From Planctomycetota bacterium (GTDB taxonomy: Bacteria; Planctomycetota; B15-G4; SIAN01), in contig SIAN01000016.1 in the NCBI GenBank assembly GCA_009691715.1, positions 389-64,388 of the forward strand: a DNA stretch of 64,000 nucleotides. Direction: 5' to 3'. The translations under genes and the position numbers were made by a program. The notes beneath the pieces were generated by a model. That model was not told the DNA's origin. It was given only the letters and a program-made list of their open reading frames with translations, and did no database searches. How positions within the stretch are numbered: position 1 is the first letter of the stretch; each line of letters starts with the position of its first letter. This document shows positions 1 through 64,000 of the stretch, one piece after another.

Positions 1-987
1 TGCTTCCCCTACGGCGGCTTCCACGCCGAGCGCGTGAAGCTCGCGGTCTATCGACCAAGCTGGCTCGACGAGGAGCGGGTGACTTTTACGCTTCAGGCGG
101 CCCGCGTGGCAGCGAGTCTCGCACCGGCCGGCTCGGTCGTGCCGATCTCCACGCTCGCCGGCTCGTGCAAGGAGTTCGGTGGTAGTGATGCGATCGATGC
201 CGCGATCGCCCGCAACCTCGCGCGAGTCGCCGCCGAGCTCGCGACACTGCGCGCCGAAACCGGGCGCGAAATCGTGCTCTGCCTTGAACCAGAACCGTTC
301 ACGACGCTTGAAACCAGCGCTGAAGCGGTTGCATTCTTCCGGGAGCATGTCCACTCCCGCGCCACTCGCGCGGCATTCGTCGCTGCCGGTGGATCGAGCA
401 TCGACGCCGATGATGCGCTCACCCGCCACGTGGGCGTCTGCTTCGACGCGTGCCATCAGGCGGTCGAGTTCGAGGAGTCGGCCGCGGCCCTTGATCGATT
501 GATCGCTGGCGGCGTGCGAATCGGCAAGCTGCAGCTGTCGAATGCGCTGGCGATCCGGCCGGAGATCGATCGCGCGGCCACGCTTGCCGAGCTTTCGTCG
601 TTCGTTGAGCCACGTTGGCTCCATCAAGCGCTCCTTCGCGCGCCGGATGGGAGGATCGATCGGCACCTCGACTTGGCCGCGGGGATGACTGCGCTGTCGA
701 GCGCCTCGCCAGGCACCGAGATGCGGGTCCACTACCATGTGCCGATCGATCGATCGGCGTTGGGCGTCCTCGCCACCACCCGTCGCGAACTTGGCGAAGC
801 CGTCACTGCAGCGTTGGCGACACGGGCGACGGACTGCCTCGAAGTCGAGACTTACACGTTCCCTTCGCTGCCAAAAGTCGCAGAGCAGCGCCCGCTGGTC
901 GAAGCGCTGATCGGGGAGCTTCGATTCGCACGCCGGCTGATTGACGAAAGTGAGCCGATGTCGACCCATCGCGATTTAGAATCATGA
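1..987 (+). CDS. eboE: EboE-like TIM-barrel sugar-phosphate isomerase/epimerase family protein (5' end outside window)
   Basis: Frame 1 is open from nt 1 (CFPYGGFHAERVKLAVYRPSW...), upstream of the GTG at 34 used by the ORF track. FPYGGFH..VK..VY.P.W and ..ISTL.G.. resemble EboE family motifs from memory. TGA stop at 985-987. Confidence 0.6.
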   Translation, partial: CFPYGGFHAERVKLAVYRPSWLDEERVTFTLQAARVAASLAPAGSVVPISTLAGSCKEFGGSDAIDAAIARNLARVAAELATLRAETGREIVLCLEPEPFTTLETSAEAVAFFREHVHSRATRAAFVAAGGSSIDADDALTRHVGVCFDACHQAVEFEESAAALDRLIAGGVRIGKLQLSNALAIRPEIDRAATLAELSSFVEPRWLHQALLRAPDGRIDRHLDLAAGMTALSSASPGTEMRVHYHVPIDRSALGVLATTRRELGEAVTAALATRATDCLEVETYTFPSLPKVAEQRPLVEALIGELRFARRLIDESEPMSTHRDLES

Positions 988-1201
988 ACATCGACGTTGC
1001 GATGCCGCGGGATGTAGTCGAGGCGGCGGATCGCGAGTCGTCCAACAGCGCGCTGTCACGAGTTTCCAGACGCCGGGTCACGAACCAACCGTCGACTGCT
1101 ATGAACGGATGCCAGATTCGGTCGATCCTCCGGTCGGCGCTGCGGCAAACGCGGTCGGTCGCGTTCTTTCGCTCGGGCAAATCACTCCAGGAGCCAATGT
1201 C

Positions 1202-1279
1202 ATGCGGAGATTGTTCATGAGCGCCGCGATCTCGGCAATCGCTGCGTTCGCGCTCGCACCCGACCTCAGCGGTGGCTGA
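1202..1279 (+). other. 25-codon signal-peptide-like ORF (MRRLFMSAAISAIAAFALAPDLSGG) ending at TGA 1277-1279, in frame with the 1325..2011 ORF; possible true N-terminus via UGA recoding
   Basis: ATG 1202 lies 8 nt after CAGGAG (1188-1193). Same frame (frame 2) as 1325..2011 with no other stop in between. Paralogous copy at 2421..2498. Confidence 0.5.
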
Positions 1280-1286
1280 TGCGGTG

Positions 1287-1309
1287 GCGGGGGCGCCGGA
1301 GGCGCCCGC
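1287..1309 (+). promoter_or_regulatory. GC-rich bulged hairpin starting 8 nt after TGA 1277-1279 (candidate SECIS-like or recoding element)
   Basis: Hand-folded: 1291-1297 pairs with 1301-1307, GG bulge at 1289-1290, 1287-1288 pairs with 1308-1309, G-rich apical loop (GGA or CGGAG). Confidence 0.3.
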
Positions 1310-1324
1310 GGAGGTGGTGGTGGG

Positions 1325-2011
1325 ATGCGAAGCGGTGGTGGCCTGTCACGACAGGGCACTTCAAGCGTCGCGCGACTCCAGATGAAGTGGGAGACGCCAA
1401 AACTCGACCTTTACGACGGCGTCGATCAGGAGAACTTCTTCTCGGTGCTGCCAGATGATTTCGCGGCCGCTGGACAACCGCTGATCGTGATGCTCGGCAG
1501 CGACCAGCCGGAAGCCGCGCAGAAGATCACCGATCTCGAGACGAAGATCTTCGGCGACGAGAACGTGGCGGTCGGTGCCCGGCTGTTCCGCGCAGTTCGC
1601 CTGAAGGGCGACAAAATTACGAAGAGCCACGCGTTCTGGAACACCATCGGCGGGAAAGAGCTTCCGCGCGTGGTGATCATCGATGCGACCGGCCGCAAGG
1701 CGGGCGATCTCGAAGGTGGCGACCTGTCGGCTTCGAGCCTCTTCAAGGTGATGAAGAAGGCAGCGTCGAAGACGTACAAGACCGACCTCGACAAGGTGGT
1801 CAAGTCGACGCGGGAACTGCTCGACGAGATGGACCAGATCGAGGCGAAGCAGAAGCTGCTTTTGGAGCAGAAGAAGACGGCGAAGGGCGGCAAGATCCTG
1901 CAGATCGCCGCAGAGGAGGAGTCGCTCGCGAAGGCGTTGAAGAACGTCCAGACGCGCGACGCCGAGTTGCTGAAGAAGTACGGCGACGATCGCAAGGTGA
2001 CGAAGGGTTGA
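1325..2011 (+). CDS. Conserved hypothetical protein, paralog A: alpha/beta domain (possibly thioredoxin-like, no CxxC) plus Lys/Glu-rich C-terminal coiled coil
   Basis: ORF track 228 aa. Alignable over its whole length with 2523..3167 (KWETPKLDLYDG vs KWDDPKFNTYDG; both end ..DRKVTK[GA]). High GC3. Homology starts near 1382; the true start may be 1202 via UGA recoding. Confidence 0.85.
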   Translation: MRSGGGLSRQGTSSVARLQMKWETPKLDLYDGVDQENFFSVLPDDFAAAGQPLIVMLGSDQPEAAQKITDLETKIFGDENVAVGARLFRAVRLKGDKITKSHAFWNTIGGKELPRVVIIDATGRKAGDLEGGDLSASSLFKVMKKAASKTYKTDLDKVVKSTRELLDEMDQIEAKQKLLLEQKKTAKGGKILQIAAEEESLAKALKNVQTRDAELLKKYGDDRKVTKG

Positions 2012-2061
2012 GCCGGATTGCCTGAGTCGGACTGAACTTCGGAATACGAATCGTGTTTTGC

Positions 2062-2098
2062 GCGGGGCGTCGCATGACTTGCGACGCCCCGCTTTTTT
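2062..2098 (+). terminator. Rho-independent terminator after paralog A
   Basis: gcggggcgtcgca / tgcgacgccccgc stem (about 13 bp) followed by TTTTTT. Confidence 0.8.
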
Positions 2099-2288
2099 CT
2101 CGTTCGACCACCGCTCGGCGCCGTTCGCCGCGGGGATGGATCGGATTGTCATCCGAAATATCAATACAAGACGTCGAGAATGCGAGTTCCGGCGCACTGC
2201 GTTACGAGGGCCGGATCCGCATCCGATCCGCGCCGCCGCGAGACCTGTTCAAAAGATTTCAGTCACAGGACTTGCAACGTTTCAGCGT

Positions 2289-2303
2289 TGGCGGCGTAAT
2301 TGC
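2289..2303 (+). promoter_or_regulatory. Possible sigma54 (-24/-12) promoter upstream of paralog B
   Basis: TGGCGGCGTAATTGC: GG and GC at the canonical spacing of TGGCACG-N4-TTGC. About 118 nt upstream of ATG 2421. The -24 half deviates from consensus (GG instead of AC). Confidence 0.3.
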
Positions 2304-2420
2304 CGACCGTGCGAGGGGTGCGAGCGGGGACCGGCGTTCCGGTCCGTCGTCCGTGTACGCCGGGGATCGTCCTCAGGACTGCAACTCGGGACTTCTACAG
2401 AATTTCAGGAGTCGACTTCG

Positions 2421-2498
2421 ATGCGGAGCTTCGTGTTGGCCGGTGCGATGGCGGTCATTGCCGCCCTCGCGATCACGCCTGACCTCAAAGGTGGCTGA
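2421..2498 (+). other. 25-codon signal-peptide-like ORF (MRSFVLAGAMAVIAALAITPDLKGG) ending at TGA 2496-2498, in frame with the 2523..3167 ORF; possible true N-terminus via UGA recoding
   Basis: ATG 2421 lies 9 nt after CAGGAG (2406-2411). Frame 3, same as 2523..3167. Read through, the junction is DLKGG-[TGA]-GGGRCGAS-MARIEYKW. Confidence 0.5.
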
Positions 2499-2510
2499 GG
2501 CGGCGGACGC

Positions 2511-2532
2511 TGCGGCGCCAGTATGGCGCGCA
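2511..2532 (+). promoter_or_regulatory. Bulged hairpin 12 nt after TGA 2496-2498 (candidate bacterial SECIS-like element)
   Basis: Hand-folded: 2511-2513 pairs with 2530-2532, bulged G2514, 2515-2519 pairs with 2525-2529, 5-nt loop AGUAU containing GU. Layout resembles the minimal E. coli fdhF SECIS as I remember it. Confidence 0.4.
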
Positions 2533-3167
2533 TCGAGTACAAGTGGGACGATCCGAAGTTCAACACCTACGACGGGCTCAATCTCGAGAGCCTCTACTCG
2601 GCACTTCCCGAGCAGTACAAAGTGGCCGGCAAGCCGACGCTCGTCTTCATGACCAGCGATCTTGCTGACGACGCGCAGTACATGAAGAACGTTGACGCGA
2701 CGACGCTGATGGACGAGAACATCCAGATTGGCGCCGGCATGTTTCAGCAGATGAAGATCAACGGGAACAAGATCAAAGAGAACAACCCGTTCTGGAAGAT
2801 CCTCGGCGGCAAGCAGTTGCCGCGGATGGTTGTCGTCGATGCAGCTGGCGCAAAGGTCGGTTCGGTCGAAGGCCAGGACATTTCGCCGTCGAAGGTGTTC
2901 GCGCTCATGAAGCGCGGCGCGAGCAAGATCTACAAGACTGACCTCGAGACGATCGTCAAGGAATCCAAGACGATCCTGACTGAGATCGACCAGATCGAGG
3001 CGAAGCGCTCCGCGCTTGAGACCAAGAAGTCGAAGTCGACCGCGAACAAGGGCGCGGAGTGGGCCAAGGAAGAGAAGGTCCTGAACGAGCAGATGAAGGC
3101 TGTCGAGGCGCGCGATCTCGCGTTGAAGAAGAAGTGGAACGAGGATCGGAAGGTCACGAAGGCCTGA
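2523..3167 (+). CDS. Conserved hypothetical protein, paralog B: alpha/beta domain (possibly thioredoxin-like, no CxxC) plus coiled coil
   Basis: ORF track 214 aa. Paralog of 1325..2011. High GC3. TGA stop. Confidence 0.85.
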   Translation: MARIEYKWDDPKFNTYDGLNLESLYSALPEQYKVAGKPTLVFMTSDLADDAQYMKNVDATTLMDENIQIGAGMFQQMKINGNKIKENNPFWKILGGKQLPRMVVVDAAGAKVGSVEGQDISPSKVFALMKRGASKIYKTDLETIVKESKTILTEIDQIEAKRSALETKKSKSTANKGAEWAKEEKVLNEQMKAVEARDLALKKKWNEDRKVTKA

Positions 3168-3225
3168 TCGATCGAGTCGAGTGCCGAGACGCCCCGCAGC
3201 TCTCAGCGCAACCAGCAAGCTGATC

Positions 3226-3271
3226 GAAAACGACACAGCCCGGGCGGAAACGCCCGGGCTGTGTCGTTTTC
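3226..3271. terminator. Perfect 21-bp hairpin with GAAA tetraloop (A-run / T-run arms, potentially a bidirectional terminator)
   Basis: gaaaacgacacagcccgggcg-gaaa-cgcccgggctgtgtcgttttc, read directly. Lies 59 nt after the paralog B stop. Confidence 0.85.
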
Positions 3272-3435
3272 TTACAGCGCCGTCATGCGCGGTCGGGTTG
3301 CCGCCGCCGGGCGCCGCTTCGGTTTCACCAGTTCATCGCTGGTGGGCTCTTGGTCGATCAATAGAGCGAATGACTGCGGTGCGCGTCCTTGGTAGCGCGA
3401 GCTAACGTCACTGCCGTCGCGTCGCGTCTGAGGCA

Positions 3436-4578
3436 GTGTTCGTCTTGAGATCGCGAATGGCCACTACGCCTTCAATCAAGCGCACGGTCGCCTTCGCGCC
3501 CTCGCCGGGAACCGTGGAGGCAGCGGCGCTCGATGCTCCGAGCTCGGCGACAGCGGCAAAGCTTTCGCGCGAGCCGGCCGATCGACGATTCGTCCGCGCC
3601 GTGATGATCGACTTGGCGGGGCGCTCACCGCTTGAGGTCGAATGGACTGCGGCGAACGGCAAGCCGCGCGGTGAGTGGGTCCACATGGTGGCGCGGAGCA
3701 TCGCTGCCGCCGAGAGCTTCTATGAAGAAGAGCTCTTCTACTTCCTGCTGATCGACAACTTCCGGCCGTCAACGGACGCCTTCATCGAAATCCCGCAGAT
3801 GTTGGTCGAGCACAAGATCTCGACGCGCGAGATGCTCCGGCAAATTGTGTCGAGCCAGTTCTTCAACTCCCGCAACCCTGGCAACGACACCTTCGTCACG
3901 GTCGTGCTCGAACAGTTGCTTGGCTTCACGGTGCAAAAGGAGCCGGCGGTACTCGATGCTGGCAAGCGGATGTACGACGGGTACACGGCCAACTTCCTGG
4001 GCAAGTCGGGATCAAGTCAGGCTGATCTAGTGAGGATCGCGGTCGAGCACTTGAGCCTTGAGTCGTGCTTCCTCTCCCGACGATTCACTTCGATCTTCGT
4101 CGATGATCCGCCGAAGAAAAGGCTCGCTGCGGACGCCGCGCGGCTGCGAGCCGATCCGCTTGCATGGTCGGAGATCGTTGCCGGCTGGATCAACTCGCAG
4201 GCTTACGACGAACGCCTCGCCAAACCGCGTCCGAAGAGTGATCGCGTCTTCGTGCGATCGCTCTACGCCGACCTGTTCGGCCGAGTGCCGGACTACCAAG
4301 AGTTCCGGCGCTGTCGAAACGCGCTGCTGGCGCTGTCGGACTCGCGGCCGCTCCGCTCCGTCCTGATCAAGTTGATGCTCGACTCCGATGCGGCGGATGC
4401 CCTTGCCGCCGCGGCGGTCGATCGCAATGGCTACGTGCGTGAACGATTCCTGCAGTTCCTGGGACGCGAACCGACGCAAGGCGAGAGCTCGGCCTTCGTG
4501 CGCGAGCTCGGCGATGGCGCGAATCCGAAGCTGCTGCTACGCGCGCTCCTTACCCATTCCGAGTACCAGAGCTACTGA
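3436..4578 (+). CDS. Hypothetical protein with repeated helical L(F/Y)xxLxGRxP motifs (DUF1800/DUF4214-like), partner of the downstream DUF1501-like gene
   Basis: ORF track 380 aa. Motifs VRSLYADLFGRVPDYQEF and RERFLQFLGREPTQGE. Start uncertain (GTG 3436 or ATG 3457). Confidence 0.7.
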   Translation: MFVLRSRMATTPSIKRTVAFAPSPGTVEAAALDAPSSATAAKLSREPADRRFVRAVMIDLAGRSPLEVEWTAANGKPRGEWVHMVARSIAAAESFYEEELFYFLLIDNFRPSTDAFIEIPQMLVEHKISTREMLRQIVSSQFFNSRNPGNDTFVTVVLEQLLGFTVQKEPAVLDAGKRMYDGYTANFLGKSGSSQADLVRIAVEHLSLESCFLSRRFTSIFVDDPPKKRLAADAARLRADPLAWSEIVAGWINSQAYDERLAKPRPKSDRVFVRSLYADLFGRVPDYQEFRRCRNALLALSDSRPLRSVLIKLMLDSDAADALAAAAVDRNGYVRERFLQFLGREPTQGESSAFVRELGDGANPKLLLRALLTHSEYQSY

Positions 4579-4602
4579 GTCGAACTGACGAGGAGGCTTC
4601 CG

Positions 4603-5766
4603 ATGGGACAGCGCAACTTCGATCCAGTCACGCGACGCGGCTTCCTCAAGGCAGGCGCGGCGATCGCGGGTGCCGCGGCGCTCCAAGGGCCGCTGCTTGG
4701 CGCTCTCGGACCGACGTCCTCCTCCAAGACCAAGCGCGTGCTTCTGGTGCTCTTTGCCGGCGGAGTCCGCAGCAAGGACACGATCGGCACGCCTGCGAAT
4801 GTCCCGAATCTGATGCGGCTCGCGGAGAAGGGCATCGTGTTGCCGAATTGCAGGTCGGCCAACCTCGGTCATTACGGCGCGTCGCTCTCGATCCTGACCG
4901 GGGTCCCGGAGTACATGGGGATCCGCGAGAACTCACGCGGCTACAACCCAACGATTTTCGAGTACGTCCGCAAGGAGCTGACGCTGCCTGCGAGCGGCGC
5001 GTGGCTGTCGGCGAACAATGGGTCGCAGGGAGTCAACTTCGCCTACGGTCTGAACCGGCAGTGGGGCGCCCCTTACGGCGCCAACGTCATCGACGGCGAC
5101 GGGATCTTCAACCAGGAGTTCCGAGAGGTCATCGGCCAGTTCGGGACGCCGCGCGCCGATTCGGCGAGTGACGCCGATGCGATGGCTCGGTTGCGTGGTG
5201 CGATCGAGCAGAAAGGCGACGGCAAGGCGGTGAACGACGAGGCGACCGCCGCGCGCGTCGAGAAGTACATCGTCGACGAACTGACCAAGAGTGAGACGGC
5301 AAGCCTTACCGGGCCGGGCGCGGGCGACGCCAAGGCGCTGCGCATCGCGGGGAACATCCTGCAGATCTTCAAGCCGACGCTCACGTGCGTCTCGCTCACC
5401 AACGCCGATGTCGCGCATGGCTCGTACAACGCTTACGTCGACGTCATCAAGCGCAACGACCAGGAACTTGGACGCATTCTCGACGCCGTGCAGCAGGACG
5501 CGGGGCTGCGCGACTCGACCTCGGTTTTCGTGGTACCTGAATTCGGTCGTGACAAGAACCTGAATCAGCGCAATGGTCTCGACCACGGCGACGGCTCCGA
5601 GGAGCTGAACAGGGTGGCCTGCGTCGCATGGGGCCCCGATTTCAAATCAGGGAAGACGATCACCACCGACTGCGACACCATTGACCTCTGCCCGACGATC
5701 TGTCGCATGCTCGGAGTCGAGGCGCCGCTGGCGCGTGGCAAGATCCTGCCGCGATTGCTCGGCTGA
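4603..5766 (+). CDS. DUF1501-like (sulfatase/alkaline-phosphatase superfamily) protein with twin-arginine signal
   Basis: GAGGAGG lies 7 nt before the ATG. N-terminus ..VTRRGFLKAGAAIAGAAALQG is a Tat motif. C-terminal ..NGLDHGDG.. is typical of DUF1501 (from memory). Confidence 0.75.
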   Translation: MGQRNFDPVTRRGFLKAGAAIAGAAALQGPLLGALGPTSSSKTKRVLLVLFAGGVRSKDTIGTPANVPNLMRLAEKGIVLPNCRSANLGHYGASLSILTGVPEYMGIRENSRGYNPTIFEYVRKELTLPASGAWLSANNGSQGVNFAYGLNRQWGAPYGANVIDGDGIFNQEFREVIGQFGTPRADSASDADAMARLRGAIEQKGDGKAVNDEATAARVEKYIVDELTKSETASLTGPGAGDAKALRIAGNILQIFKPTLTCVSLTNADVAHGSYNAYVDVIKRNDQELGRILDAVQQDAGLRDSTSVFVVPEFGRDKNLNQRNGLDHGDGSEELNRVACVAWGPDFKSGKTITTDCDTIDLCPTICRMLGVEAPLARGKILPRLLG

Positions 5767-5777
5767 GCGGCGCCACA

Positions 5778-8750
5778 ATGCGCCGGTTCTTGTTGCTGCT
5801 GCGTGCGCTCGCCGGTGTGCTCACTGTCGTCGCCGCGCTCGGAGGCGCGCTGTCACGGGCGTCGCTGGCGTCGCCGGCGATGCCGATTCAGGCAGGGCCG
5901 GAGGGCTGTCTGCAATGCCATGTAGGTATCGAGTCGATGCACCCTTGGCACGAGCTCTCCTGCACGGCGTGCCACGGCGGCGATGCGAAGGCGGTTCGCA
6001 AGGAGCAGGCGCACGTCCGCCCGCATGTCGCCCCGCCCCACGATGAGCGTCTGTTGCCGCGCGACTTCGACCCGGCTTGGGTGCAGTTCAAGAACCCGAG
6101 CGACCTGCGCATCGTCACGGGCACGTGCGGCGCGTGTCACACCGCGAGCTGCGAGGACCTGTTCAAGTCGCTCCACTGCACGACCGCCGGCCACCTGTCG
6201 GACGGCCTCTACGAGAACGGATTGACGAAGGAGCGGCGCACCCGCTACTCGATCTTCGCGGTGAAGGACGGCGATGGTCGCATTGGCCGGAACGGATTCG
6301 CGGAGTTTCCCGCCTTCCCCGCCAGCGACGACCGCGCGCGAAGTGGAGAGCTCGCCGGCCACGTCGCCGACCTCGGCCGCAAGAGCTGCATGCAGTGCCA
6401 TCTCTGGAGCAACGGCACCGCCGTTCGCGGGCGCCTCGGTCAGGACGGCAACTACCGCGGCAGCGGCTGTTCCGTCTGCCACGTCACCTACGCCGAGGAC
6501 GGCCTGTCGCGCAGTGACGACCCGACCGTCGATCGCTTCGAGCCTGGCCATCCGGAGCGCCACGCGATGGTCAAGGCGCCGCCGACTCAGACCTGCGTGC
6601 GCTGCCACTTCGGCGATGCCTCGATCGGGCTCAACTTTCGCGGGCTGGCGCAACTGGTCCCCGGGATGCCGGCGGGGCCCGAAGTGGCGGGCACGACGCA
6701 CGCATTGCAGAACGGCGTGTTCTATTCCAACGACCCGAAGGTGACGCCTCCCGACGTGCACCACGAGCGCGGCATGCACTGCGTCGACTGCCATACGGTG
6801 CGCGACGTGATGGGCGACGGCGAGCTCTACGGGTTCATGGAGCACGCGGTCGAGATCGAGTGCACCGACTGCCACGGCAGCTTCGATGAAGTGAGTCGCA
6901 TGACGACTTCCCGGGGTCGCAAGCTCGATCATCTGCACGCGAAGGACGGGTTGATCTGGCTCGAGTCGAAGGTGGACGGGAAGAGGCACTACATTCCGCA
7001 GGCCACCCATGTGATTGATCCCGCGCGCCCGGAGTTCAACGCGAAGGCCGCGCGCGCGATGACGCCGAAACACGCGCGGCTCGAGTGCTACACCTGCCAC
7101 GCCGGATGGAACGCCAACTTCCTTGGCTTCCACTTCGATCGCAATGAGTCGTTCTCGCAGCTCGACATCATCTCCGGCGAGCGCACCTCCGGCCGCTGCT
7201 CGACTCAGGAGAAGGTCTTCGCGACTTACCGGCAGTTCTACGTCGGGTGGAATGACGAGGGGATGGTGGCGCCCTATCTGGTCGGCTTCTCGACCATGGG
7301 GAGCGTGCACGGCCGTGACGGCGCGCTCTCCATCGATCAGGCGTTGCCGGTCACCGCGTCTGGAAAATCGGGCATGACCATGGTGCACCACCAGCTCCAT
7401 TCGACGCGTGGACAGGCGCGCGGCTGTGTCGAGTGCCACCGGTCGCCAGCGACGCTTGGCCTCGGTTCGCCGAGCTTTGGGCTCGCGCGCGAAGTCGCAG
7501 CGATCCTCGATGTCCGCGGCGTCCACCTCGTCGCCGTGGATCGCGAGGCGCTCGACGGATCGACGCCGCTCGCGTCCGTGCCGCTGTCCGGTGGAGTTGC
7601 CGTGGCGGCGCGCTGTGACGATCTGCAGGGACGATTCGAGACGCTCTACGTTGCGCTGCAGGGCGCGGGCATCGCCGTGATCGACGCACGTAAGCCGGCC
7701 TTTCCGGAAGTGATCGCCTTCATCGACTGCGACGACCCGCGCGATGTGCTTGTCCGCGGGGAGATGCTGTTCGTTGCCGACGGCAGGGGGGGCGTGAAGC
7801 TGTTCGATGTCGCCGATCCGCGCCGGCCGCGGCTGCTGGTTCGCCTGCCGACCAAGGAGGCGCGCTCGCTCGATCTCGCGTGGCCACACCTCTATGTCGC
7901 CGACGGCGCGGCCGGCATTAAAATCTTCGACGTCGCGACTCCCGGGAAGGTCGACCTTGCCGGCCACCTCGACCTGAACGGCGATCCCGGCTACGACGAC
8001 GACGCGCACGCGGTCAAGGTGATGTTCCAGTACTCACGGCCTGACGACGGTTTTGGTGAACGCAGCACGGCGCGCAAGTTGGCCGTCATCGCGGGCGGAT
8101 TGCAGGGCTACTTCTTGTTCGACGTGACCGAGGTCGGCGAGCCAGAACGGTTGTTCCCTCCGGGCGGAACGCCAATCCCGAGGACGACGACGGCTTCCCC
8201 GCCGGAGAGCACCAATCGAGTGCTCGACGTGCAGGTCTTGTCGCGGTTCGACCTCGGCAGCCCGGGCGGCGATATCCCGACTGAAGAACACGACTACGCG
8301 TTGTTCGCGGTGCAACCGCTCGAGGAGACGATGACCCCGGGGGCGCTCGCGATCGTGCGCATCACCGATCCCGAGGCGCCGAAGAGCGTCGCCGCCACGC
8401 CGATGCCTGACGGCGCTTTTCGCCTCGCAACGGCCGCGTGGTACCAACCGCCATTCCTCCGCCGCTACGCGCTCGTCGCCGGACGCAACGCGACGGCCGT
8501 CGTCGAAACCTCCGCGAGCGACAAGCCCGCCTTGGTCGGGACGCTGTTCGGCGAGGCGTTGCGCGTGCGCGACGTCGTGGTGGAGGAGTTTCCGCTCGAT
8601 CGGATGGTCGACGAGGCCGGCAAGACGCTGAAGGACATCTCCCACGAAGGGTCGCGGTATTTCGATCTCGCTGAGATCACGCGTCTTCTGCACGTCCCGC
8701 TCGCGGCGGAGGATCGTCTCGGGTTTCGCTTCGAGGAGGGCGGACGATGA
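5778..8750 (+). CDS. Secreted decaheme c-type cytochrome fused to C-terminal LVIVD-repeat (beta-propeller) domain
   Basis: Signal peptide. Ten CxxCH motifs (CLQCH, CTACH, CGACH, CMQCH, CSVCH, CVRCH, CVDCH, CTDCH, CYTCH, CVECH). Then repeats such as GGVKLFDVADPRRPRLL, AGIKIFDVATPGKVDL and GIAVIDARKPAFPEVI. Confidence 0.9.
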   Translation: MRRFLLLLRALAGVLTVVAALGGALSRASLASPAMPIQAGPEGCLQCHVGIESMHPWHELSCTACHGGDAKAVRKEQAHVRPHVAPPHDERLLPRDFDPAWVQFKNPSDLRIVTGTCGACHTASCEDLFKSLHCTTAGHLSDGLYENGLTKERRTRYSIFAVKDGDGRIGRNGFAEFPAFPASDDRARSGELAGHVADLGRKSCMQCHLWSNGTAVRGRLGQDGNYRGSGCSVCHVTYAEDGLSRSDDPTVDRFEPGHPERHAMVKAPPTQTCVRCHFGDASIGLNFRGLAQLVPGMPAGPEVAGTTHALQNGVFYSNDPKVTPPDVHHERGMHCVDCHTVRDVMGDGELYGFMEHAVEIECTDCHGSFDEVSRMTTSRGRKLDHLHAKDGLIWLESKVDGKRHYIPQATHVIDPARPEFNAKAARAMTPKHARLECYTCHAGWNANFLGFHFDRNESFSQLDIISGERTSGRCSTQEKVFATYRQFYVGWNDEGMVAPYLVGFSTMGSVHGRDGALSIDQALPVTASGKSGMTMVHHQLHSTRGQARGCVECHRSPATLGLGSPSFGLAREVAAILDVRGVHLVAVDREALDGSTPLASVPLSGGVAVAARCDDLQGRFETLYVALQGAGIAVIDARKPAFPEVIAFIDCDDPRDVLVRGEMLFVADGRGGVKLFDVADPRRPRLLVRLPTKEARSLDLAWPHLYVADGAAGIKIFDVATPGKVDLAGHLDLNGDPGYDDDAHAVKVMFQYSRPDDGFGERSTARKLAVIAGGLQGYFLFDVTEVGEPERLFPPGGTPIPRTTTASPPESTNRVLDVQVLSRFDLGSPGGDIPTEEHDYALFAVQPLEETMTPGALAIVRITDPEAPKSVAATPMPDGAFRLATAAWYQPPFLRRYALVAGRNATAVVETSASDKPALVGTLFGEALRVRDVVVEEFPLDRMVDEAGKTLKDISHEGSRYFDLAEITRLLHVPLAAEDRLGFRFEEGGR

Positions 8751-9994
8751 GCCGGTGGGCGCAGGCTGTGTCGTCTCTGGCGGTTGTGGCGCTCTTCGTC
8801 CCGTTGGCTTCGGCGCAGGCCGGCAGTGGTGCCGCGAAGCAGTTCCTTGCCAGCCTCGACCTTGACGGCAACGGCTACGTCGGCCGCGATGAGTGGAGCG
8901 GCAGCGGCGCGACGTTTGTCCTTCTCGACGTCGACCTCGACGGTTGGCTCACCGGTCCGGAGCTCACGAAGTCGACCAAGGCGGGCGCGCGCGCCGTCGA
9001 AGCTCCCGATCCGAGTCGCCTCGCGGTGGCGATCGGCGACCTGCCCGATCTCGTCGAGCCCTTCCGTCGCAGCTGCCTCGCCTGCCACGATCAGCAGCGG
9101 GTGGAGCGGGCGGCGAAGGACGCGAAGGGTTGGTCCGAGACCGTGCGCAAGATGCGTGAGAAGAAGGAGGCGTCGATCACGGAGAAGGACGCGCGCGCGA
9201 TCGTCGAGTGGCTTTCGGACCAACGCGCGCGGGTTGCGCTGTCGCTGGCAAGCTTCGGCACCGGCGATCCGGTCGGCGCGTGGGGCATGGTGATCGGCGG
9301 GGGCGACCTCCACTTGTTCGACCGCGACCGCAACGGAAAGCTCGAGGGTGGCGAGTTGGCGCGGCTGATCCACCAGCGCGCTGATCTCGACCGGGACCAA
9401 CTCCTGTCGCCGGGCGAGCTAGCGCTGCTGCCGCTCGCGGTCGACCGCCGCGCGCTGTTCCAGAAGCTCGATCGCGACAAGAACGGCGGAGTCAGCCTGA
9501 AGGAGCTCGGGATTCCAGCGCCGCTCCTCCAATTGTTCGACCGAAACGCCGACCAGCAGCTCGAGCGCGGCGAGCTGCCGAGTTCGCGCCGCTACGGCGG
9601 GCCGATCTCGATGATCCTGATCGGTGACGCGAAGACGGCGCTCGATCTCCTCGACCGGGATCACGACAAGAGCCTCTCCGCCGCCGAGCTCGCTCGCTTT
9701 CCGCGGACGCTCATGCGCTTCGACGGCGACAACAACGCCAGCCTCGATCCGAAGGAGCTTGAGACCGCGGTCACAGCTGGTCGTGCCGAAGGCCCTCTCG
9801 CGGCCTTCGACGACTTCTTCACCCGCTACGACCTCGACGGTGATGGCAGCGTCGCACGCCGCGAGTTTCCGGGTCGAGACGCCGCGTTCGCCCGCCTCGA
9901 TCTCGACGGCGACGGCGTGCTGACGTCGCGCGACGCGCAAGGCGGCATGACCCGAGTCGACTTCACGCCCGAGGCGTTGCGCTGGCGCGATTGA
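8747..9994 (+). CDS. Secreted multi-EF-hand calcium-binding protein with one c-type heme motif
   Basis: ATGA overlap with the upstream stop. Signal peptide (..LASAQAG). Ten DxDx(D/N)G..-type 12-residue loops (DLDGNGYVGRDE, DRDRNGKLEGGE, DLDGDGSVARRE...). One CLACH motif. Confidence 0.85.
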   Translation: MSRWAQAVSSLAVVALFVPLASAQAGSGAAKQFLASLDLDGNGYVGRDEWSGSGATFVLLDVDLDGWLTGPELTKSTKAGARAVEAPDPSRLAVAIGDLPDLVEPFRRSCLACHDQQRVERAAKDAKGWSETVRKMREKKEASITEKDARAIVEWLSDQRARVALSLASFGTGDPVGAWGMVIGGGDLHLFDRDRNGKLEGGELARLIHQRADLDRDQLLSPGELALLPLAVDRRALFQKLDRDKNGGVSLKELGIPAPLLQLFDRNADQQLERGELPSSRRYGGPISMILIGDAKTALDLLDRDHDKSLSAAELARFPRTLMRFDGDNNASLDPKELETAVTAGRAEGPLAAFDDFFTRYDLDGDGSVARREFPGRDAAFARLDLDGDGVLTSRDAQGGMTRVDFTPEALRWRD

Positions 9995-9999
9995 ATCCT

Positions 10000-10329
10000 C
10001 TAACGCAGGATCTCGATTCCGCCGTGCGCGATGGAGAAGAGCACGCACGGCGGACCGTCGGCGAACGCGATCGGCGCGTGGATCGAACCGGCCTCGAATC
10101 GCCGGAACTCGCCCATCCGATGCTCGCCACGCTCGTCGCGGAAGCCGCCTTGGAGAACGAAGACCTCCTCGTCGCCGACATGGCGATGGCGCGGGTACGC
10201 GCACCCTGGATCCATGCGCACCAACACCGCCGCGTCGCCGGTCGCCGCATCGGTCCACAGCTCTTTCACGTAGATGCCGGCTCGCCGCGAAACCGGCCAG
10301 TCGACAGCCATCGGATCGAAGCGCATCAT
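10000..10329 (-). CDS. ChrR-like cupin domain protein
   Basis: MMRFDPM...PGCAYPRHRHVGDEEVFVLQGGFRDERGEH..G.....AGSIHAP is a cupin motif. ORF-track extension to 10710 rejected because it overlaps mazG. TAG stop. Confidence 0.75.
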   Translation of the reverse strand: MMRFDPMAVDWPVSRRAGIYVKELWTDAATGDAAVLVRMDPGCAYPRHRHVGDEEVFVLQGGFRDERGEHRMGEFRRFEAGSIHAPIAFADGPPCVLFSIAHGGIEILR

Positions 10330-10365
10330 CCGCCGCCCTTTCCGCCGCGTCCCAGGAGTTGCCGC

Positions 10366-11154
10366 ATGGATCCGCGCGTTGTCGAGCTTACGCGCCTCGC
10401 CGCGATCGTCGACCAGCTTCGCGACGACTGTCCATGGGATCGCGAGCAGACGCTGGCGACGATGGCGCCGTGCGCGCAGGAGGAGGCGGCCGAGGTCGCG
10501 GATGCGGTTGCCGCAGGCGGTTCGGACGCGATCTGCGAGGAACTCGGCGATCTGCTGATGAACGTGTTGCTCATGGGCCGCATCGCGGAACAGGAGGGGC
10601 GATTCAGCCTTGCCGACATCGCGCGGCGAATCTCGGAGAAGCTGGTCCATCGCCATCCTCACGTCTTCGGCGACGCGCACGCGCGCATTTCGCAGCAGGT
10701 GCTGTCGCAATGGGATCGGATCAAGGATGCGGAGCGCGCGTCGAAGGGTGGACGCGACCTGGCGCAGTCGCTGCTCGACGAAGTGCCAGAACGGATGTCA
10801 TCGCTGGCACGGGCGCAGAAGCTCGGCAAGAAGGCGGCGAAAGTCGGGTTCGACTGGCCCGACGCTACGGGCGCGTTCGAGAAGGTGCATGAGGAGTTGC
10901 GAGAGCTCGAGGCGGAGCGTGCCGACCATGCGGCGCCCCCGCGCCTGCAGGCGGAGCTTGGCGACCTGCTGTTTGCGGTCGTGAACGTCGCCCGCAAGCT
11001 CGATCTCGACGCGGACCAGGCGCTGCGCGAGGCCAGCGCGCGCTTCGACCGCCGGTTCCGGCACGTGGAGCAGACGTTCGGCGCGCAACTGGCCGGGACG
11101 ACTCTCGCCGAAATGGAGCGGGCCTGGAAAGCGGCGAAGGCGGCTGGGCTCTGA
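10366..11154 (+). CDS. mazG: Nucleoside triphosphate pyrophosphohydrolase MazG
   Basis: AGGAG lies 7 nt before ATG 10366. CPWDREQT, EEAAEVADA and HPHVFGD, with duplicated MazG domains. Track start 9991 rejected. Confidence 0.9.
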   Translation: MDPRVVELTRLAAIVDQLRDDCPWDREQTLATMAPCAQEEAAEVADAVAAGGSDAICEELGDLLMNVLLMGRIAEQEGRFSLADIARRISEKLVHRHPHVFGDAHARISQQVLSQWDRIKDAERASKGGRDLAQSLLDEVPERMSSLARAQKLGKKAAKVGFDWPDATGAFEKVHEELRELEAERADHAAPPRLQAELGDLLFAVVNVARKLDLDADQALREASARFDRRFRHVEQTFGAQLAGTTLAEMERAWKAAKAAGL

Positions 11155-11277
11155 GCCGCGAACGTCGGCGCTCATCCGACTCCGGGGAGAGCCCGGCAGG
11201 CCGACGCCTTGCCGACTCCGGAAGTGGCGTTATAGAAAGCGGCAATGCCTGGTTAGGGATTGCGCGGAGTCGCACCG

Positions 11278-12174
11278 ATGGTGCCCCCCAACCCGTCGTG
11301 CCTGCGTGCCTTGGTTTCGCTGCTCTCTGACGAGAACCCGCGCGTCTGCGCTCAGGCGCGGCGGGCGTTGCGTGACCACGGCCAGCGTTCGTTCGCCTAC
11401 CTCGATGAGGCGATCGATGGCGCCGACGCGCGCCTGCGCGGCCGAGCGCGGCTCTTCCGCGAGGAATTGCGTGGTGGACTGCTCGAAGTCGAGATGCGTC
11501 GGCTCGGTGAGCGCATCGATGACGATCCCGAGGCGCTCGAGGCGGGATGTCTGCTGTTGGCGCGGACGCGTCGTTTCGAGCTCGACGATCGCTCGATGAC
11601 GGCGGGGCTCGACGCGATGGCTGATGACCTGGGCGCGCGCCTCGGCAGCGAACGGGAGCCGGCGATCGTCGTCGACGTGATGACCCGATTCTTGTCGTGG
11701 GAGCTAGGCTTCCAAGGCAACCAACGCAACTACTATGACCCCGAAAACTGGTTCCTCGACCGGGTTCTCGACCGCCGTCTCGGGATCCCGATCTCGCTCT
11801 GCACGGTCTACCTGTTCGTTGCCCGCCGCCTCGACCTGCCGCTGATCGGCATCGGGTTGCCAGGGCACTTCATCCTGAAGCACGCCGTCGCTGAGCCTTC
11901 GATCTTCATCGACCCGTTCCACGGCGGCCGTGTGTTCGGTGAAGCCGAGTGCCTGCGTTTCCTGGAGGAGCGGTCAGTCGGGTACGACCCGGGCATCCTT
12001 CTGCCGATGTCGGACGGCGCGATGCTGCTGCGGATGATGCGCAACCTCATCCAGAGCTATCGCAATCGTGGCGATCACGGCCGCGTTGTGCTCCTGCAAC
12101 GGATGAAGAGCATGCTGGTTGGCGAAGAGGTTTCCGGATCCGAACTCGGAGCCGGCGGGGAGCAGGAGCGCTGA
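11278..12174 (+). CDS. SirB1/YchA-like transglutaminase-like (Transglut_core2) family protein
   Basis: NYYDPENWFLDRVLDRRLGIPISLCTVYLFVARRLDLPLIGIGLPGHFILK motif. GGAG lies 8 nt before ATG 11278 (track start TTG 11260). Confidence 0.75.
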   Translation: MVPPNPSCLRALVSLLSDENPRVCAQARRALRDHGQRSFAYLDEAIDGADARLRGRARLFREELRGGLLEVEMRRLGERIDDDPEALEAGCLLLARTRRFELDDRSMTAGLDAMADDLGARLGSEREPAIVVDVMTRFLSWELGFQGNQRNYYDPENWFLDRVLDRRLGIPISLCTVYLFVARRLDLPLIGIGLPGHFILKHAVAEPSIFIDPFHGGRVFGEAECLRFLEERSVGYDPGILLPMSDGAMLLRMMRNLIQSYRNRGDHGRVVLLQRMKSMLVGEEVSGSELGAGGEQER

Positions 12175-12267
12175 CCTGACTCCCGCGAATCCGCTGCTAC
12201 AATCCCGCGCCATGGTGGTTCGAAGGGTGCCCGGAGAACCGGGCGGACGAAGAGCGGGAGGGCAGCG

Positions 12268-12645
12268 ATGGTGTTCACTGGAATTCGTCATTGGTCAGCG
12301 GTGCGAGCGACGCTTCGGTCCGCGGCGGCGACGGTCGCTGTCTGCGCGCTGGCGGCGTGCAAGGGCACGTCTGAAGCCGATCAGTCGATCCCTGAGGAGC
12401 CGGTCGGTTACGACTCGAGCTATGACAGTTCCGCCGACGACTCGCGCACGACCGACACTTCGCGCGCGGCGGCAACTCTGATGGCGCGGACTCACATCGT
12501 TAAGAAGGGCGACACGCTCTTCGCGCTGGCACGCCAGTACTACGCTGACGTTGCGCAGTGGAGGCGGATCCTGGAAGCGAACAGCGGACGGATCGCCAAC
12601 AAGGACCAGTTGAAGATCGGCCAGGAACTCGTCATTCCCGAATGA
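12268..12645 (+). CDS. LysM-domain lipoprotein
   Basis: GGGAGGG Shine-Dalgarno. Lipobox ALAAC. C-terminal LysM (HIVKKGDTLFALARQYY...IGQELVIP). Confidence 0.85.
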   Translation: MVFTGIRHWSAVRATLRSAAATVAVCALAACKGTSEADQSIPEEPVGYDSSYDSSADDSRTTDTSRAAATLMARTHIVKKGDTLFALARQYYADVAQWRRILEANSGRIANKDQLKIGQELVIPE

Positions 12646-12675
12646 CGATCGACGGGAGCGCGTGACTCGACCTGC

Positions 12676-13035
12676 ATGACCATGTCTCCCCCGATCCTAG
12701 TCCTGGTCCAAGACCTCTTCTTCCGCGCGAAGATCGAGGCAACAGCGCGCGCTGGCGGTTGGCCGGTGTGGTGCGTGCACGATGTCGCGTCGTTGCCGGA
12801 CGCCGTCGCATGCCGGGCCTGTCTGATCGATCTCGAGTCGGCCGGTGCTGATGCGCTCGCGCGGTTGCCCGGGATCGCCGCGCGGGTGCCGACGATCGCG
12901 TTCGCGTCGCATGGCCGGATCGACCTGCTCGAAGCCGCGCGAGCAGCCGGTTGCCGCGAGGCGCTGCCGCGCTCGCGGCTCGCCGCCGAGCTTGCGCGCG
13001 TACTCGGTTCGCTCGCTGCAGGCGGCGATCCGTGA
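12676..13035 (+). CDS. Degenerate CheY-like receiver-fold protein
   Basis: ILVLVQD...CLIDLES...TIAFASHG... layout of a receiver domain with non-canonical acidic pocket and Lys. 119 aa. Confidence 0.55.
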   Translation: MTMSPPILVLVQDLFFRAKIEATARAGGWPVWCVHDVASLPDAVACRACLIDLESAGADALARLPGIAARVPTIAFASHGRIDLLEAARAAGCREALPRSRLAAELARVLGSLAAGGDP

Positions 13036-14174
13036 CCGCGACCCGATGGTCGACGGCGGTGGCGTTGGCCGCCGCTGGTGTCGTCGGGGGGTGCGCGAAG
13101 GGCTCGTCCGGCAGCTCGAGCGAGGGCGCGCCGTCGGTGGAGCATTCGCTCGCGGTTCCGGACGAGACTGCGCCATCGGCTGTCGCGCCGCCGCCTAGCG
13201 GTCCCGCTTCTTCGCCGCGCGGGCGCTTCGTCAACAGCGACGCCGAACCTTTTGCCTTCGCGGTCGAACCGGACTCGATCGAACTTGGCGTGCTGCGTCC
13301 CGATGAGGATTCGGACTGCGCGTTCGAGATCGTCAACCGCGACTCGCGCCCGCTGCGGCTCGTCAACATCGACGGATCCTGCGACTGCGTCGCGTTCGAA
13401 TACACCCGCGGTGACCTGCCACCGGGGACGCGCCGCAAGGTGGTGGTAAAGGTCAAGGCGGAGAATCGCGGCAACAAGGTGCTGACCGTGTTCGTGCAAG
13501 CGAACGATCGGGTCGTGACCACCCACGAATTGGCGATCCGATACTCGATCGAGCCCGCCCTCGTGTTCGAACCGCCGCGTGCCGACTTTGGCCAGCGGGT
13601 GATCGGTTCTCCCGGCCGTCTTGAGGTGCGCGTCCGCTATCGATTGCCGATCGGGTGCGAGCCACTGACGCTCGCGCCGAAGTGGGTGACTGAAGTCCCG
13701 GCGACGTTCGAGCTTGGCGGCGCACGAGCGGAGCCCTCGGGTGGCGGCCTGGTCGATTTCGATCAACCGCTCGTGCTCGTGCTCGAGGCGAGCCACGCGT
13801 TCAAGTCCTTCAAGTCGGAACTGCTCTTCGAGGGTGTCGGCCATCGCCGCTCGGCGCTTCCCGTGACCGGCTCCGTCCACGCCGAGACATGGCTCGATCC
13901 GGCGGAGCTTCACCTCGGAGTGACTGAGGTGGGAAAGCTTCGCCAGGGGGCCGTCCGGCTACGCTGGACCGTGGAGCCGGTGAATGCCGATGAGATCACC
14001 TGTTCCGTCCCGGAACTGAGGGCGCAGGCGTCGCCGGAACGCGGTGCGCGCGCCCTTCGGATCCAGGTCGAATTCGAGCCGAAGGTCTCTGGCGAGTTCG
14101 CCGGAGACGTCACGATCCGCACCAAGCAGGCAGAGGAACCTCTGGTCCTCCGCGTGCGCGCCAAGGTCCGCTGA
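13032..14174 (+). CDS. DUF1573-like (Ig-fold) lipoprotein, paralog 1
   Basis: GTG 13032 overlaps the upstream TGA (GTGA). Lipobox VVGGC. FEIVNRDSRPLRLVNIDGSCDCV resembles the DUF1573 signature (..N.G..PL.I..V..SCGC). Track start 12951 rejected. Confidence 0.75.
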   Translation: MTATRWSTAVALAAAGVVGGCAKGSSGSSSEGAPSVEHSLAVPDETAPSAVAPPPSGPASSPRGRFVNSDAEPFAFAVEPDSIELGVLRPDEDSDCAFEIVNRDSRPLRLVNIDGSCDCVAFEYTRGDLPPGTRRKVVVKVKAENRGNKVLTVFVQANDRVVTTHELAIRYSIEPALVFEPPRADFGQRVIGSPGRLEVRVRYRLPIGCEPLTLAPKWVTEVPATFELGGARAEPSGGGLVDFDQPLVLVLEASHAFKSFKSELLFEGVGHRRSALPVTGSVHAETWLDPAELHLGVTEVGKLRQGAVRLRWTVEPVNADEITCSVPELRAQASPERGARALRIQVEFEPKVSGEFAGDVTIRTKQAEEPLVLRVRAKVR

Positions 14175-14182
14175 GGAAAGAC

Positions 14183-15346
14183 ATGCGAATGCCCGGTTTG
14201 ATGCTCTCGGTGGCCGTGTTGGTCGCGGTGTCGCTCATTTCCGCAGGTTGCGACGAGCCCTCGCCGCGGTCGGCGACGCCGGCTTCAGTGGCGACGCCCG
14301 CATCTGCTGCGCCGACGGCCGTGGGCGATCCGGCAGCCGCGCGCGCTTCGCTGCCAGCTGCCCTGGTACCCGCCGGCGCCGAGCAAGGCGCCGGCGCGCC
14401 GGCGAAGCCCTGCTTCGAAGTGTCCCCGCCGGGTTTCGAGCTGAACGTCGTCGAGCAGAACTCGGTGCACGACCTCGAATTCTCCGTCATCAACTGCGGC
14501 GACCGGCCGTTCAACGTCGCCTACGTCACGACCGAGTGCAAATGCATGACGCTCGATGTCGACCGCGCGATGTTGAAGCGCGGCAACTCGGTGAAGGTCA
14601 AGCTGCGCGTCACGGCGACCGCCTCGAATGAGCGCAAGACGGCGGCGATCCTCCACCTCTCCGACCCGGCGAAGTCGAAGGTCCGAGTCGAAGTGCACTA
14701 CGCCGTCGTGCCTGAAATCCTGGTCGAGCCTCGCGGTGTCGGCTTCGGTCGGGTCGAGAGCGGCAAGACAGCCGAAGTCTCCTTGCGGGTGACGATGCAC
14801 CTGCCGGGGTCGATCAAGGAAATCCCGAAACTCGAGCCATTCATCGCCCATGACCTGCCGATCAAACTGAGATTCGACGAGCCGAGCATCACGACGTCGG
14901 CAGGCGGGATGCGCGACTGGGTGGCGACGCTCCATGTCGAGCTGGACGGGAAGGAGCCGATCGAGCAGTTCCTGACCCAGTTGGTGTTCAGGCCGACGGA
15001 GAATCTCACGTTCCGCGAACTCGCGGTGCGGGTGACCGGCGAAGTGGTGCCGGCTTGGTATTTCGAGCGCGGCGTCGTCGCGTTCGGCTCGGTCAGCGCC
15101 GGCGAGGCGGTCGAGAAGGAGATGCGTTTCTACTACCCCGGCCCCGAAGTACCCGCGGTGCTGTCCCTCGAGACTGACGTCGCCGGACTCGAGGTCACGA
15201 GCGCGCCGGACGCTGAGCAGCGCTGCCACGTGCTCAAGCTCAAGCTCGTCGCCAAGGAGTCGGGGAAGATCGAGGGGGTCGTGAAGCTGACCACCTCGCT
15301 CAGTTCGGAACCAGCGGTGCTGCGGATCACTGCACGCGCGAAGTGA
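14183..15346 (+). CDS. DUF1573-like (Ig-fold) lipoprotein, paralog 2
   Basis: Lipobox LISAGC. FSVINCGDRPFNVAYVTTECKCM. Alignable with 13032..14174. Confidence 0.8.
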   Translation: MRMPGLMLSVAVLVAVSLISAGCDEPSPRSATPASVATPASAAPTAVGDPAAARASLPAALVPAGAEQGAGAPAKPCFEVSPPGFELNVVEQNSVHDLEFSVINCGDRPFNVAYVTTECKCMTLDVDRAMLKRGNSVKVKLRVTATASNERKTAAILHLSDPAKSKVRVEVHYAVVPEILVEPRGVGFGRVESGKTAEVSLRVTMHLPGSIKEIPKLEPFIAHDLPIKLRFDEPSITTSAGGMRDWVATLHVELDGKEPIEQFLTQLVFRPTENLTFRELAVRVTGEVVPAWYFERGVVAFGSVSAGEAVEKEMRFYYPGPEVPAVLSLETDVAGLEVTSAPDAEQRCHVLKLKLVAKESGKIEGVVKLTTSLSSEPAVLRITARAK

Positions 15347-15926
15347 CCGGCGCAGTCTTGTTCGACGATCGACTCGACGATCGACTCGACGAACGATTCG
15401 ACGAGCTGCGGCAGGCATCTGCGGAATCGGAACAGACATCGGGACCTGAGCCGAATCGCTCAAGCGCGTCGAGTGGGCCGAGCGGGGCCGAGCCGGGCTC
15501 GACCGCCATGCGTTCGACGGGTGCTTGCATGGCGATTTCCTCGACGCCCGCGCGCGCAAGGTGCAGTCGAGCGATCGTCGACGCCTTTTGTGCTTCGATC
15601 TCCTGACGCAAGTCAGCGAGACGCGCTCGTCCTGACTCGACGGCCGCGAGCTCTGCGCGCACCGCGTCGACGGCGGATCGGCCCGCAAGCGTGCGCAGCG
15701 TCTCGACCGATTGATCGACGGCCCTCAGTGCCCGGTCGAGTTCGCGCTCGCGTTTCTCGAGTCGATCGTGCTCGCGCTCGAGGCTGCGGGTCCGGCTGAT
15801 GCGTTCGCCGTTCTCCGGAATCGCGTTGTGCGTCAGCGCGATCGGACAGCCGAGGCGACTGCGTACGCGTCCGACGAGGGCGAACGTCCCGACGAGGCCA
15901 AGGAAGAGCACCGTGCTGGCGCGCAT
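15327..15926 (-). CDS. N-terminally membrane-anchored coiled-coil protein with Ser/Arg-rich tail
   Basis: GGAG lies 8 nt before ATG 15926. TM MRASTVLFLGLVGTFALVG, then heptad-like Glu/Arg/Leu-rich region. High GC3. The 3' end overlaps the convergent gene by 20 nt. Confidence 0.7.
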   Translation of the reverse strand: MRASTVLFLGLVGTFALVGRVRSRLGCPIALTHNAIPENGERISRTRSLEREHDRLEKRERELDRALRAVDQSVETLRTLAGRSAVDAVRAELAAVESGRARLADLRQEIEAQKASTIARLHLARAGVEEIAMQAPVERMAVEPGSAPLGPLDALERFGSGPDVCSDSADACRSSSNRSSSRSSSRSSNKTAPVTSRVQ

Positions 15927-16004
15927 GGCAGGACTCCGGGGCGGCGGCGACCGCGCGGGGGGTGCCCGCGCGGTTCGCCGCCGGATGGTTGAGACGGCGG
16001 AAGA

Positions 16005-16865
16005 TCAGTCGCGGCCGACGATGACGACCTGGGGCGGCGGTTCGACCGCCGGACCGAGCAGTCTCGACAGCCGCTCCCGCACGTCGTTCGCTGCGGGCTC
16101 CGGAGAGTCGTAGTCGATGCCGGCCGGCTTGCCGCCTGCCGCGAGGCGCAGCCGTTCGTCGAGCAACCGACCCTTCACCTCGAGCTTGCCTTCGAACTTC
16201 GCGCAGAGTTGGCGGACCTCGCCGATCGCGGTCTGGAACTCCGCGACGTCGAAGTCGCCCGCGACAGCCTCGGCATAGATCTCCCGTGCTCGCTGCTTCT
16301 CCAGCTTCGCCGCGAGAAGGCGCAGCTTCCCGGTCAGCTCGCCGCGCAACGCTTCGCCGCGGACGACGTTCTCCTTCGCCAGCGCGAGGGCGCCGCGACG
16401 GACTTCGAGCGTCTGCCCCAGCTGCGCGAGCGTGTCCTGCTGCACGCCCCAGAGATCGAGCTTCTCGGCGACGTCGCGCTCGATCTGGGCGCGGGCATAC
16501 GAGCTGCCGCCGATCACGAAGCGTTCGCCGGCGGTGGCTAGGAGCGACTGCGCCTTCTCGAGGTTCTTCTTCAGCCGTTCGATCGCCTGCTGGCGGTCGC
16601 CTGACTCCTTCTCGAGGCGCTGGACCTCGACCTCTTCCGAGATTGAATGTTCGCGCAGTTCGCGGATTTCGGATTCGAGCGACTGCACGCGTGACTCGAT
16701 GCCATGCAGCTCGCCGCGCATGCCCTGGATCTCGTCGATCTTCGCGACGATCTCCTTCTTGCCCTGGTCGAACCAGGCGCACACCTGGTCCTTGCCGTAG
16801 AGGCAGCCGAGCGCGCCGACGCCGAGGCTGCCGAACACCAACGACTTGCCGAGAAACTTCAACAC
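16005..16865 (-). CDS. N-terminally membrane-anchored long coiled-coil protein (PspA/IM30-like character, unverified)
   Basis: GGAGG lies 8 nt before GTG 16865. TM LKFLGKSLVFGSLGVGALGCLYG, then about 230 aa of helical, charged repeats. Confidence 0.8.
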   Translation of the reverse strand: MLKFLGKSLVFGSLGVGALGCLYGKDQVCAWFDQGKKEIVAKIDEIQGMRGELHGIESRVQSLESEIRELREHSISEEVEVQRLEKESGDRQQAIERLKKNLEKAQSLLATAGERFVIGGSSYARAQIERDVAEKLDLWGVQQDTLAQLGQTLEVRRGALALAKENVVRGEALRGELTGKLRLLAAKLEKQRAREIYAEAVAGDFDVAEFQTAIGEVRQLCAKFEGKLEVKGRLLDERLRLAAGGKPAGIDYDSPEPAANDVRERLSRLLGPAVEPPPQVVIVGRD

Positions 16866-16893
16866 GGTTCGATCCTCCGATTCGGGAGATGGG

Positions 16894-17265
16894 TCAACAG
16901 GTCTTCGATTCGGTCGTGGCCGGGTGGAGCGCCTGCGCGTGCGCGGTGCGCCAAGCGTCGGCGATCCCCCAGACCCACGGCACGATCAGCCAGCAAGTGA
17001 GGAGGACTGCGACGCCGCGCAGAGGCTGGCCGTTCAGCGCCTGTCCGGCGCCTGGCACCAGCGTTCCGGCTGCGGCGCGCAGCCACGGCGTCAGACGCGA
17101 GGCGGTCGCACGCGTGCCGTCGGCGCGCACGAGTTCGGCGCCGCAGTGCGGGCAGCCGATTGCGCGCGCGGCGAGGTCGGGCAGCCGCGCGCCGCAGCCG
17201 CGGCAGAACGGCATGAAGGCCGGCGCTTCCGCGAATCGAACCCATGCGAGTGGGGCGGCGAACAT
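16894..17265 (-). CDS. Zinc-ribbon membrane protein with PGxGQ..G...RG two-TM module
   Basis: ATG 17265 with GAGAAGGA upstream. CRGCG...CPHCG ribbon, then LVPGAGQALNGQPLRGVAVLL...GIADAW. Track extension to 17493 rejected (overlaps the upstream gene). Confidence 0.8.
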   Translation of the reverse strand: MFAAPLAWVRFAEAPAFMPFCRGCGARLPDLAARAIGCPHCGAELVRADGTRATASRLTPWLRAAAGTLVPGAGQALNGQPLRGVAVLLTCWLIVPWVWGIADAWRTAHAQALHPATTESKTC

Positions 17266-17291
17266 GAGCTTCTGTTCCTTCTCGCGCCGAA

Positions 17292-17891
17292 TCAGCGGCG
17301 CGTCTCGTGGGCGAGGAGGAGGCTCGCGGCGATGCCGCCGAGTGGGACCAGCAGTTCGCGCGGAGCGGCTGCGAAGCCGCCATGCGTCGTGAGCGTGATC
17401 GCGATGACGCCGAGGCCGATGAGCAGGAAGAGCACGTCGTCGGCTCGTGCGCCACCGGTGCTGACCGCGACGCCCTTGCCGGTCTCCGCGCAACGGAACG
17501 CGTCAAAGAGGCCGAAGACGTATAGGTAGGCGCCGAGCAACGGCGTCATGAACGGTGCGTCGCGCAACATCAGCGCTGCACCGAAGAGGCCGGCACCGCG
17601 CATCACGCGACCGGTGTAGGCCTGACCGAGGCCGGGCACGATCGAGAGCGCGGCGGCGAGCCACCTGCTGCGCGCGTGCGCGCGTGGCGCGACGCCATCG
17701 ACCGGCACCGCAACCGCTGCGCCCGCCGCCGTGACGAACACTGCCGGTTCGGGGTGGAGCGTCGACCTGCAGCTCACGCAGAAGTTGCGAACGCCGTCGA
17801 GCGCGCGGCAGCTCGGGCAGAGATGCAGGCCGCAGCGAACGCAGCGCGCGATCGCTTCCACCGCCGGATGGGTCGCGCAAACGAAGGTCAC
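17292..17891 (-). CDS. B-box-like zinc-finger membrane protein with PGxGQ..G...RG two-TM module plus extra TM segments
   Basis: GGAGG lies 7 nt before GTG 17891. CATHP..CVRCG..CPSC....CVSC, then SIVPGLGQAYTGRVMRGAGLF...GLFDAF. Confidence 0.8.
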   Translation of the reverse strand: MTFVCATHPAVEAIARCVRCGLHLCPSCRALDGVRNFCVSCRSTLHPEPAVFVTAAGAAVAVPVDGVAPRAHARSRWLAAALSIVPGLGQAYTGRVMRGAGLFGAALMLRDAPFMTPLLGAYLYVFGLFDAFRCAETGKGVAVSTGGARADDVLFLLIGLGVIAITLTTHGGFAAAPRELLVPLGGIAASLLLAHETRR

Positions 17892-17953
17892 GGCGAGTCC
17901 TCCCGCCGAGCTTCGTGATCGGTTTCACGAATTCTCCGGCGGCGGCCTCCTAA

Positions 17954-17968
17954 TCAACGCGCGTGCCA
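17954..17968 (-). promoter_or_regulatory. Near-consensus sigma54 (-24/-12) promoter for the 17891..15327 operon
   Basis: Minus strand reads TGGCACGCGCGTTGA versus consensus TGGCACG-N4-TTGC (one mismatch, A for C). Lies in the 207-nt gap after the kinase gene, about 60 nt upstream of GTG 17891. Confidence 0.6.
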
Positions 17969-18098
17969 CCTCGCAGATCCCGCAAGCGCCGCGTCATCGC
18001 TGGCGCAACCGACTGAGAAGAAAGCAGTTGCGGCACCGACTTCGTCTGCCGTCGCTGCCGCCCGCGAGCGCTCTCCGCGGCCGCTTTCCGTACGGTCG

Positions 18099-20102
18099 TC
18101 AGCTTTCCTGACGGCGGATCGAAGGCGGTGGTGGTGCCAGTCGGGCGGTGGCGGCTTCGTGCAGCCCGAACTCGTCGCGACGTCGCCGCGCGGTCTTGTG
18201 CGCCAACACTGTCGCCACGACCCACGCGGCCAGCGCCAGTTGCGATTCGTCGCTGGCGAACAGGGTCAGCGTGCCAGCCAGGAACGCGATGCCGAGCATC
18301 GGGCGTCCGGCGTAGATCAGCCCTGCGCCCGGCACGATCGACCAGCGCAGTGCACGACCAGGGTTCGGCGGGACGCCGATGCCGGGAGGCGCTGAGAGGA
18401 ATGGACGTGGACGCTGCGCCGTGAAGCAGAGCGCGCCGACCAGACCGTCGTGCAGCGGACGCCGAAACGCCGACATCCGGCCGAGCAGTTCGAGCACCAG
18501 GAGCCACGCGATGCCGACGCCACTGAAGGATTGGAACGACGGCGTCGCAGTGAGCCAGCCCGATTCGGAGGCGACGTGGGCGACGCAGTGCGACAGTGCT
18601 GGTGCGAGCAACAGCACGCCGGGAGCTACCAGGAGCGTGCGCGTCGCGGCGCGTAGGACGCCGAGATCGCTACCGTCGCGCCGGCAGAGTCGCAGGCGGA
18701 GCCACTGCCGCCCGATGGTCCGGCCGCCACGCACGTCCGCGGCGACGTAGTAGAGGAGCGCCGCCCCGACGGTCGCGAGGGCGAGCGCCATCGCCTGGGT
18801 TGGGGCACCGACCGGCAATTCGGGTGCCATCAGGCGCGCCGCCAACGACCCGGCCAGGGTCGGCGCGCCAACGAGGACACTGCCGGCCACAAGCAGCAGG
18901 TGCGACAGGAATTCGATCGCGAGAAGGTCGATGAGGAAAGCGAACCCGCGCCGCCACACGCCCGCCGGCTCGAGCACGAACTCGGTCGTCGCTTCGTGCG
19001 GCAGCATGTAGGTCGTTCCGCCGTGCTGCACGCGGCGCAACGGCGGATCAGCGCCGCCGATCGGGTCATTCCCGGCGGCGACCCGCTCCAAGTCCTCGAT
19101 CAGCGCCGCGTGGGTCTGGTAGCGCTGCTCCGGTTCCTTCTGCAGCAGCCGATGCACGATGCGCTCGAGACCGGGCGCGACTGCGGCATTGCGCGTCCGC
19201 AGCGGGAGCGGATCTTCGCGAAGGTGCTTCATGATCACCGCGACGGGCGACTCCGCTTCGTGGGGAGGAGCGCCGCCGAGCACGTGATAGAGGGTCGCGC
19301 CGAACGCGTAGAGGTCGGCACGATGGTCGACGCGGTCGCCGCGTCCCTGCTCCGGCGCCATGTAGTGAGGCGTGCCGAGGATCTCGCCGGTCACGGTCAC
19401 GCGTGACTGCGAGTCGACGGCCTTCGCGAGACCGAAATCGGCGACCTTCACGGTTCCGGCTGCCGTCAGCAACACGTTGCCCGGCTTGATGTCACGATGG
19501 GTGATGCCGAGTTCTGCGGCGGCGAGGAGGCCGCGGACCGCCTGGAGAGCAATCGGCACGATGTTGTCGGGACGCAGCACGCCCCGCTGAGCAGCGGCGA
19601 GCAGGTCCTCGCCTTCGACCAGCTCCATGGCGATCCAAGGCGTCGTGCCGTCGACGCCCGCATCGATGACTTTCACGATGTTCGGATGGTGCAGGGCCGC
19701 GGCGGCGCGCGCCTCGCGTTGGAATCGCGAAATGAAGTCAGGGCGTGATTGCAATCCCGGATGCAGCAGCTTGAGCGCGACCTCGCCGCCACTGCGGGTA
19801 TCGAGTGCGCGCCAAACGCTGCCCATCCCGCCTTGGCCGAGCATGCTGCGGAGCTCGAACGGACCGACCCGATGCGTCTCACGCGGGCCGAGCACCGCAG
19901 TTGCAATACTGCCGGTGGAGCGCGGCGGGGACGCAACGGGCGCTGCGGCGGGCCCTGAGGCGGGCGCGGGCGGTGCGCCGGCGCCGACGTGGGGCACGAC
20001 GCTCCGTTCGCAGCAGGTCGGGCAGGTCACGTCGCGAGTTGCGGCGTCGACCGTCAGCAGCCGGCCGCAGCGGCAGAAGAAGCGCGTCTGTCCCGTCGTC
20101 AC
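18099..20102 (-). CDS. Zn-ribbon / Ser-Thr protein kinase / RDD-domain membrane protein
   Basis: GTG 20102 overlaps the activator TGA (GTGA). [54 protein letters not shown]-type TM region. C-terminal [16 protein letters not shown]. Track start 20528 rejected. Confidence 0.9.
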
Positions 20103-21973
20103 GCGTCCGGCTCGAGACCGAACGCCTTGATCTTCTCGTAGAGCGTGATGCGGGCGACGCCGAGGATTTCCGCTGCCCGGGTCTTGTTCCAACCGGTCGC
20201 CGCCAGCACGGCACGGACGTGCTCCTTCTCCATCACTTCGAGCGAGACGAGCCGGCGCTCGACCCAGGGCGACGCTCGGTCTCCGGATGCGGCGGCGAGT
20301 CCGAGGTCCCCCTCCTCGATCTGCGGCCCTGCTGCGAGCAGCAGCGCGCGCTCGAGGGCGTTTCGCAATTCGCGCACGTTGCCAGGCCATGCGTGGCGGC
20401 GGAGTCGATCGAGCGCGCCGGGCGCCAGCGGCAGAACCGCGCGGCCCGATCCGCGCGCAAGCTCGAGAAGGAGCCAGGGCGCCAGCTCTTCGAGATCGGC
20501 GAGCCGTTCGCGCAGCGGCGGCGCGCACACTTCGACGACCTTCAGTCGGAACAGGAGGTCGGTCCGGAACGCGTCCTTGCGGCAGAGCGCGTCAAGATCG
20601 CGGTGCGTCGCGGCGACGAAGCGGACGTCGACGCGAACCTCTTCGCTCCCGCCGACACGGAAAAAGCGCTTCTCTTCGAGCAGCCGCAGCAGCATCACCT
20701 GGACGTCCGTCGGAAGTTCGCCGATCTCATCGAGGAAGAGCGTGCCGCCATGCGCCAGCTCGACCAGCCCGATTCGGCGCTGGGTCGCGCCCGTGAACGC
20801 GCCCTTTTCGTGTCCGAACAGTTCGCTGCTCACCACATTCGAGGGAAGCGCGCCGCAGTTCACTGCCACGAACGGTGCGCTGCCGCGGGCGCTCTGCTCG
20901 TGGATTCCGCGCGCCACCAGCTCCTTGCCCGTTCCGCTCTCTCCGGTGATGAGCACGGTTGCGTCGACGGTCGCTGCCTTGGTCACCATCGCGCGCAGCC
21001 GCTGCATCGACTCCGAACCGCCGATCAGCTGGCGTTGCGGCGCGGACTCTCGCAGATGCTCGTTCTCGCGTGCGAGACTCTCCTTCTCCCTGCGCGCGTC
21101 GGCGGCGAGGCCGACCTGGTGCGCTGCGGCGGAGAGGAACGAGATCTCGTCGAGGCCGATCGGGGCGGCGAGGCTTCTTGCTGCGACGTAGAGCACGCCG
21201 ACACGGCCGCGCAACGGGATCGGCGCGCACGCGATGCGGACGCTTCGCGCTGCGACGATGCTCTTGGCACCCTTGAGCTCGGGTTCCGACTGCACGTCGT
21301 TCGCGAGGACCGCCTGGCCGTTCGCGAGCACGCGGCGCACGACGGTCATGCTCCACGGCGGCGGCGTCCCGGACTTCGCGTGCGACGCCACGGCGGCGAG
21401 TACGAATGGGGCGCCTTTCGCCGGCCGCGGTCCGATCAGCACATGACCGTCATCGAACGGCAACGTGTCGAGCAACGTCTTGAGCGCGCCATGGAGGACG
21501 GCGCCAACGTCGGTCGAATCGCCAACCACGCGCAGGATGCCGTAGAGCGCCCGCAGATGGCGCGCGCTCGATTCCGGGGACAGGCTCGCCGGCGGGTACG
21601 CGGAGTTCGCCGCGTCGATCGCGAGTTCGATCTCCTCCGGTCCGATCGCGCAGGTCTTGTACGCCTCGGGCGCCGCCTCGTGTGCCTCGACCCGCAGCAC
21701 GAGGCGCCCGATCACGATCGTGTCGCCGTCCTTCAGCCGCGCGCCGTGGATCCGTGAGCCGTTGACGAAGGTGCCGTTGGTCGAGTGGAAGTCGGAAATC
21801 GCGAGGAGCTCGCCGTCGGGGCGCACTTCGCAATGCAGTCGCGACGCGCCCTCCTCGTCGAGGACGACTTCGCATTCAGGTGCTCGGCCCAGCCGCAGCG
21901 AACGGTCGACTTCGACCGCGCGACGTTCGCCTTGCGCGTCGGTCCAGACCAGATCGAGGCGCGCCGCTGCCAC
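20099..21973 (-). CDS. FHA-GAF-AAA+ sigma54-dependent transcriptional activator (Fis-type HTH)
   Basis: GGAGGG lies 5 nt before GTG 21973. FHA ([29 protein letters not shown]). GESGTGKE Walker A. GAFTGA sigma54-contact motif. C-terminal HTH ([21 protein letters not shown]). Confidence 0.92.
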
Positions 21974-21974
21974 G

Positions 21975-22502
21975 TCATCCCTCCGCGTGCGGGCGCGGCA
22001 GCGGGGGGTCGGCGCGGTCGCGGGGCGCGAATGCGACGGCCGACTCGACTTTGTGCATGCCGGCCGGCAGGAGTCGCCAGTAGCGCAGCTCGTCGCCGAG
22101 TGCCGAGCGCAGCTCGTCGAACAGGTCGAGCTCCGCCTCGCCGTGGAACAGCCGGATCGCGCAGCCGTCCGCGCCGACGTGGGTCACTTCCATGAACAGC
22201 ATGTCAAGCATGCGCGCGAGGTAATGGGTCCGCTGCATCCATGGCGGCACGCGTGCATCGCCAATGGGCTGGCGAACGCGGGCCAGCATCGGCACCGGGA
22301 TCCACGGTTCACCGCGGCTTTGCGGCAGGTAGACCTTCGCGCGGTCCTTGCGGGCGTCGAGGACCAGGCCGAACTCGTCGGGGAGCTTCAGCGCATCGCG
22401 GTAGGCGGCGTCGCGGCAGATCACGACATCGCCGACGCGCGCGAGCAGGGCGTTCGTCTCGTTGCTCATCGCCGCGGGAGCATACGGGCTCGCGGCGTCC
22501 AC
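21975..22502 (-). CDS. Hypothetical protein
   Basis: ORF track 175 aa, high GC3, co-directional and tightly packed. Start uncertain (GTG 22502 or ATG 22469). No family recognised. Confidence 0.6.
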   Translation of the reverse strand: MDAASPYAPAAMSNETNALLARVGDVVICRDAAYRDALKLPDEFGLVLDARKDRAKVYLPQSRGEPWIPVPMLARVRQPIGDARVPPWMQRTHYLARMLDMLFMEVTHVGADGCAIRLFHGEAELDLFDELRSALGDELRYWRLLPAGMHKVESAVAFAPRDRADPPLPRPHAEG

Positions 22503-22823
22503 TCACGCTGACGGCGGAGCGCCGCCCGACAGCGCCTGCACGTACCGCATCCGCAGGTCGGCGAGCAGACGCTTCAAGAACTCCGACTCCTCGGCAGTCA
22601 AGTTGCCGTCGGTCTTCTTCTGCAGCATCCCGAGCAGATCGACCATGTTCTTCGCGCGCGGGAGGTCGAGCTTCTCTTTCTGGTGCGTCATCGGATTCTC
22701 GATGACGCCGAGGAAGACCTGCGCCTGAGTTGCCAACCCGATCGCCAGCCCAACGAAGCTCGCTGGGTCGAAGCGTGTCTCCGGGCCGCCTTCATCTGCC
22801 TGTTCGTCGTCAGCGCGTTCCAT
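22503..22823 (-). CDS. DUF1844 family protein
   Basis: ..FVGLAIGLATQAQVFLGVIENP.....KLDLPRAKNMVDLLGMLQKKTDGNLTAEE..FL..LLADLRMRYV matches my memory of DUF1844. Confidence 0.75.
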   Translation of the reverse strand: MERADDEQADEGGPETRFDPASFVGLAIGLATQAQVFLGVIENPMTHQKEKLDLPRAKNMVDLLGMLQKKTDGNLTAEESEFLKRLLADLRMRYVQALSGGAPPSA

Positions 22824-22857
22824 TGCGTCTGCTCCGATTCATTGGCCGCGCCGCTGT

Positions 22858-24495
22858 TCAGCGAGCGGCGGCGTGGCTGGCCGCCTGTCCGCCGTGTTCC
22901 TGTCCGTGGCGCAGCGCCGCAGCGATGAACTGGTCGAACAGTGGGTGGGCCGCCGTCGGCTTGCTCTTGAATTCAGGGTGGTACTGCACGGCGACGAACC
23001 ATGGGTGGTCGCGTCGCTCGATGATCTCGGCGAGGTGGAGGCTCTCGTGCTCGCCGGTGACGACCAGTCCGGCCGCCTCGAGTTGCGCCTTGTAGGCCGG
23101 ATTGAATTCGTAGCGATGGCGGTGGCGTTCCCGGATCAGCGGCGTGCCGTAGGCCTCGAGCGCGCGGCCCGGCTTGAGAGCGCACGGCTGCGAGCCGAGG
23201 CGCATGGTGCCGCCGAGGTCGACCTTCTTCTTCTGCTCGTCGAGCAGGCTGATCACCGGATGAGGCGTCTGTGGATCGACCTCGGCCGAGTTGGCGCCCT
23301 TCAGCCCGCAGAGGTTGCGCGCGGTCTCGATGACGGCGATCTGCATGCCGAAGCAGAGCCCAAAGTAGGGGATCTTGTGCTCCCGCGCGAAACGGGCGGC
23401 GGCGATCTTGCCCTCGACTCCGCGCTTGCCGAACCCGCCCGGCACCAGGATTCCGTGCACTCCCGCGAGCAGTCGTTCGGCGCCCTCGTCCTCGATCTGC
23501 TCCGATTCGATCTTGCGGAATTTCACCAGAGTGCGGTTGCGGACGCCGGCGTGAGCGAGCGACTCGTAGATCGATTTGTAGGCGTCATGGAGGCCGATGT
23601 ACTTGCCGGCGATCGCGATCTCGACCTCGTGCTGCGGGTGGCAGATGTTCTCGACCAGCTTTTCCCAGTCGGAGAGGTCGGCTTTCGTGTCGGGGAAGCC
23701 GAGCCTTCGGCAGATCGTGCCGTCGAGATCCTGGTCGCGCAGGACGAGCGGCACCTCGTAGATCGTGTGGTCGACGTCCTTCTCGACCAGCACTCCATCT
23801 TTCGGCACGTTGCAGAACAGCGAGATCTTGCGGCGCATGTCCTCGGTCGGCTCGACCTCGCAGCGGCAGATCAGGATGTCGGGCTGGATGCCGATTTCGC
23901 GCAGCTTGCCGACCGATTGCTGGGTCGGCTTGGTCTTCAGCTCGCCGGTCGCGCGCAGATACGGCAGCAATGTGAGGTGGATGTAGAGCGCGCAGTCGGG
24001 TCCCTTGTCGAGGCGGTACTGCCGGATCGCTTCCAGGAACGGCAGGCTCTCGATGTCGCCGACCGTCCCGCCGATCTCGGTGATGATCACATCGACATCG
24101 GGCGCGATCAGCTGGTCGATCGAGCGCTTGATCTCGTCGGTCACGTGCGGGATCACCTGGACCGTCTGGCCGAGGTATTCGCCCGCCCGCTCCTTGCGCA
24201 GGATCTCCTGGTAGATGCGGCCGGTCGTGAAGTTGCACGCGCGCGTCATCGGGGCGTTGCAGAAGCGCTCGTAGTGGCCGAGGTCGAGGTCGGTCTCGGT
24301 CCCGTCGTCGAGCACGTAGACCTCGCCGTGCTGGTACGGGTTCATCGTCCCCGGGTCGACGTTCAGGTAGGGATCGAGCTTCTGCATTCGGATCCGCACC
24401 CCCCGCCGCTCGAGCAGAAGTCCGATCGATGCCGCAGTGAGGCCCTTGCCGAGCGAAGACACGACGCCGCCAGTGATGAAGATGTGCTTGGTCAA
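22858..24495 (-). CDS. pyrG: CTP synthase
   Basis: TTG 24495 ([17 protein letters not shown]...) overlaps the kdsB TGA (TTGA). GATase CFGMQ. 545 aa, a typical length. Track start 24714 rejected. Confidence 0.95.
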
Positions 24496-25223
24496 CGGAC
24501 ACTCCCCTGCACGAAGCGCCGGTAATCCTCCGGCGTGTCGATCCCGAGTCCATCGCGCGGCGTGATCACCACGCGGATGCGCTGCCCGTGATGGAGCCAG
24601 CGCAACTGTTCCAACTGTTCCTGCCGTTCGAGCGGCGCCACCGCCCAACCGGCCGCTTCGAGCAGCGTCTCGCGTCGGAACGCATAGATCCCGCGATGCT
24701 TCTGCGGCGTGCACTCGCTGCCGACCCGCGCGCCATGCGGCACGAGGCTGCGCGAGAAGTAGAGCGCGTGGCCGTTGCTATCGACCACAACTTTCACCGC
24801 GCTTGCGAGCGCCGCATCGGCGTCGCTGCGGAACGGCGTCGCCAGCGTCGCGATCGAGCACTCGCGGTCGTCGCGACACGCTGCCACCAGGAGGTCGAGG
24901 TCGGCGGCGTCGATCTCCGGCTCATCCCCCTGCACGTTGACGATCAGCTCCGCGTCACTCGCCACGCCGCGCGCAACCTCGGCGACGCGGTCGGTGCCGC
25001 TTGGATGGTCGGGCGATGTCATCACGACCTCGCCGCCGAACGAGCGCACTGCGTCGGCGATGCGCGGATGGTCGGTGGCGACGATGACGCGTGCGATCGA
25101 GCGCGCCGCGCGCACCCGTTCCCAGACGTGCTGGACCAAGTACTTGCCCGTCTCGCGCAGGAGCGCCTTCTCCGGAAGCCGCGTGGATCCGAGTCGCGAC
25201 GGAATGACAGCGACGGCGCTCAA
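24492..25223 (-). CDS. kdsB: 3-deoxy-manno-octulosonate cytidylyltransferase (CMP-Kdo synthetase)
   Basis: [18 protein letters not shown].., ..NVQGDEP... TTG start overlaps the upstream TGA. Confidence 0.9.
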
Positions 25224-25837
25224 GGCGATCTACCTGCCCCGCGACGTCTGCGATCGGCATCGAAGAGGCGCTGCTGCAGTTGATAGAAGTGCGTTGCGCT
25301 CTTCGCCGAGCCTTCGAGCCGGAAGTCGACCACTTCGTTGAACATCGCCTGCACCGCATGAGCTTGGAGGTTGAAGCAGTCGGAGGCGTCCTTCGCCGGA
25401 CCTCGCGGCAGCGTGAAGGCGCGCCGCTCACCGTCGGCGGTCACGACCAGCCGGCGAAGCACGTACGACGCATTGGCTGGTTTGAACTCGACCAGTGGCT
25501 GCGAGCTCGCCAGGAAGCCCCGCTTCACCAGCTCGGCGATCAGCACGGTCATGCGCGCCGCCGGGATTCGCTTGATGCCGCCTCGACGCAGCTCCGCGTC
25601 ATCGGCCGCGGCGGACGGATGCTCGTCGCCGACCAGCCCGATGACGCGCGGCGGATCGTGAGACAGGCTTTCGAGGCTGACGACCGCGGAGCCGGGATCC
25701 GGGATCCCCTTGCTCCAGTCGGCGCGCGATTCAGGCGAGCCCCCAGAACCGGCACAGCCGGTGAGGAGGAGCGCCGTCGCTACTGCCTGCACGAGCTGCG
25801 CAATCGCGCGTGCGGGAGTGGAGGTGGGCGATCGCAT
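25220..25837 (-). CDS. Hypothetical lipoprotein
   Basis: ATG 25837. Lipobox LLLTGC. 205 aa. First gene of the long minus-strand string. Confidence 0.7.
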   Translation of the reverse strand: MRSPTSTPARAIAQLVQAVATALLLTGCAGSGGSPESRADWSKGIPDPGSAVVSLESLSHDPPRVIGLVGDEHPSAAADDAELRRGGIKRIPAARMTVLIAELVKRGFLASSQPLVEFKPANASYVLRRLVVTADGERRAFTLPRGPAKDASDCFNLQAHAVQAMFNEVVDFRLEGSAKSATHFYQLQQRLFDADRRRRGAGRSP

Positions 25838-25924
25838 CGCGTCAAGTTAGCGAGCGCCGCGAGGTCAGGAAGAGGCGCCCGCGTCGGTGGCGGCTGGTTC
25901 CTCCGGCTGCTAACGTCCGCGGGC

Positions 25925-26500
25925 ATGCCAGCGTCGAAGAAGCCGACCCTGCGGCGAATGGTCGTCTACCTCTCAGCGGTCGTGCTGTTCGTCGTCGCGC
26001 ACCCGACGCGCCCGCTCTTCTACGTTGGCTGCGGCCTCGCCCTGGCAGGGGAGTTCCTGCGGATCTGGGCGTTCGGCCACCTGCGCAAGAACCAGGCGGT
26101 GATCCAGAGCGGCCCCTATCGGCACGTGAAGAACCCGGCCTATCTCGGGACCTTTCTGATCATGGTGGGTGTCTTCCTCTGCGCCAGCGACGGGGCGCCC
26201 GGCACCCCCAGCCGCTACCTCCTGATCGTGATGCTGCCGCTCGCGCTCGGCGTCTTCTTCTTCTACTACCTCCCGCACAAGTTCCGGGTGGAGGGCGGGC
26301 GCCTGCGCCGCCGCTTCGGCTCGACCTGGGACGAGTACGACCGGCGGGTGCCTGACTTCATCCCGAGCCCGTGGCCGCGGGTCGCCGCCGACGGACGCTG
26401 GGACGCGGCGCTGGTCCGCGAGAACAGCGAAGTGAGTGCCGCCATGCTGGTCGTCGCGAGCCTCGTGCTGCTCGGGAGCAAGCTCCTTTTCCTGAGGTGA
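25925..26500 (+). CDS. Isoprenylcysteine carboxyl methyltransferase (ICMT)/phospholipid methyltransferase family membrane protein
   Basis: Multi-TM. ..GPYRHVKNPAYLG.. and ..EGGRLRRRFGSTWDEY.. motifs. Track start 25280 rejected (antisense to the lipoprotein gene). Confidence 0.75.
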   Translation: MPASKKPTLRRMVVYLSAVVLFVVAHPTRPLFYVGCGLALAGEFLRIWAFGHLRKNQAVIQSGPYRHVKNPAYLGTFLIMVGVFLCASDGAPGTPSRYLLIVMLPLALGVFFFYYLPHKFRVEGGRLRRRFGSTWDEYDRRVPDFIPSPWPRVAADGRWDAALVRENSEVSAAMLVVASLVLLGSKLLFLR

Positions 26501-26510
26501 GCGCCGCAGC

Positions 26511-27236
26511 GTGGTAGCGAACGCCGACTCGCCGACAGCTGCCTCGGACCCACACCCGACCCGCGATGCCATTGGCCGCTCTCCGCAGCGGCTGCTCCAC
26601 CCGGGCAGCGCGACCAAGGCGGCGATCGTCGTGGTCGAGGGGCCGGAAGGTCCGCGCCTCATGAAAGACGTCTCGGTGATGCACCCGCTTGTCCGGGCGA
26701 TCTACGGGCGGCGTGTCCTCCGCCGGGAGGAACGCGCGCTAACAGCACTGGACGGGATGGAGGGGGTGCCAAAGCTCTATGGGCGAATTGACGGTGACGC
26801 GTTGCTGATGGAGTTCATCACTGCCGAGACCCTGCGCCGCCAGTTCGACAAGTCGCGCCTGACCAAGGCGTGCGTCGCGCTGGCCGATCGGGTGGCGTCA
26901 TTGCACGGACGCGGCGTCGTCCACCTCGACTTGCGCCAGAAGCGCAACGTGCTGGTCGACGCCGAGGGTGGCGTCGTCATCATCGACTTCCAGTCGGCGC
27001 TGGTGCTCGGCCATTCGGGTTGGCGTGGACTCCTGCTGCGATTGCTTGCGCCACTCGATCGGATGGCGGTCCTCAAGCACCGGGCTCGCTACGTCCCCGA
27101 AAGTCTCGACGCCAACGACCAGAAGCGCGCGCGGCGCCTGCACCGACTCGGCCAGCTCTGGTTCTTTCACCGACTCGGGCCGCTGCTGCGCGCATTGTTT
27201 GGTGGTTCGCGCAGACGATCGCAGCGCTCGCCTTGA
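26511..27236 (+). CDS. Lipopolysaccharide (Kdo/WaaP)-type or RIO-like small kinase
   Basis: Kinase-like core: ..LMKDVS.., HGRGVVHLDLRQKRNVLVD, VVIIDFQSA. Confidence 0.65.
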   Translation: MVANADSPTAASDPHPTRDAIGRSPQRLLHPGSATKAAIVVVEGPEGPRLMKDVSVMHPLVRAIYGRRVLRREERALTALDGMEGVPKLYGRIDGDALLMEFITAETLRRQFDKSRLTKACVALADRVASLHGRGVVHLDLRQKRNVLVDAEGGVVIIDFQSALVLGHSGWRGLLLRLLAPLDRMAVLKHRARYVPESLDANDQKRARRLHRLGQLWFFHRLGPLLRALFGGSRRRSQRSP

Positions 27237-27474
27237 CTGACCTTCAACGCGGAATAACATCCCGCGCGGTCGCGATGCTCCGGGTCGGAGCATTGCGCGG
27301 GACTTCTGAATCGAGATTCGATCAACGCGAATGCAGGTGCGAGGTTTGGCGGCCTCGCGCTTCCGCGTGTCGGAGGGGCAATCGACTGCTTCGGACCGAT
27401 GCTTTCGGCTGAACTGCACCGAACGGGACAGTTCAATGCTGGAGCAGGCCGCGGTTGTCGTGCAGGGAGGGGCG

Positions 27475-28668
27475 ATGCGGACCATTGGAAGCATCGAGCG
27501 GATCTTGGTTGGTGGCATTGTGGTCGTGATCGGCGCGATCTTGACGGTCGCGATCAAGGGCGCGGGTGACTTCGACGCCGCGCAGCGCGAAAAGGCGGTT
27601 CATCGCGACAAGTCGGCGTCGCTTGCCGGAACGCCGAAAGGTGGCGGCAAGCTCGGCGACAGCAAGACCGACGACCGCAAGACCGACGACCGCAAGACCG
27701 ACGACCGCAAGACCGACGCGAAGAAGGACGCACTCGCGAAGAGTGGTGATCCGCGCGGGGCGGCTGGAAGCGTGGCGGGTGGGATTCCACCGCAGAAGTC
27801 GGCGGCGAACGCGCCGGCGAACCCGGCGGCAACTCCGCTGACGAATCCTTCGACGAATCCTGGGTCGGACGGCGGCACGCTGCTGCGTCACGATTCCGCG
27901 GTCGAGCCTAACGACAGCCGCGAACGCGAGTTGGCGAAGGGCGACGTGGTGGCCGTCGGTGATCAGCGCGGCACCGGACCGAAGGAAGTGAACACCGGCA
28001 ATCCGCTCATCGACGGAATCCTGACCAAGCAGCTCGAGGCGGCCGGCGAACGGACTGGTGGCCAGCCGTCCGCAAATGGTGACAAGTCGGCCGACAAGGC
28101 CGACGTGTCCGACGCTCCCGTCGTCCTCGACGAAGACGGTTCCGGTCGCGACCCGAGCAAGCCCGCTGCCCCGGAGCCTGAAGGTACACCCGAGTACGGC
28201 TACGAAGTGCGCAGCGGCGACACTCTCGAGCGGATCGCCCGCGCGCTCTACGGCGACGGCGGAGAGTTCGTCGGGATCATGGCGGCGAACCCGGCTCTCG
28301 CCGACAAGAACACGATCCGCACCGGTCAGGTCCTGAAGCTGCACAAGGCGCCGACGCAAGGGCTCGATCTCGTTTCGCACGCAGCGTCTGCCGCCGCTTC
28401 TGGCAGCGGATCTCTCGCGGGAAAGACCGCGCCGGGTCCGACGTCGAACACGACTCTCGTCGCGCCTCAGAAGCCGACAAGCGGCTTCGCCCGCATCGGG
28501 ACGGCGACCGAGCATGTCATCGCCAAGGGCGACACGCTGATGAGCATTGCGCTCGAGCACTACGGAACGAAAGCGGCGTGGAAGCTCATCTACGAAACGA
28601 ACGCCGTCATCATTTCGGACAAGGACCGGATCAAGGCCGGCCTGACGCTCAAGTTGCCGGCTCGTTGA
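27475..28668 (+). CDS. Membrane-anchored protein with long disordered region and two C-terminal LysM domains
   Basis: GGAGG lies before ATG 27475 (alternative ATG 27436). TM ILVGGIVVVIGAILTVAI. DDRKT x3.7 repeat. LysM: YEVRSGDTLERIARALY.. and HVIAKGDTLMSIALEHY... Confidence 0.85.
   Translation: MRTIGSIERILVGGIVVVIGAILTVAIKGAGDFDAAQREKAVHRDKSASLAGTPKGGGKLGDSKTDDRKTDDRKTDDRKTDAKKDALAKSGDPRGAAGSVAGGIPPQKSAANAPANPAATPLTNPSTNPGSDGGTLLRHDSAVEPNDSRERELAKGDVVAVGDQRGTGPKEVNTGNPLIDGILTKQLEAAGERTGGQPSANGDKSADKADVSDAPVVLDEDGSGRDPSKPAAPEPEGTPEYGYEVRSGDTLERIARALYGDGGEFVGIMAANPALADKNTIRTGQVLKLHKAPTQGLDLVSHAASAAASGSGSLAGKTAPGPTSNTTLVAPQKPTSGFARIGTATEHVIAKGDTLMSIALEHYGTKAAWKLIYETNAVIISDKDRIKAGLTLKLPAR
27664..27718 (+). 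repeat. 15-nt in-frame tandem repeat (aagaccgacgaccgc, about 3.7 copies; KTDDR)
   Basis: Read directly. Confidence 0.95.
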
Positions 28669-28693
28669 GTCCACGCGGCGGCCTCAACGTCCC

Positions 28694-28775
28694 GCTGTCC
28701 GTCGGAGCGCTGTCCGTCGGAGCGCTGTCCGTCGGAGCGCTGTCCGTCGGAGCGCTGTCCGTCGGAGCGCTGTCG
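28694..28775. repeat. Intergenic 15-nt perfect tandem repeat (gctgtccgtcggagc, about 5.4 copies)
   Basis: Read directly. Each unit contains tccgNcgga, and agcgct spans each unit junction. Confidence 0.95.
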
Positions 28776-28947
28776 GTTTGAATGCGCTCCGACCGAAGCG
28801 CGGCCGCCTCACCTCGCCTTTTGATCCGGCGGCGGCGGGAGCGCTCTCGGGCTAAGCAGAAGAGCGCGAGTAGCAGTTGAACGACGACGACGAGTCTCAT
28901 TGCCCCAGAGACGACGATCGTCGCGCTCGGTGACCGGTCGCGTGGCT

Positions 28948-29035
28948 TGGTGGGAGAGCCGCTTGGCGGGAAAGCCGTGTTGCGGGAACGCCGGCTGGTG
29001 GAATGGCCGTCGGGTGGGAAAGCCGTCGCGGCGAG
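28948..29035. repeat. Two imperfect direct repeats of about 45 nt each (tggtggGAGAgccg...gggaaagccgt / tggtggAATGgccg...gggaaagccgt)
   Basis: Aligned by eye. Boundaries approximate. Confidence 0.6.
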
Positions 29036-29038
29036 AGT

Positions 29039-29090
29039 GTTCGTCGAGACTCAGTTTCGTCGAGACCCAGTTTCGTCGAGACTCAGTTCA
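29039..29090. repeat. 16-nt tandem repeat (gtttcgtcgagacYca, about 3 copies) abutting or overlapping the stop of the 29083..29601 gene
   Basis: Read directly. Confidence 0.9.
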
Positions 29091-29601
29091 GCGGCGATCC
29101 GGTGATCAGTTGCAGCGTGACGCCGTCGGACTCGAGGATGCTGTCGGAGTGACGGGACACGGCGGCGATCGCGCTCTCAAGCAGCTCCGCGGCGGCGCCA
29201 GGCGCCGCCCGCTCACGTCGAGCGACCAGGATCAGGTCGGCCATCCGCGCCTGGAGCACGGACACCAACGACAAGATCTCGGCGGCGCGCTCGATCGGGT
29301 CGTCGGGGAAGCGCTGGACTACGCGCGCGGCCCAGATTTCGAGACCATCGACGATCACACATTCGCAGTGGCCGGCCAACTGCGCGATGGCGGAGCCGAT
29401 GAAGACCGGCTCGTCGAGCGCGCTGGTCGCCGCGCCGGCGTAATCGCGGTCGGCCTCGATCCGCCCACCGGAGATCTTCTCGCGTCGCAATTCGATGTCG
29501 GTGGCGACCAGTCCGATCTCGCCGCCGCAGGCCTTCGCGACCTGCGCGACCGACGCGAGCGGACCCAAGGTGCGCGCTAGCACGAGGACGTTGCGAGCCA
29601 T
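29083..29601 (-). CDS. Hypothetical protein (layout reminiscent of CobU/CobP but without a P-loop)
   Basis: ORF track 172 aa, good GC3. ..ECVIVDGLEIWAARVV.. and the C-terminal ..GVTLQLITG resemble CobU. The position of GxxxxGKS reads ARTLGPLAS. Confidence 0.55.
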   Translation of the reverse strand: MARNVLVLARTLGPLASVAQVAKACGGEIGLVATDIELRREKISGGRIEADRDYAGAATSALDEPVFIGSAIAQLAGHCECVIVDGLEIWAARVVQRFPDDPIERAAEILSLVSVLQARMADLILVARRERAAPGAAAELLESAIAAVSRHSDSILESDGVTLQLITGSPLN

Positions 29602-29681
29602 GATGGGCCTTCGGGAGAGGGCGTTTCGTAGCGGCGTGAGACGGAGCGGAGCATTGTACGGGTCGTCTGGAGCGGTCGGGA

Positions 29682-30638
29682 GTGAGTAAGCCGGCGATCT
29701 CCGTCCTGCTGCCAGTGCGAGACGCGGGGCGGTACCTCGCTACGGCCGTCGGCGATGCGCTCGCGCAGACCGATGTGGTGCTCGAACTGATCGCGGTCGA
29801 TGACGGTTCGCGCGACGGCTCGCGGCAACGCCTCGAAGCGATGGCGAAGAGCGACTCGAGGCTCAAGGTGGTCGCCAACGCGGGGGTTGGCCCGGCGCGG
29901 GCGCTCGATCTCGCGCTCAAGACGGCGCGCCACGACTGGATCGCGCAGATGGAAGCGGACGACCGCTGCCCGCCCGACCGATTGGCGCGGCTCGCCGCGG
30001 CGCTCGCGCAGCAGCCCGCTTGGGGCGGCGTCGTCAGTCGCGCGGCTCCATTCGGCTTCCGCAGCGACGGGATGCGGCGCTACCTCGATTGGCAGAACGG
30101 TCTCACAACACCTGAGGCGATGGCAAACTCGCGCTTCGTCGAGATTCCGGCGTTGCATCAGTCCGGTCTCTACCGGCGCGCCGCCCTGATCGCGGCGGGC
30201 GGCTTCATCGGCGATCCGCGTTGGCCGCTCGACATCGATTTCTGGATGCGGTGGCACGAGCGCGGGCTCGTCGTCGGCAAGGTTGCGCGCGTGCTCTACC
30301 GCTGGCGCCAGCACGCGCTGCAGTCGACGCGCACGAGCCCGCTCCATCGTCTCGAGGCGTTGCGGTGGTGCAAGGCGCACTACTTCGCGCGCGGACCGGG
30401 CCGTGACCGGCCGCTGGATCTCCTGTCCGTCGGTGCGACGCTCGAGAGATTCGCTGCAGCTCTGCAAGCCGAGGGGCAATCCGGGCTCGTCGCGCACGAG
30501 TGGCGCCCAGGACGGCCGCTGCCGCCTCGCCGAGAGGGCGCGCGCCGCCTGTTTGCGTTCGGTACCGAAGTGGCGCGCGCACGGGTGCTGGCGATGACTG
30601 GGGCATTCGATCCGGCATGCGACTGGTTCGCTGCATGA
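29682..30638 (+). CDS. Family 2 glycosyltransferase
   Basis: ISVLLPVRDAGRYLATAV...LIAVDDGSRDGS... is a GT2 N-terminal signature. GTG start. Confidence 0.85.
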   Translation: MSKPAISVLLPVRDAGRYLATAVGDALAQTDVVLELIAVDDGSRDGSRQRLEAMAKSDSRLKVVANAGVGPARALDLALKTARHDWIAQMEADDRCPPDRLARLAAALAQQPAWGGVVSRAAPFGFRSDGMRRYLDWQNGLTTPEAMANSRFVEIPALHQSGLYRRAALIAAGGFIGDPRWPLDIDFWMRWHERGLVVGKVARVLYRWRQHALQSTRTSPLHRLEALRWCKAHYFARGPGRDRPLDLLSVGATLERFAAALQAEGQSGLVAHEWRPGRPLPPRREGARRLFAFGTEVARARVLAMTGAFDPACDWFAA

Positions 30639-30803
30639 GCGCTGCGAGCTTGGTGGGGTCGCGTGACGGCGAGTGTCGGATGCTGGCGCGCGCGCATCGC
30701 TCGACCTCGCCGCCGCACCGGAGCGAATCGGCTTTGGCATCGTGCGCCATCCGCGGCCATACGCTGTTTCGTGCCCGCGCCACGAGGTGGTCGAACTGTG
30801 GTG

Positions 30804-31676
30804 CTACGAACCTGCGCGCGGTCGACTCGAACGGGTGCGCGGCCTCAACCTGACCCGCGCCCGTGGTGACGACGACGCCACCGGGAGTTTTGGTCCGCCG
30901 CCGTGAGCGGTCAGCGCCTCGGGCGCATGGAGCCGCAGCCAGGCGAGTGCACGATTGACCGCAGCGACGATGTGGGGGTAGCCAGGTCGGGTGCCGCGAC
31001 GAGGCGCGAGCCGGCGCAGCATCGCCACCGGAAGCGCGACGAATCGCGCGACAAGTTGCGGATCAAAGTGGCCGGCGGCGCCGGATCGGAGCATGGCGAT
31101 GCTCTTGTGATGAGAGACTGGTTCCTTGTAGGGCCGTCGGCTGCGCAGCGCGTCGTAGACATCGACGATTGCGAACAGACGTGCGGCGAGCGGGATCCGG
31201 CGCTTCTTCAGTCCACGCGGATAGCCGCTGCCATCCCATCGCTCATGGTGCGCCCAAGGGATCGCGGTGACGCCGCGAAGCGACAGCGTGCGCGCCAGCA
31301 GCCTGCGGCCTGCGTCCGGATGGGTGCGCATCACAGCCCACTCACGTCGATCAAGGCGCCCGCGCTTCAGGAGGATCGGGTCGGGGATCGCGATCTTTCC
31401 GACATCGTGGAGCAGCGCGCCGGCGTACACCGCAGCCCGCTGCGCCATCGGCACGTCGCAGACCGCCGCGAACAGCAGCGTCCAGGCCGCGACGCGGTGG
31501 GAATGCCCTGCCGTCTCGTGTTCGCGCAGATCGAGTGCATCGACGAGCGCACGAAGCAACTCGTCGCGCCCGTGGGGGGGGCGGTCCGGAAAGAGCGCGA
31601 CCGACGATGCCAGACGGGGGGTGTCAGGTTCAGACGCCAGTGCCGGAACTCCCAAAAACGGTGGTGCGTGCTTCAT
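30804..31676 (-). CDS. HD-GYP domain phosphodiesterase
   Basis: ATG 31676 (MKHAPP..). HSHRVA..., LLHDVGKIAIPD, HHERWDGSGYPRGL. Track start 32204 rejected. Confidence 0.88.
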   Translation of the reverse strand: MKHAPPFLGVPALASEPDTPRLASSVALFPDRPPHGRDELLRALVDALDLREHETAGHSHRVAAWTLLFAAVCDVPMAQRAAVYAGALLHDVGKIAIPDPILLKRGRLDRREWAVMRTHPDAGRRLLARTLSLRGVTAIPWAHHERWDGSGYPRGLKKRRIPLAARLFAIVDVYDALRSRRPYKEPVSHHKSIAMLRSGAAGHFDPQLVARFVALPVAMLRRLAPRRGTRPGYPHIVAAVNRALAWLRLHAPEALTAHGGGPKLPVASSSPRARVRLRPRTRSSRPRAGS

Positions 31677-31847
31677 CGTCGGCGGGACAAACCAGCCTTG
31701 AACTCGCGAAAACGCGCGTTCCGACGGCACGGGGCGCCCGTTACGATGCGGCGGCGGCGGATGAGGCGGGCGGACGCTTCCAGTGCAGTTTGCGCGGTCC
31801 CGCGACGCGGTGGAAGCGTGGTCGCGCTCCCTGCGGCAGGAGGGGCG

Positions 31848-32540
31848 ATGAGCGTGGCATCCACCAAGGAAAACTCGGTCTGGCAGGCGCTGACGTTCGA
31901 CTGCTTCGGCACGCTCATCGATTGGGCGGAGGGGCTTCGACAGGCGCTGACCGACGAGGGTGCGTTCGAGGCGGTGAAGCCGCGGTTCGACGAATTCCTG
32001 CACTTCCGTGAGAAGCGCGAGGCGGAGTGGGAGGCGCTGCCCTACCGCCATTACCGCGAGATCCTCGCGGTGTCGCTGCGTGAGGCCTACGTCGAATTCG
32101 GTGCGACGCTTGACGAGCCAGCCGCGTTGCGCGTCGCCGACTCGCTGCGCCGCTGGCCGCCGTTCCCCGACACCGTCTCGGCGCTGCGCCGTCTCGGCAG
32201 CCACTTCCCGCTGTTGCTGTTGTCCAACGTCGATCGCGCCCCGCTGGCGGCAGTTGTCGAGCGACTCGGGATCCCGTTCGCCGAGCTAGTCACGGCCGAG
32301 GACGTGCGCAGCTACAAGCCGGCCCCGGCGCATTTCCAGGAAGCGAAGCGTCGTCTCAGCTCGCGCACCGAAGGCTGGCTGCACGTGGCGGCCTCGCAGT
32401 TCCACGACCTCGAGCCGGCCCATGCGCTCGGCATCTCCTGCGCCTATGTCAACCGCACCGGAGCGAAAGCCCCCGAATCTGCGGCGCCGCGGATGATGGT
32501 GAAAGACTTGAACGAGCTGTGCAAGAAGCTCGGCGTCTGA
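31848..32540 (+). CDS. HAD-superfamily hydrolase (haloacid dehalogenase type II-like)
   Basis: ATG 31848. ALTFDCFGTLIDW (DxxGT motif variant), LLSNVD, SYKPAPAHF. Track start 30903 rejected. Confidence 0.8.
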   Translation: MSVASTKENSVWQALTFDCFGTLIDWAEGLRQALTDEGAFEAVKPRFDEFLHFREKREAEWEALPYRHYREILAVSLREAYVEFGATLDEPAALRVADSLRRWPPFPDTVSALRRLGSHFPLLLLSNVDRAPLAAVVERLGIPFAELVTAEDVRSYKPAPAHFQEAKRRLSSRTEGWLHVAASQFHDLEPAHALGISCAYVNRTGAKAPESAAPRMMVKDLNELCKKLGV

Positions 32541-32569
32541 TCGGACCGGGCGCAGGAGCCTATTTCGCG

Positions 32570-33487
32570 ATGGCCAAGCGTGGACGTGTGCGCCCGTTCC
32601 CGGCAGTGAAGATCGGCGTGATCGGGGGCAGCGGGCTCTACGAGATTCCGGGTGCGAAGCGGCTCGCGGAAATCCGCGCGAAGACGCCTTGGGGCGCGCC
32701 TTCTGACGCGATCGCGGTGGTGGAGTTGGATGGCGTGCCGGTGGCGTTCCTGCCGCGTCACGGTCGTGGCCACTCCGTCCTGCCAAGCGAGGTGAATGGC
32801 CGCGCCAACCTTGCCGCGTTGAAGCAGCTCGGCGTCGAGCAAGTGGTGGCATTCTCCGCGGTCGGCAGCCTCAAGGAGGAGCTCGCGCCGCTCGACTTCG
32901 TGGTGCCGTCGCAGCTGATCGACCGTACCCGACATCGCCCCGACACCTATTTCGGCGGCGGCATCGTCGGCCACGTCGCGTTCGCCGACCCCTTCTGTCC
33001 GCGTCTTGCCGCACAGCTGGAAGTCGCAATCCGGGAGGCGAAGCTGCCGGGCGGTCGCGGTGGCGAAACGCTCGTCTGCATGGAGGGTCCGCAGTTCTCG
33101 ACCCGCGCCGAAAGCCAGCTCTACCGGTCGTTCGGAGCCGGGCTGATCAACATGTCCGCGCTGCCCGAGGCGAAGCTCGCCCGCGAGGCGGAGCTCTGCT
33201 ACGCGCTCGTCTGCATGGTGACCGACTACGACTGCTGGCGCGACGGCGGGAGCGATGTCGACATCCAGATGGTGATCGGCAACCTCTCCCGCAACGCCGA
33301 ACGTGCACGCGGACTGTTGCCGCTGCTGCTGCCGCGCATCGCGGCTGCGACGCGTACGTGCGGCTGCCCGGACGCGAGCCGGCATGCCGTCATCACGGCG
33401 CCGGAACGGCAGCCGGCGGCGACGCGCGCTCGACTTGCGTCGATCCTCCCGCGCTATTTCGGGCCGGTGAGGAAGCCGCGGCGTTGA
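32570..33487 (+). CDS. mtnP: S-methyl-5'-thioadenosine phosphorylase
   Basis: KIGVIGGSGLY, FLPRHGRGH, CMEGPQFSTRAES..YR, LINMSALPEAKLAREAE.CY, VTDYDCW. Confidence 0.9.
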   Translation: MAKRGRVRPFPAVKIGVIGGSGLYEIPGAKRLAEIRAKTPWGAPSDAIAVVELDGVPVAFLPRHGRGHSVLPSEVNGRANLAALKQLGVEQVVAFSAVGSLKEELAPLDFVVPSQLIDRTRHRPDTYFGGGIVGHVAFADPFCPRLAAQLEVAIREAKLPGGRGGETLVCMEGPQFSTRAESQLYRSFGAGLINMSALPEAKLAREAELCYALVCMVTDYDCWRDGGSDVDIQMVIGNLSRNAERARGLLPLLLPRIAAATRTCGCPDASRHAVITAPERQPAATRARLASILPRYFGPVRKPRR

Positions 33488-33963
33488 CGCGGGCCGTGCG
33501 TGCGGAGCGCATCTGCATGGCGCGCTCGCGAGTGCGATGGCACGGACCGCTGCCGCCAACGCTGCGTTCGTCGAGCGTCCGGTCTGCGTCCGAAAGTCGT
33601 TACCAGTAAACAGGTTGCGGCTGGCGATTGGCAGTTTCGAAGCCGCTGCCGACGCAACTGGCGGTCGGCACACCCTTTGTTTCTTCGGGCGCGAACCCCG
33701 AGGCGGTCGGAGTCGGCCTCGCGAATGGATCGGTTCAGGCAAGCCCGGTTCCTTTGCGGCAACGGGGCTTGGTTCTCGCTGAGGGGTTCATTGAAACGAA
33801 TCGCTGACTGGCCGGGTCGCTCGCTCGGACGCCCGCGAGCGTCCCGCCGGGCGCTTTGCCTGCAACCACCGCTCAGCTTCGCGGCCCCGTCGCGCGCTTC
33901 GAGCCAATGAACGGTCGCGCTCGCCTCAGGGGTACGCGCGCTCATCCCCCGTAGGAGCACCCC

Positions 33964-36126
33964 ATGCGCATCGTCTCGATCCCGTTCGCGGTCTGGCTCG
34001 CCGCATTTCCGCTTTCCGACATCCTCGTCGCCCAGCAATCGCTGGCGGAACGCTTGCCCGCCGACACCTTGCTCTACCTTTCGCTCGACACGGGACGGCT
34101 CGTCGATGGCGCGCTCGAGCTCGACCTCGCCAATTTGCTCGACGAGGCGCAGGTTCGCGAGTTCCTCGCTCCAGTCGCTGCGCAGGCCAAGGTCGAGGTT
34201 TCGACCGACGGCATCCGTCGGCTGATCAACTCGGTGCCGTGGCAGAGCTACGTGAACGGTCGCGTCGAGCTCGGACTCCGGGGCTTCGAGGTGTCGATCG
34301 GCGGGCAGCGACTCACGATCGCACCGAGCCAGCCGATCGACGCGCGCATGCTCAACCGTCTGAGCGCTCTCGCCGAGCAACTCGCGACGGAGGGCGGTGG
34401 CTCGGTGGTCATCGAGCCTGACGTTGTGCTGTCGATCGACGTCGGCGACCGTTTCGCAGCGTGGTATGGCGAGATGATCGACGGGCTTCCGCGACAGGGC
34501 GTGCCGGTCAAAGTCGAGCGCTGTGCCATCGGCGGCCGCGACGTGACTCGTCTGGCGTTCCAGCCGGACTCCGAAGGCCCGAAGATCGCGCTCCACATCG
34601 CGGCCGATCAAGGCCGTTGGTGGGTCGCCGGCAGTGCCGCCGCGCTCGAGCGGACGCTTGCCGGTGGGCAGGGGGCGTCGCTTGCTCGGGATGCCGCGTT
34701 CCGCCGTTGCGTCGACCAGGTCGCGATCGAGCCAGCGGCGCTGCTCGCCTACTTCAATGCCGCGCACGTCGCGCGCATCTTCGATCGACTGGTCCCCCCG
34801 ATCGTGAAGGAGGAACTCGACCTGCTCGGGCTGAGCTCGGTCGAGTCGGTCGGTTTCGCCTCGAGTTTCGTCGCCGGCGGCGTGCGTGACTCGATCGCGC
34901 TGTCTTGGTCGCAACCGCCGACCGGCCTGCTGTCGCTGCTGGACTGTGTCGACGGCGGCTTTGACTACTTGAATGTTGCCCCCGTCGAGACCGGCTTCTA
35001 TCTCGGGCTGCGAATCGCACCCGAGGCATTTGTCGACAAGTTGGCGCTGGTCGCCGACCAGTTTGCGCCCGGATCGTCACGCGGTCTCGACCAGGCATTC
35101 GCGCGAATCGAGGCCGAGTTGGGGGTCGATGTCCGCGAGGCGCTGCTCCCGGCGTTCGGCGACGAACTCGGGGTGTATCTCACTCCGCCAGGCGGCGGCG
35201 CGATGCTCCCCGACGGCATGGTGATGCTCGAAGTCGGCGATCGCGAGCAGTTCGCCAAGTTGTTCGCGATGGTCCGAGAGATGGCGGCCCAGCAGGGTGC
35301 GCCGTTCTCGGACGCGCGCGGTCTGCCGCCGGGTGTCGAGGGATTCACGCTCGCGCTTCCCGACGCGCCGATTCATCCGGCATTCGCCCTCACCAAGGAG
35401 GCGCTCTGCATCGCGCCCAACGTGCTTGCGCTCAAGAGTTCGTTGAAAGCGCTCGAGAATGGCCGGACCGAGTCCGCGTTGGGCAACCCACGCCTCCAGC
35501 AGGTCTTGACCGGCCTCACGGGCAAGCCGAGTGCAGCCGGCCTATCGCTCCTGGCGTTCGTCGATCTGCACCAACTCGTAGTGCTTGGCTACCCGTTCCT
35601 GCCAATGGTCGCCGAAACGTTGCATCGTGAGGTTGGCGTCGATCCGTCCGCGTTGCCCGAGGTCGATGCCGTCGCCCCTCATTTGTCCGGCATCGGCATC
35701 GCCGGCCGCTCCGATCGGCACGGCCTGGTGTTGTCGCTCTTCACGCCGACGGGGCTGTTGCCGTTGGCGGCGAGTGCCGCCATCTGGCAGCACTCGGCGC
35801 GTGAGTCGGCGCACACCATGGCGGCGATGGCGACGGCGACGCAAGCAATCTCGCCGACGCCCGCCGAGGTTGCTGCGAGCGAGCTGGGGCAGCGAGACCG
35901 CCCCGCCGGCAAGACTCGGTCGCTCGGCAGCCTGTTCGCGAGCCTGGAGAAGGCGACCGGCGCGACCATCGACTTCCCGGACTCGATCGCGGACGTGCAG
36001 GTGAGCTACCACGCGAAGTCCGGCGATCTGGACGTGATCCTGGCCGAACTCGCTGTTTTGGTGGGCTTCGGCTATTCGATCGACGCGAGTGACGGCGAGC
36101 GGCTCGTCACGATCACCCGCGGCTGA
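33964..36126 (+). CDS. Large secreted hypothetical protein
   Basis: AGGAG lies 5 nt before the ATG. Signal peptide MRIVSIPFAVWLAAFPLSDILVAQQ. 720 aa. High GC3. No family confidently recognised. Confidence 0.8.
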   Translation: MRIVSIPFAVWLAAFPLSDILVAQQSLAERLPADTLLYLSLDTGRLVDGALELDLANLLDEAQVREFLAPVAAQAKVEVSTDGIRRLINSVPWQSYVNGRVELGLRGFEVSIGGQRLTIAPSQPIDARMLNRLSALAEQLATEGGGSVVIEPDVVLSIDVGDRFAAWYGEMIDGLPRQGVPVKVERCAIGGRDVTRLAFQPDSEGPKIALHIAADQGRWWVAGSAAALERTLAGGQGASLARDAAFRRCVDQVAIEPAALLAYFNAAHVARIFDRLVPPIVKEELDLLGLSSVESVGFASSFVAGGVRDSIALSWSQPPTGLLSLLDCVDGGFDYLNVAPVETGFYLGLRIAPEAFVDKLALVADQFAPGSSRGLDQAFARIEAELGVDVREALLPAFGDELGVYLTPPGGGAMLPDGMVMLEVGDREQFAKLFAMVREMAAQQGAPFSDARGLPPGVEGFTLALPDAPIHPAFALTKEALCIAPNVLALKSSLKALENGRTESALGNPRLQQVLTGLTGKPSAAGLSLLAFVDLHQLVVLGYPFLPMVAETLHREVGVDPSALPEVDAVAPHLSGIGIAGRSDRHGLVLSLFTPTGLLPLAASAAIWQHSARESAHTMAAMATATQAISPTPAEVAASELGQRDRPAGKTRSLGSLFASLEKATGATIDFPDSIADVQVSYHAKSGDLDVILAELAVLVGFGYSIDASDGERLVTITRG

Positions 36127-36278
36127 TCGCGCTGCGGCGGCTGTCGCGCGCGAGTCCACGGGCTTTTCCTCACGCTCCGTCGCCTTGATCAGGCGGCGGA
36201 GCGAATTGTTTTCAGCTCCGATTTCCGGCGAGTGGCGCGCTCCGTTCGAGTCGATATTGAGAGCGGCGGAGGGTCTCC

Positions 36279-36698
36279 GTGGCGCTCGAACATCGATTGC
36301 TGATCTACGTCTATCGGCGCCGCACGAGCGGGGTCGAGTACCTGGTCGAACGGCGTTGGCCGGCGCTGGAGTTCGCCTGGTCGCCGATTCCGGCCGAGGT
36401 CGGCTACACCGAGTCGCTCGAGTCGGCGACGCGCCGCAACATGGCGCACTCTTGGCACGCCCCGCCGCCCGAGCGCCTCGTCGATCTGCGCGTCTGCGGC
36501 CATGTGACGGTTGGCGACCTCGACCTGATCGACTGGGGGATGGGTTACGCCGTTCGCGCCAATTGGGAACCGCGGCCGCAAGAGCTTGGCTTGCGCGCCG
36601 ACATCGCCTGGCAGCCCTTGCCGGTGGTGATGGGCCTGCTCGAGGACGAGCCTGCGCGACGCGCCCTGTTCCGGCTTCACGTCGCTGCCGCGGAGTGA
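36279..36698 (+). CDS. Nudix-fold-like protein with degenerate Nudix box
   Basis: GTG start. GYTESLESATRRNMAHS aligns to Gx5Ex7REUxEE but lacks the catalytic Glu residues. 139 aa. Confidence 0.5.
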   Translation: MALEHRLLIYVYRRRTSGVEYLVERRWPALEFAWSPIPAEVGYTESLESATRRNMAHSWHAPPPERLVDLRVCGHVTVGDLDLIDWGMGYAVRANWEPRPQELGLRADIAWQPLPVVMGLLEDEPARRALFRLHVAAAE

Positions 36699-36801
36699 CG
36701 GCCTTCGGGCGACGGCCCGATTGCGTCGGGTGGCGGATTCCGGAAGATCGGGGCATGAGCCCGGTCAGATCGGCTCCACCATCGCGCGAGGGACGCCTCT
36801 C

Positions 36802-38313
36802 ATGCAGTCAGCAGGGCAGCAGCAGTCGACGCGCCCGCTCCTTCACGCACGCCGGCGCGAGTCGGGAGTTGTGCTGATCCTCGCGATGTTCGTGATCCTC
36901 CTGCTGATGGTAATCGTGCCGCAATTCTGCTTCAGCGCTCACGTCGAGCGCGAGCGCGCGATGAACGATGTCACTGAACTGCAGATGGAGTCGATCGCCC
37001 GCGCCGCGATCCTGCGGGCGCAAGCTGGGATCCTGGTCGATCTCGAGGACGACCAGAGCAAAGAGGAGGGGAGCGGCGACGATGGGCCGCTCGGTGGCGG
37101 AGGCGCTGGCGGCGCTGCCGGTGGCGCGGCGGGAAGTGGCGGCGGAGCGCCGCCGGACGGAAGCGGTGATGCACCTGGCGCCGGCGGCGGCTCGACGAAC
37201 CACTGCGACTCCCTCGACGAGCCGTGGGCGGAGGGAACGCTCGACTTCACGTTGGGCGACCTGGCCGAACTGAAGACCAAGATCATGATCAGCGATGAGG
37301 ACGCCAAGCTGAACGTCCTGCTGCTGGCGGCCGAGGAGCGCGAGTACCGCGACGAATGGCGCAGCCGGTTCGAGCGTTGCCTCGACTTGATGCGTGACGG
37401 CATGCCCGAGGACCTGGCGATCAGCGACTCCGCCGAGCTAGTCGACAAGATGGAGCGCTGGATGCGCGGCGAGCGCGACCACGACGAGCTCTCCAAGCCG
37501 AAACTTCAGTCAGGCGATTGGCAGGGGATCGCCGAGCAACCCACCTACGCGCCGCTTTCGCTCGCCGAGTTCGCACTCGCGGGGGGGATCAAGCCGAACC
37601 TCTTGACCGGTTACCTGTACGGCGAGCCAGACGACGATCCTGACGAGCAGAAGTGGGTCCCGGGGCTCTGCCAGGGGCTCACGGTCTGGTCCAACCTCGA
37701 ATGGAAGGATCTCGAAGTCGAGGAGGCGAAGCCCGACGCCACCGGCGGCCCGAAGTCGGCGCGTGCCGAAGCGCAGGGCGTGAACAACGGCCGCGTCAAC
37801 GTGAACACTGCGCCGATTTGGGTGCTGAAGAGCCTCTTCCCGGACTCCGAGATCCCGTACTCAGCGTGGGACGACTACGAGAAGTTCCGGCGCGAGCAGC
37901 TCGAAGAAATCAAGAGGAAACGCGAGGAGGCGCGCAGTGGCGGCGGCGGGTTCAGCCAGGACGACAAGCCGGATGCCACTGATGCGAAGTACCCGCTGAA
38001 GACCATCGATGACCTGCGCAAAGTCGAGGGCTTCACTTCCGACTCCGGCTCGATGACTCCGGAGCGGTGGGACAAGCTCGCGATGTTGCTCACGGTCGAG
38101 AGCAACGTCTTCACGATCACTGCGGTGGTGGCCACGCTCCGCCCCCCGGTGCGTTACTACGTCGCGCGTGCCGTGGTCTGGCGCCGTTCGCAGGGCAGCG
38201 GCGAGCCGCGTTGCCTCCCAGTCGTCAACTTCGAGCGCGTGCCAGTCTCAGCCGTCGATCTCCGCGAGTTTGCGAAGGAGATCGAAGAAGAGTCGAGCTA
38301 CTACGACGACTAG
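36802..38313 (+). CDS. GspK-like type II secretion/pseudopilin protein
   Basis: ATG 36802. RRESGVVLILAMFVILLLMVI N-terminal helix. ..RVNVNTAPIWVLKSL.. is a GspK hallmark. Gly-rich insert. TAG stop. Confidence 0.7.
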   Translation: MQSAGQQQSTRPLLHARRRESGVVLILAMFVILLLMVIVPQFCFSAHVERERAMNDVTELQMESIARAAILRAQAGILVDLEDDQSKEEGSGDDGPLGGGGAGGAAGGAAGSGGGAPPDGSGDAPGAGGGSTNHCDSLDEPWAEGTLDFTLGDLAELKTKIMISDEDAKLNVLLLAAEEREYRDEWRSRFERCLDLMRDGMPEDLAISDSAELVDKMERWMRGERDHDELSKPKLQSGDWQGIAEQPTYAPLSLAEFALAGGIKPNLLTGYLYGEPDDDPDEQKWVPGLCQGLTVWSNLEWKDLEVEEAKPDATGGPKSARAEAQGVNNGRVNVNTAPIWVLKSLFPDSEIPYSAWDDYEKFRREQLEEIKRKREEARSGGGGFSQDDKPDATDAKYPLKTIDDLRKVEGFTSDSGSMTPERWDKLAMLLTVESNVFTITAVVATLRPPVRYYVARAVVWRRSQGSGEPRCLPVVNFERVPVSAVDLREFAKEIEEESSYYDD

Positions 38314-38466
38314 TCGCGCTGCTTCGGCGAGTCGTCGCGCTACCTCGACCAGCAGTCACGCCACTACAACGAGTCGCTGCCCCGGGCACGGACGGGTCCT
38401 GAGGCGTGCGCGAATTGACACCCGGAGGGAGGCCGGTAACGTCCCTAGGTTCCCCCGGACCCGAAA

Positions 38467-39237
38467 ATGCGCATCCCTGTCATTGCCGGCAATTGGAAGA
38501 TGAACCTCGATCGCACCGCGGCCGTCGCGTTGGCGCGCGCGGTCCTCGCCGCGTTGCCACCTGGCAGTGCCGAGGGCGTCGAAGTCGGGATCGCGCCACC
38601 CTACCCCTACCTCGAGGCGGTCCGCGGTGTGTTGCGTGGCAGTGCGATCTGGGTCGGCGGGCAGGATCTGTCCCCAGAGCCCTACGGCGCGTTCACTGGG
38701 GACGTGTCGGCGCCGATGTTGACCGACGTCGGCTGCAGCCACGTGATCGTCGGCCATTCAGAGCGGCGCCAGCGCGGGGAAAGCTCGGAGCTGGTCGGTC
38801 GGAAAGTCGCCGCGGCGATCGCGGCAAGACTCGCCCCAGTGCTTTGTGTCGGCGAGACCCTCGCGCAACGCGAAAGCGGCAAGACGGCCGCGGTCGTCCT
38901 CGAGCAGCTTGACTCAGGTCTACGCGGAATCACCGCCGGCGAAGGCGCGCACCTGCTCGTCGCCTACGAACCGGTCTGGGCGATCGGGACCGGACGCAAC
39001 GCGACGCCAGCGCAGGCGGGCGAAGTGCACGCGCTGCTGCGTGATCGCCTGGCGAAACTCTGGTCGCGGGCGGTCGCCGAATCCGTCCGCATCCTCTACG
39101 GTGGTTCGGTCAAGCCGGAGAACGCCGGTGAACTCCTCGCAGTCCCCGATATCGATGGTGCGCTGGTCGGCGGCGCCTCGCTTGTCGCTGGTTCGTTCCT
39201 GAAGATCATTGCCGCGTGCCCGCAACGGGCGCGCTGA
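38467..39237 (+). CDS. tpiA: Triosephosphate isomerase
   Basis: VIAGNWKMN, IVGHSERR, AYEPVWAIGTG, ILYGGSV. Confidence 0.95.
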   Translation: MRIPVIAGNWKMNLDRTAAVALARAVLAALPPGSAEGVEVGIAPPYPYLEAVRGVLRGSAIWVGGQDLSPEPYGAFTGDVSAPMLTDVGCSHVIVGHSERRQRGESSELVGRKVAAAIAARLAPVLCVGETLAQRESGKTAAVVLEQLDSGLRGITAGEGAHLLVAYEPVWAIGTGRNATPAQAGEVHALLRDRLAKLWSRAVAESVRILYGGSVKPENAGELLAVPDIDGALVGGASLVAGSFLKIIAACPQRAR

Positions 39238-39252
39238 CGAGGTAACTGCTCC

Positions 39253-39711
39253 ATGACGCTGTCGCTGCTCACTCTGGCCGGATTCTTCTACGGAGTCCTT
39301 TGGTTCCTGCTGATCCTCACCATGCTGCTGCTGATCGGCGTGATCCTGCTGCAGGAGGGCAAGGGCGGTGGCCTCGCCGAGGCGTTCGGCGGCGCGGGTG
39401 CCGAGACGTTCGGCGTGAAGGCGCACGGCATCAACAAGTTCACCGCGGTGGTGGGTGGCGTCTTCCTCGTCCTCTGCGTCGTGCTCACGAAGGTTCACCT
39501 CGAGCCGACTCAGGAGGAGCTCGTGCCTTCGTTCACGCCGGAGGCTGAGCGGCCCGATCCGAACGACCCGAGAGAGATCTTGAAGAACCTAGTCGTTCCG
39601 CCAGGCGGGGCTGGCGCAGGCGCGCCACCCGCGGGTGGTGCTGGCGTCGTGCCCCCACCGGGCGGCGGCGCCGCCAATCCAGCCCCTGGGCCGCAAGGCG
39701 ACGGCAAGTAA
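39253..39711 (+). CDS. secG: Preprotein translocase subunit SecG with Pro/Gly-rich C-terminal extension
   Basis: ..LLLIGVILLQEGKGGGLAEAFGG.. is the SecG signature. Second TM, then a tail of about 75 aa. Confidence 0.85.
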   Translation: MTLSLLTLAGFFYGVLWFLLILTMLLLIGVILLQEGKGGGLAEAFGGAGAETFGVKAHGINKFTAVVGGVFLVLCVVLTKVHLEPTQEELVPSFTPEAERPDPNDPREILKNLVVPPGGAGAGAPPAGGAGVVPPPGGGAANPAPGPQGDGK

Positions 39712-39742
39712 TCAGGGCGAAGGAAACTCGGGGAGCTGTCAC

Positions 39743-40357
39743 GTGGACGTCGCAGAAGTCCGTCGTTCGCTCGAAGAGACGCAAGCGCTGCTGAACGGCC
39801 ATTTCCTGCTGAGTTCGGGCAAGCACAGCGACAAGTACTTCCAATGCGCGCGAGTACTCGCATCACCGGCTCGCGCGTCGTTGCTCGGCGCCGGCATCGG
39901 CAGCCGCTTCACCGATCTGCCGGTCGACGCGGTGATCGGCCCGGCGATCGGCGGCATCGTGATCGCGCACGAGGTCGCCCGCTATCTCGGCACACCGAGT
40001 TACTACACCGAGCGCGAGAACGGGAACATGACGCTGCGCCGCGGTTTCACGCTGGAGCCTGGCAGCAAGGTGATCGTGGTCGAGGACGTCGTCACGACCG
40101 GCGGCTCGGCGAAGGAAGTGGTCGAGTTGTTCCAATCGATGGGTATCGAAGTGGTCGGCGTCGGCGCGATCGTCTGGCGTTCACCGGAGCCGAATGCGAG
40201 TTCGCCATTCGGCGCGCTGCCGTTCCGGCCGTTGCTGGTGATGCCGACCGAGGCGTGGGACGTGCCGAATTGCCCGCAATGCAAGCTTGGCAAGCCGTTC
40301 CATAAGCCGGGCAGCCGCACGCACGCCGCCGGCGCGGCAGCCGAAGCGGGGAAGTGA
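39743..40357 (+). CDS. pyrE: Orotate phosphoribosyltransferase
   Basis: GTG 39743 after GGGGAG. GHFLLSSGKHSDKYFQC. PRPP loop VIVVEDVVTTGGS. Track start 39635 overlaps secG and is rejected. Confidence 0.88.
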   Translation: MDVAEVRRSLEETQALLNGHFLLSSGKHSDKYFQCARVLASPARASLLGAGIGSRFTDLPVDAVIGPAIGGIVIAHEVARYLGTPSYYTERENGNMTLRRGFTLEPGSKVIVVEDVVTTGGSAKEVVELFQSMGIEVVGVGAIVWRSPEPNASSPFGALPFRPLLVMPTEAWDVPNCPQCKLGKPFHKPGSRTHAAGAAAEAGK

Positions 40358-40361
40358 GCCG

Positions 40362-41243
40362 ATGCCGGCGAGCATGACCGGCTTCGGCCGCGCGGGCAGT
40401 CGCGGGCGTGGCGCGCGGCTCCTCTGCGAGGTGCGATCGGTCAATCATCGGTTCCTGTCGACCAAGATTCGGCTGCCGAGCGCGCTCGGGCAACTCGAGA
40501 GCATGGTCGAGCAGCGCGTGAAAGAACGGCTGCAGCGCGGCTCGGTCGAAGTCGCGGTCTTCTGGCGCGATGCCGGCGCGCGCTTGGCCTCGACGCTGGT
40601 TCCGAAGGTCGCCGATCACTATTTGGCCGAAATCCGCGGGTACCTGAAGAAGAAGAAGCTGGCGCCCGACGTCAGCGCCGAACTCCTGCTCGGTCTACCA
40701 GGTGTGCTGGCTCCGGCCGACCCCGATGCCATCGCCGATGACTTCGCGAAGGAGTTGCGACAGGTCGTCGACAGCGCGCTCGATGCGTTGTGCGAGATGC
40801 GGACCCGCGAGGGCGATCGGCTCGCCGCCGCACTGCGGCGCGAAGCGAAGCAGGTGCACGCGTGCGCCGCGGTGATCCAGTCGGGTATCCCGGCGATGGT
40901 GCGCAATTACCAGCAGAAGCTCGGCGAACGCATCGCTGCGCTGCTCGACGGTCAGGGAGTCGCGCCCGATCCTGCGATCCTCGCGCGCGAGGTCGCGCTC
41001 TTCGCGGACAAGGCGGACGTGACCGAAGAACTCGATCGGCTGAAGAGCCACGAAAGCGAGTTCGAGAAGCTGCTGGCCAAGTCGGGGCCGATCGGCCGCG
41101 AACTCGAGTTCCTGGTGCAGGAGATGGGGCGCGAGGTGCAGACGGTGGGGAGCAAGGTGCAAGACACCGCGCTGCTCACCAAAGTGCGCGAAGCCAAGGC
41201 GAGCCTCGAGAAGCTGCGCGAACAGGTGGCGAACTTCGAATGA
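40362..41243 (+). CDS. yicC: YicC family stress-induced protein
   Basis: MTGFGRA., EVRSVNHRFL, DVTEELDRLKSH, GRELEFLVQEMGREVQTVGSK. Confidence 0.9.
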   Translation: MPASMTGFGRAGSRGRGARLLCEVRSVNHRFLSTKIRLPSALGQLESMVEQRVKERLQRGSVEVAVFWRDAGARLASTLVPKVADHYLAEIRGYLKKKKLAPDVSAELLLGLPGVLAPADPDAIADDFAKELRQVVDSALDALCEMRTREGDRLAAALRREAKQVHACAAVIQSGIPAMVRNYQQKLGERIAALLDGQGVAPDPAILAREVALFADKADVTEELDRLKSHESEFEKLLAKSGPIGRELEFLVQEMGREVQTVGSKVQDTALLTKVREAKASLEKLREQVANFE

Positions 41244-41836
41244 TCGACAGCCGCACCGCCGCCGGCCCACCGCCCGGCAGCACGCCCTTCCGTGGCGGTC
41301 TGGCGGTGTTGTCGGGTCCGTCGGGATCGGGCAAAACGTCGATCTGCAATGCGCTGCTGGAGGATCCGCGAGTCGAGCTGTCGATCAGTGCGACGACTCG
41401 GCCAGCACGGGGCGGGGAGCAGCACGGTCGCGAGTATTGGTTCTATTCGCGCGCCGAGTTCGACCGGATGGTCGCCGCCGGTGACTTCGTCGAATGGGCG
41501 CAGGTCTACGCCAATTGCTACGGCACTCCAAGGCGTCCGCTCGAAGAGGCTTCGCGTCGCACCGACCGGTTGATGGTCCTCGACATCGACGTGCAGGGGG
41601 CGGCGCAGCTGCGGAAGCAAGCGATCCGGCACGTCTCGATCTTCATCGCGCCACCGAGCATCGATGAGCTGAAGCGCCGGTTGGCGGCCCGTCGCACCGA
41701 CTCGCCCGAGGTGATCGCCGAGCGGCTCCGATGGGCGGAACAGGAACTGGCTCAGGCCGGCACCTACGACCACGTGATCGTCAACGTCGACCTCGCCGCC
41801 ACCATTGCCGCCGCCAAGGCGATCCTCGGCCTCTGA
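41240..41836 (+). CDS. gmk: Guanylate kinase
   Basis: ATGA overlap with yicC. LSGPSGSGKTS, SATTRP.R.GE..G.EY.F, EWA.VY.N.YGT. Confidence 0.92.
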   Translation: MIDSRTAAGPPPGSTPFRGGLAVLSGPSGSGKTSICNALLEDPRVELSISATTRPARGGEQHGREYWFYSRAEFDRMVAAGDFVEWAQVYANCYGTPRRPLEEASRRTDRLMVLDIDVQGAAQLRKQAIRHVSIFIAPPSIDELKRRLAARRTDSPEVIAERLRWAEQELAQAGTYDHVIVNVDLAATIAAAKAILGL

Positions 41837-42001
41837 TCGCCACGTGATCTGAATGGCCCGCGCGCTGCGCTCTGCGCGACGCTCGCGCTACTATCCCCCG
41901 CGGTTGGGCGGCCCTGGGAGGGGACGGTCGATCCTGCTCCAAGCGCCTCATTTCCTGTAGCGGGAAGGGGGCACCATGGCCGTTCGCTGCGAGTACCTTG
42001 C

Positions 42002-44953
42002 GTGGCGAGCGAGCGGACGAAAGAACTGTCGTCGTTAATTTGGTTCGGCGCGGGAGCATTCCTGCTGGCCGCCATGGCGTCCTATTCCGAAGACGTGCTT
42101 CCCCTCCTGGGGACAGAGCGCTGGCATAACGTCTGTGGTCCGGCGGGATTCGTGCTCGCGCGCGCGCTGCTCTCGCAACTGGGTTACGCGGCCTACCTGA
42201 TCCCGCTGGCCCTGATCGGTGAGGGGGCGCGGCTGTTCGCCCGACTGCCGTCGCGACCGCTGAAGGTCCGCGTGTTCGGAATCCTGCTGTTCATGCCGGT
42301 GTTGGCCGCGGCGCTGCACGATCTGCTCGGCGGCTACAGCACGCGCATCCCCGATCCGGGCGGCGAATTCGGCATCTGGCTCGCCGGACTGCTCAAGCAC
42401 GATGGCGGTCTCGGATCGGTCGGTGGTCGGATCGCGTTGACGATGTTGCTGCTGATCACCTTCGTCCTCTACGCCGACCTGCTCTATTCGCGCTCGGCAG
42501 CGTCGGTACTGAACTGGCTCGGAGAGCGTGGAGGAGTGCTCGCGTTCGTCCGCGGCGGAGCGCCAGTCGGAGGCGCGACCATGCTCGCGGGAGCTTCGGC
42601 AGCGGGAGCCGCGCTCGCGCCGGCCAGAAGTTGGTGGCGGCGAGGCGACGTGGCGCTCGACGCGAAGAATGACGTCGCGCCGAACGATGCCGACGATCCG
42701 TTCGAAGGCGTGGATTCGATCGAGAGCACAGCGGAGCTCCAGAGCACAGCGGATATCGAGAGCAACGAAGAACTCGACGCGGAGCTCGATCGCGCGCTCG
42801 CGCAGCCGTCGAGAGGTGCGAGGAAGCAGAAGAAGAAGAACTCGAAGCGATTGTTGTCCGCTGTCGACGCGGCGATGGAGAGCGACGCCGTCGAAGTCGA
42901 GTACCCGGTCGCCGAGCCGATCGACGAGGAGTTGCTCGAACGGCGCCCGCCAACGCCGGCCGAACGCGAGGTCGCAGCGCGCGCTTCCGCACTGGTCGAG
43001 GCGAAGGCGAAGGCTGAGGCCGACGCGCAGGCGGCGACCGCGAAGGCGATCCGCGATGCGGTCGCGAAGAGTGGTGCGCCGGCGACGAAAGCTGCGACGG
43101 CGGCGCGAGTCGCCGTCGAAACGACCCACCACGGAACGTCCGACACCGAGCTCCTCGAGGAACTCGAAGCCGATCGCGACGTCGACGCGAAGTCCGAAGT
43201 TTCGACGTTCGCTGCGATCCGGCCGAGTGCGCCTGCTCGCAAGAGCCCGCCGCCGATGACGCACGCGATCCTGCAGACGCCGGAAGCCCCGGAGCAGGAG
43301 CCGAGCCGTCCCTACGTCTTTCCTTCGTTCCAACTGCTCGATCCGCCCGAACGCGACAGCGGCGGCGACTTCCTCAAGTTCACCGAAGAGGCGGCACGCA
43401 AACTCACCACGGCGCTCCGTTCGTTCAAGGTCGAGGCGCGCGTGGTCGGCGTGCAGCGCGGGCCCTCGATCACGATGCTCGAAGTCGAGCTCGCGCCCGG
43501 CACCAAGCTGACGCGACTGCGCGCGCTCGAGGACGATCTCGCGATGGCGCTCGCCGCCCAGAGCGTGCGCATCGTCGCGCCGATCCCCAACAAGTCGACC
43601 GCCGGGATCGAGATCCCCAACGACGCGCGCGCCGTCGTGCGCATGTCGGAGTTGCTGCAGTGGCCGGGCTTCAACCCGCAGAAGTACGCCATCCCGATTT
43701 GCCTCGGCAAGGACTCGAGCGGCGCGCCGCGCATCGAGGACCTCGCCAAGATGCCGCATCTGCTCGTCGCCGGCTCGACCGGCTCGGGAAAGTCGGTCTG
43801 CCTCAACACGTTGATCATGTCGATCCTGTTCACGCGCACGCCGGACCAGGTGAAGCTGATCCTGATCGACCCGAAGATGGTCGAGCTGTCGTCGTTCCAG
43901 AACGTGCCGCACCTCATGTGCCCGGTCGTGACCGACATGAAGCGCGCGGCCGGGATCCTCGAATGGGCGTGCGAGAAGATGGAGGAGCGCTACGCGCTGC
44001 TGCACAAGGTGGGCGTGCGCAACATCTACGCCTACAACAAGCTCGGCGAAGACGAGGTCAAGCTGCGCCTCGGCGACGAGCTCTCCCAAGATTTCGAGAC
44101 GACGCTGCCGTTCATCGTGATCGTCATGGACGAACTCGCCGACCTGATGCTGCAGCACGGCAAGGACGTCGAGCAGTTCATCACGCGCCTGGCGCAGAAG
44201 TCGCGGGCGGTCGGCATTCACGTGATCTTGGCGACGCAACGTCCGTCGACCAACGTGATCACCGGCTTGATCAAGGCCAACCTGCCGACGCGCATCGCAT
44301 TCCGCGTGACCAGCAAGATCGACTCGCGCGTCATCCTCGATCACAACGGCGCCGACAAGCTGCTCGGCCAGGGCGACATGCTCTATATCCCGCCCGGCAG
44401 CGCCGATCTTTCGCGCGTGCAGGGCTGTTTCGTGACCGACCAGGAGATTCGCGTCGTCGTCGACTACCTAGCGCAGCAGGGGCCGCCGAAGTACTCGCGC
44501 GAATTGGTGCAGAAGCGCAACTCGTCGGACAAGGATCCCGGCGAGATCGACGACCTGTTCGACGAGGCGGCGAAGTTCGTTGTGGAGACGCAGCGCGGCT
44601 CGGCGTCGCTGCTGCAGCGCCGCTTCGCGATCGGCTACACCCGCGCGTCGCGGCTGATCGACCTGATGGCGAACGACGGGCTGCTCGGCGAATTCAAGGG
44701 CAGCCAGGCGCGCGAGGTCGTGTGCACGAGTCTCGAAGAGCTCGAGCAACGACGTGCCGAACAGCGCAAGGCGCGCGGCGCCAAGCTGACGGCATCCGTG
44801 GATGCTCGAAGTGGCGACTCTTCCGGCAGCGAATCCGCGGTCGGCGTGGCGGACGCCGACCCCGGAATGTCTGAGGCCGACGGCGACGAAAAGAACGGCG
44901 ACAAAAAGAACGGCGACGAAAAGAACGGCGACGAGCAGGAGGGGAAGGCATGA
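42002..44953 (+). CDS. ftsK: DNA translocase FtsK (4TM + linker + motor + gamma domain)
   Basis: GTG start. N-terminal TMs. VAGSTGSGKSVCLN Walker A, VIVMDELADLM. Gamma domain LLQRRFAIGYTRASRLIDLMANDGLL. NGDEK repeats at the C-terminus. Confidence 0.93.
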   Translation: MASERTKELSSLIWFGAGAFLLAAMASYSEDVLPLLGTERWHNVCGPAGFVLARALLSQLGYAAYLIPLALIGEGARLFARLPSRPLKVRVFGILLFMPVLAAALHDLLGGYSTRIPDPGGEFGIWLAGLLKHDGGLGSVGGRIALTMLLLITFVLYADLLYSRSAASVLNWLGERGGVLAFVRGGAPVGGATMLAGASAAGAALAPARSWWRRGDVALDAKNDVAPNDADDPFEGVDSIESTAELQSTADIESNEELDAELDRALAQPSRGARKQKKKNSKRLLSAVDAAMESDAVEVEYPVAEPIDEELLERRPPTPAEREVAARASALVEAKAKAEADAQAATAKAIRDAVAKSGAPATKAATAARVAVETTHHGTSDTELLEELEADRDVDAKSEVSTFAAIRPSAPARKSPPPMTHAILQTPEAPEQEPSRPYVFPSFQLLDPPERDSGGDFLKFTEEAARKLTTALRSFKVEARVVGVQRGPSITMLEVELAPGTKLTRLRALEDDLAMALAAQSVRIVAPIPNKSTAGIEIPNDARAVVRMSELLQWPGFNPQKYAIPICLGKDSSGAPRIEDLAKMPHLLVAGSTGSGKSVCLNTLIMSILFTRTPDQVKLILIDPKMVELSSFQNVPHLMCPVVTDMKRAAGILEWACEKMEERYALLHKVGVRNIYAYNKLGEDEVKLRLGDELSQDFETTLPFIVIVMDELADLMLQHGKDVEQFITRLAQKSRAVGIHVILATQRPSTNVITGLIKANLPTRIAFRVTSKIDSRVILDHNGADKLLGQGDMLYIPPGSADLSRVQGCFVTDQEIRVVVDYLAQQGPPKYSRELVQKRNSSDKDPGEIDDLFDEAAKFVVETQRGSASLLQRRFAIGYTRASRLIDLMANDGLLGEFKGSQAREVVCTSLEELEQRRAEQRKARGAKLTASVDARSGDSSGSESAVGVADADPGMSEADGDEKNGDKKNGDEKNGDEQEGKA
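44882..44935 (+). repeat. 15-nt in-frame tandem repeat (ggcgacgaaaagaac, about 3.5 copies) at the ftsK 3' end
   Basis: Read directly. Confidence 0.9.
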
Positions 44954-46950
44954 CCCTGGGTATTGCGACGACGGCGGGATTCCTCGGCGGCTGGACCACC
45001 GGCTGCATCGTGCTGCTGATCGGAGTCTGGCTTTTCCTGGCGCTGCTCGGCATCCGGAACGGCCGCTTCCCGTGGCGCGTGGTCGGAGGCGGGACGTTCA
45101 TCGTCGGCTCGGCGCTGTGGCTCGGGATGCATCCGGCGCATGCGAGCGCGTGGGAGGTAGACGCCGGCTATCTCGGCTTCGCCGCGGAGTCGTCTCTGCT
45201 GCAGCCCGGCGGGTCGCAGGTGGCGCAGAACCTGCTGGCGGCGTTGCTGGCCGCGTGCTCGGTGCTCGGTCTGTTGGTCGCGATCGATTGGCTGCCGCTG
45301 ATGCCGTTTGCGCCGCTGCTCGGCCACGTCGAAGCGCGGCTCGTGCGCGCCGCAGACGCGCGAGCCGCAGCTCGTGCCGCAGCGGCCGCAGCCGCTCGCC
45401 AGCAGGCGTTGGCAACGGCGATCAGGCCGGGGTCCACCGCCGCCACCATGGTTCTGCACTCGACGGCGACGATCGATTCGCCGACGCTGCAGGCCACACC
45501 CGCTGCGCCGCCGCTGTCGCTGGCCGACGCTGCCGCGGTCGTGTCAGCCGGGGTCGCGATCGCGAACGTTGAACTCGACGCCGTGTCGTCCGCAGAGGTC
45601 GCCGACGCCATCGAGACGGAGAATCTGGAGCCGCGACCGACCGTCACCAGTCTTTGGGATCGCTTCAAGCCGCGCGCTTCGGTTTCGCCGGAGGCGCCCC
45701 CGGACGAGAACGCGGTGGACAACGAGGCCGGGGCGACGGATAACTCCTCGCTTGAATTGGGCGTAAGCCGCGCTGAGGCGGCGCCCTTGACGGATGCTCC
45801 GACCAACTTGGCGATCAAGTCGACCACGGAGCCGCAGGCGCAGATCGAGGCGTCAACGCCTGCGGCGGACCCAGAACAAAAGGACTCTCCTGTGCCCGAT
45901 CACGATCTTGAAGACGAAGTGACGATGCCTTCTGACGCGGAATCCGCGGTGGCGACGATCGATGGAGTTCCGTCGCCGATCGCTGATCGCGACATCGCTG
46001 ATCTTGACAGTGCAGCCGCGAGCGTTGCAGTCCCCGACGTGGCGGTCGGCGAGACGATCGCGCCGCGCCGCAAGAAGAAAGACGACGAGCCCGCCGAGTC
46101 GCCTCCTGAGGAGGAGCCGGGCGAGGGCGACGACAAAGAGGGCGACGACAAAGAGGGCGACGACAAAGAGGGCGACGACAAAGAGGGCGACGACGAGCTC
46201 GAGGAGGATGAGGAAGAGTGGGAGGAAGACGACGACGAAAAGAAGAAGGAGGGCGACGAAGAGAAGGAGGAAGACGAGGACGAGGAGTGGGACGACGACG
46301 AGGAGACGGACGAGCCTGACGACGACGAGTCGGGAGGTGAGGAGGATGACGCGAAGGAAGGGGACGACGCGGACGACGCGGAGGAGGACGACGAGGAGGC
46401 GGACGACGGCGACGACCAGAGTTCGTCGACGGATCCCGTGCCGCAGTCGATCGCCGCTGTTTCCTCTTCGATCGAAGTGGCGCCGTTGATTGAAGTCGCG
46501 CCATCGATCGAAGGCGCGCCGGCTGAGTCGGTCACTGCCGATGTTCCTTCGACGGCGTCCGCACCGATCGTCGAAGTCGTTGCGATCGACACTTCCAGCA
46601 TCGAATTGCCGCTGACCGACGCGCCGGTGATCGAGGTTGCTGCGCCGGTGGCGCGTGCGCCGGTCGCGCCCACGCAGGCGCCGATCTCCCGCCCGCCGCT
46701 CCCGCCGACGCTCTTCGCCGAGCTCCCCGCCGACGAGCGCGAACTCCTCGGCCGCGCGACTGAGCTGCTCCTGCGACTCGAAAGCGTGTCGTTGTCTAAG
46801 CTGCAGCGCGAGCTCGCGATCACCTACTACTCGGCTGCCCGCGTCTTCGAACGGCTGGAGAAGGAAGGCTTCGTGGCGCCTTACACCGGAAGTCTTGCGC
46901 GGCTGGTCAGGATCACACGGACCGAATGGGATGCGCGCCTGCGGGCGTGA
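44950..46950 (+). CDS. Motor-less FtsK-like membrane protein: N-terminal TM segments, very acidic disordered linker, C-terminal FtsK-gamma-like winged helix
   Basis: ATGA overlap with ftsK. 3-4 hydrophobic segments. EGDDK x4.8 and long D/E runs. C-terminus SLSKLQRELAITYYSAARVFERLEKEGFVAPYTGSLARLV aligns to the gamma motif S.LQR...IGY.RA.R....E..G.V. Confidence 0.85.
   Translation: MTLGIATTAGFLGGWTTGCIVLLIGVWLFLALLGIRNGRFPWRVVGGGTFIVGSALWLGMHPAHASAWEVDAGYLGFAAESSLLQPGGSQVAQNLLAALLAACSVLGLLVAIDWLPLMPFAPLLGHVEARLVRAADARAAARAAAAAAARQQALATAIRPGSTAATMVLHSTATIDSPTLQATPAAPPLSLADAAAVVSAGVAIANVELDAVSSAEVADAIETENLEPRPTVTSLWDRFKPRASVSPEAPPDENAVDNEAGATDNSSLELGVSRAEAAPLTDAPTNLAIKSTTEPQAQIEASTPAADPEQKDSPVPDHDLEDEVTMPSDAESAVATIDGVPSPIADRDIADLDSAAASVAVPDVAVGETIAPRRKKKDDEPAESPPEEEPGEGDDKEGDDKEGDDKEGDDKEGDDELEEDEEEWEEDDDEKKKEGDEEKEEDEDEEWDDDEETDEPDDDESGGEEDDAKEGDDADDAEEDDEEADDGDDQSSSTDPVPQSIAAVSSSIEVAPLIEVAPSIEGAPAESVTADVPSTASAPIVEVVAIDTSSIELPLTDAPVIEVAAPVARAPVAPTQAPISRPPLPPTLFAELPADERELLGRATELLLRLESVSLSKLQRELAITYYSAARVFERLEKEGFVAPYTGSLARLVRITRTEWDARLRA
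46126..46197 (+). repeat. 15-nt in-frame perfect tandem repeat (ggcgacgacaaagag, about 4.8 copies; GDDKE)
   Basis: Read directly. Confidence 0.95.
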
Positions 46951-46974
46951 GCCCGCTGGCACACACCGCTCGCT

Positions 46975-47577
46975 GTGACGCTCGCCAACAAGATCACGAC
47001 CGGGCGACTCGCGCTTGCCGTGGTGCTGTTTGTCCTGTTCGACCTGCTCGGGCGCGAGCCGCTGCCAGGCTGGCCGCTCGCGGCGGTCTGCTGCGCCTTG
47101 TTCGTCCTAGTGACGGCCACCGACGCGCTCGACGGCTACTACGCCCGCAAACTCGGACAAGTGAGCGACTTCGGCCGCATCGCCGACCCCGCCGCCGACA
47201 AGGTGATCATCTGCGGCAGCTTCGTCTTCCTGTCGGCGGTGAGCTGGGGTCGCGAGATCGTCCCGCCCTGGATCGTGGTCACGATCCTCTGCCGCGAATT
47301 CATCGTCACGGCGTTGCGCGGATACATGGAACGCAAGGGGCATGACTTCGGCGCCGATCCGGCGGGCAAGATGAAGATGATGATCCAGTGCATCGCGGTG
47401 CCGTCGGTGCTTTGCTACCGGATCGCGCAGGACGGACTCTCTGACCAGTGGCCGTCGTTGCCGATGGCGATTCGTTGGGTTGCGATCGTGCTGGTGTGGG
47501 CGACGCTGCTGGTGACGGTGTGGAGCGGCCTGCGTTATGTCCGCAAGGCGGCCATCCACTTGAGGGAGGGGTTGTGA
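46975..47577 (+). CDS. pgsA: CDP-diacylglycerol--glycerol-3-phosphate 3-phosphatidyltransferase
   Basis: GTG start. DALDGYYARKLGQVSDFGRIADPAADK is the CDP-alcohol transferase motif. Confidence 0.88.
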   Translation: MTLANKITTGRLALAVVLFVLFDLLGREPLPGWPLAAVCCALFVLVTATDALDGYYARKLGQVSDFGRIADPAADKVIICGSFVFLSAVSWGREIVPPWIVVTILCREFIVTALRGYMERKGHDFGADPAGKMKMMIQCIAVPSVLCYRIAQDGLSDQWPSLPMAIRWVAIVLVWATLLVTVWSGLRYVRKAAIHLREGL

Positions 47578-48116
47578 CGCAACGAGGTCCCGCGCCGCAA
47601 GGTGTCGGCCGCAAGCCGCCAACCGCGCTCGACCGCGTGAAGGCGGCGATCGTGTCGAGTTGCGGGCTTGGCTACGCGCCGGTGGCGTCAGGGACGTTCG
47701 GCACGCTCGGAGGCGTCGCGGTCGCGCTGTTCTTGGCGCATGTCGCCGTGCCGCAATGGGGCTGGCACTTCGGCCTGGCCGCCGCCGTCGCGGCCGCGAT
47801 CTGCCTGGTCGTCGGGATCGCGCTCGGCGGTTGGGCAGAGCGCTACTACGGCTTCAAAGACCCCAAGCCGTTCGTGCTCGACGAGGTCCTCGGTTACCTG
47901 GTTGCGGTGCTTCGTCTGAAGGGAGGAGTTCCCGGCGCGAACGAGTTGATCCTCGCGTTCTTCGCCTTCCGCCTGTTCGACGTCCTCAAACCGCCGCCGG
48001 CGCGCCGGCTCGAATTCCTGCCGAAGGGCGTCGGCATCATGCTCGACGACCTGGTCGCCGGGCTCTATGCGCTCGCGCTGGTGGTCGTGGTGCGCGACTC
48101 GAACGTGTGGCAGTGA
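47574..48116 (+). CDS. pgpA: Phosphatidylglycerophosphatase A
   Basis: GTGA overlap with pgsA. GLGYAPVASGTFGTLGGV..., FVLDEVLGY, FRLFDVLKP. Confidence 0.85.
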   Translation: MTQRGPAPQGVGRKPPTALDRVKAAIVSSCGLGYAPVASGTFGTLGGVAVALFLAHVAVPQWGWHFGLAAAVAAAICLVVGIALGGWAERYYGFKDPKPFVLDEVLGYLVAVLRLKGGVPGANELILAFFAFRLFDVLKPPPARRLEFLPKGVGIMLDDLVAGLYALALVVVVRDSNVWQ

Positions 48117-48207
48117 GGAGGCTGATCGCGTCGAGTGTGCCGGCTCTGCCAACCGTTCGAACCGTGCCGACCGTCCGCGAAGATCGTGCGCAGAGGGAGA
48201 GGCACCG

Positions 48208-49902
48208 ATGAAGCCGGCGAGCAAACGTAAGCCTGTCGCTCGCGCCGTCGGCGAAGAGTCGTCGATCGACCTCAAGGCGGTCCGCCGCGCGCGTTCCTCG
48301 GGACTCGGTGTCGCCGCCCAGTTTTCGCTGGCGATGTCTGGCACGATCGCGGTGTCGTTGCTGGTGTTCGGACTGATCCTCTATCGGAACCTTGCCGGGA
48401 GCCTCTCCGCCGAGATCGACGCGACCGGCGTGCAGGCGGTCCGCGCGCTGGCAGTGGTCGACGCCAACTGTTGGGAGCCGTTCCACGAGACGGCGCTCGA
48501 GGGACGTGGCGTGGAGGAGCGCTCCGAGCGTGGCCTACCGCCGGTGCACATGGAGAAGGAGCCGAAAGCGCAGTTCGAGCGCCGCGAGCCGCAAAATCGC
48601 GAGCGGCTGCGGCGGCTGATCGAAGCGATTGGCACCAAACTGCTCGACGTCGCGATCCTCGATCCGACGATGAAGCAGGTGATCCTCGGTGATGCGCTTT
48701 CGTTCGAACTGGAGGCGACGCGGGACTTCGCCGAGGTCTCGATCCAGGAGGGCGTCTACAACGCCAACGCCGGCACCGTGCGACAGAAGCGGACAAAGGC
48801 GCGCGTTTACGCCGCCGACGTGCGTGACGAGATCGGCCGGATTTCTGCGCGCGCCGTCGTCGCGCTTTCCGCGGAGAAGATCGAGGAGACCCTGCACGGC
48901 GTCCTCGTCAACATGCTGCTGCAGGTGCTGCTGTTTCTCGGCGGCGGCGTTCTGATCTCCTGGCTGCTCTCGCAGCGCATCACGCGGCCGATCAAACAGC
49001 TGGCAGCGGACATCGACACGGTCGCCGGCGGGCGCCTCGAACATCGCACGCATTCGCACAGCAACGATGAGATTGGCGTGCTGGCGCGCAACTTCGATCG
49101 CATGACCCAGAATCTGTTCGCGCTCCAGGGAGTGCTCCGCCAGCAGGCGGCGGCGGAGCACCAGATCGAGGTCGTGCGCGAGGTGCAGGCGGCGCTGCTG
49201 CCGGAGAAGCTCCCGGCGGTCGCTGGTTTCGAATGCCACGCGGCTGCGCGGCCGGCGGCGAAGGTCGCCGGCGATTTCTACGACGTCTCCGAGATGGGGG
49301 GCGGCGCCAAGCTCGCCGCGGTGGTCTCAGCCTCCGGCAGCGGCGTCGCGGGCGCGATGGTCGTGACCATGGCGCGATCGCTGCTGAAGGCGCTGGCCGG
49401 GGCGGAGTCGTCGCCGGCTGAGTTGTTGCGGCGCGTCAACCGGCTGCTCGCGCCTGACTTGCGGCGCGGCATGTACGTCTCCGCGCTGCTGGTGCGGATC
49501 GAGCCGGCGACTGGGCGAATCGTGGTCGCGAATGCCGGGCACACGCCACTCCTGCTCTGCCGCGCGGGCGCCGGCGCGGCGGAACCGTTCCACAGCGACG
49601 GCATCGCGCTGGGATTCGACAAGGGCCCGATCTTCGATCGCACGATCAAGGACAAAGAGCTCGATCTGTCGGCCGGCGCGCGCCTGTTGCTCTGCACCCG
49701 GGCGCTCTTCGCGATCAAGAACGTCGATGGTCGCGAGCTTGGCGAGGAATCGGCGCATCGGCTGTTCGCGCGGGAGGCAGGCAAGAGCGGCGAGACTTTC
49801 GTCGAAGCGACGCTCGCAGCGATCGAGGCGTATCGCGCCGGCGCCGAGGTGGTCGACGACGTGACCTTCCTCACGCTCCGTCGCGTCGGTGGCTCGAAGT
49901 GA
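48208..49902 (+). CDS. Membrane HAMP-domain PP2C/SpoIIE-type serine phosphatase
   Basis: ATG 48208. TM. HAMP (RITRPIKQLAADIDTVAGGRLEHR..NDEIGVLARNFDRM). VAGDFYDV...SGSGVAGAM is a SpoIIE signature. Confidence 0.85.
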   Translation: MKPASKRKPVARAVGEESSIDLKAVRRARSSGLGVAAQFSLAMSGTIAVSLLVFGLILYRNLAGSLSAEIDATGVQAVRALAVVDANCWEPFHETALEGRGVEERSERGLPPVHMEKEPKAQFERREPQNRERLRRLIEAIGTKLLDVAILDPTMKQVILGDALSFELEATRDFAEVSIQEGVYNANAGTVRQKRTKARVYAADVRDEIGRISARAVVALSAEKIEETLHGVLVNMLLQVLLFLGGGVLISWLLSQRITRPIKQLAADIDTVAGGRLEHRTHSHSNDEIGVLARNFDRMTQNLFALQGVLRQQAAAEHQIEVVREVQAALLPEKLPAVAGFECHAAARPAAKVAGDFYDVSEMGGGAKLAAVVSASGSGVAGAMVVTMARSLLKALAGAESSPAELLRRVNRLLAPDLRRGMYVSALLVRIEPATGRIVVANAGHTPLLLCRAGAGAAEPFHSDGIALGFDKGPIFDRTIKDKELDLSAGARLLLCTRALFAIKNVDGRELGEESAHRLFAREAGKSGETFVEATLAAIEAYRAGAEVVDDVTFLTLRRVGGSK

Positions 49903-50231
49903 CGCTCGCCGAATTCCAGCGCCTCATCGATGCGATTTACGGCGCGAAGGACCGCGGCCGCGGGCTCGAAGGCACGTTCATGTGGTTCACCGAGGAAGTG
50001 GGCGAGTTGTCACGGGCGCTGCGCCGCGGCAAGCAGGGGCCGCCGCTCGAGGAGGAGTTCGCCGACGTGCTGGCATGGCTTGCCACGCTTGCGAGCATCG
50101 CCGGCGTCGACCTCGAGGCAGCGGCGCGCGCCAAGTACGCCACCGGCTGTCCGCGCTGCGCTTCCATCCCGTGCCGGTGCGCCGAGCCGCTGCGACCGAC
50201 GGCACCTGCGACGCCCTCGATCGGGTGCTGA
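49899..50231 (+). CDS. Small MazG-like all-alpha NTP pyrophosphohydrolase with Cys-rich C-terminal tail
   Basis: GTGA overlap with the upstream gene. ..EEVGELSRAL....EEEFADVLAWL.. is a MazG-type EExxE/D motif. Tail CPRCASIPCRC. Confidence 0.75.
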   Translation: MTLAEFQRLIDAIYGAKDRGRGLEGTFMWFTEEVGELSRALRRGKQGPPLEEEFADVLAWLATLASIAGVDLEAAARAKYATGCPRCASIPCRCAEPLRPTAPATPSIGC

Positions 50232-50316
50232 CAGCGAGGCCCTGCGTCGGCCGTCACCGGGGCGGATGGCTAGCGTCTCGCATCGCGCGGCGGAATCTCC
50301 GCCGAGGCGCAGGGCC

Positions 50317-52587
50317 ATGAACCAACTCTTCCCAGAATCAGAATCCCCAACTGCGAGCGCACCGTGCCTCTTCGCGCGCGTGGCGGTCGCGCTGCCGGTC
50401 GATCGCTCGTTTCACTACCGCATCCCAGTGGCGCTCGCCGACAGCGTGGTTGTCGGCTCGCGCGTGCGCGTCCGCGTCTCCGGTCGGCCCGTGTGTGGCA
50501 CCGTGCTCGCGCTCGACCGCGTCGCCGATGTGGCGCGCGTGCTCGATGTCGAAGGCGTCTTCGGCGCAGAGGCGCGCGTCGCTCCGGAGGTGATCGACCT
50601 CTGCCGGTTCGTCGCCGACCGCTACGGCGCATCGCTCGGGGAGACGCTCGAAAGCGCGTTGCCGCCGCCCGTGCGCCACGGTCGCGGCATTCGCCAGGTT
50701 GTGGTCGTGCAGCTCGCCGCGCCGTTCGCCGATCCGAAGCGGGCCAGACTCGAAGCCGACGTGCTGCTGGCGAAGCACGAAAAGCAGGCGCGGCTGCTGC
50801 GGCTGCTGGCGGAGGCCGGCGGAGGCGTGAGGGAGATCGACCTGCTGCGACGGGCGCAGGTCGGCAAATCGCCGCTCGAGAGTCTGGAACGGCGTGGACT
50901 CGTCGCCCGCACGCGCGTCGATGATCCAGGAGACCCGGCGTTTCTCGCGTCGCCCTCTGCCCGTATCCCGCCGCCGCTGCCGACGTCCGAGCAGGTGGCG
51001 GCAGTGAGCGCCGTCGAGTTGGCGCTCGAATCGCGCGAGCATCGCGGCTTCCTGCTGTTCGGCATCACTGGCAGCGGCAAGACCGAGGTCTACCTGCGCT
51101 CGCTCGAAGAGGCGTTGAAGCGTGGCCGCCGCGGCATTGTCCTCGTGCCAGAGATCTCCCTTACCCCGCAGACGGTGGCGCGCTTCCGCGGGCGATTCGA
51201 TCGCGTTGCCGTACTCCACTCGGCGCTGGCGGAGCGCGACCGCCTGCGCGAATGGCGGCGCATCGCGTCAGGCGCCGTCGACGTCGTGGTCGGCGCACGA
51301 TCCGCGATCTTCGCGCCGCTGCCCGACTTAGGGCTAGTCGTCGTCGACGAAGAGCACGAGCCGAGCTTCAAGCAGCAGAACCCGCCGCGGTACCACGCGC
51401 GCGAGGTGGCACTCGAGCGGGCGCGCCGGGCGGGCGCCGTCGTCGTGCTCGGCTCGGCGACCCCGAGCCTCGAGTCGTGGGCCGCCGCAAGTGCTGGCAG
51501 GCTCACGCTGCTGCGACTGCGCGAACGGGTCGGCGGTGGCGCGCTTCCGGAGACGCAGGTCCTCGACTTGTCGCACATGCCCTTCACCAAGCACGCGAGC
51601 ATGCTCACCGACCGGTTGCGCGCCGCGCTCGAAGAGGTGCTGCGCCGTGGCGAGCAGGCGATTCTGTTCCTGAATCGACGCGGCTTCGCGCGCCTGTCGC
51701 TCTGCCCGGGCTGCAAGGAGGCGGTGCAGTGCCCTGATTGCGACGTCGCGTTGGTCTTCCATCAGCGCGCGGAGCGGTTGATCTGCCACCTTTGCGGTCG
51801 TGAGCAGGCGCCCGACGCGCGTTGCGCGAAGTGCGGCAAGCCCGGCATGCGCTTCCTCGGCTTCGGGACCGAGCGGGTCGAACAGGAACTGCGCCGCAAC
51901 TTTCCGCGCGCCCGCGTGGCACGCATGGACAGCGACACCACGGCGGCGCAGGGCTCCCATGAGCGGATCCTTGGCGCTTTCGGGCGCGGCGAGTCCGACT
52001 TCCTGGTTGGGACCCAGATGATCGCCAAAGGACTCGACTTCCCGCGGGTCACGCTGGTGGGGATCGTCTCGGCCGACACTTCGCTGTCGGTGCCCGATTG
52101 GCGCGCCAGCGAGCGGACGTTTCAGCTGGTCGCGCAGGTCGCCGGTCGCGCCGGTCGATCCGCGCGTGGCGGCCGGGTGATCGTGCAGACTCTCCACCCG
52201 CAGCATCCGGCGATCACCTGCGCGGTTCGACATGACTACGAGGCGTTCGTCGCCGCCGAATTGCCGCTGCGCGCCGAGGCGAACTATCCGCCGTTCACCC
52301 AGATCGTCCGCATCCTGGTGTCGCACGCCGATGTCGATCGCACGCGCGGGGCCGCCGAGAAGGCGAAGGCGAAGCTCGCGCCCATGGCCGGTGAGTTCGG
52401 CGTGGAGCTGCTGGGGCCGGCGCCGTGCCCGATCGAGCGGGTGCGCGGCCGCTGGCGCTGGCAACTCCTCCTCAAGTGCCGTGAAGTGAAGGAGCTGACG
52501 CGCGTGGTGGCATGGGCGCGCGAGCGGGTGGCGCAGAGTGCACCGGTTCGCGTGACGCTCGACGTGGATCCCGGCTCGATGCTTTGA
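50317..52587 (+). CDS. priA: Primosomal protein N' (replication restart helicase PriA)
   Basis: ATG 50317. GITGSGKTEVY, VVDEEHE. Cys-rich zinc region CPGC..CPDC...C.LCG...C.KCG. Track start 49930 rejected. Confidence 0.93.
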   Translation: MNQLFPESESPTASAPCLFARVAVALPVDRSFHYRIPVALADSVVVGSRVRVRVSGRPVCGTVLALDRVADVARVLDVEGVFGAEARVAPEVIDLCRFVADRYGASLGETLESALPPPVRHGRGIRQVVVVQLAAPFADPKRARLEADVLLAKHEKQARLLRLLAEAGGGVREIDLLRRAQVGKSPLESLERRGLVARTRVDDPGDPAFLASPSARIPPPLPTSEQVAAVSAVELALESREHRGFLLFGITGSGKTEVYLRSLEEALKRGRRGIVLVPEISLTPQTVARFRGRFDRVAVLHSALAERDRLREWRRIASGAVDVVVGARSAIFAPLPDLGLVVVDEEHEPSFKQQNPPRYHAREVALERARRAGAVVVLGSATPSLESWAAASAGRLTLLRLRERVGGGALPETQVLDLSHMPFTKHASMLTDRLRAALEEVLRRGEQAILFLNRRGFARLSLCPGCKEAVQCPDCDVALVFHQRAERLICHLCGREQAPDARCAKCGKPGMRFLGFGTERVEQELRRNFPRARVARMDSDTTAAQGSHERILGAFGRGESDFLVGTQMIAKGLDFPRVTLVGIVSADTSLSVPDWRASERTFQLVAQVAGRAGRSARGGRVIVQTLHPQHPAITCAVRHDYEAFVAAELPLRAEANYPPFTQIVRILVSHADVDRTRGAAEKAKAKLAPMAGEFGVELLGPAPCPIERVRGRWRWQLLLKCREVKELTRVVAWARERVAQSAPVRVTLDVDPGSML

Positions 52588-52620
52588 GGCGCGCTACCGC
52601 GTGGAGCTGTCGCGCGGCGC

Positions 52621-53040
52621 TCAGCTGAAGTACTGGAGCATCAGCCAGAGCAGCCCGCCGAGCCCGATCACGGCGCCGAAGAGGACTGCCAGCAGTCCCT
52701 TGCCCACCGTGCCGCCCCAACCCTTCTTCAGCGCATCCTCGAGTCTCGTGACGTCGCGATCGATTTGTTCGAGCGACTTGCGGTCGACCCCGTCGCGAGG
52801 ATTCAACATGCGGTGCAGCTCGGTCTGCATCGCGACCAGCTTCGGCAAGTGCGCGCGCCCCGCTTCGAGCCGCTTGCTGGCAACGATGGCGTCGAGTGAC
52901 CCGACGAGCTGGCGGAATCTCTGGCGTGAATCGGTGAGCGTCTCACCGAGGAAGTTGGTGCCGGCGGGCTGGAAGGCGGAGGGGGCGGGCATGGCGGGCG
53001 GCGCTCGAGTTCGGGGGGGTGGCGGTACCGATTGAACCAC
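52621..53040 (-). CDS. Small C-terminally (tail-)anchored hypothetical protein
   Basis: High GC3. C-terminal TM GLLAVLFGAVIGLGGLLWLMLQYFS. Start GTG 53040 or ATG 52992. Confidence 0.6.
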   Translation of the reverse strand: MVQSVPPPPRTRAPPAMPAPSAFQPAGTNFLGETLTDSRQRFRQLVGSLDAIVASKRLEAGRAHLPKLVAMQTELHRMLNPRDGVDRKSLEQIDRDVTRLEDALKKGWGGTVGKGLLAVLFGAVIGLGGLLWLMLQYFS

Positions 53041-53199
53041 GGCGACGTTCGACGACTCAAGAGGTCACCGCTTCCCGCCGGGGGGCGGAAGACTCGTCCG
53101 GTCGTCAGAACTGGCGGCCGCAGCGGCTGAAGGTAGGAAAGACTCGTCGTTTCCGCTCGGGTCGCGTCCTACCTCCCGGCTCCCGCTGGAGTTCCCTCC

Positions 53200-53574
53200 G
53201 TGCGACGCTTCGCCAAGCTCGTGTTCGCGCTCTTCGCTGGTTCCGGTTTCGCGCACGCGGTCTCGGCGGGTGCCCCTCCGGTAGCGCCCACGGTCGTCGC
53301 AGCGGACGGTGTCGTGGTCGAACAGGCGACACGCGCCGACCGCGAGTTGGTGGTGCGATTGCGCAGCGACGCGGACCTGTCGGCGCTGCAGACGGTGGCG
53401 GTGCTGGTCGCCACCGGCAGCGACGGACAGAGGGTCGAGATCGCTCGCGCGCCACTTGATCGCCGCATTTTTGATCGATCGCCGCGTCGCCGTGCGCGCG
53501 TCGCCACCGCGCGTTTCGCGTTGCCGGACGGGGCGCCAGAGGACCTCCGAATCGAGCTCGCCTCCGGCCGCTGA
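53200..53574 (+). CDS. Small secreted hypothetical protein
   Basis: GTG start. Signal peptide MRRFAKLVFALFAGSGFAHA. 124 aa. Confidence 0.55.
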   Translation: MRRFAKLVFALFAGSGFAHAVSAGAPPVAPTVVAADGVVVEQATRADRELVVRLRSDADLSALQTVAVLVATGSDGQRVEIARAPLDRRIFDRSPRRRARVATARFALPDGAPEDLRIELASGR

Positions 53575-53775
53575 ACCGAAGGCCGCTTCCCGATCGCGGC
53601 GCTCGTGCCGACGCGTCGCCGGAAAGTCTTTCGGAGCGCCACCCCCGGTCCCGGGGCGGCACTCCGCGTGGTCGAATCCACGTTCCATTCAGCGCACGGA
53701 TGAGGGCGAGACCGCCATGTGACGAGTTCGCGCAACGGGGGCGCGAGCTGCAAGACGTCGCACGGAGGGCGCGAA

Positions 53776-54990
53776 GTGGGCCGCAAGTCGAAACAACCGG
53801 GTTTCCGCGTGTTCGCGGCCGCGAGTCTCCTGGCGAGCCCGGCGGCAGCGCAATCGTGGTTCGAACGCGAGCAACTGACTGGCGACTGGGATGGTGCGCG
53901 CGCCACGCTGGCCGGGCAGGGGATCGCGATCGAAGGTGGTTGGACGGGCGAGCTGGCAGGCGTTCTCGACGGCGGCGTCCGCGAGCGCAGCACCTTTCAC
54001 AACCTGCTCGATCTGCACATCACGCTCGACCTCGATCTGCTGGCGGGCATCCCGTCGGCGACGATCTTCGCCGACGCGTACGTACTGAACGGCCGGCAGG
54101 TCAGCTACGACGTCGGCGACTGGCAGGCAGTGTCGAACATCGACGCAGCGCCGATGCAGCAGGTGGCCGAGTTCTGGTGGGAGCAGCGCCTGTTCGACGA
54201 CGCGCTGCGGCTGAAGGTTGGCAAGGTCGATGCCTACAGCGAGTTCGGCATGGTCGAGAACGGCGGCGAGTTCCTCCATTCGTCGTTCGCGGCCTCGCCG
54301 ACGACCGGGATTGTCGGCTATCCCGACCCGGCGTCCGCGATCTGCGCGTTCTGGAGCTGCTGCGAAGACTCCGTCGTGTCGCTCGGCTGCTTCGACGGCT
54401 CCGCTCAGGAGGGGATGCTCACCGGCGGCCGTGGCATGCAGACCTTCCTCGGCGCGCCCGACGACCTCTATTTCATCGGCGAGATCGGGACGCGTTGGTG
54501 TTGCTGCGAGTCGGAGCTGGCGGGTCGCGCGGCATTCGGCGTCTCCCACCACACCGGCGACTTCGATCGCTTCGGCGGCGGCACCAAGGACGGCGTGAAG
54601 AGCTGGTACGCGACGCTCGATCAGCAGCTTTGGCGCGAAGATCCAGCGGACGCGGAGAACCTGCAGGGCCTCGCGCTGGCGCTGCTCACCGGGATCGCGG
54701 ACGACGAGGTGAACGAACTCGACAGCCACCTTTCGATCGGCATGCAGCGCACCGGCCTGTTCGAGGGCCGCGACGACGACGTGGTCGGATTCGCGTTCTC
54801 GTACGTCGAGTTTGCCGCCGACGCCGGCTTCGGCGAGGACGAGGAACTCGCGATCGAGCTGGTCTGGAAGGTCCAGGCCACGCCATGGCTGGTCGTGCGT
54901 CCCGACCTGCAGTACGTGATCCATCCGGGCGGTGATTTGAGTCTCGACGACGTGTGGGTCGGGATGCTCCGCGTCGATGTGACGTTTTGA
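53776..54990 (+). CDS. OprB-like carbohydrate-selective porin family protein
   Basis: GGAGGG lies 6 nt before GTG 53776. Signal ..FAAASLLASPAAAQS. LTGDWDGARATLAGQGI and a terminal ..VDVTF beta-barrel-type ending. Track start 53719 is possible. Confidence 0.7.
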   Translation: MGRKSKQPGFRVFAAASLLASPAAAQSWFEREQLTGDWDGARATLAGQGIAIEGGWTGELAGVLDGGVRERSTFHNLLDLHITLDLDLLAGIPSATIFADAYVLNGRQVSYDVGDWQAVSNIDAAPMQQVAEFWWEQRLFDDALRLKVGKVDAYSEFGMVENGGEFLHSSFAASPTTGIVGYPDPASAICAFWSCCEDSVVSLGCFDGSAQEGMLTGGRGMQTFLGAPDDLYFIGEIGTRWCCCESELAGRAAFGVSHHTGDFDRFGGGTKDGVKSWYATLDQQLWREDPADAENLQGLALALLTGIADDEVNELDSHLSIGMQRTGLFEGRDDDVVGFAFSYVEFAADAGFGEDEELAIELVWKVQATPWLVVRPDLQYVIHPGGDLSLDDVWVGMLRVDVTF

Positions 54991-55042
54991 TGGGGCGAGT
55001 CGTCTTGCCGCAGCGTGAAGTCCCAGGCCAGGAGCGCCCTCG

Positions 55043-56962
55043 TCACTGAGGCGTAGTCTCCGCCAGCACGTTCTTCAGCGCCAGCAGTCCGTACGCGGTG
55101 CTGCAGCTCTTCCCGATCTCATGGTCGTCGAGGAACGCGCCGTCGATCTCCGGCAGAGCCGCGATCTTCTCGAGCAGCCAGTGCTTGAGCGGAGGCTGCG
55201 CAGCCGGCGGCAGCAGTCCGATCGAGACCGACGTGTGGTACACGTCATGGAAGAAGAAGAAGCCCCCGAGCTCGCCATCGGTGTGGAAGTCGCATTTCGA
55301 GATCTTCTCGAAGCGGTCGTAGAACTGCTGATAGGTCGAGAGCGCATGGGCCAAGCGGCGGATGTCCGAGCGGCCGGCCGCGAACAGCTCACCTTCGCAG
55401 AGCGGCATTCGGCCGGACGAGTTCTTGGCGTGGTCGGCGTGAGGTGAGGGCGCCCCTTTCGCGCCGGCCCCGCCGTACGCGAAGGTCCCATCGGCGTGAC
55501 GCGCGCCTTCAAGTCCTTCGAGCCCCTTCGCCAGCTGAGCGTCTTGCACTGCGACGCCGCGCGCCTTCGCTCGCCGCAGCGCGTCAAGAGCGATCGCGGT
55601 CGAGAACGCGTTGGGATACTCGTGCGCCCACTGGCCGTTCATGCCCTGGGTCTTCGTCAACGCCGCGGTCAGCCGCGTCATCCGCTCGATCAGGATCGAG
55701 CGTTGCGCATCGTCCTCGGTCTGCTCGAGCGAACGGTCGAGATAGAGGATTCGGTAGGCGTGCGCGTAGCACTCCTCGTTCTCGCCCACGTTCAGGCGTC
55801 CGCCGCCTTCGCCGAACAGATAGGCCTCGGCGCGGATGAGCGCGGCATCGATTTCATCGGGGGCGAGGTCGCGCCACTCGAGCAGCGCCGTCGCCGACAA
55901 CGCCGTGATCGCCATCCAGGCATTCGGCGTGATCGCGGCGGTGCTCCAGTAGGCGTAGCGGCAGTCATTCCAGGAGCCGTCGGCGCGCTGCATCTTGAGC
56001 AGCCACTGCACCGCGCGATCGGCGATGTTCTCGGCATCCGCGGGCGTCCGGCGCCAGCGCGTGTCTCGCGGCAGCACGCCATCCTGGGGCAGCGCCGTCT
56101 CGTAGGGCCATTCGAATGCGTGGCGCGCCGCGCCGGCCGGGGTCTGGTCCGGCGTGATCAGCAGGTTCGCCGCCGCGCGCCACGCGAACGGGCTCTCCGG
56201 ATCGCTCTCCGTCAGCGCACGCCATCCGGCCAGCGCCTGCTCGTCGCGACCCGACAGCCAGTGGGTGAGCGCGTCGTAGTAGGCGGTGCGCGTCTTCTCC
56301 AGAAGCGCGGGTTCAGGCGTCGCGAAGACGTCGGCCGCCGACGGCTTCTGGTCTTCGGGATCGAGCTCCGGTCGCGCTGCGAGCACGCGGCCGAGCACCG
56401 CCGCGAACCAGCGCGGATCGAACGTGCGGATGTGGTCGATGACGTGGACGACCTTGCCGTTTGGCGCGAGGAAGACCAGCGCCGGTTCCAGGCTCTCCCA
56501 TGCGACCAGCCCGAACTCCTTGCCGACCTCCTTCGACAGCCGCGTGCGCAGCGGGACGAAGTTGTCGCGCACCAACGCGACGAGGTCGGGATCGCTCCAG
56601 AGCAGTTGGTCCATGTAGTCGTCGAGCAGCGGCGCGCGATACATCTGGCCACCCTCGAAGCGCCAGACGTGCCAGAGCACCATGCGCTGTTCCGCTTGCG
56701 CGCGCGATAGCGCTTCGCCGATCTTCTGCTTCAGCGCCGACGCCGGCAGCTCGCCCTGGGTGAGGGCGTTGCTATCGAGCTTTTTGCCGTCGCGCAGGTA
56801 CTGGAACGCGCCGCCCGCCTCGTCGACGCCAGGCAGGTCGCGGATCCACTCGATCTGGCTGCCGCAGCGCTCCGCCATCGCCTTCAGCTTCGGCTGGTCG
56901 AGTTGCGAGGTGTCGTGGGGCGCGAACGACGATGCGGCCAGGATCAACGTGAGCATCAGCAT
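55043..56962 (-). CDS. Secreted thioredoxin-like (no CxxC) plus prenyltransferase/terpene-cyclase-like alpha/alpha-toroid repeat protein
   Basis: AGGAGG immediately upstream (ATG 56962 or 56956). Signal peptide. Repeats AVQWLLKMQRADGSWND, LTKTQGMNGQWAHEY, GARHADGTFAYG. Confidence 0.75.
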   Translation of the reverse strand: MLMLTLILAASSFAPHDTSQLDQPKLKAMAERCGSQIEWIRDLPGVDEAGGAFQYLRDGKKLDSNALTQGELPASALKQKIGEALSRAQAEQRMVLWHVWRFEGGQMYRAPLLDDYMDQLLWSDPDLVALVRDNFVPLRTRLSKEVGKEFGLVAWESLEPALVFLAPNGKVVHVIDHIRTFDPRWFAAVLGRVLAARPELDPEDQKPSAADVFATPEPALLEKTRTAYYDALTHWLSGRDEQALAGWRALTESDPESPFAWRAAANLLITPDQTPAGAARHAFEWPYETALPQDGVLPRDTRWRRTPADAENIADRAVQWLLKMQRADGSWNDCRYAYWSTAAITPNAWMAITALSATALLEWRDLAPDEIDAALIRAEAYLFGEGGGRLNVGENEECYAHAYRILYLDRSLEQTEDDAQRSILIERMTRLTAALTKTQGMNGQWAHEYPNAFSTAIALDALRRAKARGVAVQDAQLAKGLEGLEGARHADGTFAYGGAGAKGAPSPHADHAKNSSGRMPLCEGELFAAGRSDIRRLAHALSTYQQFYDRFEKISKCDFHTDGELGGFFFFHDVYHTSVSIGLLPPAAQPPLKHWLLEKIAALPEIDGAFLDDHEIGKSCSTAYGLLALKNVLAETTPQ

Positions 56963-57018
56963 CCTCCTTCGCGTGCGCTACGGCCGCAGATTGCGACCGG
57001 CGCGGAATCGGGCGCGAC

Positions 57019-57114
57019 GGTACCGCGGCAAGCCGGTACCGCGGCAAGCCGGTACCGCGGCAAGCCGGTACCGCGGCAAGCCGGTACCGCGGCAAGCCGG
57101 TACCGCGGCGCGAC
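57019..57114. repeat. Intergenic 16-nt perfect tandem repeat (ggtaccgcggcaagcc, about 5.6 copies) flanked by gcgcgacgg on both sides
   Basis: Read directly. Units carry GGTACC and CCGCGG palindromes. Lies between the carA stop and the start of the 55043..56962 gene. Confidence 0.95.
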
Positions 57115-57116
57115 GG

Positions 57117-58268
57117 TCAGCGCGTCGCGATGGCGGCGCGGTGCTGCGTGATCAACGACTTGAAGCGCTCGAACAGGTAGAGCGAGTCGTGCGGTCCGGG
57201 CGCCGCTTCAGGGTGGTACTGCACCGAGAATGCGGGCGCCTTGGTGCAACGCAGCCCCTCGACCGTGCCGTCGTTCAGGTTGATGTGGGTGACTTCGGCC
57301 GCCGCGGGATCGAGCGTCTCGGGATCGACCATGAACGAGTGGTTCTGGGCGGTGATTTCGATCTGTCCGGTGGTCTTGTCGAGCACCGGCTGGTTCGCGC
57401 CGTGGTGGCCGAACGGCATCTTGCGCGTCTTGCCGCCGAGCGCGAGGCCGAGCAGTTGGTGCCCGAGGCAGATGCCGAAGAACGGCACGCGCTGCTCGAG
57501 GAAGGCGCGCGCGTTCTCGATCGCGTAGCGGACCGGCTCGGGATCGCCGGGACCGTTCGAGAAGAACACGCCGTCGGGATTCCGCTGCAGCGCCTCGCTC
57601 CACGGCGTCGACGCCGGCAGCACCTCGACGTCGAAGCCGGTTGCGACCAGGTTGCGCAGGATGTTGTTCTTCATCCCGAAGTCGTAGGCGATCACTTTGA
57701 AGCGCGGGCCGTTGCGCCAAGTGCCAGGAGGTTGGAACTTGTCGGAATCGACCGAGCGGTCCCAAGTCTCGGCCTGCCGACGAGTGACTTGAGCCACCAG
57801 ATCGATCCCGTCGGTCTTCGGCGACTTCTGCACGCGATCACGCAGCCGTGCCGGGTCGCCCTCGACCGTGGAGATGCCGACGCGCTGGACGCTGCCGGAG
57901 CGGATCTTCCGGACGATCGCGCGCGTGTCGACTTCGGCGATGCCGACCACGCCTTGGCGATCGAGCCACGTGTCGAGGTCGATCGCGCTGCGGAAGTTCG
58001 ACGCGACCTTCGACAGTTCGCGCACGACGAAACCTTCGAGCCAGCAGCGCCCGCTCTCGCCGTCGTCGTCCGCGATGCCGTAGTTGCCGATGAGCGGGTA
58101 GGTCATCACCACGACCTGCCCCTTGTAGGACGGGTCGGTGAGGATCTCCTGGTATCCGCTCATCGAGGTGTTGAACACCACCTCGCCGAACGTCTCGCCC
58201 TTCTTGCCGATGCCGACGCCGCGAAACGCAGTGCCGTCCTCGAAGACGAGCCAGGCCGGTGCGCGCAT
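57117..58268 (-). CDS. carA: Carbamoyl-phosphate synthase small (glutaminase) subunit
   Basis: ATG 58268 ([15 protein letters not shown]). [28 protein letters not shown]. Track start 58367 rejected. Confidence 0.93.
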
Positions 58269-58296
58269 GAGGGACCTTCGCGGAAAGTGGGGGGGC

Positions 58297-59037
58297 CTAC
58301 TGTGGCCGCCGCCGCGTCTTCCCGCTGCGTTCGCTGGAGCGTCCGCTCCGCGATCGCCGCGGCGCACGGTTCACGAGCGCGGCACTGTAGCCCGCGCCGA
58401 AACCGTTGTCGATGTTGACGACCGTGATGCCGGCCGCGCACGAGTTGATCATCGTCAGCAGGGCCGCGAGACCGCGGAACGAGGCGCCGTAGCCGACGCT
58501 AGTCGGCACCGCGATCACCGGGCGATCGAGGAGACCGGCGACGACGCTCGGCAAGGCTCCTTCCATGCCCGCCACGACGACCACGACTCGCGCCTTCCGG
58601 ATCCGTGGAAGGGCACGGAACAAGCGGTGGATTCCGGCGACGCCGACGTCGTAGTGGGTGGCGACGCGCGCGCCCATCAGCGAGGCGGTGATCCGAGCCT
58701 CTTCGGCCACCCGGAGGTCGGCGGTGCCCGCGGCGACGATCGCGACCAGCCCTTCGCCGCCCGCCGCGCGCTTGCGTTGCCAGGTGATCGCGCGGGCCAG
58801 TTCATGCCAGCGCGCCGATTTCACTTTTTGGCGCACCGCCGCGAATGCCGCCGGTTCGCAGCGGGTCGCGAGCACGCGGTCGGCGTGCGCCGCGAGTTCG
58901 GCGAAGATCCCGGCGACCTGTGCCGGGCTCTTGCCGGAACCGAGGATCACCTCGGGGAATCCGCAGCGGCGTGCGCGGTCGTGGTCGACCTGCGCGAAGC
59001 CGAGATCGGTCGACGCGAGCGGGCGTCGCTTGCTCAC
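58297..59037 (-). CDS. larB: LarB-like (PurE-family) nickel-pincer cofactor biosynthesis carboxylase/hydrolase
   Basis: GTGA overlap with tsaD. D..R..R.GFPEVI.G.GK., [37 protein letters not shown]. Confidence 0.8.
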
Positions 59038-60080
59038 GGTGCCGGCGCCGGTGCGAGAGCGCGCGCGTGGGCGTCAAGATCGAGTCCGGCGCGAACCCCT
59101 TCCGCGAACAGCAGCCGACCGAGACCCGCCACCATCACCGCGTTGTCGGTGGTGAGCTCGCGCGGAGCGAGGTGAAGGCCAAGCCCCTTCTCGGCCGCAA
59201 GCTCCGTGACCCGTTCGCGCAACCGCCGGTTCGCGGCGACCCCACCGCCGACCGCGAGCGACCGCGCACCGATCCGCTCGGCAAGTCGCGCGAGCTTGGT
59301 CGTCAGCACGTCGACGACTGCGTCCTGGAACGACGCGCAGACATCGCGCACCTCCTGTTCGTCGAGCGTCCGGCGGTCGCGCAGGTTCTGGCCGCGGCAG
59401 TGATAGAGCACGGACGTCTTGATCCCGGAGAAGCTGAAATCGAGCGAGTCGCGCGCGAGCAACGAGCGCGGGAAGCGGAAGCGCTTGCGGTCGCCGCCTT
59501 CCGCCATCCGGTCGATGAGCGGTCCGCCGGGATAGCCGAGCCCGACGATGGCGGCGACCTTGTCGAACGCCTCGCCCGCAGCATCGTCGATCGTCTCGCC
59601 GAGCTTGGTGTGGCGCGTCAGCGATTCGACCGCGAACAACGAAGAATGCCCGCCCGATGCCACCAAGCAGGCAGCTGGCAGTTGTGGCTCGGCCACGCCG
59701 TGGAAGCAGGAGTAGATGTGCGCCGCGACGTGATCGACCGGCACCAGCGGCACGTCGAGCGCGAGCGCGAGTGCCTTCGCCGTCGAGACACCGACCAGCA
59801 GCGAGCCGATCAGCCCCGGCTGGCAAGTCACCGCGATCGCGCGCACGTCGCTCTTCTGCGCTCGGGCCCGCTCGAAGCACTCTTCGAGCACGGGCACCAT
59901 GTGCTCCACATGGCTGCGGCCGGCGATTTCGGGGACGACGCCGCCGAACACCGTGTGCAGGTCGATCTGGCTGCGGACGACCGACGCGCGCACCGTGCCG
60001 TCGGCTTCGAGCAGCGCCGCCGCCGTTTCGTCGCACGAGCTTTCGATGCCGAGGATCAGACCGTCGAGCGGCAGCCCCAT
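59034..60080 (-). CDS. tsaD: tRNA N6-adenosine threonylcarbamoyltransferase
   Basis: ILGIESSCDETAAA, VVPEIAGRSH, GGVAAN. Confidence 0.93.
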   Translation of the reverse strand: MGLPLDGLILGIESSCDETAAALLEADGTVRASVVRSQIDLHTVFGGVVPEIAGRSHVEHMVPVLEECFERARAQKSDVRAIAVTCQPGLIGSLLVGVSTAKALALALDVPLVPVDHVAAHIYSCFHGVAEPQLPAACLVASGGHSSLFAVESLTRHTKLGETIDDAAGEAFDKVAAIVGLGYPGGPLIDRMAEGGDRKRFRFPRSLLARDSLDFSFSGIKTSVLYHCRGQNLRDRRTLDEQEVRDVCASFQDAVVDVLTTKLARLAERIGARSLAVGGGVAANRRLRERVTELAAEKGLGLHLAPRELTTDNAVMVAGLGRLLFAEGVRAGLDLDAHARALAPAPAP

Positions 60081-60088
60081 CGCGCGCC

Positions 60089-61438
60089 TCAGAAATCCTG
60101 CGCTGGCGTGCCGCCGCGCAGGACCGTGATCGCGGCGTCGACCTGGCGATCGCGCAGCGGCGGCAGCGTGCGCTGGTGGGTGGCGAGGTGCTGTGCTCGC
60201 CAGCGCTGAGGAACGTGTAGCAGGCGCATTCGCTCGCCGAGCTCCTTCGTGCGCGCCTCGTCGAGGCGGATGGTCACATCGGGTTCGAGGCCGCCCAGCA
60301 CCTTCTGCTGGCGCGTGACGCGCTTTTCGATCGCGCGTCCCGACGGCGTCAGGTACTCGGCGGTGGTGAGCTTCAGCGTCGCCTTTCGATCGGCGCCGTC
60401 CGGGGTTCCTGGGCGATCATCGAGCGGGATGTTCCAGATCGACTGCACGACGCCCTTGCCGTACGTCCGCTCGCCGATCAGAAACGCGCGTTGATGGTCC
60501 TGCAGCGCGCCGGCCACGATCTCCGCGGCCGAGGCACTGTCGCCGTTGACGAGGATCGCGACCGGCAGATCGGGCCAACGGCATTCCGCCGGATCCGCCG
60601 CGTGAGTCACGCTCTCCTTGGGCGCGCGGTAGCGGATGCCGACGATCGTCCCCGACTTGATGAAGCGGTTGGCGAACAGGCGCGACACTTCGAGCAGCCC
60701 GCCGTTGTTGAAGCGGAGATCGAGCACCAGCGCCTGCATGCCCTTCGCCAGCAGTTCCGCCATCGCCGCGTCGAGCTCGTGCACCGTCTCGTCGCCGAAG
60801 CCGTCGACGTAGAGGTAGCCGACGTCGGCGGTGCCCTCGACCATCTCGCTGCCGACGACCGACTGCTGCGGGATACGGGCACGTTCGAGCGTGACCTCTT
60901 CGGTCGTGGCGCCAGCGGCGCGCAGCACCGACAGCTTCACGCGCGTGCCTGGCTCGCCCTTGATCCGCTCGATCGCCTGATCGCGTTCCAGCGTGTCGAT
61001 CGCGGTGCCGTCGATGGCGACGATGCGGTCGCCCGGAACCAGCCCGGCGCGATCGGCGGGCGAGCCGTCGAAGAGGTAGTCGATGGTGATCGGCGGCGCC
61101 GTCGGGTTGGTCGCGAAACCGACGCCGACGTAGTTCTTGTGCGTCTCCTCGGCGAACGGACGGCTCTCCTCAGGCGTGAGGAACTGCGAGTAGGGATCGA
61201 GGCGCTTGGTCATCGCCTTGATCCCGCCGTAGACCAGCTCCCAGCTCTTCGGATCGTCGAATCGCTCGACGTAGTCCTGCTCGAGACGGGTCAAGACCTT
61301 GGCGATCAGGTCGGCCTGCTGGAAGACGCGCTGGTTTGGTTCCTCGGCGCGGCCCCTGGCCACGACGACTGCCGCGATGATCATCGCCACCGACATCGGC
61401 AGCGAGACCAGCAACCCGTTCTTCACGTCGCGCGACAT
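60089..61438 (-). CDS. S41 family C-terminal processing peptidase with PDZ domain
   Basis: N-terminal TM. PDZ (GSPADRAGLVPGDRIVAIDG). LDLRFNNGGLL, S..SASAAEI.AGALQD. Confidence 0.9.
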   Translation of the reverse strand: MSRDVKNGLLVSLPMSVAMIIAAVVVARGRAEEPNQRVFQQADLIAKVLTRLEQDYVERFDDPKSWELVYGGIKAMTKRLDPYSQFLTPEESRPFAEETHKNYVGVGFATNPTAPPITIDYLFDGSPADRAGLVPGDRIVAIDGTAIDTLERDQAIERIKGEPGTRVKLSVLRAAGATTEEVTLERARIPQQSVVGSEMVEGTADVGYLYVDGFGDETVHELDAAMAELLAKGMQALVLDLRFNNGGLLEVSRLFANRFIKSGTIVGIRYRAPKESVTHAADPAECRWPDLPVAILVNGDSASAAEIVAGALQDHQRAFLIGERTYGKGVVQSIWNIPLDDRPGTPDGADRKATLKLTTAEYLTPSGRAIEKRVTRQQKVLGGLEPDVTIRLDEARTKELGERMRLLHVPQRWRAQHLATHQRTLPPLRDRQVDAAITVLRGGTPAQDF

Positions 61439-62631
61439 CAGGAGGCCGCTCCAGCAGGTGCGTGCTTGGTGAGGAATCGGCCGACTCGCGCGAGCGCCTC
61501 GCGCAACAGTTCGTCGGATGTGGCATAGGAGAGACGGATGCAGCGCGGGTCCCCGAACGCTGCGCCGGAGACGGCCGCCACGCCCACCTCATCGAGCAGT
61601 CGGTCGCACAGCGCGGTCGCGTCCGCGAACTTCCCGCCGAGCCACGCCGAGACGTCGGGGAACACATAGAAGGCGCCTTGCGGCGGCACCAGCGTGAGCC
61701 CGCGCACGCCCTTCAGCGCGTCGATGACCAGGCGGCGGCGGCGAGCGAAGGCGTCGAGCATCAGGCCGGTCTCGCGGCCATCGCATTCGAGCGCAGCCTG
61801 CGCCGCGTGCTGTGAGATCGAGCAGGCGTTGCTGGTGGTGTGGCTCTGCACCAGGTCCATCGCTTCGGCGACCTGGCGCGGCGCGGCGGCGTAGCCCATG
61901 CGCCAGCCGGTCATCGCGTACGCCTTCGACAGCCCGTTCACGACGACCGTCCGATCGCGCAACTGCTTGACCACCGCGGGCAGGGAATGATGAGTCGCGC
62001 CGTCGAACACGAGCTTCTCGTAGATCTCGTCGGTCACAATCCAGCAGTCGTGGCGCAGCAGCACCTGCCCCAGCGCCTCGATCTCCGCGCGGGTCCACAC
62101 CGCGCCGGTGGGGTTGCAGGGCGAGTTGAAGACGAACAGGCGCGCGCCGCGCAGCGCGACGTCGAGCTCCAAGAGATCGGGCTTGAAGCCGCGCGCAGCC
62201 GCGGTCGGCAGCAGGCGCGGCGTCGCGCCGACCAGCCGCACCGCCTCGGGATACGTCACCCAATAGGGGCTCGGGATCACCGCGATGTCGCCAGGGTCGA
62301 GCAGCGCCATGAACGCGTTGTAGAGCGACTGCTTGGCGCCGTTGCTGACGACAATCTCAGCGGCATCGTAGTCGAGCCCGTTGTCGCGCCGCAGCTTGGC
62401 GGCGATCACGCTGCGGAGCGACTTTTCGCCGGGGCAGGGCGTGTAGTGCGTCTTGCCGCCGTTGATCGCCGCGTGCGCCGCTTCCCGCGCCGGAATCGGC
62501 GTGTCGAAGTCGGGCTCGCCGGCGCCGAGGCTGATGACGTCGCGCCCGCTCTCCTTGAGCTGCGCCGCCTTCTGCATCAGCGCAAGGGGGGCGGACGGCG
62601 TGATCTGCAGCAAGCGTTTGGCGACGTTCAA
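61438..62631 (-). CDS. Pyridoxal-phosphate-dependent aspartate/aromatic aminotransferase (class I)
   Basis: GGAGG lies 6 nt before TTG 62631. GAGEPDFDTP, NPTG, SKAYAMTGWRMGY. 397 aa. Track start 62772 rejected (would overlap the divergent gene). Confidence 0.88.
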   Translation of the reverse strand: MNVAKRLLQITPSAPLALMQKAAQLKESGRDVISLGAGEPDFDTPIPAREAAHAAINGGKTHYTPCPGEKSLRSVIAAKLRRDNGLDYDAAEIVVSNGAKQSLYNAFMALLDPGDIAVIPSPYWVTYPEAVRLVGATPRLLPTAAARGFKPDLLELDVALRGARLFVFNSPCNPTGAVWTRAEIEALGQVLLRHDCWIVTDEIYEKLVFDGATHHSLPAVVKQLRDRTVVVNGLSKAYAMTGWRMGYAAAPRQVAEAMDLVQSHTTSNACSISQHAAQAALECDGRETGLMLDAFARRRRLVIDALKGVRGLTLVPPQGAFYVFPDVSAWLGGKFADATALCDRLLDEVGVAAVSGAAFGDPRCIRLSYATSDELLREALARVGRFLTKHAPAGAAS

Positions 62632-62728
62632 AACGAACCTCCGCGCGAACGCGGGTGCCTCCAGAAGAGTCGGGGGAATGTAGCCTTGCCGTTTTCGTCT
62701 CACAAGCGATGCCGCGCCGGACCCTGCC

Positions 62729-64000
62729 ATGAAACGCTTCCTCAAGATCGTGGCAATCCTCGCCCTGTTCATGCTGGGTATCGGCTACGTCGCGTTCCGC
62801 GTCATCTTCTTCGACCCCTTCGCCGGCGGCCCGGCGTCGCTCGACCCGCTGGTACCGAAAGACGTCGATTTCATGGTGCGGCGCAAGGGGCTCAAGCGCG
62901 ACTTCACCGAGTTCCCGCTGCCGCGGCTTTTCGCCTCGCTGAGCAAGCGGGAGGAGTGGAAGGACTTCGTCCGCACGCGCCTTTACCGCGAGGAGATCCC
63001 GGTCGCGGCGATCGAGCAGGCGTTCGCCGAACTCGCCACCTTGCCGGCGCAGATCGCGCCGCTCGACGTCATGGCGGACATCGCGGGGCGCGAGGTGCTG
63101 CTGTGCGGCCGCTACCGGGCCGACCAGTCGATCGCATGGGCGGCGATCGCGCGCGGCTCGTTTCGGATGAAGCTGATCGTCGACGCCCTCGCATTCGCGG
63201 CGGTCCGCAGATGGCGAGGTGACCTCATTTCCGAGTGGTCTGAAAAGGAGGACGTCCAGAGCTTCGTCGCGCAGGGCGAGCGCTGGCACCTCGCGCGAGT
63301 CGACGACGCGATCCTGGTCGGCAACGACTTCGAGTTGGTGCGCGACATGCGCAAGCTGGCGGACGCCGATGGGTTGTCGCTCGCTGATTCCCCGCAGTAC
63401 CGCGCGCAGATCCTCTCCGCTTCGCCGGCCGGTCGACCGATCGACTTCGCAGTCGATGTCGGCAATTCGATGCGCCAGTTCGGACTCGAGTTGGGGCCGC
63501 CGGCGCCCGACGACTCGGGGTTCCGGAGAATCGCGCGCGATCTGCTCGTGCCGGAGCGGTTCGGGCCAGCGTTGGGACGCGTCGCGCTCGGCAACCAGCT
63601 CGATCTCACGTTCTCCGCGACGATCGATCGCCCGGCGCTCGCGCCGCTGGCGGCGGGGCTGCTCGACGGCACCAGCGGCGACTTCGCGCAGGCGTGGAAC
63701 TTCTGCGGCATGGCGTTCCCCGCCAAGGTCGCCGCGGCCGTTCACGTCAAGGTCGACATGCGCAAGCTGCTGCGCCGGCTCGAAAGCCTGATCGATCCCG
63801 ACTGGCGCCGAATCCTGAACGAGGACTTCTTCCCCAACCTGAAGTTCAAGTCCGGCCAGATCCAGGCCCGCTCGCTGGCCGAGCTGTTCGAGTCGTTCGC
63901 CGGAATCGTCGGCGACGAGCTCGCGTTCGCGTTCGAGCCGAACGATCCCTACTCGCCGCCCGCGGCGCCGGGCGTCGATCCCGTGATCGAGTACCCCGAT
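62729..64000 (+). CDS. Membrane-anchored hypothetical protein (3' end outside window; not in ORF track)
   Basis: I translated frame 2 from ATG 62729 (MKRFLKIVAILALFMLGIGYVAF...). It stays open to nt 64000 with strong GC3 bias. Confidence 0.75.
   Translation, partial: MKRFLKIVAILALFMLGIGYVAFRVIFFDPFAGGPASLDPLVPKDVDFMVRRKGLKRDFTEFPLPRLFASLSKREEWKDFVRTRLYREEIPVAAIEQAFAELATLPAQIAPLDVMADIAGREVLLCGRYRADQSIAWAAIARGSFRMKLIVDALAFAAVRRWRGDLISEWSEKEDVQSFVAQGERWHLARVDDAILVGNDFELVRDMRKLADADGLSLADSPQYRAQILSASPAGRPIDFAVDVGNSMRQFGLELGPPAPDDSGFRRIARDLLVPERFGPALGRVALGNQLDLTFSATIDRPALAPLAAGLLDGTSGDFAQAWNFCGMAFPAKVAAAVHVKVDMRKLLRRLESLIDPDWRRILNEDFFPNLKFKSGQIQARSLAELFESFAGIVGDELAFAFEPNDPYSPPAAPGVDPVIEYPD

Follow-up and report, generated by a model that had tools for sequence, protein, structure and literature searches.

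A conserved in-frame UGA in two tandem planctomycetal genes points to a probable family of exported thioredoxin-fold selenoproteins

Two tandem paralogous genes, here denoted A and B and about 42% identical, lie in the window, a 64-kb stretch of DNA from a Planctomycetota bacterium that was analysed as a whole. In paralog A, ATG 1202 opens an ORF of 25 codons encoding a predicted signal peptide, MRRLFMSAAISAIAAFALAPDLSGG, whose n-region is basic, whose hydrophobic core spans about 14 residues and whose c-region reads P-D-L-x-G-G. The ORF ends at TGA 1277-1279, as read directly from the sequence, and its frame is that of the downstream ORF 1325-2011, which has GGAGG 10 nt upstream of its ATG and TGA 2009-2011 as its stop codon. 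Paralog B has the same layout (ATG 2421, TGA 2496-2498, ORF 2523-3167). An earlier sequence-only reading had described most of these elements, and on re-reading the letters we found all of them in place: the CAGGAG in front of ATG 1202, the TGA and the Cys codon next to it, the common frame and the GGAGG of paralog A, the in-frame UGA at the same position of paralog B, downstream of its own CAGGAG, and a string common to both paralogs across the stop, GACCTCA..GGTGGCTGA.GCGG.GG. The features of the locus are collected in Table 1.

Table 1. Observed and proposed features of the two paralogous genes, with positions in the window.
Feature	Positions	Strand	Remarks
Shine-Dalgarno-like CAGGAG, paralog A	1188..1193	+	Read directly; 8 nt before ATG 1202
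Predicted signal peptide of paralog A, MRRLFMSAAISAIAAFALAPDLSGG	1202..1276	+	Pattern M-[RK]-x-hydrophobic-PDLxGG in all orthologs
In-frame UGA of paralog A, proposed selenocysteine codon	1277..1279	+	TGA in 18/18 distinct A orthologs
Cys codon TGC adjoining the UGA of paralog A (U-C motif)	1280..1282	+	
Gly-rich flexible linker, then conserved block SRQGTSSVARLQ, paralog A (in-frame translation)	1283..1381	+	Ortholog indels all multiples of 3
SECIS-like hairpin of paralog A	1291..1307	+	Stem GGGCGCC / GGCGCCC, perfect core 1291-1297 / 1301-1307; loop GGA (1298-1300); 11 nt after UGA
Predicted thioredoxin-fold domain without CxxC plus C-terminal helical hairpin, paralog A	1382..2011	+	AlphaFold2, Foldseek
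Intrinsic terminator 3' of paralog A	2062..2098	+	13-bp stem plus T run
Shine-Dalgarno-like CAGGAG, paralog B	2406..2411	+	Read directly; before ATG 2421
Predicted signal peptide of paralog B, MRSFVLAGAMAVIAALAITPDLKGG	2421..2495	+	Pattern shared with orthologs
In-frame UGA of paralog B, proposed selenocysteine codon	2496..2498	+	TGA in 22/22 distinct B orthologs
Partner Cys codon of paralog B (U-GGGR-C)	2511..2513	+	
Candidate SECIS of paralog B	2511..2532	+	RNAalifold consensus; lower stem 2511-2514/2529-2532, upper stem 2517-2520/2524-2527, loop GUA 2521-2523
Predicted thioredoxin-fold domain plus helical hairpin, paralog B	2523..3167	+	Stop TGA 3165-3167

All 40 distinct orthologous sequences (18 of paralog A and 22 of paralog B) carry TGA at this site, never TAA, TAG or a sense codon, and the TGA is always preceded by ..PDLxGG and always in frame with the downstream domain. 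The sequence-only reading had given the same-frame pairing in both paralogs a chance of 1 in 9; the pairing is real, and that figure can be replaced by the much stronger count of 40 in-frame TGAs in 40 sequences. The distant family members L031 and L033 again show the order signal peptide, TGA, TGC. Elsewhere in the window TGA behaves as a normal stop, ending 44 of the 48 ORFs, which excludes a global reassignment of UGA, and the other adjacent ORF pairs that share a frame (15327/16005, 52621/53065, 11257/12175 and 44875/46951) showed no continuity across the stop. We also rejected an overlapping ORF in the +2 frame (1279-1458), whose ATG lies inside TGATGC; it encodes Arg/Trp-rich nonsense, and TGATG is absent in the B-type sequences.

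The sequence-only reading had proposed comparing substitutions in the segment between the UGA and the domain for signs of coding constraint. Among orthologs the linker of paralog A occurs in 10 different lengths, from 28 to 40 codons, and that of paralog B has 15-16 codons; the differences in length are multiples of 3 only. The minimum numbers of changes at the three codon positions are 45/35/75 in the A linker and 9/4/16 in the B linker, a third-position bias in both, and the amino acid block 5' of MKWE in the A linker is kept among the homolog matches.

Exactly one Cys is always found 0-4 residues after the UGA in the distinct A and B orthologs, and it shifts position and is never lost. Orthologs without the U-C arrangement of our paralog A have the Cys 3-4 residues further, as U-GGGG-C, U-GGGR-C or U-GGR-C, and in the B sequence of L003 it adjoins the UGA (U-CGGRSAAS) with a change of C to S at the old site. 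Eight distant homologs (P0055, P0068, P0138, P0091, P0082, P0093, P0095 and P0099) are uninterrupted ORFs, and when they were aligned with MAFFT, Sec being entered as X, their first Cys after the signal peptide fell in the UGA column. The residue at -1 of this Cys is D or H, and AxA-type cleavage sites lie 1-6 residues 5' of it. No Cys form was found among the close orthologs (40 distinct sequences), which is unusual for a selenoprotein family.

Downstream of the UGA, the GC-rich hairpin that the sequence-only reading had noted in paralog A is present, and its perfect core starts exactly 11 nt past the stop. A perfect hairpin of 6-8 bp lies 10-15 nt after the UGA in 17 of 17 distinct A sequences, with loops GGN, GGUC or CGUG.. 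that have a G in the first two positions, and the hairpin recurs in the distant homolog L033, again with a spacing of 11 nt. Compared with codon shuffles, the A hairpin gave p = 0.006 for the window sequence and 0.006-0.115 for each of the sequences across the set. At least five versions of the stem exist among orthologs, with compensatory changes in 4 of 7 pairs, in a covariation table that was drawn from hairpins picked for pairing, so that the percentage paired is partly by construction. The hairpin of paralog B is short and interrupted (4+4 bp); its nucleotides are nearly invariant among orthologs and include the rare Ser codon AGT in 22 of 22 sequences, against 6.4% usage in the genome, but its energy is no better than that of codon shuffles in half of the sequences. 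The A hairpin, which had been taken for the weaker of the two, is in fact the better supported one. These comparisons come from a position-restricted hairpin search with codon-shuffle controls, which was used in place of whole-segment folding. When the 64 nt that follow the UGA were folded whole, their energies were no better than those of dinucleotide shuffles (z-scores near 0), since any G+C-rich run of Gly codons folds. A scan of the 64-kb window at the Rfam gathering thresholds gave no match; no Rfam model fits these hairpins.

The comparative criteria for bacterial selenoprotein families include at least two Cys-containing homologs with the Cys aligned to the TGA (PMC1088965). Here there are eight such homologs, all 40 sequences keep the in-frame TGA, flanked on either side by conserved coding sequence, and just downstream of it paralog A has a stem-loop with a small loop containing G, while the corresponding conserved structure of paralog B, with loop GUA, is weak by energy. 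Together these data support the Sec-type read-through of the UGA into the downstream ORF that the sequence-only reading had suggested. From these sequence comparisons we consider it likely that both genes encode selenoproteins, the two UGAs being Sec codons that join a signal peptide to a thioredoxin-fold protein.

A suppressor tRNA, or a near-cognate one for Trp or Cys, might instead read the UGA and insert an ordinary residue at low efficiency, with the hairpin merely slowing termination. All evidence for translation across the UGA fits this explanation equally well, and selA, selB and selD were not found by Pfam searches of 47 further ORFs of the 64-kb window or in the fetched loci, nor was tRNA-Sec found by ARAGORN in the window or in 13 loci. 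Some Planctomycetes do have the full Sec machinery (PMC4807772). Ordinary read-through, however, gives no reason to keep a UGA where a sense codon would serve better, yet the TGA is invariant, and the aligned residue in the uninterrupted homologs is Cys, which together with the conserved partner Cys nearby is the signature of Sec/Cys exchange. Moreover, the base after the UGA differs, being U in the U-C forms and G in paralog B, so there is no common leaky context. We therefore regard insertion of an ordinary residue as improbable.

As its alternative, the sequence-only reading had offered reinitiation at ATG 1325 downstream of a uORF or leader peptide. Here a hydrophobic peptide of 25 amino acids would end at the UGA and a thioredoxin-like protein, cytoplasmic as a product, would start independently at ATG 1325 or ATG 2523, possibly by termination-reinitiation. 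Uncoupled from the domain is indeed how gene callers treat the signal peptide in 30 of 30 database homologs; a GGAGG precedes ATG 1325, and an ATG lies 9 codons past the UGA in 21 of 22 B sequences. In uORF and leader-peptide systems with translational coupling, too, a short hydrophobic ORF immediately precedes a longer one. The start codons contradict this arrangement: the internal ATG is absent from many A orthologs and is CTG in the B sequence of L008, and six distinct sequences (L009, L016, L010, L022 and L023 of type A, L008 of type B) have no in-frame ATG, GTG or TTG between the TGA and the invariant Trp, so that the N-terminal part of their domain can be produced only by read-through. 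In addition, and unlike in uORF systems, the frame survives every change in linker length (at least 10 lengths occur), the stretch from UGA to ATG combines third-position-biased substitution with a conserved, relocating Cys, and homologs exist with signal peptide, Cys and domain in one ORF. Two separate genes are accordingly a very improbable arrangement. A further alternative takes the genes for pseudogenes or the product of an assembly error, the UGA having arisen by recent nonsense mutation or through faulty sequencing. Only a stop inside an otherwise continuous frame suggests it, and it is refuted to near certainty: both paralogs have the same TGA, which recurs on over 25 independent contigs that stem from different assemblies and samples, and its two flanks are under purifying selection.

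To characterize the domain joined to the signal peptide, we used an AlphaFold2 model of it (pLDDT 87), which has a thioredoxin fold; its top Foldseek PDB matches are the C-terminal domain of DsbD (E = 3.7e-5), and nearly all of the top 50 are of the thioredoxin fold. At the N-terminus of helix 1, the site of the CxxC, paralog A has G-S-D-Q-P and paralog B T-S-D-L-A, with no Cys in any close ortholog, while the distant homologs P0163 and P0172 keep a CxxC at the canonical site (CHSC / CSQC). The modelled thioredoxin fold resembles DsbD-gamma most and no longer has a CxxC of its own. Searches of the read-through proteins (U replaced by C) against Pfam and NCBIfam gave nothing near the curated cut-offs, only spurious sub-threshold matches, and none of the 119 prokaryotic selenoprotein families listed in 2026 matches in motif or architecture (PMC13188914). 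On these comparisons, the A/B pair probably represents a bacterial selenoprotein family, found in Planctomycetota, that had not been listed before. Two DUF1573 genes of the window (12951-15343), inspected because DUF1573 has known Sec members, have no in-frame UGA and both have an ordinary lipoprotein-type Cys.

In the mechanism that we propose for the two selenoproteins, translation would start at ATG 1202 (A) and ATG 2421 (B), and the GC-rich hairpin 11-16 nt past the UGA, acting as a bacterial SECIS, would recruit SelB carrying Sec-tRNASec. Insertion of selenocysteine would then take the place of termination, and the resulting pre-proteins would have 269 aa (A) and 248 aa (B). A Sec-pathway signal peptide would make up their first ~24 residues; by the -3/-1 rule we infer cleavage of the paralogs at L-x-G|G or A-x-A, and export with cleavage at L-x-G|G would leave a mature protein starting about one residue before the Sec. 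The Sec and its Cys (U-C, or U-x3-4-C) would sit on a flexible Gly-rich arm tethered to the thioredoxin-fold domain with its lost CxxC, which a helical hairpin is predicted to follow. Lipoproteins with a lipidated Sec as residue +1 were rejected as the main reading. The PROSITE-type lipobox rule for signal peptidase II asks for [LVI][ASTVI][GAS]-Cys and bars charge from the residues immediately before it. D-L-[KNRS]-G-G-U breaks this rule, since positions -5 and -3 are charged and Sec stands in place of Cys; the AxA-type sites of the Cys homologs speak against lipidation as well.

Most bacterial selenoproteins have a thioredoxin fold (PMC13188914). For the pair studied here, the Sec and Cys most likely form a redox-active selenylsulfide, in a periplasmic thiol/selenol oxidoreductase or shuttle. 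A bolder proposal, which we hold to be doubtful, is that the mature N-terminus X-Sec forms a selenolate/thiolate 'hook' on the flexible arm, the catalytic Sec lying outside the fold, and that this is a new architectural class of selenoprotein. One role for such a hook would be to stand in for the CxxC that the protein's thioredoxin fold has lost; another would be to bind a metal via the N-terminal amine plus Se and S, in a way that recalls the H-C-x-x-P-C nickel hook of NiSOD. In either role the hook may serve the conserved neighbouring cluster of DUF1501 and multiheme-cytochrome genes. Mature starts under the hook reading are G-U-C-GGGG or G-U-GGGR-C, and D-C, H-C or G-C in the Cys homologs.

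The E. coli fdhF SECIS is the classical bacterial Sec insertion element. Like that element, the hairpin found here begins 11 nt past the UGA, opens its apical loop with a G and lies within the ORF, where it constrains codon choice. The differences are that the A stem is a simple GC helix of 7 bp closed by a 3-nt GGN loop, that the B loop is GUA and that no bulged U is obvious, so that details of SelB recognition cannot be inferred. Known thioredoxin-fold selenoproteins (thiol:disulfide interchange, DsbA-like and TlpA-like; UxxC/UGC) also have an in-frame UGA and a downstream hairpin inside the coding region, and share with A and B the fold, Cys homologs, a nearby partner Cys and probable periplasmic export (PMC13188914). 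Their Sec, however, is at the canonical CxxC at the start of helix 1, where A and B have S/T-D-x-P/A and no Cys; the Sec of A and B would precede the fold by ~40 residues in A or 20 in B, on a Gly-rich arm next to the cleavage site. Structurally, the predicted domain matches DsbD-gamma best (PDB 2fwf / 1vrs; TM 0.66 over the target), at an identity of only ~15%. DsbD-gamma, too, is a redox shuttle domain of the periplasm; it contains a CxxC and is joined to a membrane domain, whereas A and B lack the CxxC and have an extra C-terminal helical hairpin. Mammalian thioredoxin reductase has a C-terminal Gly-Cys-Sec-Gly arm, flexible and not part of the folded domain, in which adjacent Cys and Sec residues between glycines form a selenylsulfide that shuttles electrons. 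There the motif is a C-terminal G-C-U-G, in paralog A an N-terminal G-U-C-G, and family, kingdom and type of SECIS differ, so the likeness is an analogy only.

A Sec next to the cleavage site on a Gly-rich arm, and not in the (lost) thioredoxin active site, would be unusual, as would two tandem paralogs that both use Sec. The absence of a Cys version within the close clade suggests that Sec is not easily replaceable there. If the selenoprotein reading is confirmed, the A hairpins, in which the peptide changes between G-G-A-A-R, G-A-G-G-A-R and G-G-A-S-G while the RNA stem is kept, would be natural SECIS variants and a clear example of RNA structure shaping protein sequence. The examined database entries, now truncated and seemingly cytoplasmic 'hypothetical proteins', would then all be mis-annotated and would really be an exported selenoprotein, and the prokaryotic selenoproteome would gain one more family, from little-studied Planctomycetota of environmental metagenomes.

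Paralogs A and B, the two copies of the tandem pair, read in the window as the sequence-only reading had described them: an ATG preceded by CAGGAG opens a short ORF in A that ends at a UGA, in frame with the downstream ORF and with Cys as the next codon, and B has the same layout. A strong intrinsic terminator follows A, indicating that the two are separate transcription units. The TGATGC at the recoding site also contains a frame +2 ATG, the start of an ORF of 59 codons rich in Arg and Trp; this ORF was rejected as a real gene, since it seems to be a side effect of the Gly-codon run and B-type sequences have no TGATG.

Features of the tandem pair and its surroundings in the window
Feature	Position	Strand	Remark
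Conserved cluster incl. flanking gene	34-9994
Shine-Dalgarno-like CAGGAG, A	1188-1193	+	8 nt 5' of ATG 1202
N-terminal peptide, A	ATG 1202 to TGA 1277-1279	+	MRRLFMSAAISAIAAFALAPDLSGG; window read directly
Cys codon TGC, A	adjoins TGA 1277-1279	+	next codon
Frame +2 ORF	1279-1458	+	MRWRGRRRRPRRWWW..; rejected
Hairpin, A	1291-1307		GGGCGCC-GGA-GGCGCCC
Downstream ORF, A	1325-2011	+	same frame as ATG 1202
Strong intrinsic terminator 3' of A	2062-2092 + T run	+
CAGGAG, B	2406-2411	+	5' of ATG 2421
N-terminal peptide, B	ATG 2421 to TGA 2496-2498	+	MRSFVLAGAMAVIAALAITPDLKGG; window read directly
Consensus fold, B	2511-2532		4+4 bp, loop GUA
B after TGA	GGGRCGAS, then ATG 2523..3167	+	layout as in A
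DUF1549/DUF4214-like protein	3436-4578
TAT-signal DUF1501/sulfatase-like protein	4603-5766
990-aa multiheme cytochrome c	5778-8750		LVIVD repeats
EF-hand/haem-binding protein	8747-9994		next in window
Tandem DUF1573 proteins	12951-14171, 14183-15343	+	lipoprotein-type signal peptides (..VVGGC.., ..ISAGC..)
FtsK/SpoIIIE gene	42002-44953	+	full length
666-aa ORF	44950-46950	+	directly after FtsK/SpoIIIE

The 30 database homologs of the downstream protein are annotated at 174-228 aa, none of them with the N-terminal peptide. In DNA of orthologous loci taken from genomes and metagenomes, the tandem pair is present in every fetched locus, and wherever a copy includes upstream sequence, its M-[RK]-x-hydrophobic stretch-PDLxGG-TGA shares the frame of the domain. 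All 18 distinct A sequences and all 22 distinct B sequences have TGA as the stop codon at this site. Counted from the TGA, the invariant Trp of the domain is 28-40 codons away in A, with 10 different values, and 15-16 codons away in B; each spacing is divisible by three. Signal peptide-TGA-TGC recurs in two far more distant family members, at loci L031 and L033. This pattern is far beyond chance, and the in-frame UGA that the sequence-only reading saw in both copies is not a coincidence.

Searching 1.84 billion representative proteins with a profile yielded 338 relatives, eight of which (P0055, P0068, P0138, P0091, P0082, P0093, P0095 and P0099) are uninterrupted ORFs with a signal peptide and then a Cys-rich motif, such as ..TDAG-CCC-GRSAAC.. 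and ..ALGGG-C-G-CC-GRSSAA... The window UGA was entered as X in the MAFFT alignment, so that there was no pull towards Cys, and it still shares a column with the Cys that comes first behind the signal peptide in 8/8. Selenoprotein families are by convention recognized by a conserved TGA/Cys pair together with two or more Cys homologs (PMC1088965). Another relative, P0128 (locus L032), passes from signal peptide straight into a Gly/Arg-rich linker (..AIPTDLMAQRGGGGRGGG..) with neither Sec nor Cys, and is thus a natural 'arm without warhead' variant. Selenocysteine (Sec) insertion dependent on SelB and a SECIS hairpin is the best explanation for the UGA of both genes, and we consider it probable. 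Read-through with a residue other than Sec is unlikely, as it explains neither why UGA is so strictly kept nor why Cys homologs exist.

Amino acids of the block SRQGTSSVARLQ, 5' of MKWE, are conserved among orthologs. Minimum substitutions per codon position in the linker are 45/35/75 in A and 9/4/16 in B, a coding signature that bears out constraint after the UGA, the point that the sequence-only reading had proposed to check. No in-frame ATG, GTG or TTG lies between TGA and the invariant Trp in A of L009, L016 and L010/L022/L023, or in B of L008, which has CTG in place of ATG; a protein started independently would thus be missing conserved fold residues. Exactly one Cys is kept 0-4 residues 3' of the UGA-encoded residue (U), as U-C in most A sequences and U-GGGG-C in some, and as U-GGGR-C or U-GGR-C in B. 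In B of L003 the Cys has relocated beside the UGA (U-CGGRSAAS) and the old site is now Ser, a compensation at the protein level that is intelligible only when linker and UGA-encoded residue belong to one protein. These comparisons indicate that the post-UGA segment is translated, for which read-through alone can account. Two separate ORFs with reinitiation, including the leader peptide or uORF that had been offered as an alternative, are very improbable: the frame is kept over 10 linker lengths, starts are missing, the linker shows codon-position bias and the Cys homologs are single ORFs. A pseudogene or artefact is refuted by TGA conservation in the 18 A and 22 B sequences.

The A hairpin of the window, a perfect 7 bp, begins exactly 11 nt after the UGA. 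In 17/17 distinct A sequences such a hairpin, perfect over 6-8 bp, starts 10-15 nt behind the UGA, with loops GGN, GGUC or CGUG.. that have G at position 1 or 2. When the linker codons of each sequence were shuffled, 0.6-11.5% of trials gave a hairpin at least as stable as the real one. The stem exists in at least five versions among orthologs, including GGGCGGC/GCCGCCC, GGGCGCC/GGCGCCC, CGGAGGC/GCCUCCG and the inverted UGCCGCC/GGCGGCA and GCCGCCC/GGGCGGU, and the peptide shifts along with it (GGGAAR, GAGGAR, GGGASG, AAGGG). Four of the seven stem pairs show compensatory changes, in a table of hairpins chosen for pairing that mainly documents compensation. At the distant L033 the stem is the version found in the window, again 11 nt after the UGA. 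B is nearly invariant in nucleotides (TGA GGC GGC GGA CGC TGC GGC GCC AGT ATG GCS CGC). Its Ser codon AGT (2520-2522), directly before the ATG used as start by gene callers, is kept in 22/22 distinct sequences and makes up 6.4% of Ser codons in the window, indicating constraint on nucleotides and not on the amino acid. The interrupted stem of the B consensus fold has its variable positions in unpaired sites, and two changes retain wobble pairs; its energy is unremarkable in half of the orthologs by the codon-shuffle control. In so G+C-rich a context, MFE z-scores of whole segments carry no information, and Rfam gave no match.

Stop-to-stop ORFs with coding signal in the window end in TGA (44/48), TAG (3) or TAA (1). 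The genetic code is thus standard, and any recoding has to be local; this dominance of TGA makes site-specific recoding all the more reliant on local signals. No selA, selB, selD or tRNA-Sec lies within the 64-kb window or the fetched loci; other Planctomycetes are known to have the complete Sec machinery (PMC4807772). An AP_endonuc_2-like TIM barrel, A, B, the DUF1549/DUF4214-like and DUF1501 proteins and the multiheme cytochrome retain this order in each of the nine loci whose length allows the comparison (window, L001, L002, L003, L005, L008, L009, L011, L012). These neighbours, with 72-87% identity, are more conserved than A and B, and a functional link to the putative selenoproteins is possible. 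DUF1573 has known Sec-containing members with a UGC motif (PMC13188914); neither DUF1573 gene of the window has an in-frame UGA. Elsewhere in the window, the ORF behind FtsK/SpoIIIE has only a C-terminal FtsK-gamma (winged-helix) domain.

No Pfam or NCBIfam model matched the A and B proteins. The AlphaFold2 domain model (pLDDT 87) shows a thioredoxin fold and then a long helical hairpin; its best PDB match is the DsbD C-terminal (gamma) domain (E = 3.7e-5), followed by thioredoxins, AGR2/3, ResA and DsbH. In A and B, S/T-D/E-x-P/A stands at the canonical CxxC position. Some distant homologs retain or re-create Cys motifs there, CHSC/CSQC in P0163 and P0172 and a CxxxCxxxC insertion in P0098 (L033) and P0107, so the family derives from thiol-disulfide oxidoreductases. 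L033 combines this insertion with the N-terminal UGA-Cys.

The N-terminal peptide resembles a signal peptide of the Sec pathway: its n-region is basic and its hydrophobic core is ~14 residues long. Signal-peptide cleavage follows the -3/-1 rule, by which a site at L-x-G↓G is plausible. In the Cys homologs the AxA site is clear and precedes the first Cys by 1-6 residues (VQA↓DC, VDA↓HC, TDA↓GC), placing Sec/Cys at about position 2 of the predicted mature exported protein. A lipobox at the UGA was rejected, given charged residues at -5 and -3 and Cys forms with D or H at -1. The nickel hook of NiSOD is H-C-D-x-x-C; the predicted mature N-termini of P0095 and P0093 (H-C-D.., D-C-D.. behind an AxA cleavage site) may be reminiscent of it. 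In L019 and L026, Sec forms of B type, the predicted spacing is U2...C6. A redox-active selenylsulfide would fit better than a fixed metal site, because U-to-C spacing varies (0, 3 or 4 residues) within Gly runs; metal binding is the less likely role.

In the Sec reading, SelB and a SECIS would decode the UGA of both genes, and the exported products, 269 aa (A) and 248 aa (B) before cleavage, would have a CxxC-less thioredoxin fold to which a flexible, Gly-rich arm bearing the Sec/Cys pair is joined at the N-terminus. The mechanism is known bacterial Sec recoding and not new; the A/B family is absent from the 2026 compilation of 119 prokaryotic selenoprotein families or subfamilies (PMC13188914). 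The putative selenoprotein family is unusual in having Sec outside the fold, at the predicted mature N-terminus, and also in its two tandem Sec paralogs and a close clade from which the Cys form is absent.

Follow-up and report, generated by a model that had tools for sequence, protein, structure and literature searches.

The paralog B locus poses a problem of gene definition. A 25-codon open reading frame encoding a signal-peptide-like segment ends at a UGA codon, and the frame then continues into a much longer open reading frame that begins inside a hairpin. Does the UGA terminate a small leader, or is it decoded, and if so, as which amino acid? We addressed this question within the window (the whole 64-kb stretch of DNA under analysis) and by comparison with related loci. 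Our preferred answer, to which we assign a probability of roughly 85%, is that positions 2421-3167 form one gene, paralog B, whose product is the 248-residue precursor of an exported selenoprotein, with the stop codon at 2496-2498 very probably read as selenocysteine (Sec) on the comparative evidence set out below.

Layout of the paralog B gene

The initial annotation of this DNA described a Shine-Dalgarno sequence, a 25-codon ORF, an in-frame TGA, the junction produced by reading through it, a Cys and a hairpin, and every one of these elements is present (Table 1). The TGA shares its frame with the ORF at 2523-3167 without any stop between them, and the junction upon read-through is ...PDLKGG-[UGA]-GGGRCGAS-MARIEYKW. 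The basic n-region, hydrophobic core and A-L-A motif of the signal peptide are kept among orthologs, and signal peptidase I would probably cleave after A15-L16-A17, a site that was judged without a prediction tool. C31 is the sole Cys of paralog B, and is located on the Gly-rich arm five residues after the proposed Sec (U-x4-C). A lipoprotein with the Sec or Cys as its lipidated +1 residue was considered and rejected, as no lipobox of the form [LVI][ASTVI][GAS]C was found by eye. Positions -3 to -1 before the Sec are K/R-G-G (A-G, C-G or Q-A-D in relatives), and seven to eight polar residues separate it from the hydrophobic core.

Table 1. Coordinates of the features of paralogs A and B in the window
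Feature	Coordinates	Strand	Remarks
Paralog A: signal peptide 1202-1276, UGA 1277-1279, stop 2009-2011	1202..2011	+	Same architecture as B
Paralog A SECIS-like hairpin, GGGCGCC-GGA-GGCGCCC	1291..1307	+	-15.9 kcal/mol, z -2.7
Intrinsic terminator after paralog A	2062..2102	+	13-bp stem and TTTTTT; fold of 2020-2110 z -6.6
Shine-Dalgarno CAGGAG, proposed true start of paralog B	2406..2411	+	Read directly; 9 nt 5' of ATG 2421
Paralog B signal-peptide segment, 25 codons, MRSFVLAGAMAVIAALAITPDLKGG	2421..2495	+	Basic n-region, hydrophobic core, A-L-A motif
In-frame UGA, proposed selenocysteine codon, residue 26	2496..2498	+	TGA at homologous codon in relatives
SECIS-like hairpin, 8-9 bp stem, bulged G2515, apical loop G2521-U2522-A2523	2511..2532	+	
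Remaining coding sequence of paralog B: Gly-rich arm, predicted thioredoxin-like domain and coiled-coil hairpin, stop TGA 3165-3167	2499..3167	+	
Intrinsic terminator closing the paralog B unit	3226..3271	+	Perfect 21-bp stem and T-run; -45.9 kcal/mol, z -11.2

The region 2100-3271 constitutes one transcription unit, because it has terminators on both sides, and the Shine-Dalgarno at 2406-2411 is the single good one within it. None was found ahead of ATG 2523, in agreement with the initial annotation, which had also placed this codon inside the hairpin; the ATG lies at the hairpin loop. The databases call paralog B as 2523-3167 only. All of the close-homolog database clusters (43/43) are likewise called as proteins of ~214 aa (two are shorter) with a MAR... 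start, and are unnamed or labelled 'hypothetical'. As these calls lack the signal peptide and the Sec, the localisation, length and chemistry of paralog B would all be wrong in the databases if the single-gene reading holds.

The uniform calls can also be taken at face value. Two cistrons would then be present, a 25-codon leader that stops at TGA 2496 and a 214-aa protein that starts at ATG 2523, with the hairpin regulating initiation by coupling or occlusion; the position of the ATG in the hairpin loop, where an upstream ribosome could unmask it, would suit such an arrangement. The missing Shine-Dalgarno before 2523 argues against it, and a signal peptide without a passenger beside a signal-less thioredoxin-like domain would be biologically senseless.

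Conservation of the UGA codon and the reading frame

The B-type comparison set comprised 28 loci from genomes and metagenomes, with 35-82% protein identity. TGA occupied the same codon, in frame, in 28/28 of these loci and in the window (24 distinct sequences), and the site was never TAA, TAG or a sense codon. L034, L035 and L037, which belong to a distant subfamily, also had TGA at the homologous site, and in total more than 40 gene copies were seen, with not one sense codon at this site. The peptide GGGRCGAS and the frame between the TGA and ATG 2523 were conserved across the B-type orthologs, and the spacing from the UGA to the hairpin was 9, 12 or 15 nt, changing only by whole codons. The initial annotation had asked whether an alignment of orthologs would show a constant UGA column in a kept frame, or else out-of-frame and variable stops with independent downstream starts; the column is TGA throughout, the frame is kept, and the orthologs thus display the opposite of the second pattern.

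The same comparison weighs against translation as two cistrons. The called start, ATG 2523, is replaced by TCG in L007 and L008 and by CTG in L013, and is not a conserved start, because a Ser or Leu codon stands there in three relatives; no in-frame ATG, GTG or TTG is close by in any of the three. Conservation of the GGGRCGAS peptide and its frame, in what would be an intercistronic gap, points in the same direction.

The window derives from a metagenome-assembled genome, and one source had translated a member of the family with TGA as Trp, either of which might suggest that the UGA is an artefact or a sign of decay, namely a sequencing or assembly error, a pseudogene lesion or a genome-wide sense reading of UGA. 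However, numerous samples and sources yielded independent assemblies with the same TGA, which recurs in both paralog lineages and in the distant subfamily. Of the 76 open frames that reach 300 codons or more, 58 are terminated by TGA, as are both paralogs, so the recoding of the UGA is local and not the product of a variant code; that TGA is the usual stop in this region had been stated at the outset. The artefact or decay reading is effectively refuted by these comparative sequence data, and we regard its probability as negligible.

The hairpin downstream of the UGA

The hairpin at 2511-2532 was recovered by ViennaRNA (-13.1 kcal/mol), and overlaps the codons for C-G-A-S-M-A-R. Its outer pairs are U2511-A2532, G2512-C2531, C2513-G2530 and G2514-C2529, followed by the bulged G2515; the inner pairs are C2516-G2528, G2517-C2527, C2518-G2526, C2519-G2525 and, optionally, A2520-U2524, and the loop is GUA (or AGUAU). 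RNA folding, which had been put forward as a check on the hairpin, therefore returned the structure, but its stability alone was not significant in sequence of 67% G+C: the 26-nt element had a z-score of -1.6, compared with about -0.2 when it was folded within 50-80 nt of sequence. Folding energy relative to shuffles was not significant in contexts of 50-100 nt, and we do not rely on it. By chance, GCCAGTNYGGC would occur 0.47 times per window. A search of Rfam, at gathering and permissive thresholds, gave no SECIS or other relevant match; the only match, a weak one to an sRNA, was the terminator hairpin at 2062-2106.

It is conservation that lifts the hairpin above chance. The core CCA-GUN-(U/C)GG is invariant, even in relatives that are ~30% identical. 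All of the aligned genes (20/20) use AGT for the Ser in the loop; the same codon accounts for 1/257 of the other Ser codons of the same genes and for 7% of the Ser codons in nine other genes of the window. This AGT codon supplies the loop G-U, which lies 22, 25 or 28 nt from the UGA across the B-type relatives and 25 (25-26) nt from the U of the UGA in paralog B of the window. No covariation was detected among close B-type orthologs only, because the element is nearly invariant in them. When the distant subfamily was included with the B-type hairpin, two pairs showed compensatory changes, and the covariation score was reached by 0/500 shuffles. Mean synonymous entropy in the 12 codons after the UGA did not differ from that of the rest of the gene (0.46 versus 0.48), which indicates that the signal of constraint at the RNA level resides in specific codons and not in the average. 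Hairpins arise in Cys-type genes too, because the Gly codon GGC can pair with the Ala codon GCC. In G+C-rich genomes, folding energy is a blunter indicator of a SECIS than is the fixation of a rare codon, here AGT, within a hairpin loop.

An fdhF-like layout had been proposed in the initial annotation, and was borne out when E. coli fdhF was analysed in the same way. Both genes have an in-frame UGA, a hairpin ~11-13 nt later within the coding sequence, a bulge on the 5' strand and an apical loop that contains a G-U. In fdhF this G-U follows the U of the UGA at a distance of 22-23 nt, compared with 25-26 nt in paralog B and 22, 25 or 28 nt in its relatives. In contrast, there is no sequence similarity between the two elements: the loop is GGUC in fdhF and GUA/GUN (3-5 nt) in paralog B, and the bulge is a U in fdhF and a G in paralog B (A or C in relatives). 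The fdhF SECIS is bound by SelB, whereas the paralog B hairpin is a putative SelB ligand.

Evidence of translation through the UGA is silent on the amino acid that is inserted. The UGA could be subject to programmed readthrough without Sec, whereby a near-cognate or suppressor tRNA (Trp, Cys, Arg or Gly), stimulated by the hairpin, would yield an exported full-length protein with a standard residue 26. However, SelB/SECIS is the only system known in bacteria to recode a specific UGA by means of a hairpin 10-15 nt downstream, and an apical G-U that is kept through a rare AGT codon, at a spacing like that of fdhF, is a SelB signature and not that of a generic roadblock. A Gly, Trp or Cys codon is a single mutation away, yet such a codon is present in 0 of the >40 gene copies. 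The sole apparent Trp at the Sec column, in P0198, was discarded, as the DNA reads TGA and the source had used a non-standard genetic code. A source that translates TGA as Trp can in this way hide a selenoprotein.

The upstream paralog A

Paralog A lies upstream of paralog B, and the terminator at 2062..2102 separates the two transcription units. Its start is preceded by the same CAGGAG hexamer as that of paralog B, at 1188-1193. In paralog A the Cys adjoins the UGA (U-C), and is followed by a Gly-rich linker and a thioredoxin-like domain. The hairpin begins 11 nt after the UGA and differs from the paralog B hairpin, so that the locus appears to hold tandem Sec-containing paralogs with two different SECIS solutions.

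The orthologs of paralog A have TGA at the same site in 11/11 other loci. Their linkers are of seven lengths, from 27 to 36 residues, every one of which is in frame. The A-type genes have no conserved start, and L018A and L028A are without any Met between the UGA and the domain, which is a further point against separate initiation of the downstream part. Compensatory changes were found in 3/7 pairs of the A-type hairpin, with 98% of cells paired and a score reached by 3/500 shuffles; one sequence, the hairpin of which was misaligned by MAFFT, was excluded from the covariation count. L016A keeps the hairpin although the encoded peptide flips from Gly-Gly-Ala-Ala to Ala-Ala-Gly-Gly. An adjacent Cys is retained in every member, as expected for a Sec/Cys redox pair, which weighs against readthrough with a standard amino acid; in both paralogs the sole Cys is 1-5 residues from the Sec position.

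Cys-type homologs and the wider superfamily

Cys-type homologs (P0079, P0193-P0195 and others) encode the signal peptide, a CGCC, CCC or CxCC cluster and the domain in one ORF. The DNA retrieved for Cys-type genes has TGC codons and no AGT-loop motif. BLASTP aligned the Sec-type L037 with the Cys-type P0195 from end to end at 50% identity, with the Sec inside the Cys cluster. The two parts of paralog B are thus fused in these homologs, and together with the starts and frames described above this makes the two-cistron arrangement very unlikely.

The Cys column that matches the Sec is ambiguous by one residue, and one alignment sets the Sec opposite a Gly of the Cys-type homologs. This placement, and the glycines that flank the codon (GG-UGA-GGG), would be compatible with readthrough that inserts a standard residue. 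At the protein level, P0163 has an apparent Leu at the Sec column.

Among 1.84 billion cluster representatives, 290 related ones were identified with a profile search. Many of these begin exactly with the residues after the hairpin, which suggests that the same truncation of gene calls is widespread. At the start of helix 1, some of the more distant members of the superfamily have C-D-E-x(2-3)-C. A multihaem-cytochrome / DUF1501 / EF-hand cluster is kept downstream in the A/B subfamily, and distant members adjoin lipoyl synthase and 2-oxoacid dehydrogenase genes. Assignment of a function from synteny was rejected, as terminators part A and B from the downstream cluster and the neighbours of the distant members differ.

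Predicted fold of paralog B

The AlphaFold2 model of paralog B (pLDDT 87.6, pTM 0.83) predicts a thioredoxin-like fold with a C-terminal coiled-coil hairpin. The best Foldseek match was the DsbD C-terminal domain (1vrs_D; E 5e-5, target-normalised TM 0.58), and the top 50 matches were all thioredoxin-fold proteins, with DsbH, CcmG and ResA among the later ones. Paralogs A and B, translated through the UGA, and ten relatives, Cys-type proteins among them, had no match in Pfam or NCBIfam that rose above noise, and a PDB sequence-profile search returned noise only. The folded domain of paralog B has zero Cys and no CxxC; T-S-D-L-A-D-D follows strand 1, at the start of helix 1, and the Pro before strand 3 is invariant, in LPRMVV.

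Like the DsbD C-terminal domain, DsbH and CcmG/ResA/TlpA, paralog B would be an exported protein of thioredoxin-like fold. Unlike them, it is without a CxxC at the start of helix 1, its only redox-capable residues would be Sec26 and Cys31 on an N-terminal arm outside the fold, it has an extra 70-residue coiled-coil hairpin, and it matches no Pfam or NCBIfam thioredoxin model significantly. The thioredoxin-like fold is the commonest scaffold among characterized selenoproteins, according to a 2026 review (PMC13188914). Paralog B resembles the known thioredoxin-like selenoprotein families in having a single proposed Sec with a nearby Cys, Cys-containing homologs and a SECIS-like element directly 3' of the UGA. 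However, the Sec of the known families is in an active-site UxxC or CxxU motif within the fold, whereas in both paralogs it would precede the fold, as U-x4-C or U-C.

Search for the selenocysteine machinery

No selA, selB or selD domains were found by Pfam among the 48 large open frames of the 64-kb window, tRNA scans detected neither tRNA-Sec nor any other tRNA in the window or in 16 related loci, and selA, selB, selC and selD were likewise not found in the window or the retrieved related loci. This negative result for the window counts in favour of readthrough without Sec. Set against the rarity of the AGT codon that holds the loop G-U, the absence of sense codons at the site and the universal adjacent Cys, we nevertheless consider the insertion of a standard amino acid unlikely.

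Other selenoprotein genes, which could have attested Sec use independently, were sought in the window; where coding-like segments were joined by an in-frame TGA, they turned out to be ordinary neighbouring genes. Two DUF1573 proteins, which belong to a known selenoprotein family, had normal starts. In a survey of 23 planctomycete genomes, complete Sec machinery was listed for only four, and Phycisphaera mikurensis NBRC 102666, which was among the 23, was not one of the four (PMC4807772). On the basis of that survey, Sec use in Phycisphaerae is without a known literature report.

Proposed mechanism and significance

We propose the following model for decoding of the gene. Translation would begin at ATG 2421, after the CAGGAG Shine-Dalgarno. 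The hairpin at 2511-2532, spaced from the UGA as in known bacterial SECIS elements, would recruit SelB-GTP-Sec-tRNA(Sec) through its apical G-U and bulge, such that Sec becomes residue 26. Translation would then run on across GGGRCGAS-MARIEYKW... as far as TGA 3165-3167, the real stop, after which there is no comparable element.

The signal peptide would export the protein and be cut, probably after A15-L16-A17. The mature N-terminus would then lie ~9 residues before the Sec, which would share a flexible Gly-rich arm with the sole Cys. This arm would be joined to a thioredoxin-like domain, from which the canonical CxxC has been lost, and to the C-terminal coiled-coil hairpin. We infer the chemistry and any physiological substrate: selenol/thiol and selenylsulfide are most likely the two states between which the Sec/Cys pair cycles, as a periplasmic redox or chalcogen/metal-handling site.

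The initial annotation had suggested an exported selenoprotein, or a programmed readthrough, of an uncharacterized family, and the conservation of the TGA and frame, the SECIS-like hairpin and the fused homologs lend support to that suggestion. We read paralog B as a new selenoprotein family that uses a known mechanism. None of the 119 selenoprotein families and subfamilies inventoried in 2026 has the paralog B motif (PMC13188914). Paralog B would add a family to that inventory, with an unusual placement of Sec before the fold.

A bolder version of this reading, which is speculative and rather unlikely, is that paralog B represents the first selenoprotein family with Sec outside a folded active site, on a flexible N-terminal arm that is exposed by signal-peptide cleavage and anchored to a coiled coil and a thioredoxin-like domain that is catalytically 'dead'. 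If this were true, the Sec-arm protein could be a periplasmic selenol 'fishing line', for example one that passes on selenium, sulfur or metals, or that serves the conserved neighbouring multihaem-cytochrome / DUF1501 / EF-hand cluster as a covalent selenylsulfide adaptor. Active Sec decoding would then also be shown in Phycisphaerae, a class for which no literature report of the trait is known. More generally, the single-gene reading of paralog B implies that Planctomycetota related to Phycisphaerae decode Sec in freshwater, soil and groundwater.

Conservation of the in-frame UGA in paralog B and its relatives

Paralog B (2421-3167) had been proposed in the initial annotation to encode an exported selenoprotein (or a programmed-readthrough product) by local recoding of an in-frame UGA, whereas databases call only a 214-aa ORF (2523-3167). 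The Shine-Dalgarno sequence, short ORF, in-frame TGA and uninterrupted frame described there are all present (see the table). Read directly, the TGA shares its frame with the 214-codon ORF with zero other stops between them, and read-through gives the junction PDLKGG-[UGA]-GGGRCGAS-MARIEYKW. TGA is also, as claimed, the usual stop in the window, ending 58 of the 76 open frames that reach 300 codons or more, as well as paralogs A and B themselves; any decoding of UGA 2496 must therefore be local.

As the query of a protein search, the 214-aa ORF matched 43 clusters (51-100% identical). Almost all of these are called as 210-217 aa starting MAR (two are ~160 aa), and every one is unnamed or 'hypothetical'; the identical match is from a Planctomycetes metagenome-assembled genome. 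DNA around relatives was drawn from Planctomycetota and Phycisphaerae genomes (8 loci, with identity as low as 35%) and from metagenomes (20 loci). In all 28 of these B-type loci the signal peptide is followed by TGA at the same codon and by GG(G)RC(G/S)AS in frame, with the frame kept on both sides; TAA, TAG and sense codons each occupy the UGA column in 0/28 loci. Displaced or out-of-frame stops and a conserved downstream start had been named as evidence against recoding, and the opposite was found. In loci L007 and L008 the called start codon is replaced by TCG (Ser), and in L013 by CTG (Leu); none of the three has another in-frame start near that position, so the downstream domain there cannot be made without reading through the UGA.

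Coordinates of features of paralogs A and B and of the adjoining gene cluster
Feature	Position	Strand	Remarks
Paralog A	ATG 1202 to stop 2009-2011	+	1.2 kb upstream of B; same CAGGAG ahead of ATG
In-frame TGA, paralog A	1277-1279	+	after signal peptide ending PDLSGG
SECIS-like hairpin, paralog A	1291-1307	+	GGGCGCC-GGA-GGCGCCC; differs from paralog B hairpin; compensatory changes in orthologs
Intrinsic terminator 3' of paralog A	2062-2102 (stem 2062-2092 plus T-run)	+	13-bp stem; very strong
Shine-Dalgarno CAGGAG, paralog B	2406-2411	+	read directly; 9 nt ahead of ATG 2421
Short ORF MRSFVLAGAMAVIAALAITPDLKGG, paralog B	ATG 2421 to TGA 2496-2498	+	read directly
Bulged hairpin, paralog B	2511-2514 and 2516-2520 paired with 2524-2532	+	ViennaRNA, -13.1 kcal/mol
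Intrinsic terminator 3' of paralog B	3226-3271	+	21-bp stem with T-run; very strong
Downstream cluster	window 3436-9994; L031/L032 10874-17368		

Paralog A and transcription units

Paralog A has the order signal peptide, TGA, Cys, Gly-rich linker and a domain homologous to that of paralog B. In 11 other loci its orthologs, without exception, have TGA at the equivalent position; seven different linker lengths, from 27 to 36 residues, occur among them and all keep the frame, and two orthologs have zero Met ahead of the domain. A strong terminator follows each paralog, so A and B form separate short transcription units (a weak Rfam match to 'P31 sRNA' at 2062-2106 is merely the paralog A terminator). 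Being flanked by terminators, the short ORF and 214-codon ORF of paralog B share one short unit, which has only one good ribosome-binding site. The annotated two-ORF reading of paralog B is effectively excluded.

The hairpin and selection on the RNA

The initial annotation had also described a hairpin with a bulged G after the UGA, laid out like the selenocysteine insertion hairpin (SECIS) of Escherichia coli fdhF. Folding recovered it, with G2515 as the bulge and G2521-U2522-A2523 as the loop. Its position, bulge and fold stood; its stability did not prove remarkable (z = -1.6 for the element alone, about -0.2 in longer contexts) in sequence of 67% G+C, so the site by itself could be chance. 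E. coli fdhF was analysed in the same way as a control: its UGA is codon 140, its bulge lies on the 5' strand, and its loop G-U follows the U of UGA at a distance of 22-23 nt, against 22, 25 or 28 nt in the paralog B family. The likeness thus extends to the in-frame UGA, downstream hairpin, 5' bulge and loop G-U, whereas the loop is GGUC in fdhF and G-U-A in paralog B. The distance from UGA to hairpin in B-type loci is 9, 12 or 15 nt only.

No covariation was detected among close B-type orthologs, whose hairpins vary too little to show any. The loop serine codon, which supplies the apical G-U, is AGT in 20/20 aligned genes and, by eye, in every other B-type locus; AGT otherwise accounts for 1/257 serine codons in these genes, and for 7% of those in nine further genes of the window. 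In three distant members (L034, L035 and L037) the core CCA-GUN-UGG is retained and the outer stem differs on both strands (CGGCCA/UGGCCG, ACGGCCA/UGGCCGU and GGCGGCCA/UGGCCGCC). With these added, two pairs show compensatory changes, and the covariation score was reached by 0/500 shuffles. The A-type hairpin, GGGCGGC-GGN-GCCGCCC, lies in the same place, with 3/7 pairs compensated and 98% of cells pairing; the paralog A copy L016A keeps the stem although the encoded peptide is inverted (Ala-Ala-Gly-Gly versus Gly-Gly-Ala-Ala). The fixed AGT, the compensation in distant members and the paralog A hairpin point to selection on the RNA. Because the codons GGC (Gly) and GCC (Ala) complement each other, G+C-rich hairpins form in Cys-type genes too; the CCA-GUN-UGG/AGT signature is absent from those genes.

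Cys-type homologs and the wider superfamily

When 1.84 billion cluster representatives were searched with a profile, 290 proved to be related. Many start with M, V or L and continue A-x-L-x-I-x-W, the residues directly after the hairpin, which suggests the same truncated gene calling. Full-length members have a signal peptide and then a Cys cluster (P0079, GGGCGCCGRSSAA; P0100, DAGCCCGRSAA; P0178, GEGCACCSRSAAA), and a second search placed Sec-type and Cys-type forms together in the P0079 subfamily. At the DNA level, Cys-type L038 and L040 have TGC codons in a single uninterrupted ORF, and Sec-type L034, L035 and L037 combine TGA with the AGT hairpin. BLASTP aligned L037 with Cys-type P0195 at 50% identity from signal peptide to C-terminus, the Sec column falling within the CGCC cluster, its exact place uncertain by one residue.

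An apparent Trp at the Sec column of P0198 (L037, 211-981) was rejected: the DNA is TGA, and the source record, applying a non-standard genetic code, renders both the internal Sec codon and the final stop codon as Trp. Listed in this way with Trp, a selenoprotein can mislead screens that rely on Sec/Cys homology. P0163 (...AGAGGLGGGRCGASS...) appears to have Leu at the Sec column and has an N-terminus that is not signal-peptide-like. On the P0193 contig, a 209-aa call (5232-5861) directly precedes a 250-aa Cys-type member (6001-6753); the former is probably a truncated Sec-type member, and the contig may hold tandem Sec and Cys paralogs of one genome.

Some distant superfamily members (P0080, P0103, P0118, P0151 and P0157) have the motif C-D-E-x(2-3)-C where thioredoxins have their canonical active site, without equivalent in A or B, suggesting descent from true thiol:disulfide oxidoreductases.

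Predicted fold and position of the proposed selenocysteine

Pfam and NCBIfam models gave zero matches for paralogs A and B read through the UGA and for ten relatives, and a PDB sequence-profile search was empty. The AlphaFold2 model of paralog B residues 27-248, of high confidence (pLDDT 87.6, pTM 0.83), has a disordered arm of eight residues, a thioredoxin-like beta-alpha-beta-alpha-beta-beta-alpha domain and two long antiparallel helices. The best Foldseek matches were the DsbD C-terminal domain (E 5e-5), Thermus thioredoxin, ERp19/AGR2, DsbH, CcmG and ResA. Unlike canonical thioredoxins with their CxxC site, paralog B has T-S-D-L-A-D-D there and a folded domain without Cys; the sole Cys of the mature protein lies 5 residues past Sec in paralog B and adjoins it in paralog A. 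The residues ahead of Sec contain no lipobox, and a lipoprotein reading was rejected; to judge from an A-L-A motif, signal peptidase I may cut ~8 residues before Sec.

Gene neighbourhood and selenium machinery

Gene order is conserved in L031 and L032 at 63% identity, and partly in L005 at 53%: a xylose-isomerase-like TIM barrel, paralogs A and B, a DUF4214/PSCyt2-like protein, a DUF1501/sulfatase-like protein with a TAT signal, a 990-aa multihaem cytochrome c with LVIVD repeats and an EF-hand/haem-binding protein. Terminators set A and B apart from the downstream cluster. Distant members adjoin lipoyl synthase and 2-oxoacid dehydrogenase genes. Elsewhere in the window, a full-length FtsK (4TM, alpha, motor, gamma) is directly followed by a 691-aa ORF matching the FtsK gamma domain only (41837-46950), and two tandem DUF1573 proteins (12852-15346) have ordinary starts, the second with a lipoprotein-type signal. 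DUF1573 is a listed selenoprotein family with a UGC motif; neither gene contains an in-frame TGA.

SelA, SelB and SelD domains were absent from 48 large open frames scanned in the window, and a tRNA scan found none in the window or in 16 related loci. Complete Sec machinery is documented in some Planctomycetes (Gemmata, Isosphaera and two Pirellula-like isolates), and Phycisphaera mikurensis NBRC 102666 is not listed with it (PMC4807772); a literature search for selenoproteins in Phycisphaerae gave nothing relevant. A Transglut_core2 (PF13369) gene lies no more than a few kb from the selenoprotein gene in the window (11257-12174) and in L008 (7140-8006), in otherwise different contexts. A planctomycete selB-x-selA-selD operon is reported to include a transglutaminase-like gene of a different Pfam family (PMC4807772), and the resemblance may be coincidence.

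A probable new selenoprotein family

Selenocysteine insertion at UGA 2496-2498 is the best explanation (probability roughly 0.85). The exported selenoprotein first proposed is supported by conservation of the TGA and frame, the AGT loop, the compensatory pairs and the fused Cys-type homologs; the minor rival, in which the same frame is read through the UGA without selenocysteine insertion, is improbable. The mechanism would be standard bacterial Sec insertion. A 2026 inventory lists 119 prokaryotic selenoprotein families or subfamilies, almost all with a Pfam, NCBIfam or related domain identifier (PMC13188914), and in none of them does a signal peptide lead straight into U-x4-C or U-C, with Sec ahead of the fold. 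Given this, and the lack of Pfam and NCBIfam matches, the family itself appears new. We conclude that paralogs A and B very probably represent a previously unrecognised, systematically mis-annotated family of exported thioredoxin-fold selenoproteins with an unusual Sec position.

Follow-up and report, generated by a model that had tools for sequence, protein, structure and literature searches.

Four co-directional genes, g1 to g4 (positions 17891-15327, minus strand), in a 64,000-nucleotide stretch of DNA from a Planctomycetota bacterium (hereafter the window) appear to form the output operon of a signalling module conserved in Phycisphaerae, in which a Ser/Thr kinase and an FHA-containing sigma54 activator would control transcription and g3 would serve as a PspA/Vipp1-like effector. 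We place the probability of this reading, taken as a whole, at about 0.45.

Gene order and regulatory DNA

The four genes are separated by gaps of 26, 28 and 78 nt, and a purine-rich GGAG/AGGA motif precedes each start (gggaggactcgccGTG, agaaggaacagaagctcATG, cggaggatcgaaccGTG and ccggagtcctgccATG for g1 to g4, respectively); the first-pass annotation had described four co-directional genes with their own ribosome-binding sites and these same gaps, and every open reading frame and motif was confirmed. Coding is supported by 13 further distinct loci, in which homologues of all four genes are recognisable at the protein level and arranged in the same order, with identities of 28-67% for g1, 29-84% for g2 and 35-84% for g3; homologues of g4 were located by tblastn in the closer loci and through a conserved ORF beginning MR(A/T)ST in the distant ones. 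None of the four reached the cut-off of a Pfam or NCBIfam model. All 14 distinct Phycisphaerae loci, those of distant Phycisphaeraceae and those without flanking synteny included, retain the order activator-kinase-g1-g2-g3-g4: distant loci L013-L018 have lost the DUF1573, LysM and transglutaminase genes from their flanks, with the module order intact. Co-occurrence therefore bears out the earlier proposal that g1-g4 form one unit with the activator/kinase pair. The further proposal of a six-gene system holds within Phycisphaerae, where the set is kept in 14/14 loci, but not beyond, where g1, g2 and g4 were not detected; the pan-phylum core would therefore be g3, FHA and kinase rather than all six genes. 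Housekeeping genes in conserved synteny surround the locus, which lies between pyrG and mazG.

Three regulator genes lie upstream on the same strand. The first, orf175 (21975-22502), encodes a conserved 175-aa protein without a Pfam or PDB match, has homologues directly upstream of the activator in four relatives (L001, L005, L008 and L016), and probably opens the regulator operon, since only 1 nt separates its stop from the start of the activator. The activator (20099-21973) is a sigma54 enhancer-binding protein with FHA (64 bits), GAF (GAF_2, 29 bits), AAA+ (Sigma54_activat, 226.8 bits) and Fis-type helix-turn-helix (HTH_8, 48.8 bits) domains, and its translation contains the GAFTGA motif (HEKGAFTGA). 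Its stop is overlapped (GTGA) by the GTG start of a membrane Ser/Thr kinase (18099-20102), which comprises an N-terminal CxC...CxxC Zn ribbon, a kinase domain (Pkinase, 145 bits, with HRD, DFG and APE motifs), an RDD membrane domain (41.8 bits) and a C-terminal PG-x-G hydrophobic segment; five hydrophobic segments are predicted in all.

The operon had been placed behind a sigma54 promoter, and this placement stands: a predicted sigma54-type site, TGGCACGCGCGTTGA (17968-17954, minus strand; -24 GG, -12 GA), lies 76 nt upstream of the g1 start, and a motif of the form GG[CT]A[CT]G-N4-[TCG]TG[ACT], defined (as was the palindrome below) after inspection of these same sequences, occurs in 14 of 14 kinase-g1 intergenic regions against 0.14 matches expected. 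Over all loci and both strands (380 kb) the motif has 19 matches, and the promoter (GG-N10-G(C/A)) is found 48-84 nt upstream of g1 across the 14 loci. Judged by its sequence, then, the putative promoter is phylogenetically conserved; one-mismatch sites across the window are not above chance (4 found, 3.3 expected). A palindrome, CGCAAC-N17-GTTGCG (18004-18032, minus strand), ends 36 nt upstream of the -24 GG and is a candidate upstream activator-binding site; it agrees with CGCAAG-N17-CTTGCG at 10 of 12 positions, a level reached or exceeded in 7 of 14 loci and in 2.6% of random 230-nt windows. From adjacency, the neighbouring activator would be the cognate one for this promoter. A hairpin, CGTCAG-GAAAG-CTGACG (18097-18113, minus strand), spans the kinase stop codon and recurs in L001, L005, L008, L010 and L011, while neither a sigma70-like promoter nor a convincing internal terminator was found between 15000 and 18300. 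Relatives L024 and L023 also carry TGGCAC-type sites, between an activator gene and the g3-homologue operon (TGGCACGGGTCATGC and TGGCACAGAATTTCC, respectively).

The membrane proteins and the g3 family

The operon had been described as encoding Zn-finger membrane proteins and membrane-anchored coiled coils, a description supported by domain matches, the g3 model and alignments, with one amendment: the fingers of g1 and g2 had been set on modules of two transmembrane segments, and g1 has more than two hydrophobic segments. In g1 (17292-17891, minus strand; 199 aa) a B-box-like finger, C-x2-H-x8-C-x2-C-x4-C-x2-C-x9-C-x2-C, whose eight Cys/His ligands do not vary across the 14 loci (zf-B_box, 16.9 bits, below the cut-off of 24.1), is followed by a PGLGQ membrane module and two further hydrophobic helices; of its 36 homologue clusters, three have names, all of them Planctomycetes MAGs. 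Alignment of the 14 loci shows that g2 (16894-17265, minus strand; 123 aa) joins a CxxC...CxxC Zn ribbon to a membrane module of the form PGAGQ-x2-NG-x3-(K/R)G ... DA-x3-A, with Pfam matches (Zn_ribbon, TM2, DUF6677, DUF5683) that are weak and all below cut-off. Searched with a profile HMM of the g2 module, all g1 proteins score at E 1e-8 to 3e-5, and in distant loci the C-terminal part of the kinase does so at E 1e-9 to 5e-6, which on profile evidence makes this one membrane module common to all three; the C-terminus of the window's own kinase matches it poorly, and no other ORF of the window besides g1 and g2 was found with it.

The most conserved of the four is g3 (16005-16865, minus strand; 286 aa), which its sequence places in a large planctomycete family that has no name and comprises at least 449 representative clusters (E<=1e-3), mostly of 255-300 aa and matching nearly end to end; every member with a taxon name is from Planctomycetota. 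An N-terminal hydrophobic helix precedes a predicted long helical hairpin (helices 25-109 and 125-204) with a beta-hairpin tip (115-124; motif of the tip insertion, [FY]-x-[YI]-x-G-x2-Y-x7-D-L-x2-R), a further helix (207-242) and a disordered tail; two AlphaFold models of the family have pLDDT 77 and 79. The N-terminus carries a conserved K/R pair and then about 20 uncharged residues forming a uniformly hydrophobic helix. The net charge is +2 to +3 on its N-flank and about +0.7 on its C-flank; membrane orientation is ambiguous because K/R counts are nearly equal on the two flanks (2.0 vs 2.4), and leans slightly to N-in/C-out, which would place the coiled coil in the periplasm.

Genomic context ties the g3 family to kinases. 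A Ser/Thr kinase lies within three genes of the g3 homologue in all eight distant contexts with enough flank (L021/L022, L023, L024, L033, L034, L035, L036 and L037), and one of these kinases bears a PspC domain (48.5 bits). An FHA domain is present in 6 of the 8, as a standalone protein that clears the Pfam cut-off in L021, L034, L035 and L037 and narrowly misses it in L036, and on the activator in L023; no FHA domain is recorded for L033 or for L024, which has a GAF activator. Ser/Thr-kinase-linked ECF sigma factors of the ECF43 type offer a known parallel: an ECF sigma gene follows the g3 homologue and kinase in 5 of 6 Planctomycetia-type contexts (L021/L022, L033, L035, L037), with an FHA protein in between in most of them. 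The g3 family is therefore probably also wired to a kinase-controlled transcription factor, although the window has a sigma54 activator in this role instead of an ECF sigma factor.

The last gene, g4 (15327-15926, minus strand; 199 aa), encodes a short, putatively membrane-anchored coiled-coil protein whose residues 3-19 form a hydrophobic segment; an alignment of 15 loci shows the conserved MR(A/T)ST N-terminus, LARAG/LA(Q/R)(I/V)R and a C-terminal SP(V/I)(D/E)xL. Its last ~40 residues are a Ser/Arg-rich tail that, in correction of an earlier note, is not conserved, and which overlaps a convergent gene by 20 nt.

Likeness to PspA and Vipp1, and alternative roles for g3

Both coiled coils had been likened to PspA. 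For g4 the comparison fails: hhalign gives a probability of 66% against the g3 family and about 1% against PspA. For g3 the outcome is mixed. The top 4 and top 8 Foldseek matches in the PDB of the two family models are Vipp1/PspA (E 1e-3 to 2e-2, TM 0.4-0.77), best-matched chains including 6zvr, 8qbw, 8qbs, 7o3w and 9hzm, with a TMt of 0.77 and an rmsd of 3.4 over 148 columns for 6zvs_A; these E-values are marginal, and V-ATPase stalk subunits, SMC coiled coils and the RipA N-terminal domain come close behind. A wide g3-family alignment against PspA/Vipp1 gave an hhalign probability of 54-60% (P about 1e-4), reversed controls staying below 1% (0.4-0.6%), with helix boundaries in register, the 20-residue tip placed as one insertion where the PspA hairpin turns, and the loop that follows also aligned. 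The PspC domain on a relative's kinase points the same way. Against this, the narrow Phycisphaerae alignment alone gave no hhalign signal to PspA, the sequence evidence is below any accepted threshold, and the N-terminal helix, of ambiguous orientation, is a fully hydrophobic membrane anchor, whereas the PspA/IM30/ESCRT-III superfamily has the amphipathic helix alpha0 at this place. Pfam PspA_IM30 matched only 5 of 135 family members, none of them above its cut-off, and was not enriched among weak matches, with the generic coiled-coil models ADIP and Snapin matching 19 and 16; Pfam is unable to separate PspA from coiled-coil noise in this family. Several tests of sequence and modelled fold thus agree on a weak likeness.

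We consider it unlikely, though less so than the other alternatives, that g3 is no stress effector but has a part in Ser/Thr-kinase signalling, as a scaffold or substrate that organises cell division or the growth of the envelope and is phosphorylated by the kinase and docked by FHA proteins, with g1, g2 and g4 as lineage-specific accessory membrane partners; DivIVA, GpsB, Wag31 or the actinobacterial FhaA/FhaB-PstP-PknA/B cluster would be its counterparts. The family looks phylum-wide and core-like, its Planctomycetia members are immediate neighbours of a kinase and a separate FHA protein (L033 and L034 also have a PP2C phosphatase close by), 59% of 135 members retain a threonine of helix 2 (T145), the pyrG-mazG setting is a housekeeping one and Planctomycetes are not known to have FtsZ (reference 7 in PMC10936438). 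However, the conserved sigma54 promoter with its adjacent activator, like the ECF sigma factor of the Planctomycetia clusters, points to inducible rather than housekeeping expression, Pfam scans gave no similarity to DivIVA or GpsB, and the PspC domain on the relative's kinase suggests membrane-stress sensing.

Less probable still is a periplasmic coiled coil held by an N-in signal anchor, a strut or adaptor to wall or outer-membrane components resembling EnvC, RipA or membrane-fusion-protein hairpins, with production merely regulated by the kinase-activator pair. The g3 N-terminus does resemble a signal anchor in its K/R pair, uncharged stretch and flank charges, the RipA N-terminal domain (6ewy, TMt 0.71) and further antiparallel hairpins are among its Foldseek matches, JGI automatic names include EnvC, CwlO-like and Lpp, and one family member has a C-terminal SHD1 domain. 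Yet the near-equality of flanking K/R counts weakens the topology argument, the constant neighbours are cytoplasmic kinase and FHA domains, which a cytoplasmic partner would fit better, the best structural and profile matches are the cytoplasmic PspA/Vipp1, and no peptidoglycan-hydrolase or LytM gene is conserved beside g3 in distant loci. A kinase-based anti-phage defence system is very improbable: the PADLOC PD-T4-6 and mad6 kinase models and the RtcR/PspF-type models hit domains of a generic kind (kinase and AAA+), PADLOC gives no meaningful match to g1-g4, and the cluster, without nuclease, mobile-element or toxin genes, keeps a fixed chromosomal position among conserved housekeeping neighbours across the whole class, in a window of even base composition.

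Relation to the classical Psp response and a proposed mechanism

In the classical Psp response of Enterobacteria, PspF and sigma54 control the effector PspA and the sensors PspB and PspC. The module resembles it in having a sigma54 promoter, an adjacent AAA+ activator and an operon of small membrane proteins, and in the predicted architecture of g3 (N-terminal membrane-binding helix, long hairpin, further helix). It differs in that the g3 hairpin is ~25 residues longer per arm with its conserved beta-hairpin tip, in two Zn-finger membrane proteins without a Psp counterpart, and in the absence from the window of PspB and PspC homologues by Pfam. PspF has no input domains, whereas the activator here has FHA and GAF, and the Ser/Thr kinase therefore presumably takes the controlling part that PspA-PspF binding has in the classical system. 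Pairs of an FHA-domain NtrC-like activator and a Ser/Thr kinase have been described in Myxococcus; the fusion here, adjacent to and translationally coupled with a eukaryote-like kinase, is of that kind, but in another phylum, with RDD and PG-x-GQ modules on the kinase (PspC in a relative) and a defined, conserved target operon encoding membrane proteins. Two large Psp surveys make no mention of Planctomycetes, FHA domains or a Ser/Thr-kinase-linked variant.

We propose, for the kinase-controlled PspA/Vipp1-like reading, a module running from orf175 through the FHA/GAF activator, the membrane kinase, the palindrome and the sigma54 promoter to g1-g2-g3-g4. The polytopic kinase, with its RDD domain and PG-x-GQ membrane module (in a relative, a PspC domain) as the sensor part, would detect disturbance of the cytoplasmic membrane or envelope and phosphorylate a threonine on itself or a partner; the FHA domain of the activator would read the phosphothreonine, freeing the AAA+ domain, and the activator, bound at the CGCAAG-N17-CTTGCG site, would open the promoter. 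The anchored hairpin of g3 would then act as membrane effector, possibly together with the shorter coiled coil of g4, while g1 and g2, which have their membrane module in common with the kinase, may associate with it in the membrane as co-sensors or feedback partners. A Psp-like function is plausible by analogy, though unproven, and envelope stress would be its presumed setting; as judged from sequence, the operon represents a real, undescribed and apparently kinase-gated envelope module.

A conserved regulator-operon unit in Phycisphaerae

The four minus-strand genes downstream of the sigma54-type promoter, here called g1 (17292-17891), g2 (16894-17265), g3 (16005-16865, 286 aa) and g4 (15327-15926, 199 aa), follow three further minus-strand genes: orf175 (21975-22502), a sigma54 activator with FHA, GAF, AAA+ and HTH domains (20099-21973), and a Ser/Thr kinase with an RDD membrane domain (18099-20102). 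The GTG start of the kinase gene overlaps the activator stop (a 4-nt overlap), and 207 nt separate the kinase from g1. On re-inspection the gaps between g1 and g4 are the 26, 28 and 78 nt of the first-pass annotation, with the same purine-rich ribosome-binding sites. A promoter and terminator scan of the operon region found neither a sigma70-like promoter nor a convincing internal minus-strand terminator, and an Rfam scan of 15000-22600 returned no match. The window is ~68% G+C and contains no compositional island.

None of g1-g4 reaches the cut-off of any Pfam, NCBIfam or PADLOC model. Searches for homologues of g3 and of g1 returned ~36 clusters each, the few named ones being Planctomycetes MAGs (one MAG carries an identical copy of g1), and scanning genomes with the g3 alignment brought in further Phycisphaeraceae loci with identities as low as 35%. 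The first-pass annotation had tied its proposal to co-occurrence of the six genes across genomes, and within Phycisphaerae this is borne out: with all window proteins mapped onto the loci, the order activator-kinase-g1-g2-g3-g4 is kept in 14 of 14 distinct Phycisphaerae loci. It persists in the distant loci L013-L018, from which the flanking genes (two DUF1573, LysM and transglutaminase) are gone, so that the linkage exceeds lineage-wide synteny. In distant loci g4 was missed by tblastn, yet is present as an open reading frame starting MR(A/T)ST, with conserved LA(Q/R)(I/V)R and SP(V/I)(D/E)xL motifs.

Several features border this unit. Next to the activator start, orf175 encodes a conserved protein of 155-175 aa that recurs in four related loci (L001, L005, L008 and L016); it has no Pfam match, a PDB sequence search returned nothing, and the module may include it as a seventh gene. 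The kinase stop codon (TGA, 18101-18099) lies within a perfect hairpin, CGTCAG-GAAAG-CTGACG (18097-18113, minus strand), that is also found in L001, L005, L008, L010 and L011; placed between the regulator genes and the sigma54 operon, it could act in translation or in the processing of the transcript. Convergent to the operon, all on the plus strand, are genes for two tandem DUF1573/HYDIN-type Ig-like proteins (12951-15346), a LysM protein (12268-12645) and a transglutaminase-like protein (11260-12174), whose synteny is limited to the closer Phycisphaerae loci. Homologues of g4, at 163-190 aa, do not keep its Ser/Arg-rich C-terminal tail (15327-15440, minus strand), which overlaps the convergent DUF1573 gene (14183-15346, plus strand) by 20 nt at that gene's 3' end.

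The sigma54 promoter and a candidate activator site

The sigma54-type site before g1, TGGCACGCGCGTTGA (17954-17968, minus strand), has one mismatch to the consensus and by itself is not above chance. The pattern GG[CT]A[CT]G-N4-[TCG]TG[ACT] stands 48-84 nt ahead of g1, in coding-strand orientation, in all 14 of the otherwise divergent kinase-g1 spacers, where 0.14 occurrences would be expected; of the 19 occurrences in 380 kb, most are these. Further upstream lies a palindrome (18004-18032, minus strand) related to CGCAAG-N17-CTTGCG, a pattern that seven loci match with no more than two differences in 12 positions, 26-38 nt upstream of the GG, against a background of 2.6%. Both motifs were defined post hoc, the sigma54 motif being the canonical -24/-12 element. 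As judged from these comparisons, a sigma54 promoter before g1 is well supported, and the palindrome is a plausible candidate for the activator site. The original description of a four-gene operon behind a sigma54 promoter is confirmed. Given that the activator gene lies two genes upstream of g1, together with a sigma54-type site, in 14 of 14 loci, we infer that the adjacent activator is cognate for the g1 promoter.

A perfect sigma54 consensus, TGGCACCCGAATTGC (18815-18829, minus strand), falls within the kinase coding region; the equivalent place in other loci holds no such site, and we set it aside as a promoter and regard it as probably fortuitous. Extra sigma54-like motifs were also seen in two relatives, one downstream of g4 and identical to the copy before g1 (L014, 9449, plus strand), the other within orf175, with the activator 240 nt downstream (L016, 2609, plus strand), which hint at further regulon members or autoregulation. 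Among more distant loci with g3 homologues, a perfect GG-N10-GC site (TGGCACGGGTCATGC) precedes the g3-homologue operon in L024, and a one-mismatch site precedes that in L023.

Kinase, FHA domain and membrane module across the g3 family

The window kinase (Pkinase, 145 bits) has the HRD, DFG and APE motifs, and the activator's FHA domain (64 bits) has the phosphothreonine-binding GR...SRLH...NGT residues. A competent Hanks-type kinase and an FHA domain encoded together provide the parts of a relay, through which activation may depend on phosphorylation. FHA-bearing NtrC-like activators paired with kinases are known from Myxococcus and are a close counterpart. The TIGR02974 pspF model scores the window activator at 249.8 bits against a cut-off of 443.55; whereas PspF-type activators have no N-terminal sensor domain and are held inactive by PspA, this protein has N-terminal FHA and GAF domains. 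According to a study of kinases in planctomycetes, Phycisphaera encodes few, and the module's conserved kinase therefore stands out.

The Zn-finger membrane proteins g1 and g2 share a module with the kinases of distant loci. In g1, eight Cys/His residues in the B-box-like spacing C-x2-H-x8-C-x2-C-x4-C-x2-C-x9-C-x2-C are invariant in 14 loci (16.9 bits to the B-box zinc finger PF00643, cut-off 24.1) and are followed by a PGLGQ membrane module and two more hydrophobic helices; in g2 the same module comes after a CxxC...CxxC ribbon. An HMM built from the g2 version of the module matches all g1 proteins (E 1e-8 to 3e-5) as well as the kinase C-termini of distant loci (E 1e-9 to 5e-6), and no other window frame; the window's own kinase C-terminus is a degenerate version. 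The PG-x-GQ module falls below the Pfam cut-offs for TM2 (16 bits, cut-off 27.9), DUF6677 (15.4, 24.3) and DUF5683 (11.9, 26.7), and its likeness to these families, as far as the profiles go, is at the level of a motif only. Its presence in g1, g2 and the distant-locus kinases suggests that these proteins may be in contact within the membrane. The g4 protein has a hydrophobic helix and then a coiled coil of ~100 residues, and it aligns weakly with the g3 family (hhalign Prob 66%).

In an exhaustive profile search the family of g3 comprised 449 representative clusters at the E<=1e-3 level, of which 94 also passed E<=1e-10; most measure 255-300 aa and match over almost their full length, and no curated model covers the family. 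All members that carry a taxon name are Planctomycetota (Isosphaeraceae, Pirellulales, Pirellulaceae, Phycisphaerales and 'Planctomycetota bacterium'). The hallmarks of the family are a tip motif, [FY]-x-[YI]-x-G-x2-Y-x7-D-L-x2-R, together with G24, L109, L184 and I250. The only clear domain fusion seen is a C-terminal SHD1 domain (PF03983, 42 bits) in the 406-aa member P0288; no domains were found in the N-terminal extensions of P0283, P0258 and P0337, which are probably mis-called starts.

Nine distant contexts of g3-family genes were fetched, eight with enough flank to judge; the ninth (P0199) stops at a contig edge, with a g2-like gene upstream only. A Ser/Thr kinase lies no more than three genes from the g3 homologue in all eight, and an FHA domain is found in six. 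The series g3 homologue, FHA protein, kinase occurs in L021/L022, L034, L035, L036 (where the FHA protein scores 18 bits, just under the Pfam cut-off of 20.7) and L037, and is followed by an ECF sigma factor in L021/L022, L035 and L037. L033 has a PP2C phosphatase and, further on, a kinase, an ECF sigma factor, a 137-aa protein and the g3 homologue, with no FHA domain on record. L023 encodes an FHA-sigma54 activator, a 179-aa TM coiled coil, the g3 homologue and a kinase with a PspC domain; L024 encodes a GAF-sigma54 activator, a 159-aa TM coiled coil, the g3 homologue and a kinase, again with no FHA domain on record. HMMs for g1, g2, the g2 module and g4 have no match in L021, L023, L024 or L033-L035, and in L023 and L024 the genes for TM coiled coils that precede the g3 homologue were dropped as detectable g4 orthologues, the g4 HMM having found nothing there. 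With g1, g2 and g4 undetectable in these loci, the phylum-wide core is g3 and the kinase, usually with an FHA domain, while lineages differ in their transcription factor and their accessory membrane proteins.

The Planctomycetia arrangement of g3 homologue, kinase and ECF sigma factor recalls kinase-regulated ECF sigma factors, a known kind of system and a close one. Small zf-HC2-like or unknown proteins accompany the ECF sigma factor in L021, L033 and L035, PP2C phosphatases lie near the g3 homologue in L033 and L034, and in L021 (~9600-9720) a 15-nt unit, CTGCTGCCCAGGCGA, is repeated in ~7 tandem copies upstream of the Pirellulales g3 homologue. The Planctomycetia triad of g3 homologue, FHA protein and kinase, where it is found with PP2C, suggests that the family might instead serve as a kinase-signalling scaffold for growth or division, and among the alternatives to a membrane-acting effector this fares best.

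Is g3 a relative of PspA?

The first-pass annotation read the operon as a Psp-like envelope-stress system, a reading that holds in part. Our analysis retains the sigma54/activator control that the operon shares with E. coli psp and, more weakly, a structural likeness of g3 to PspA; sequence models are less favorable, with Pfam PspA_IM30 below its cut-off and g4 giving no hhalign signal to PspA. Two AlphaFold models of g3 (pLDDT 77 and 79) predict a hydrophobic helix at 2-23, a helix at 25-109, a beta-hairpin at 115-124, helices at 125-204 and 207-242, and a disordered tail, and thus the PspA order of N-terminal helix, long hairpin and further helix. In Foldseek searches of 350,542 PDB chains, the best four matches of the first model and the best eight of the second are Vipp1 or PspA (E 1.2e-3 to 1.8e-2, identity 16-20%, TMt up to 0.77), with V-ATPase stalk subunits, SMC and RipA hairpins close behind.

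Profile comparison of this 286-aa protein with PspA gave a divided answer. The wide g3 family against a thin 16-sequence PspA/Vipp1 alignment yields hhalign Prob 54-60% (P ~1e-4, score ~37), compared with 0.4-0.6% (score ~17) when either side is reversed, but the narrow Phycisphaerae g3 alignment yields no signal to PspA. Since a homologue search with E. coli PspA returned solely enteric sequences of at least 86% identity, diversity in the PspA/Vipp1 alignment came from one divergent PspA found by tblastn of plasmids, a PDB alignment and eight IMG/VR loci. The Viterbi alignment sets g3 56-225 opposite E. coli PspA 29-179 with a single 20-residue insertion, exactly at the g3 beta-hairpin tip, and g3 loop 203-212 lies opposite the loop preceding PspA helix 4. 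The g3 protein has no match at E<=1 to PF04012 (PspA_IM30) or PF03357 (Snf7); PspA_IM30 weakly matches 5 of 135 family members, more rarely than several generic coiled-coil models do and at best with E 0.0014, under the 33.9-bit cut-off, and an hmmsearch of the PDB with the g3 profile returned coiled-coil noise only.

The N-terminus complicates the comparison. Its helix is a uniformly hydrophobic, uncharged span of ~20 residues (mean Kyte-Doolittle 2.4) preceded by a conserved K/R pair, and no amphipathic alpha0-type helix was found there. Flank charges leave the predicted orientation of g3 ambiguous, with a slight lean to a periplasmic coiled coil; one rival reading has g3 as a periplasmic EnvC- or MFP-like hairpin. 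We put membership of g3 in the PspA/ESCRT-III superfamily at roughly even odds, and the claim that it works like PspA somewhat lower, because of the topology problem. A role in defence fits poorly with a fixed chromosomal locus among housekeeping neighbors, and we reject it because the PADLOC matches concern only generic kinase and AAA+ domains.

For the operon as a whole we favor a signalling scheme in which the membrane kinase would sense membrane or envelope perturbation through a sensor part made up of RDD and the PG-x-GQ module here, and of PspC in a relative. The FHA domain of the activator would read phosphothreonine, the activator, sitting at the palindrome, would fire the sigma54 promoter, and g3, perhaps together with g4, would then act on the membrane. 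The proteins g1 and g2, with a module in common with the kinase, would serve either as co-sensors or as partners in feedback. Conservation and domain logic argue for the regulatory half of this scheme; the effector half we infer.

Compared with the classical PspF/PspABC regulon, the promoter logic is the same, while the input, the sensors and the effector anchoring differ. PspB and PspC models (PF06667, PF04024) have no match in g1, g2, g4 or the window kinase, and a PspC domain (48.5 bits), which counts in favor of a PspA-like g3, was seen only on the kinase of L023. That kinase-PspC fusion (L023 8938-10830, plus strand) has an N-terminal Zn ribbon and adjoins the g3-family gene and the FHA-sigma54 activator. 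Neither of two large, comprehensive Psp surveys mentions Planctomycetes, FHA domains, Ser/Thr-kinase-linked variants or a Ser/Thr kinase fused to PspC, and a sigma54 regulon survey does not describe g1-g4. By its gene content and conservation, the operon appears to be a kinase- and FHA-gated, sigma54-driven membrane-protein unit around an unnamed family seen so far only in Planctomycetota.

Planctomycetota have unusually elaborate membranes, their division and membrane architecture are long-standing puzzles, and to our knowledge they lack FtsZ. It is tempting to speculate that the g3 family is a membrane-anchored, phospho-regulated branch of PspA/Vipp1/ESCRT-III, found so far only in this phylum, which a Ser/Thr kinase/FHA switch controls transcriptionally and perhaps directly, and which remodels membranes in repair, invagination or even fission and budding; we would give this full reading roughly one chance in seven. 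How Planctomycetota respond to envelope and membrane stress is essentially unstudied, and with sensor kinase, FHA-activator, putative activator site, sigma54 promoter and four-gene output all defined, the regulatory unit is open to direct test in cultivable Phycisphaerae. Beyond it stand at least 449 clusters of ~270-aa membrane-anchored hairpin proteins tied to kinase/FHA signalling. If the kinship with PspA/ESCRT-III is true, an ancient superfamily of membrane remodellers would gain in them a branch of phospho-regulated, integral-membrane proteins; if it is false, the g3 family would still be a conserved and so far uncharacterised companion of Ser/Thr kinases in bacteria.
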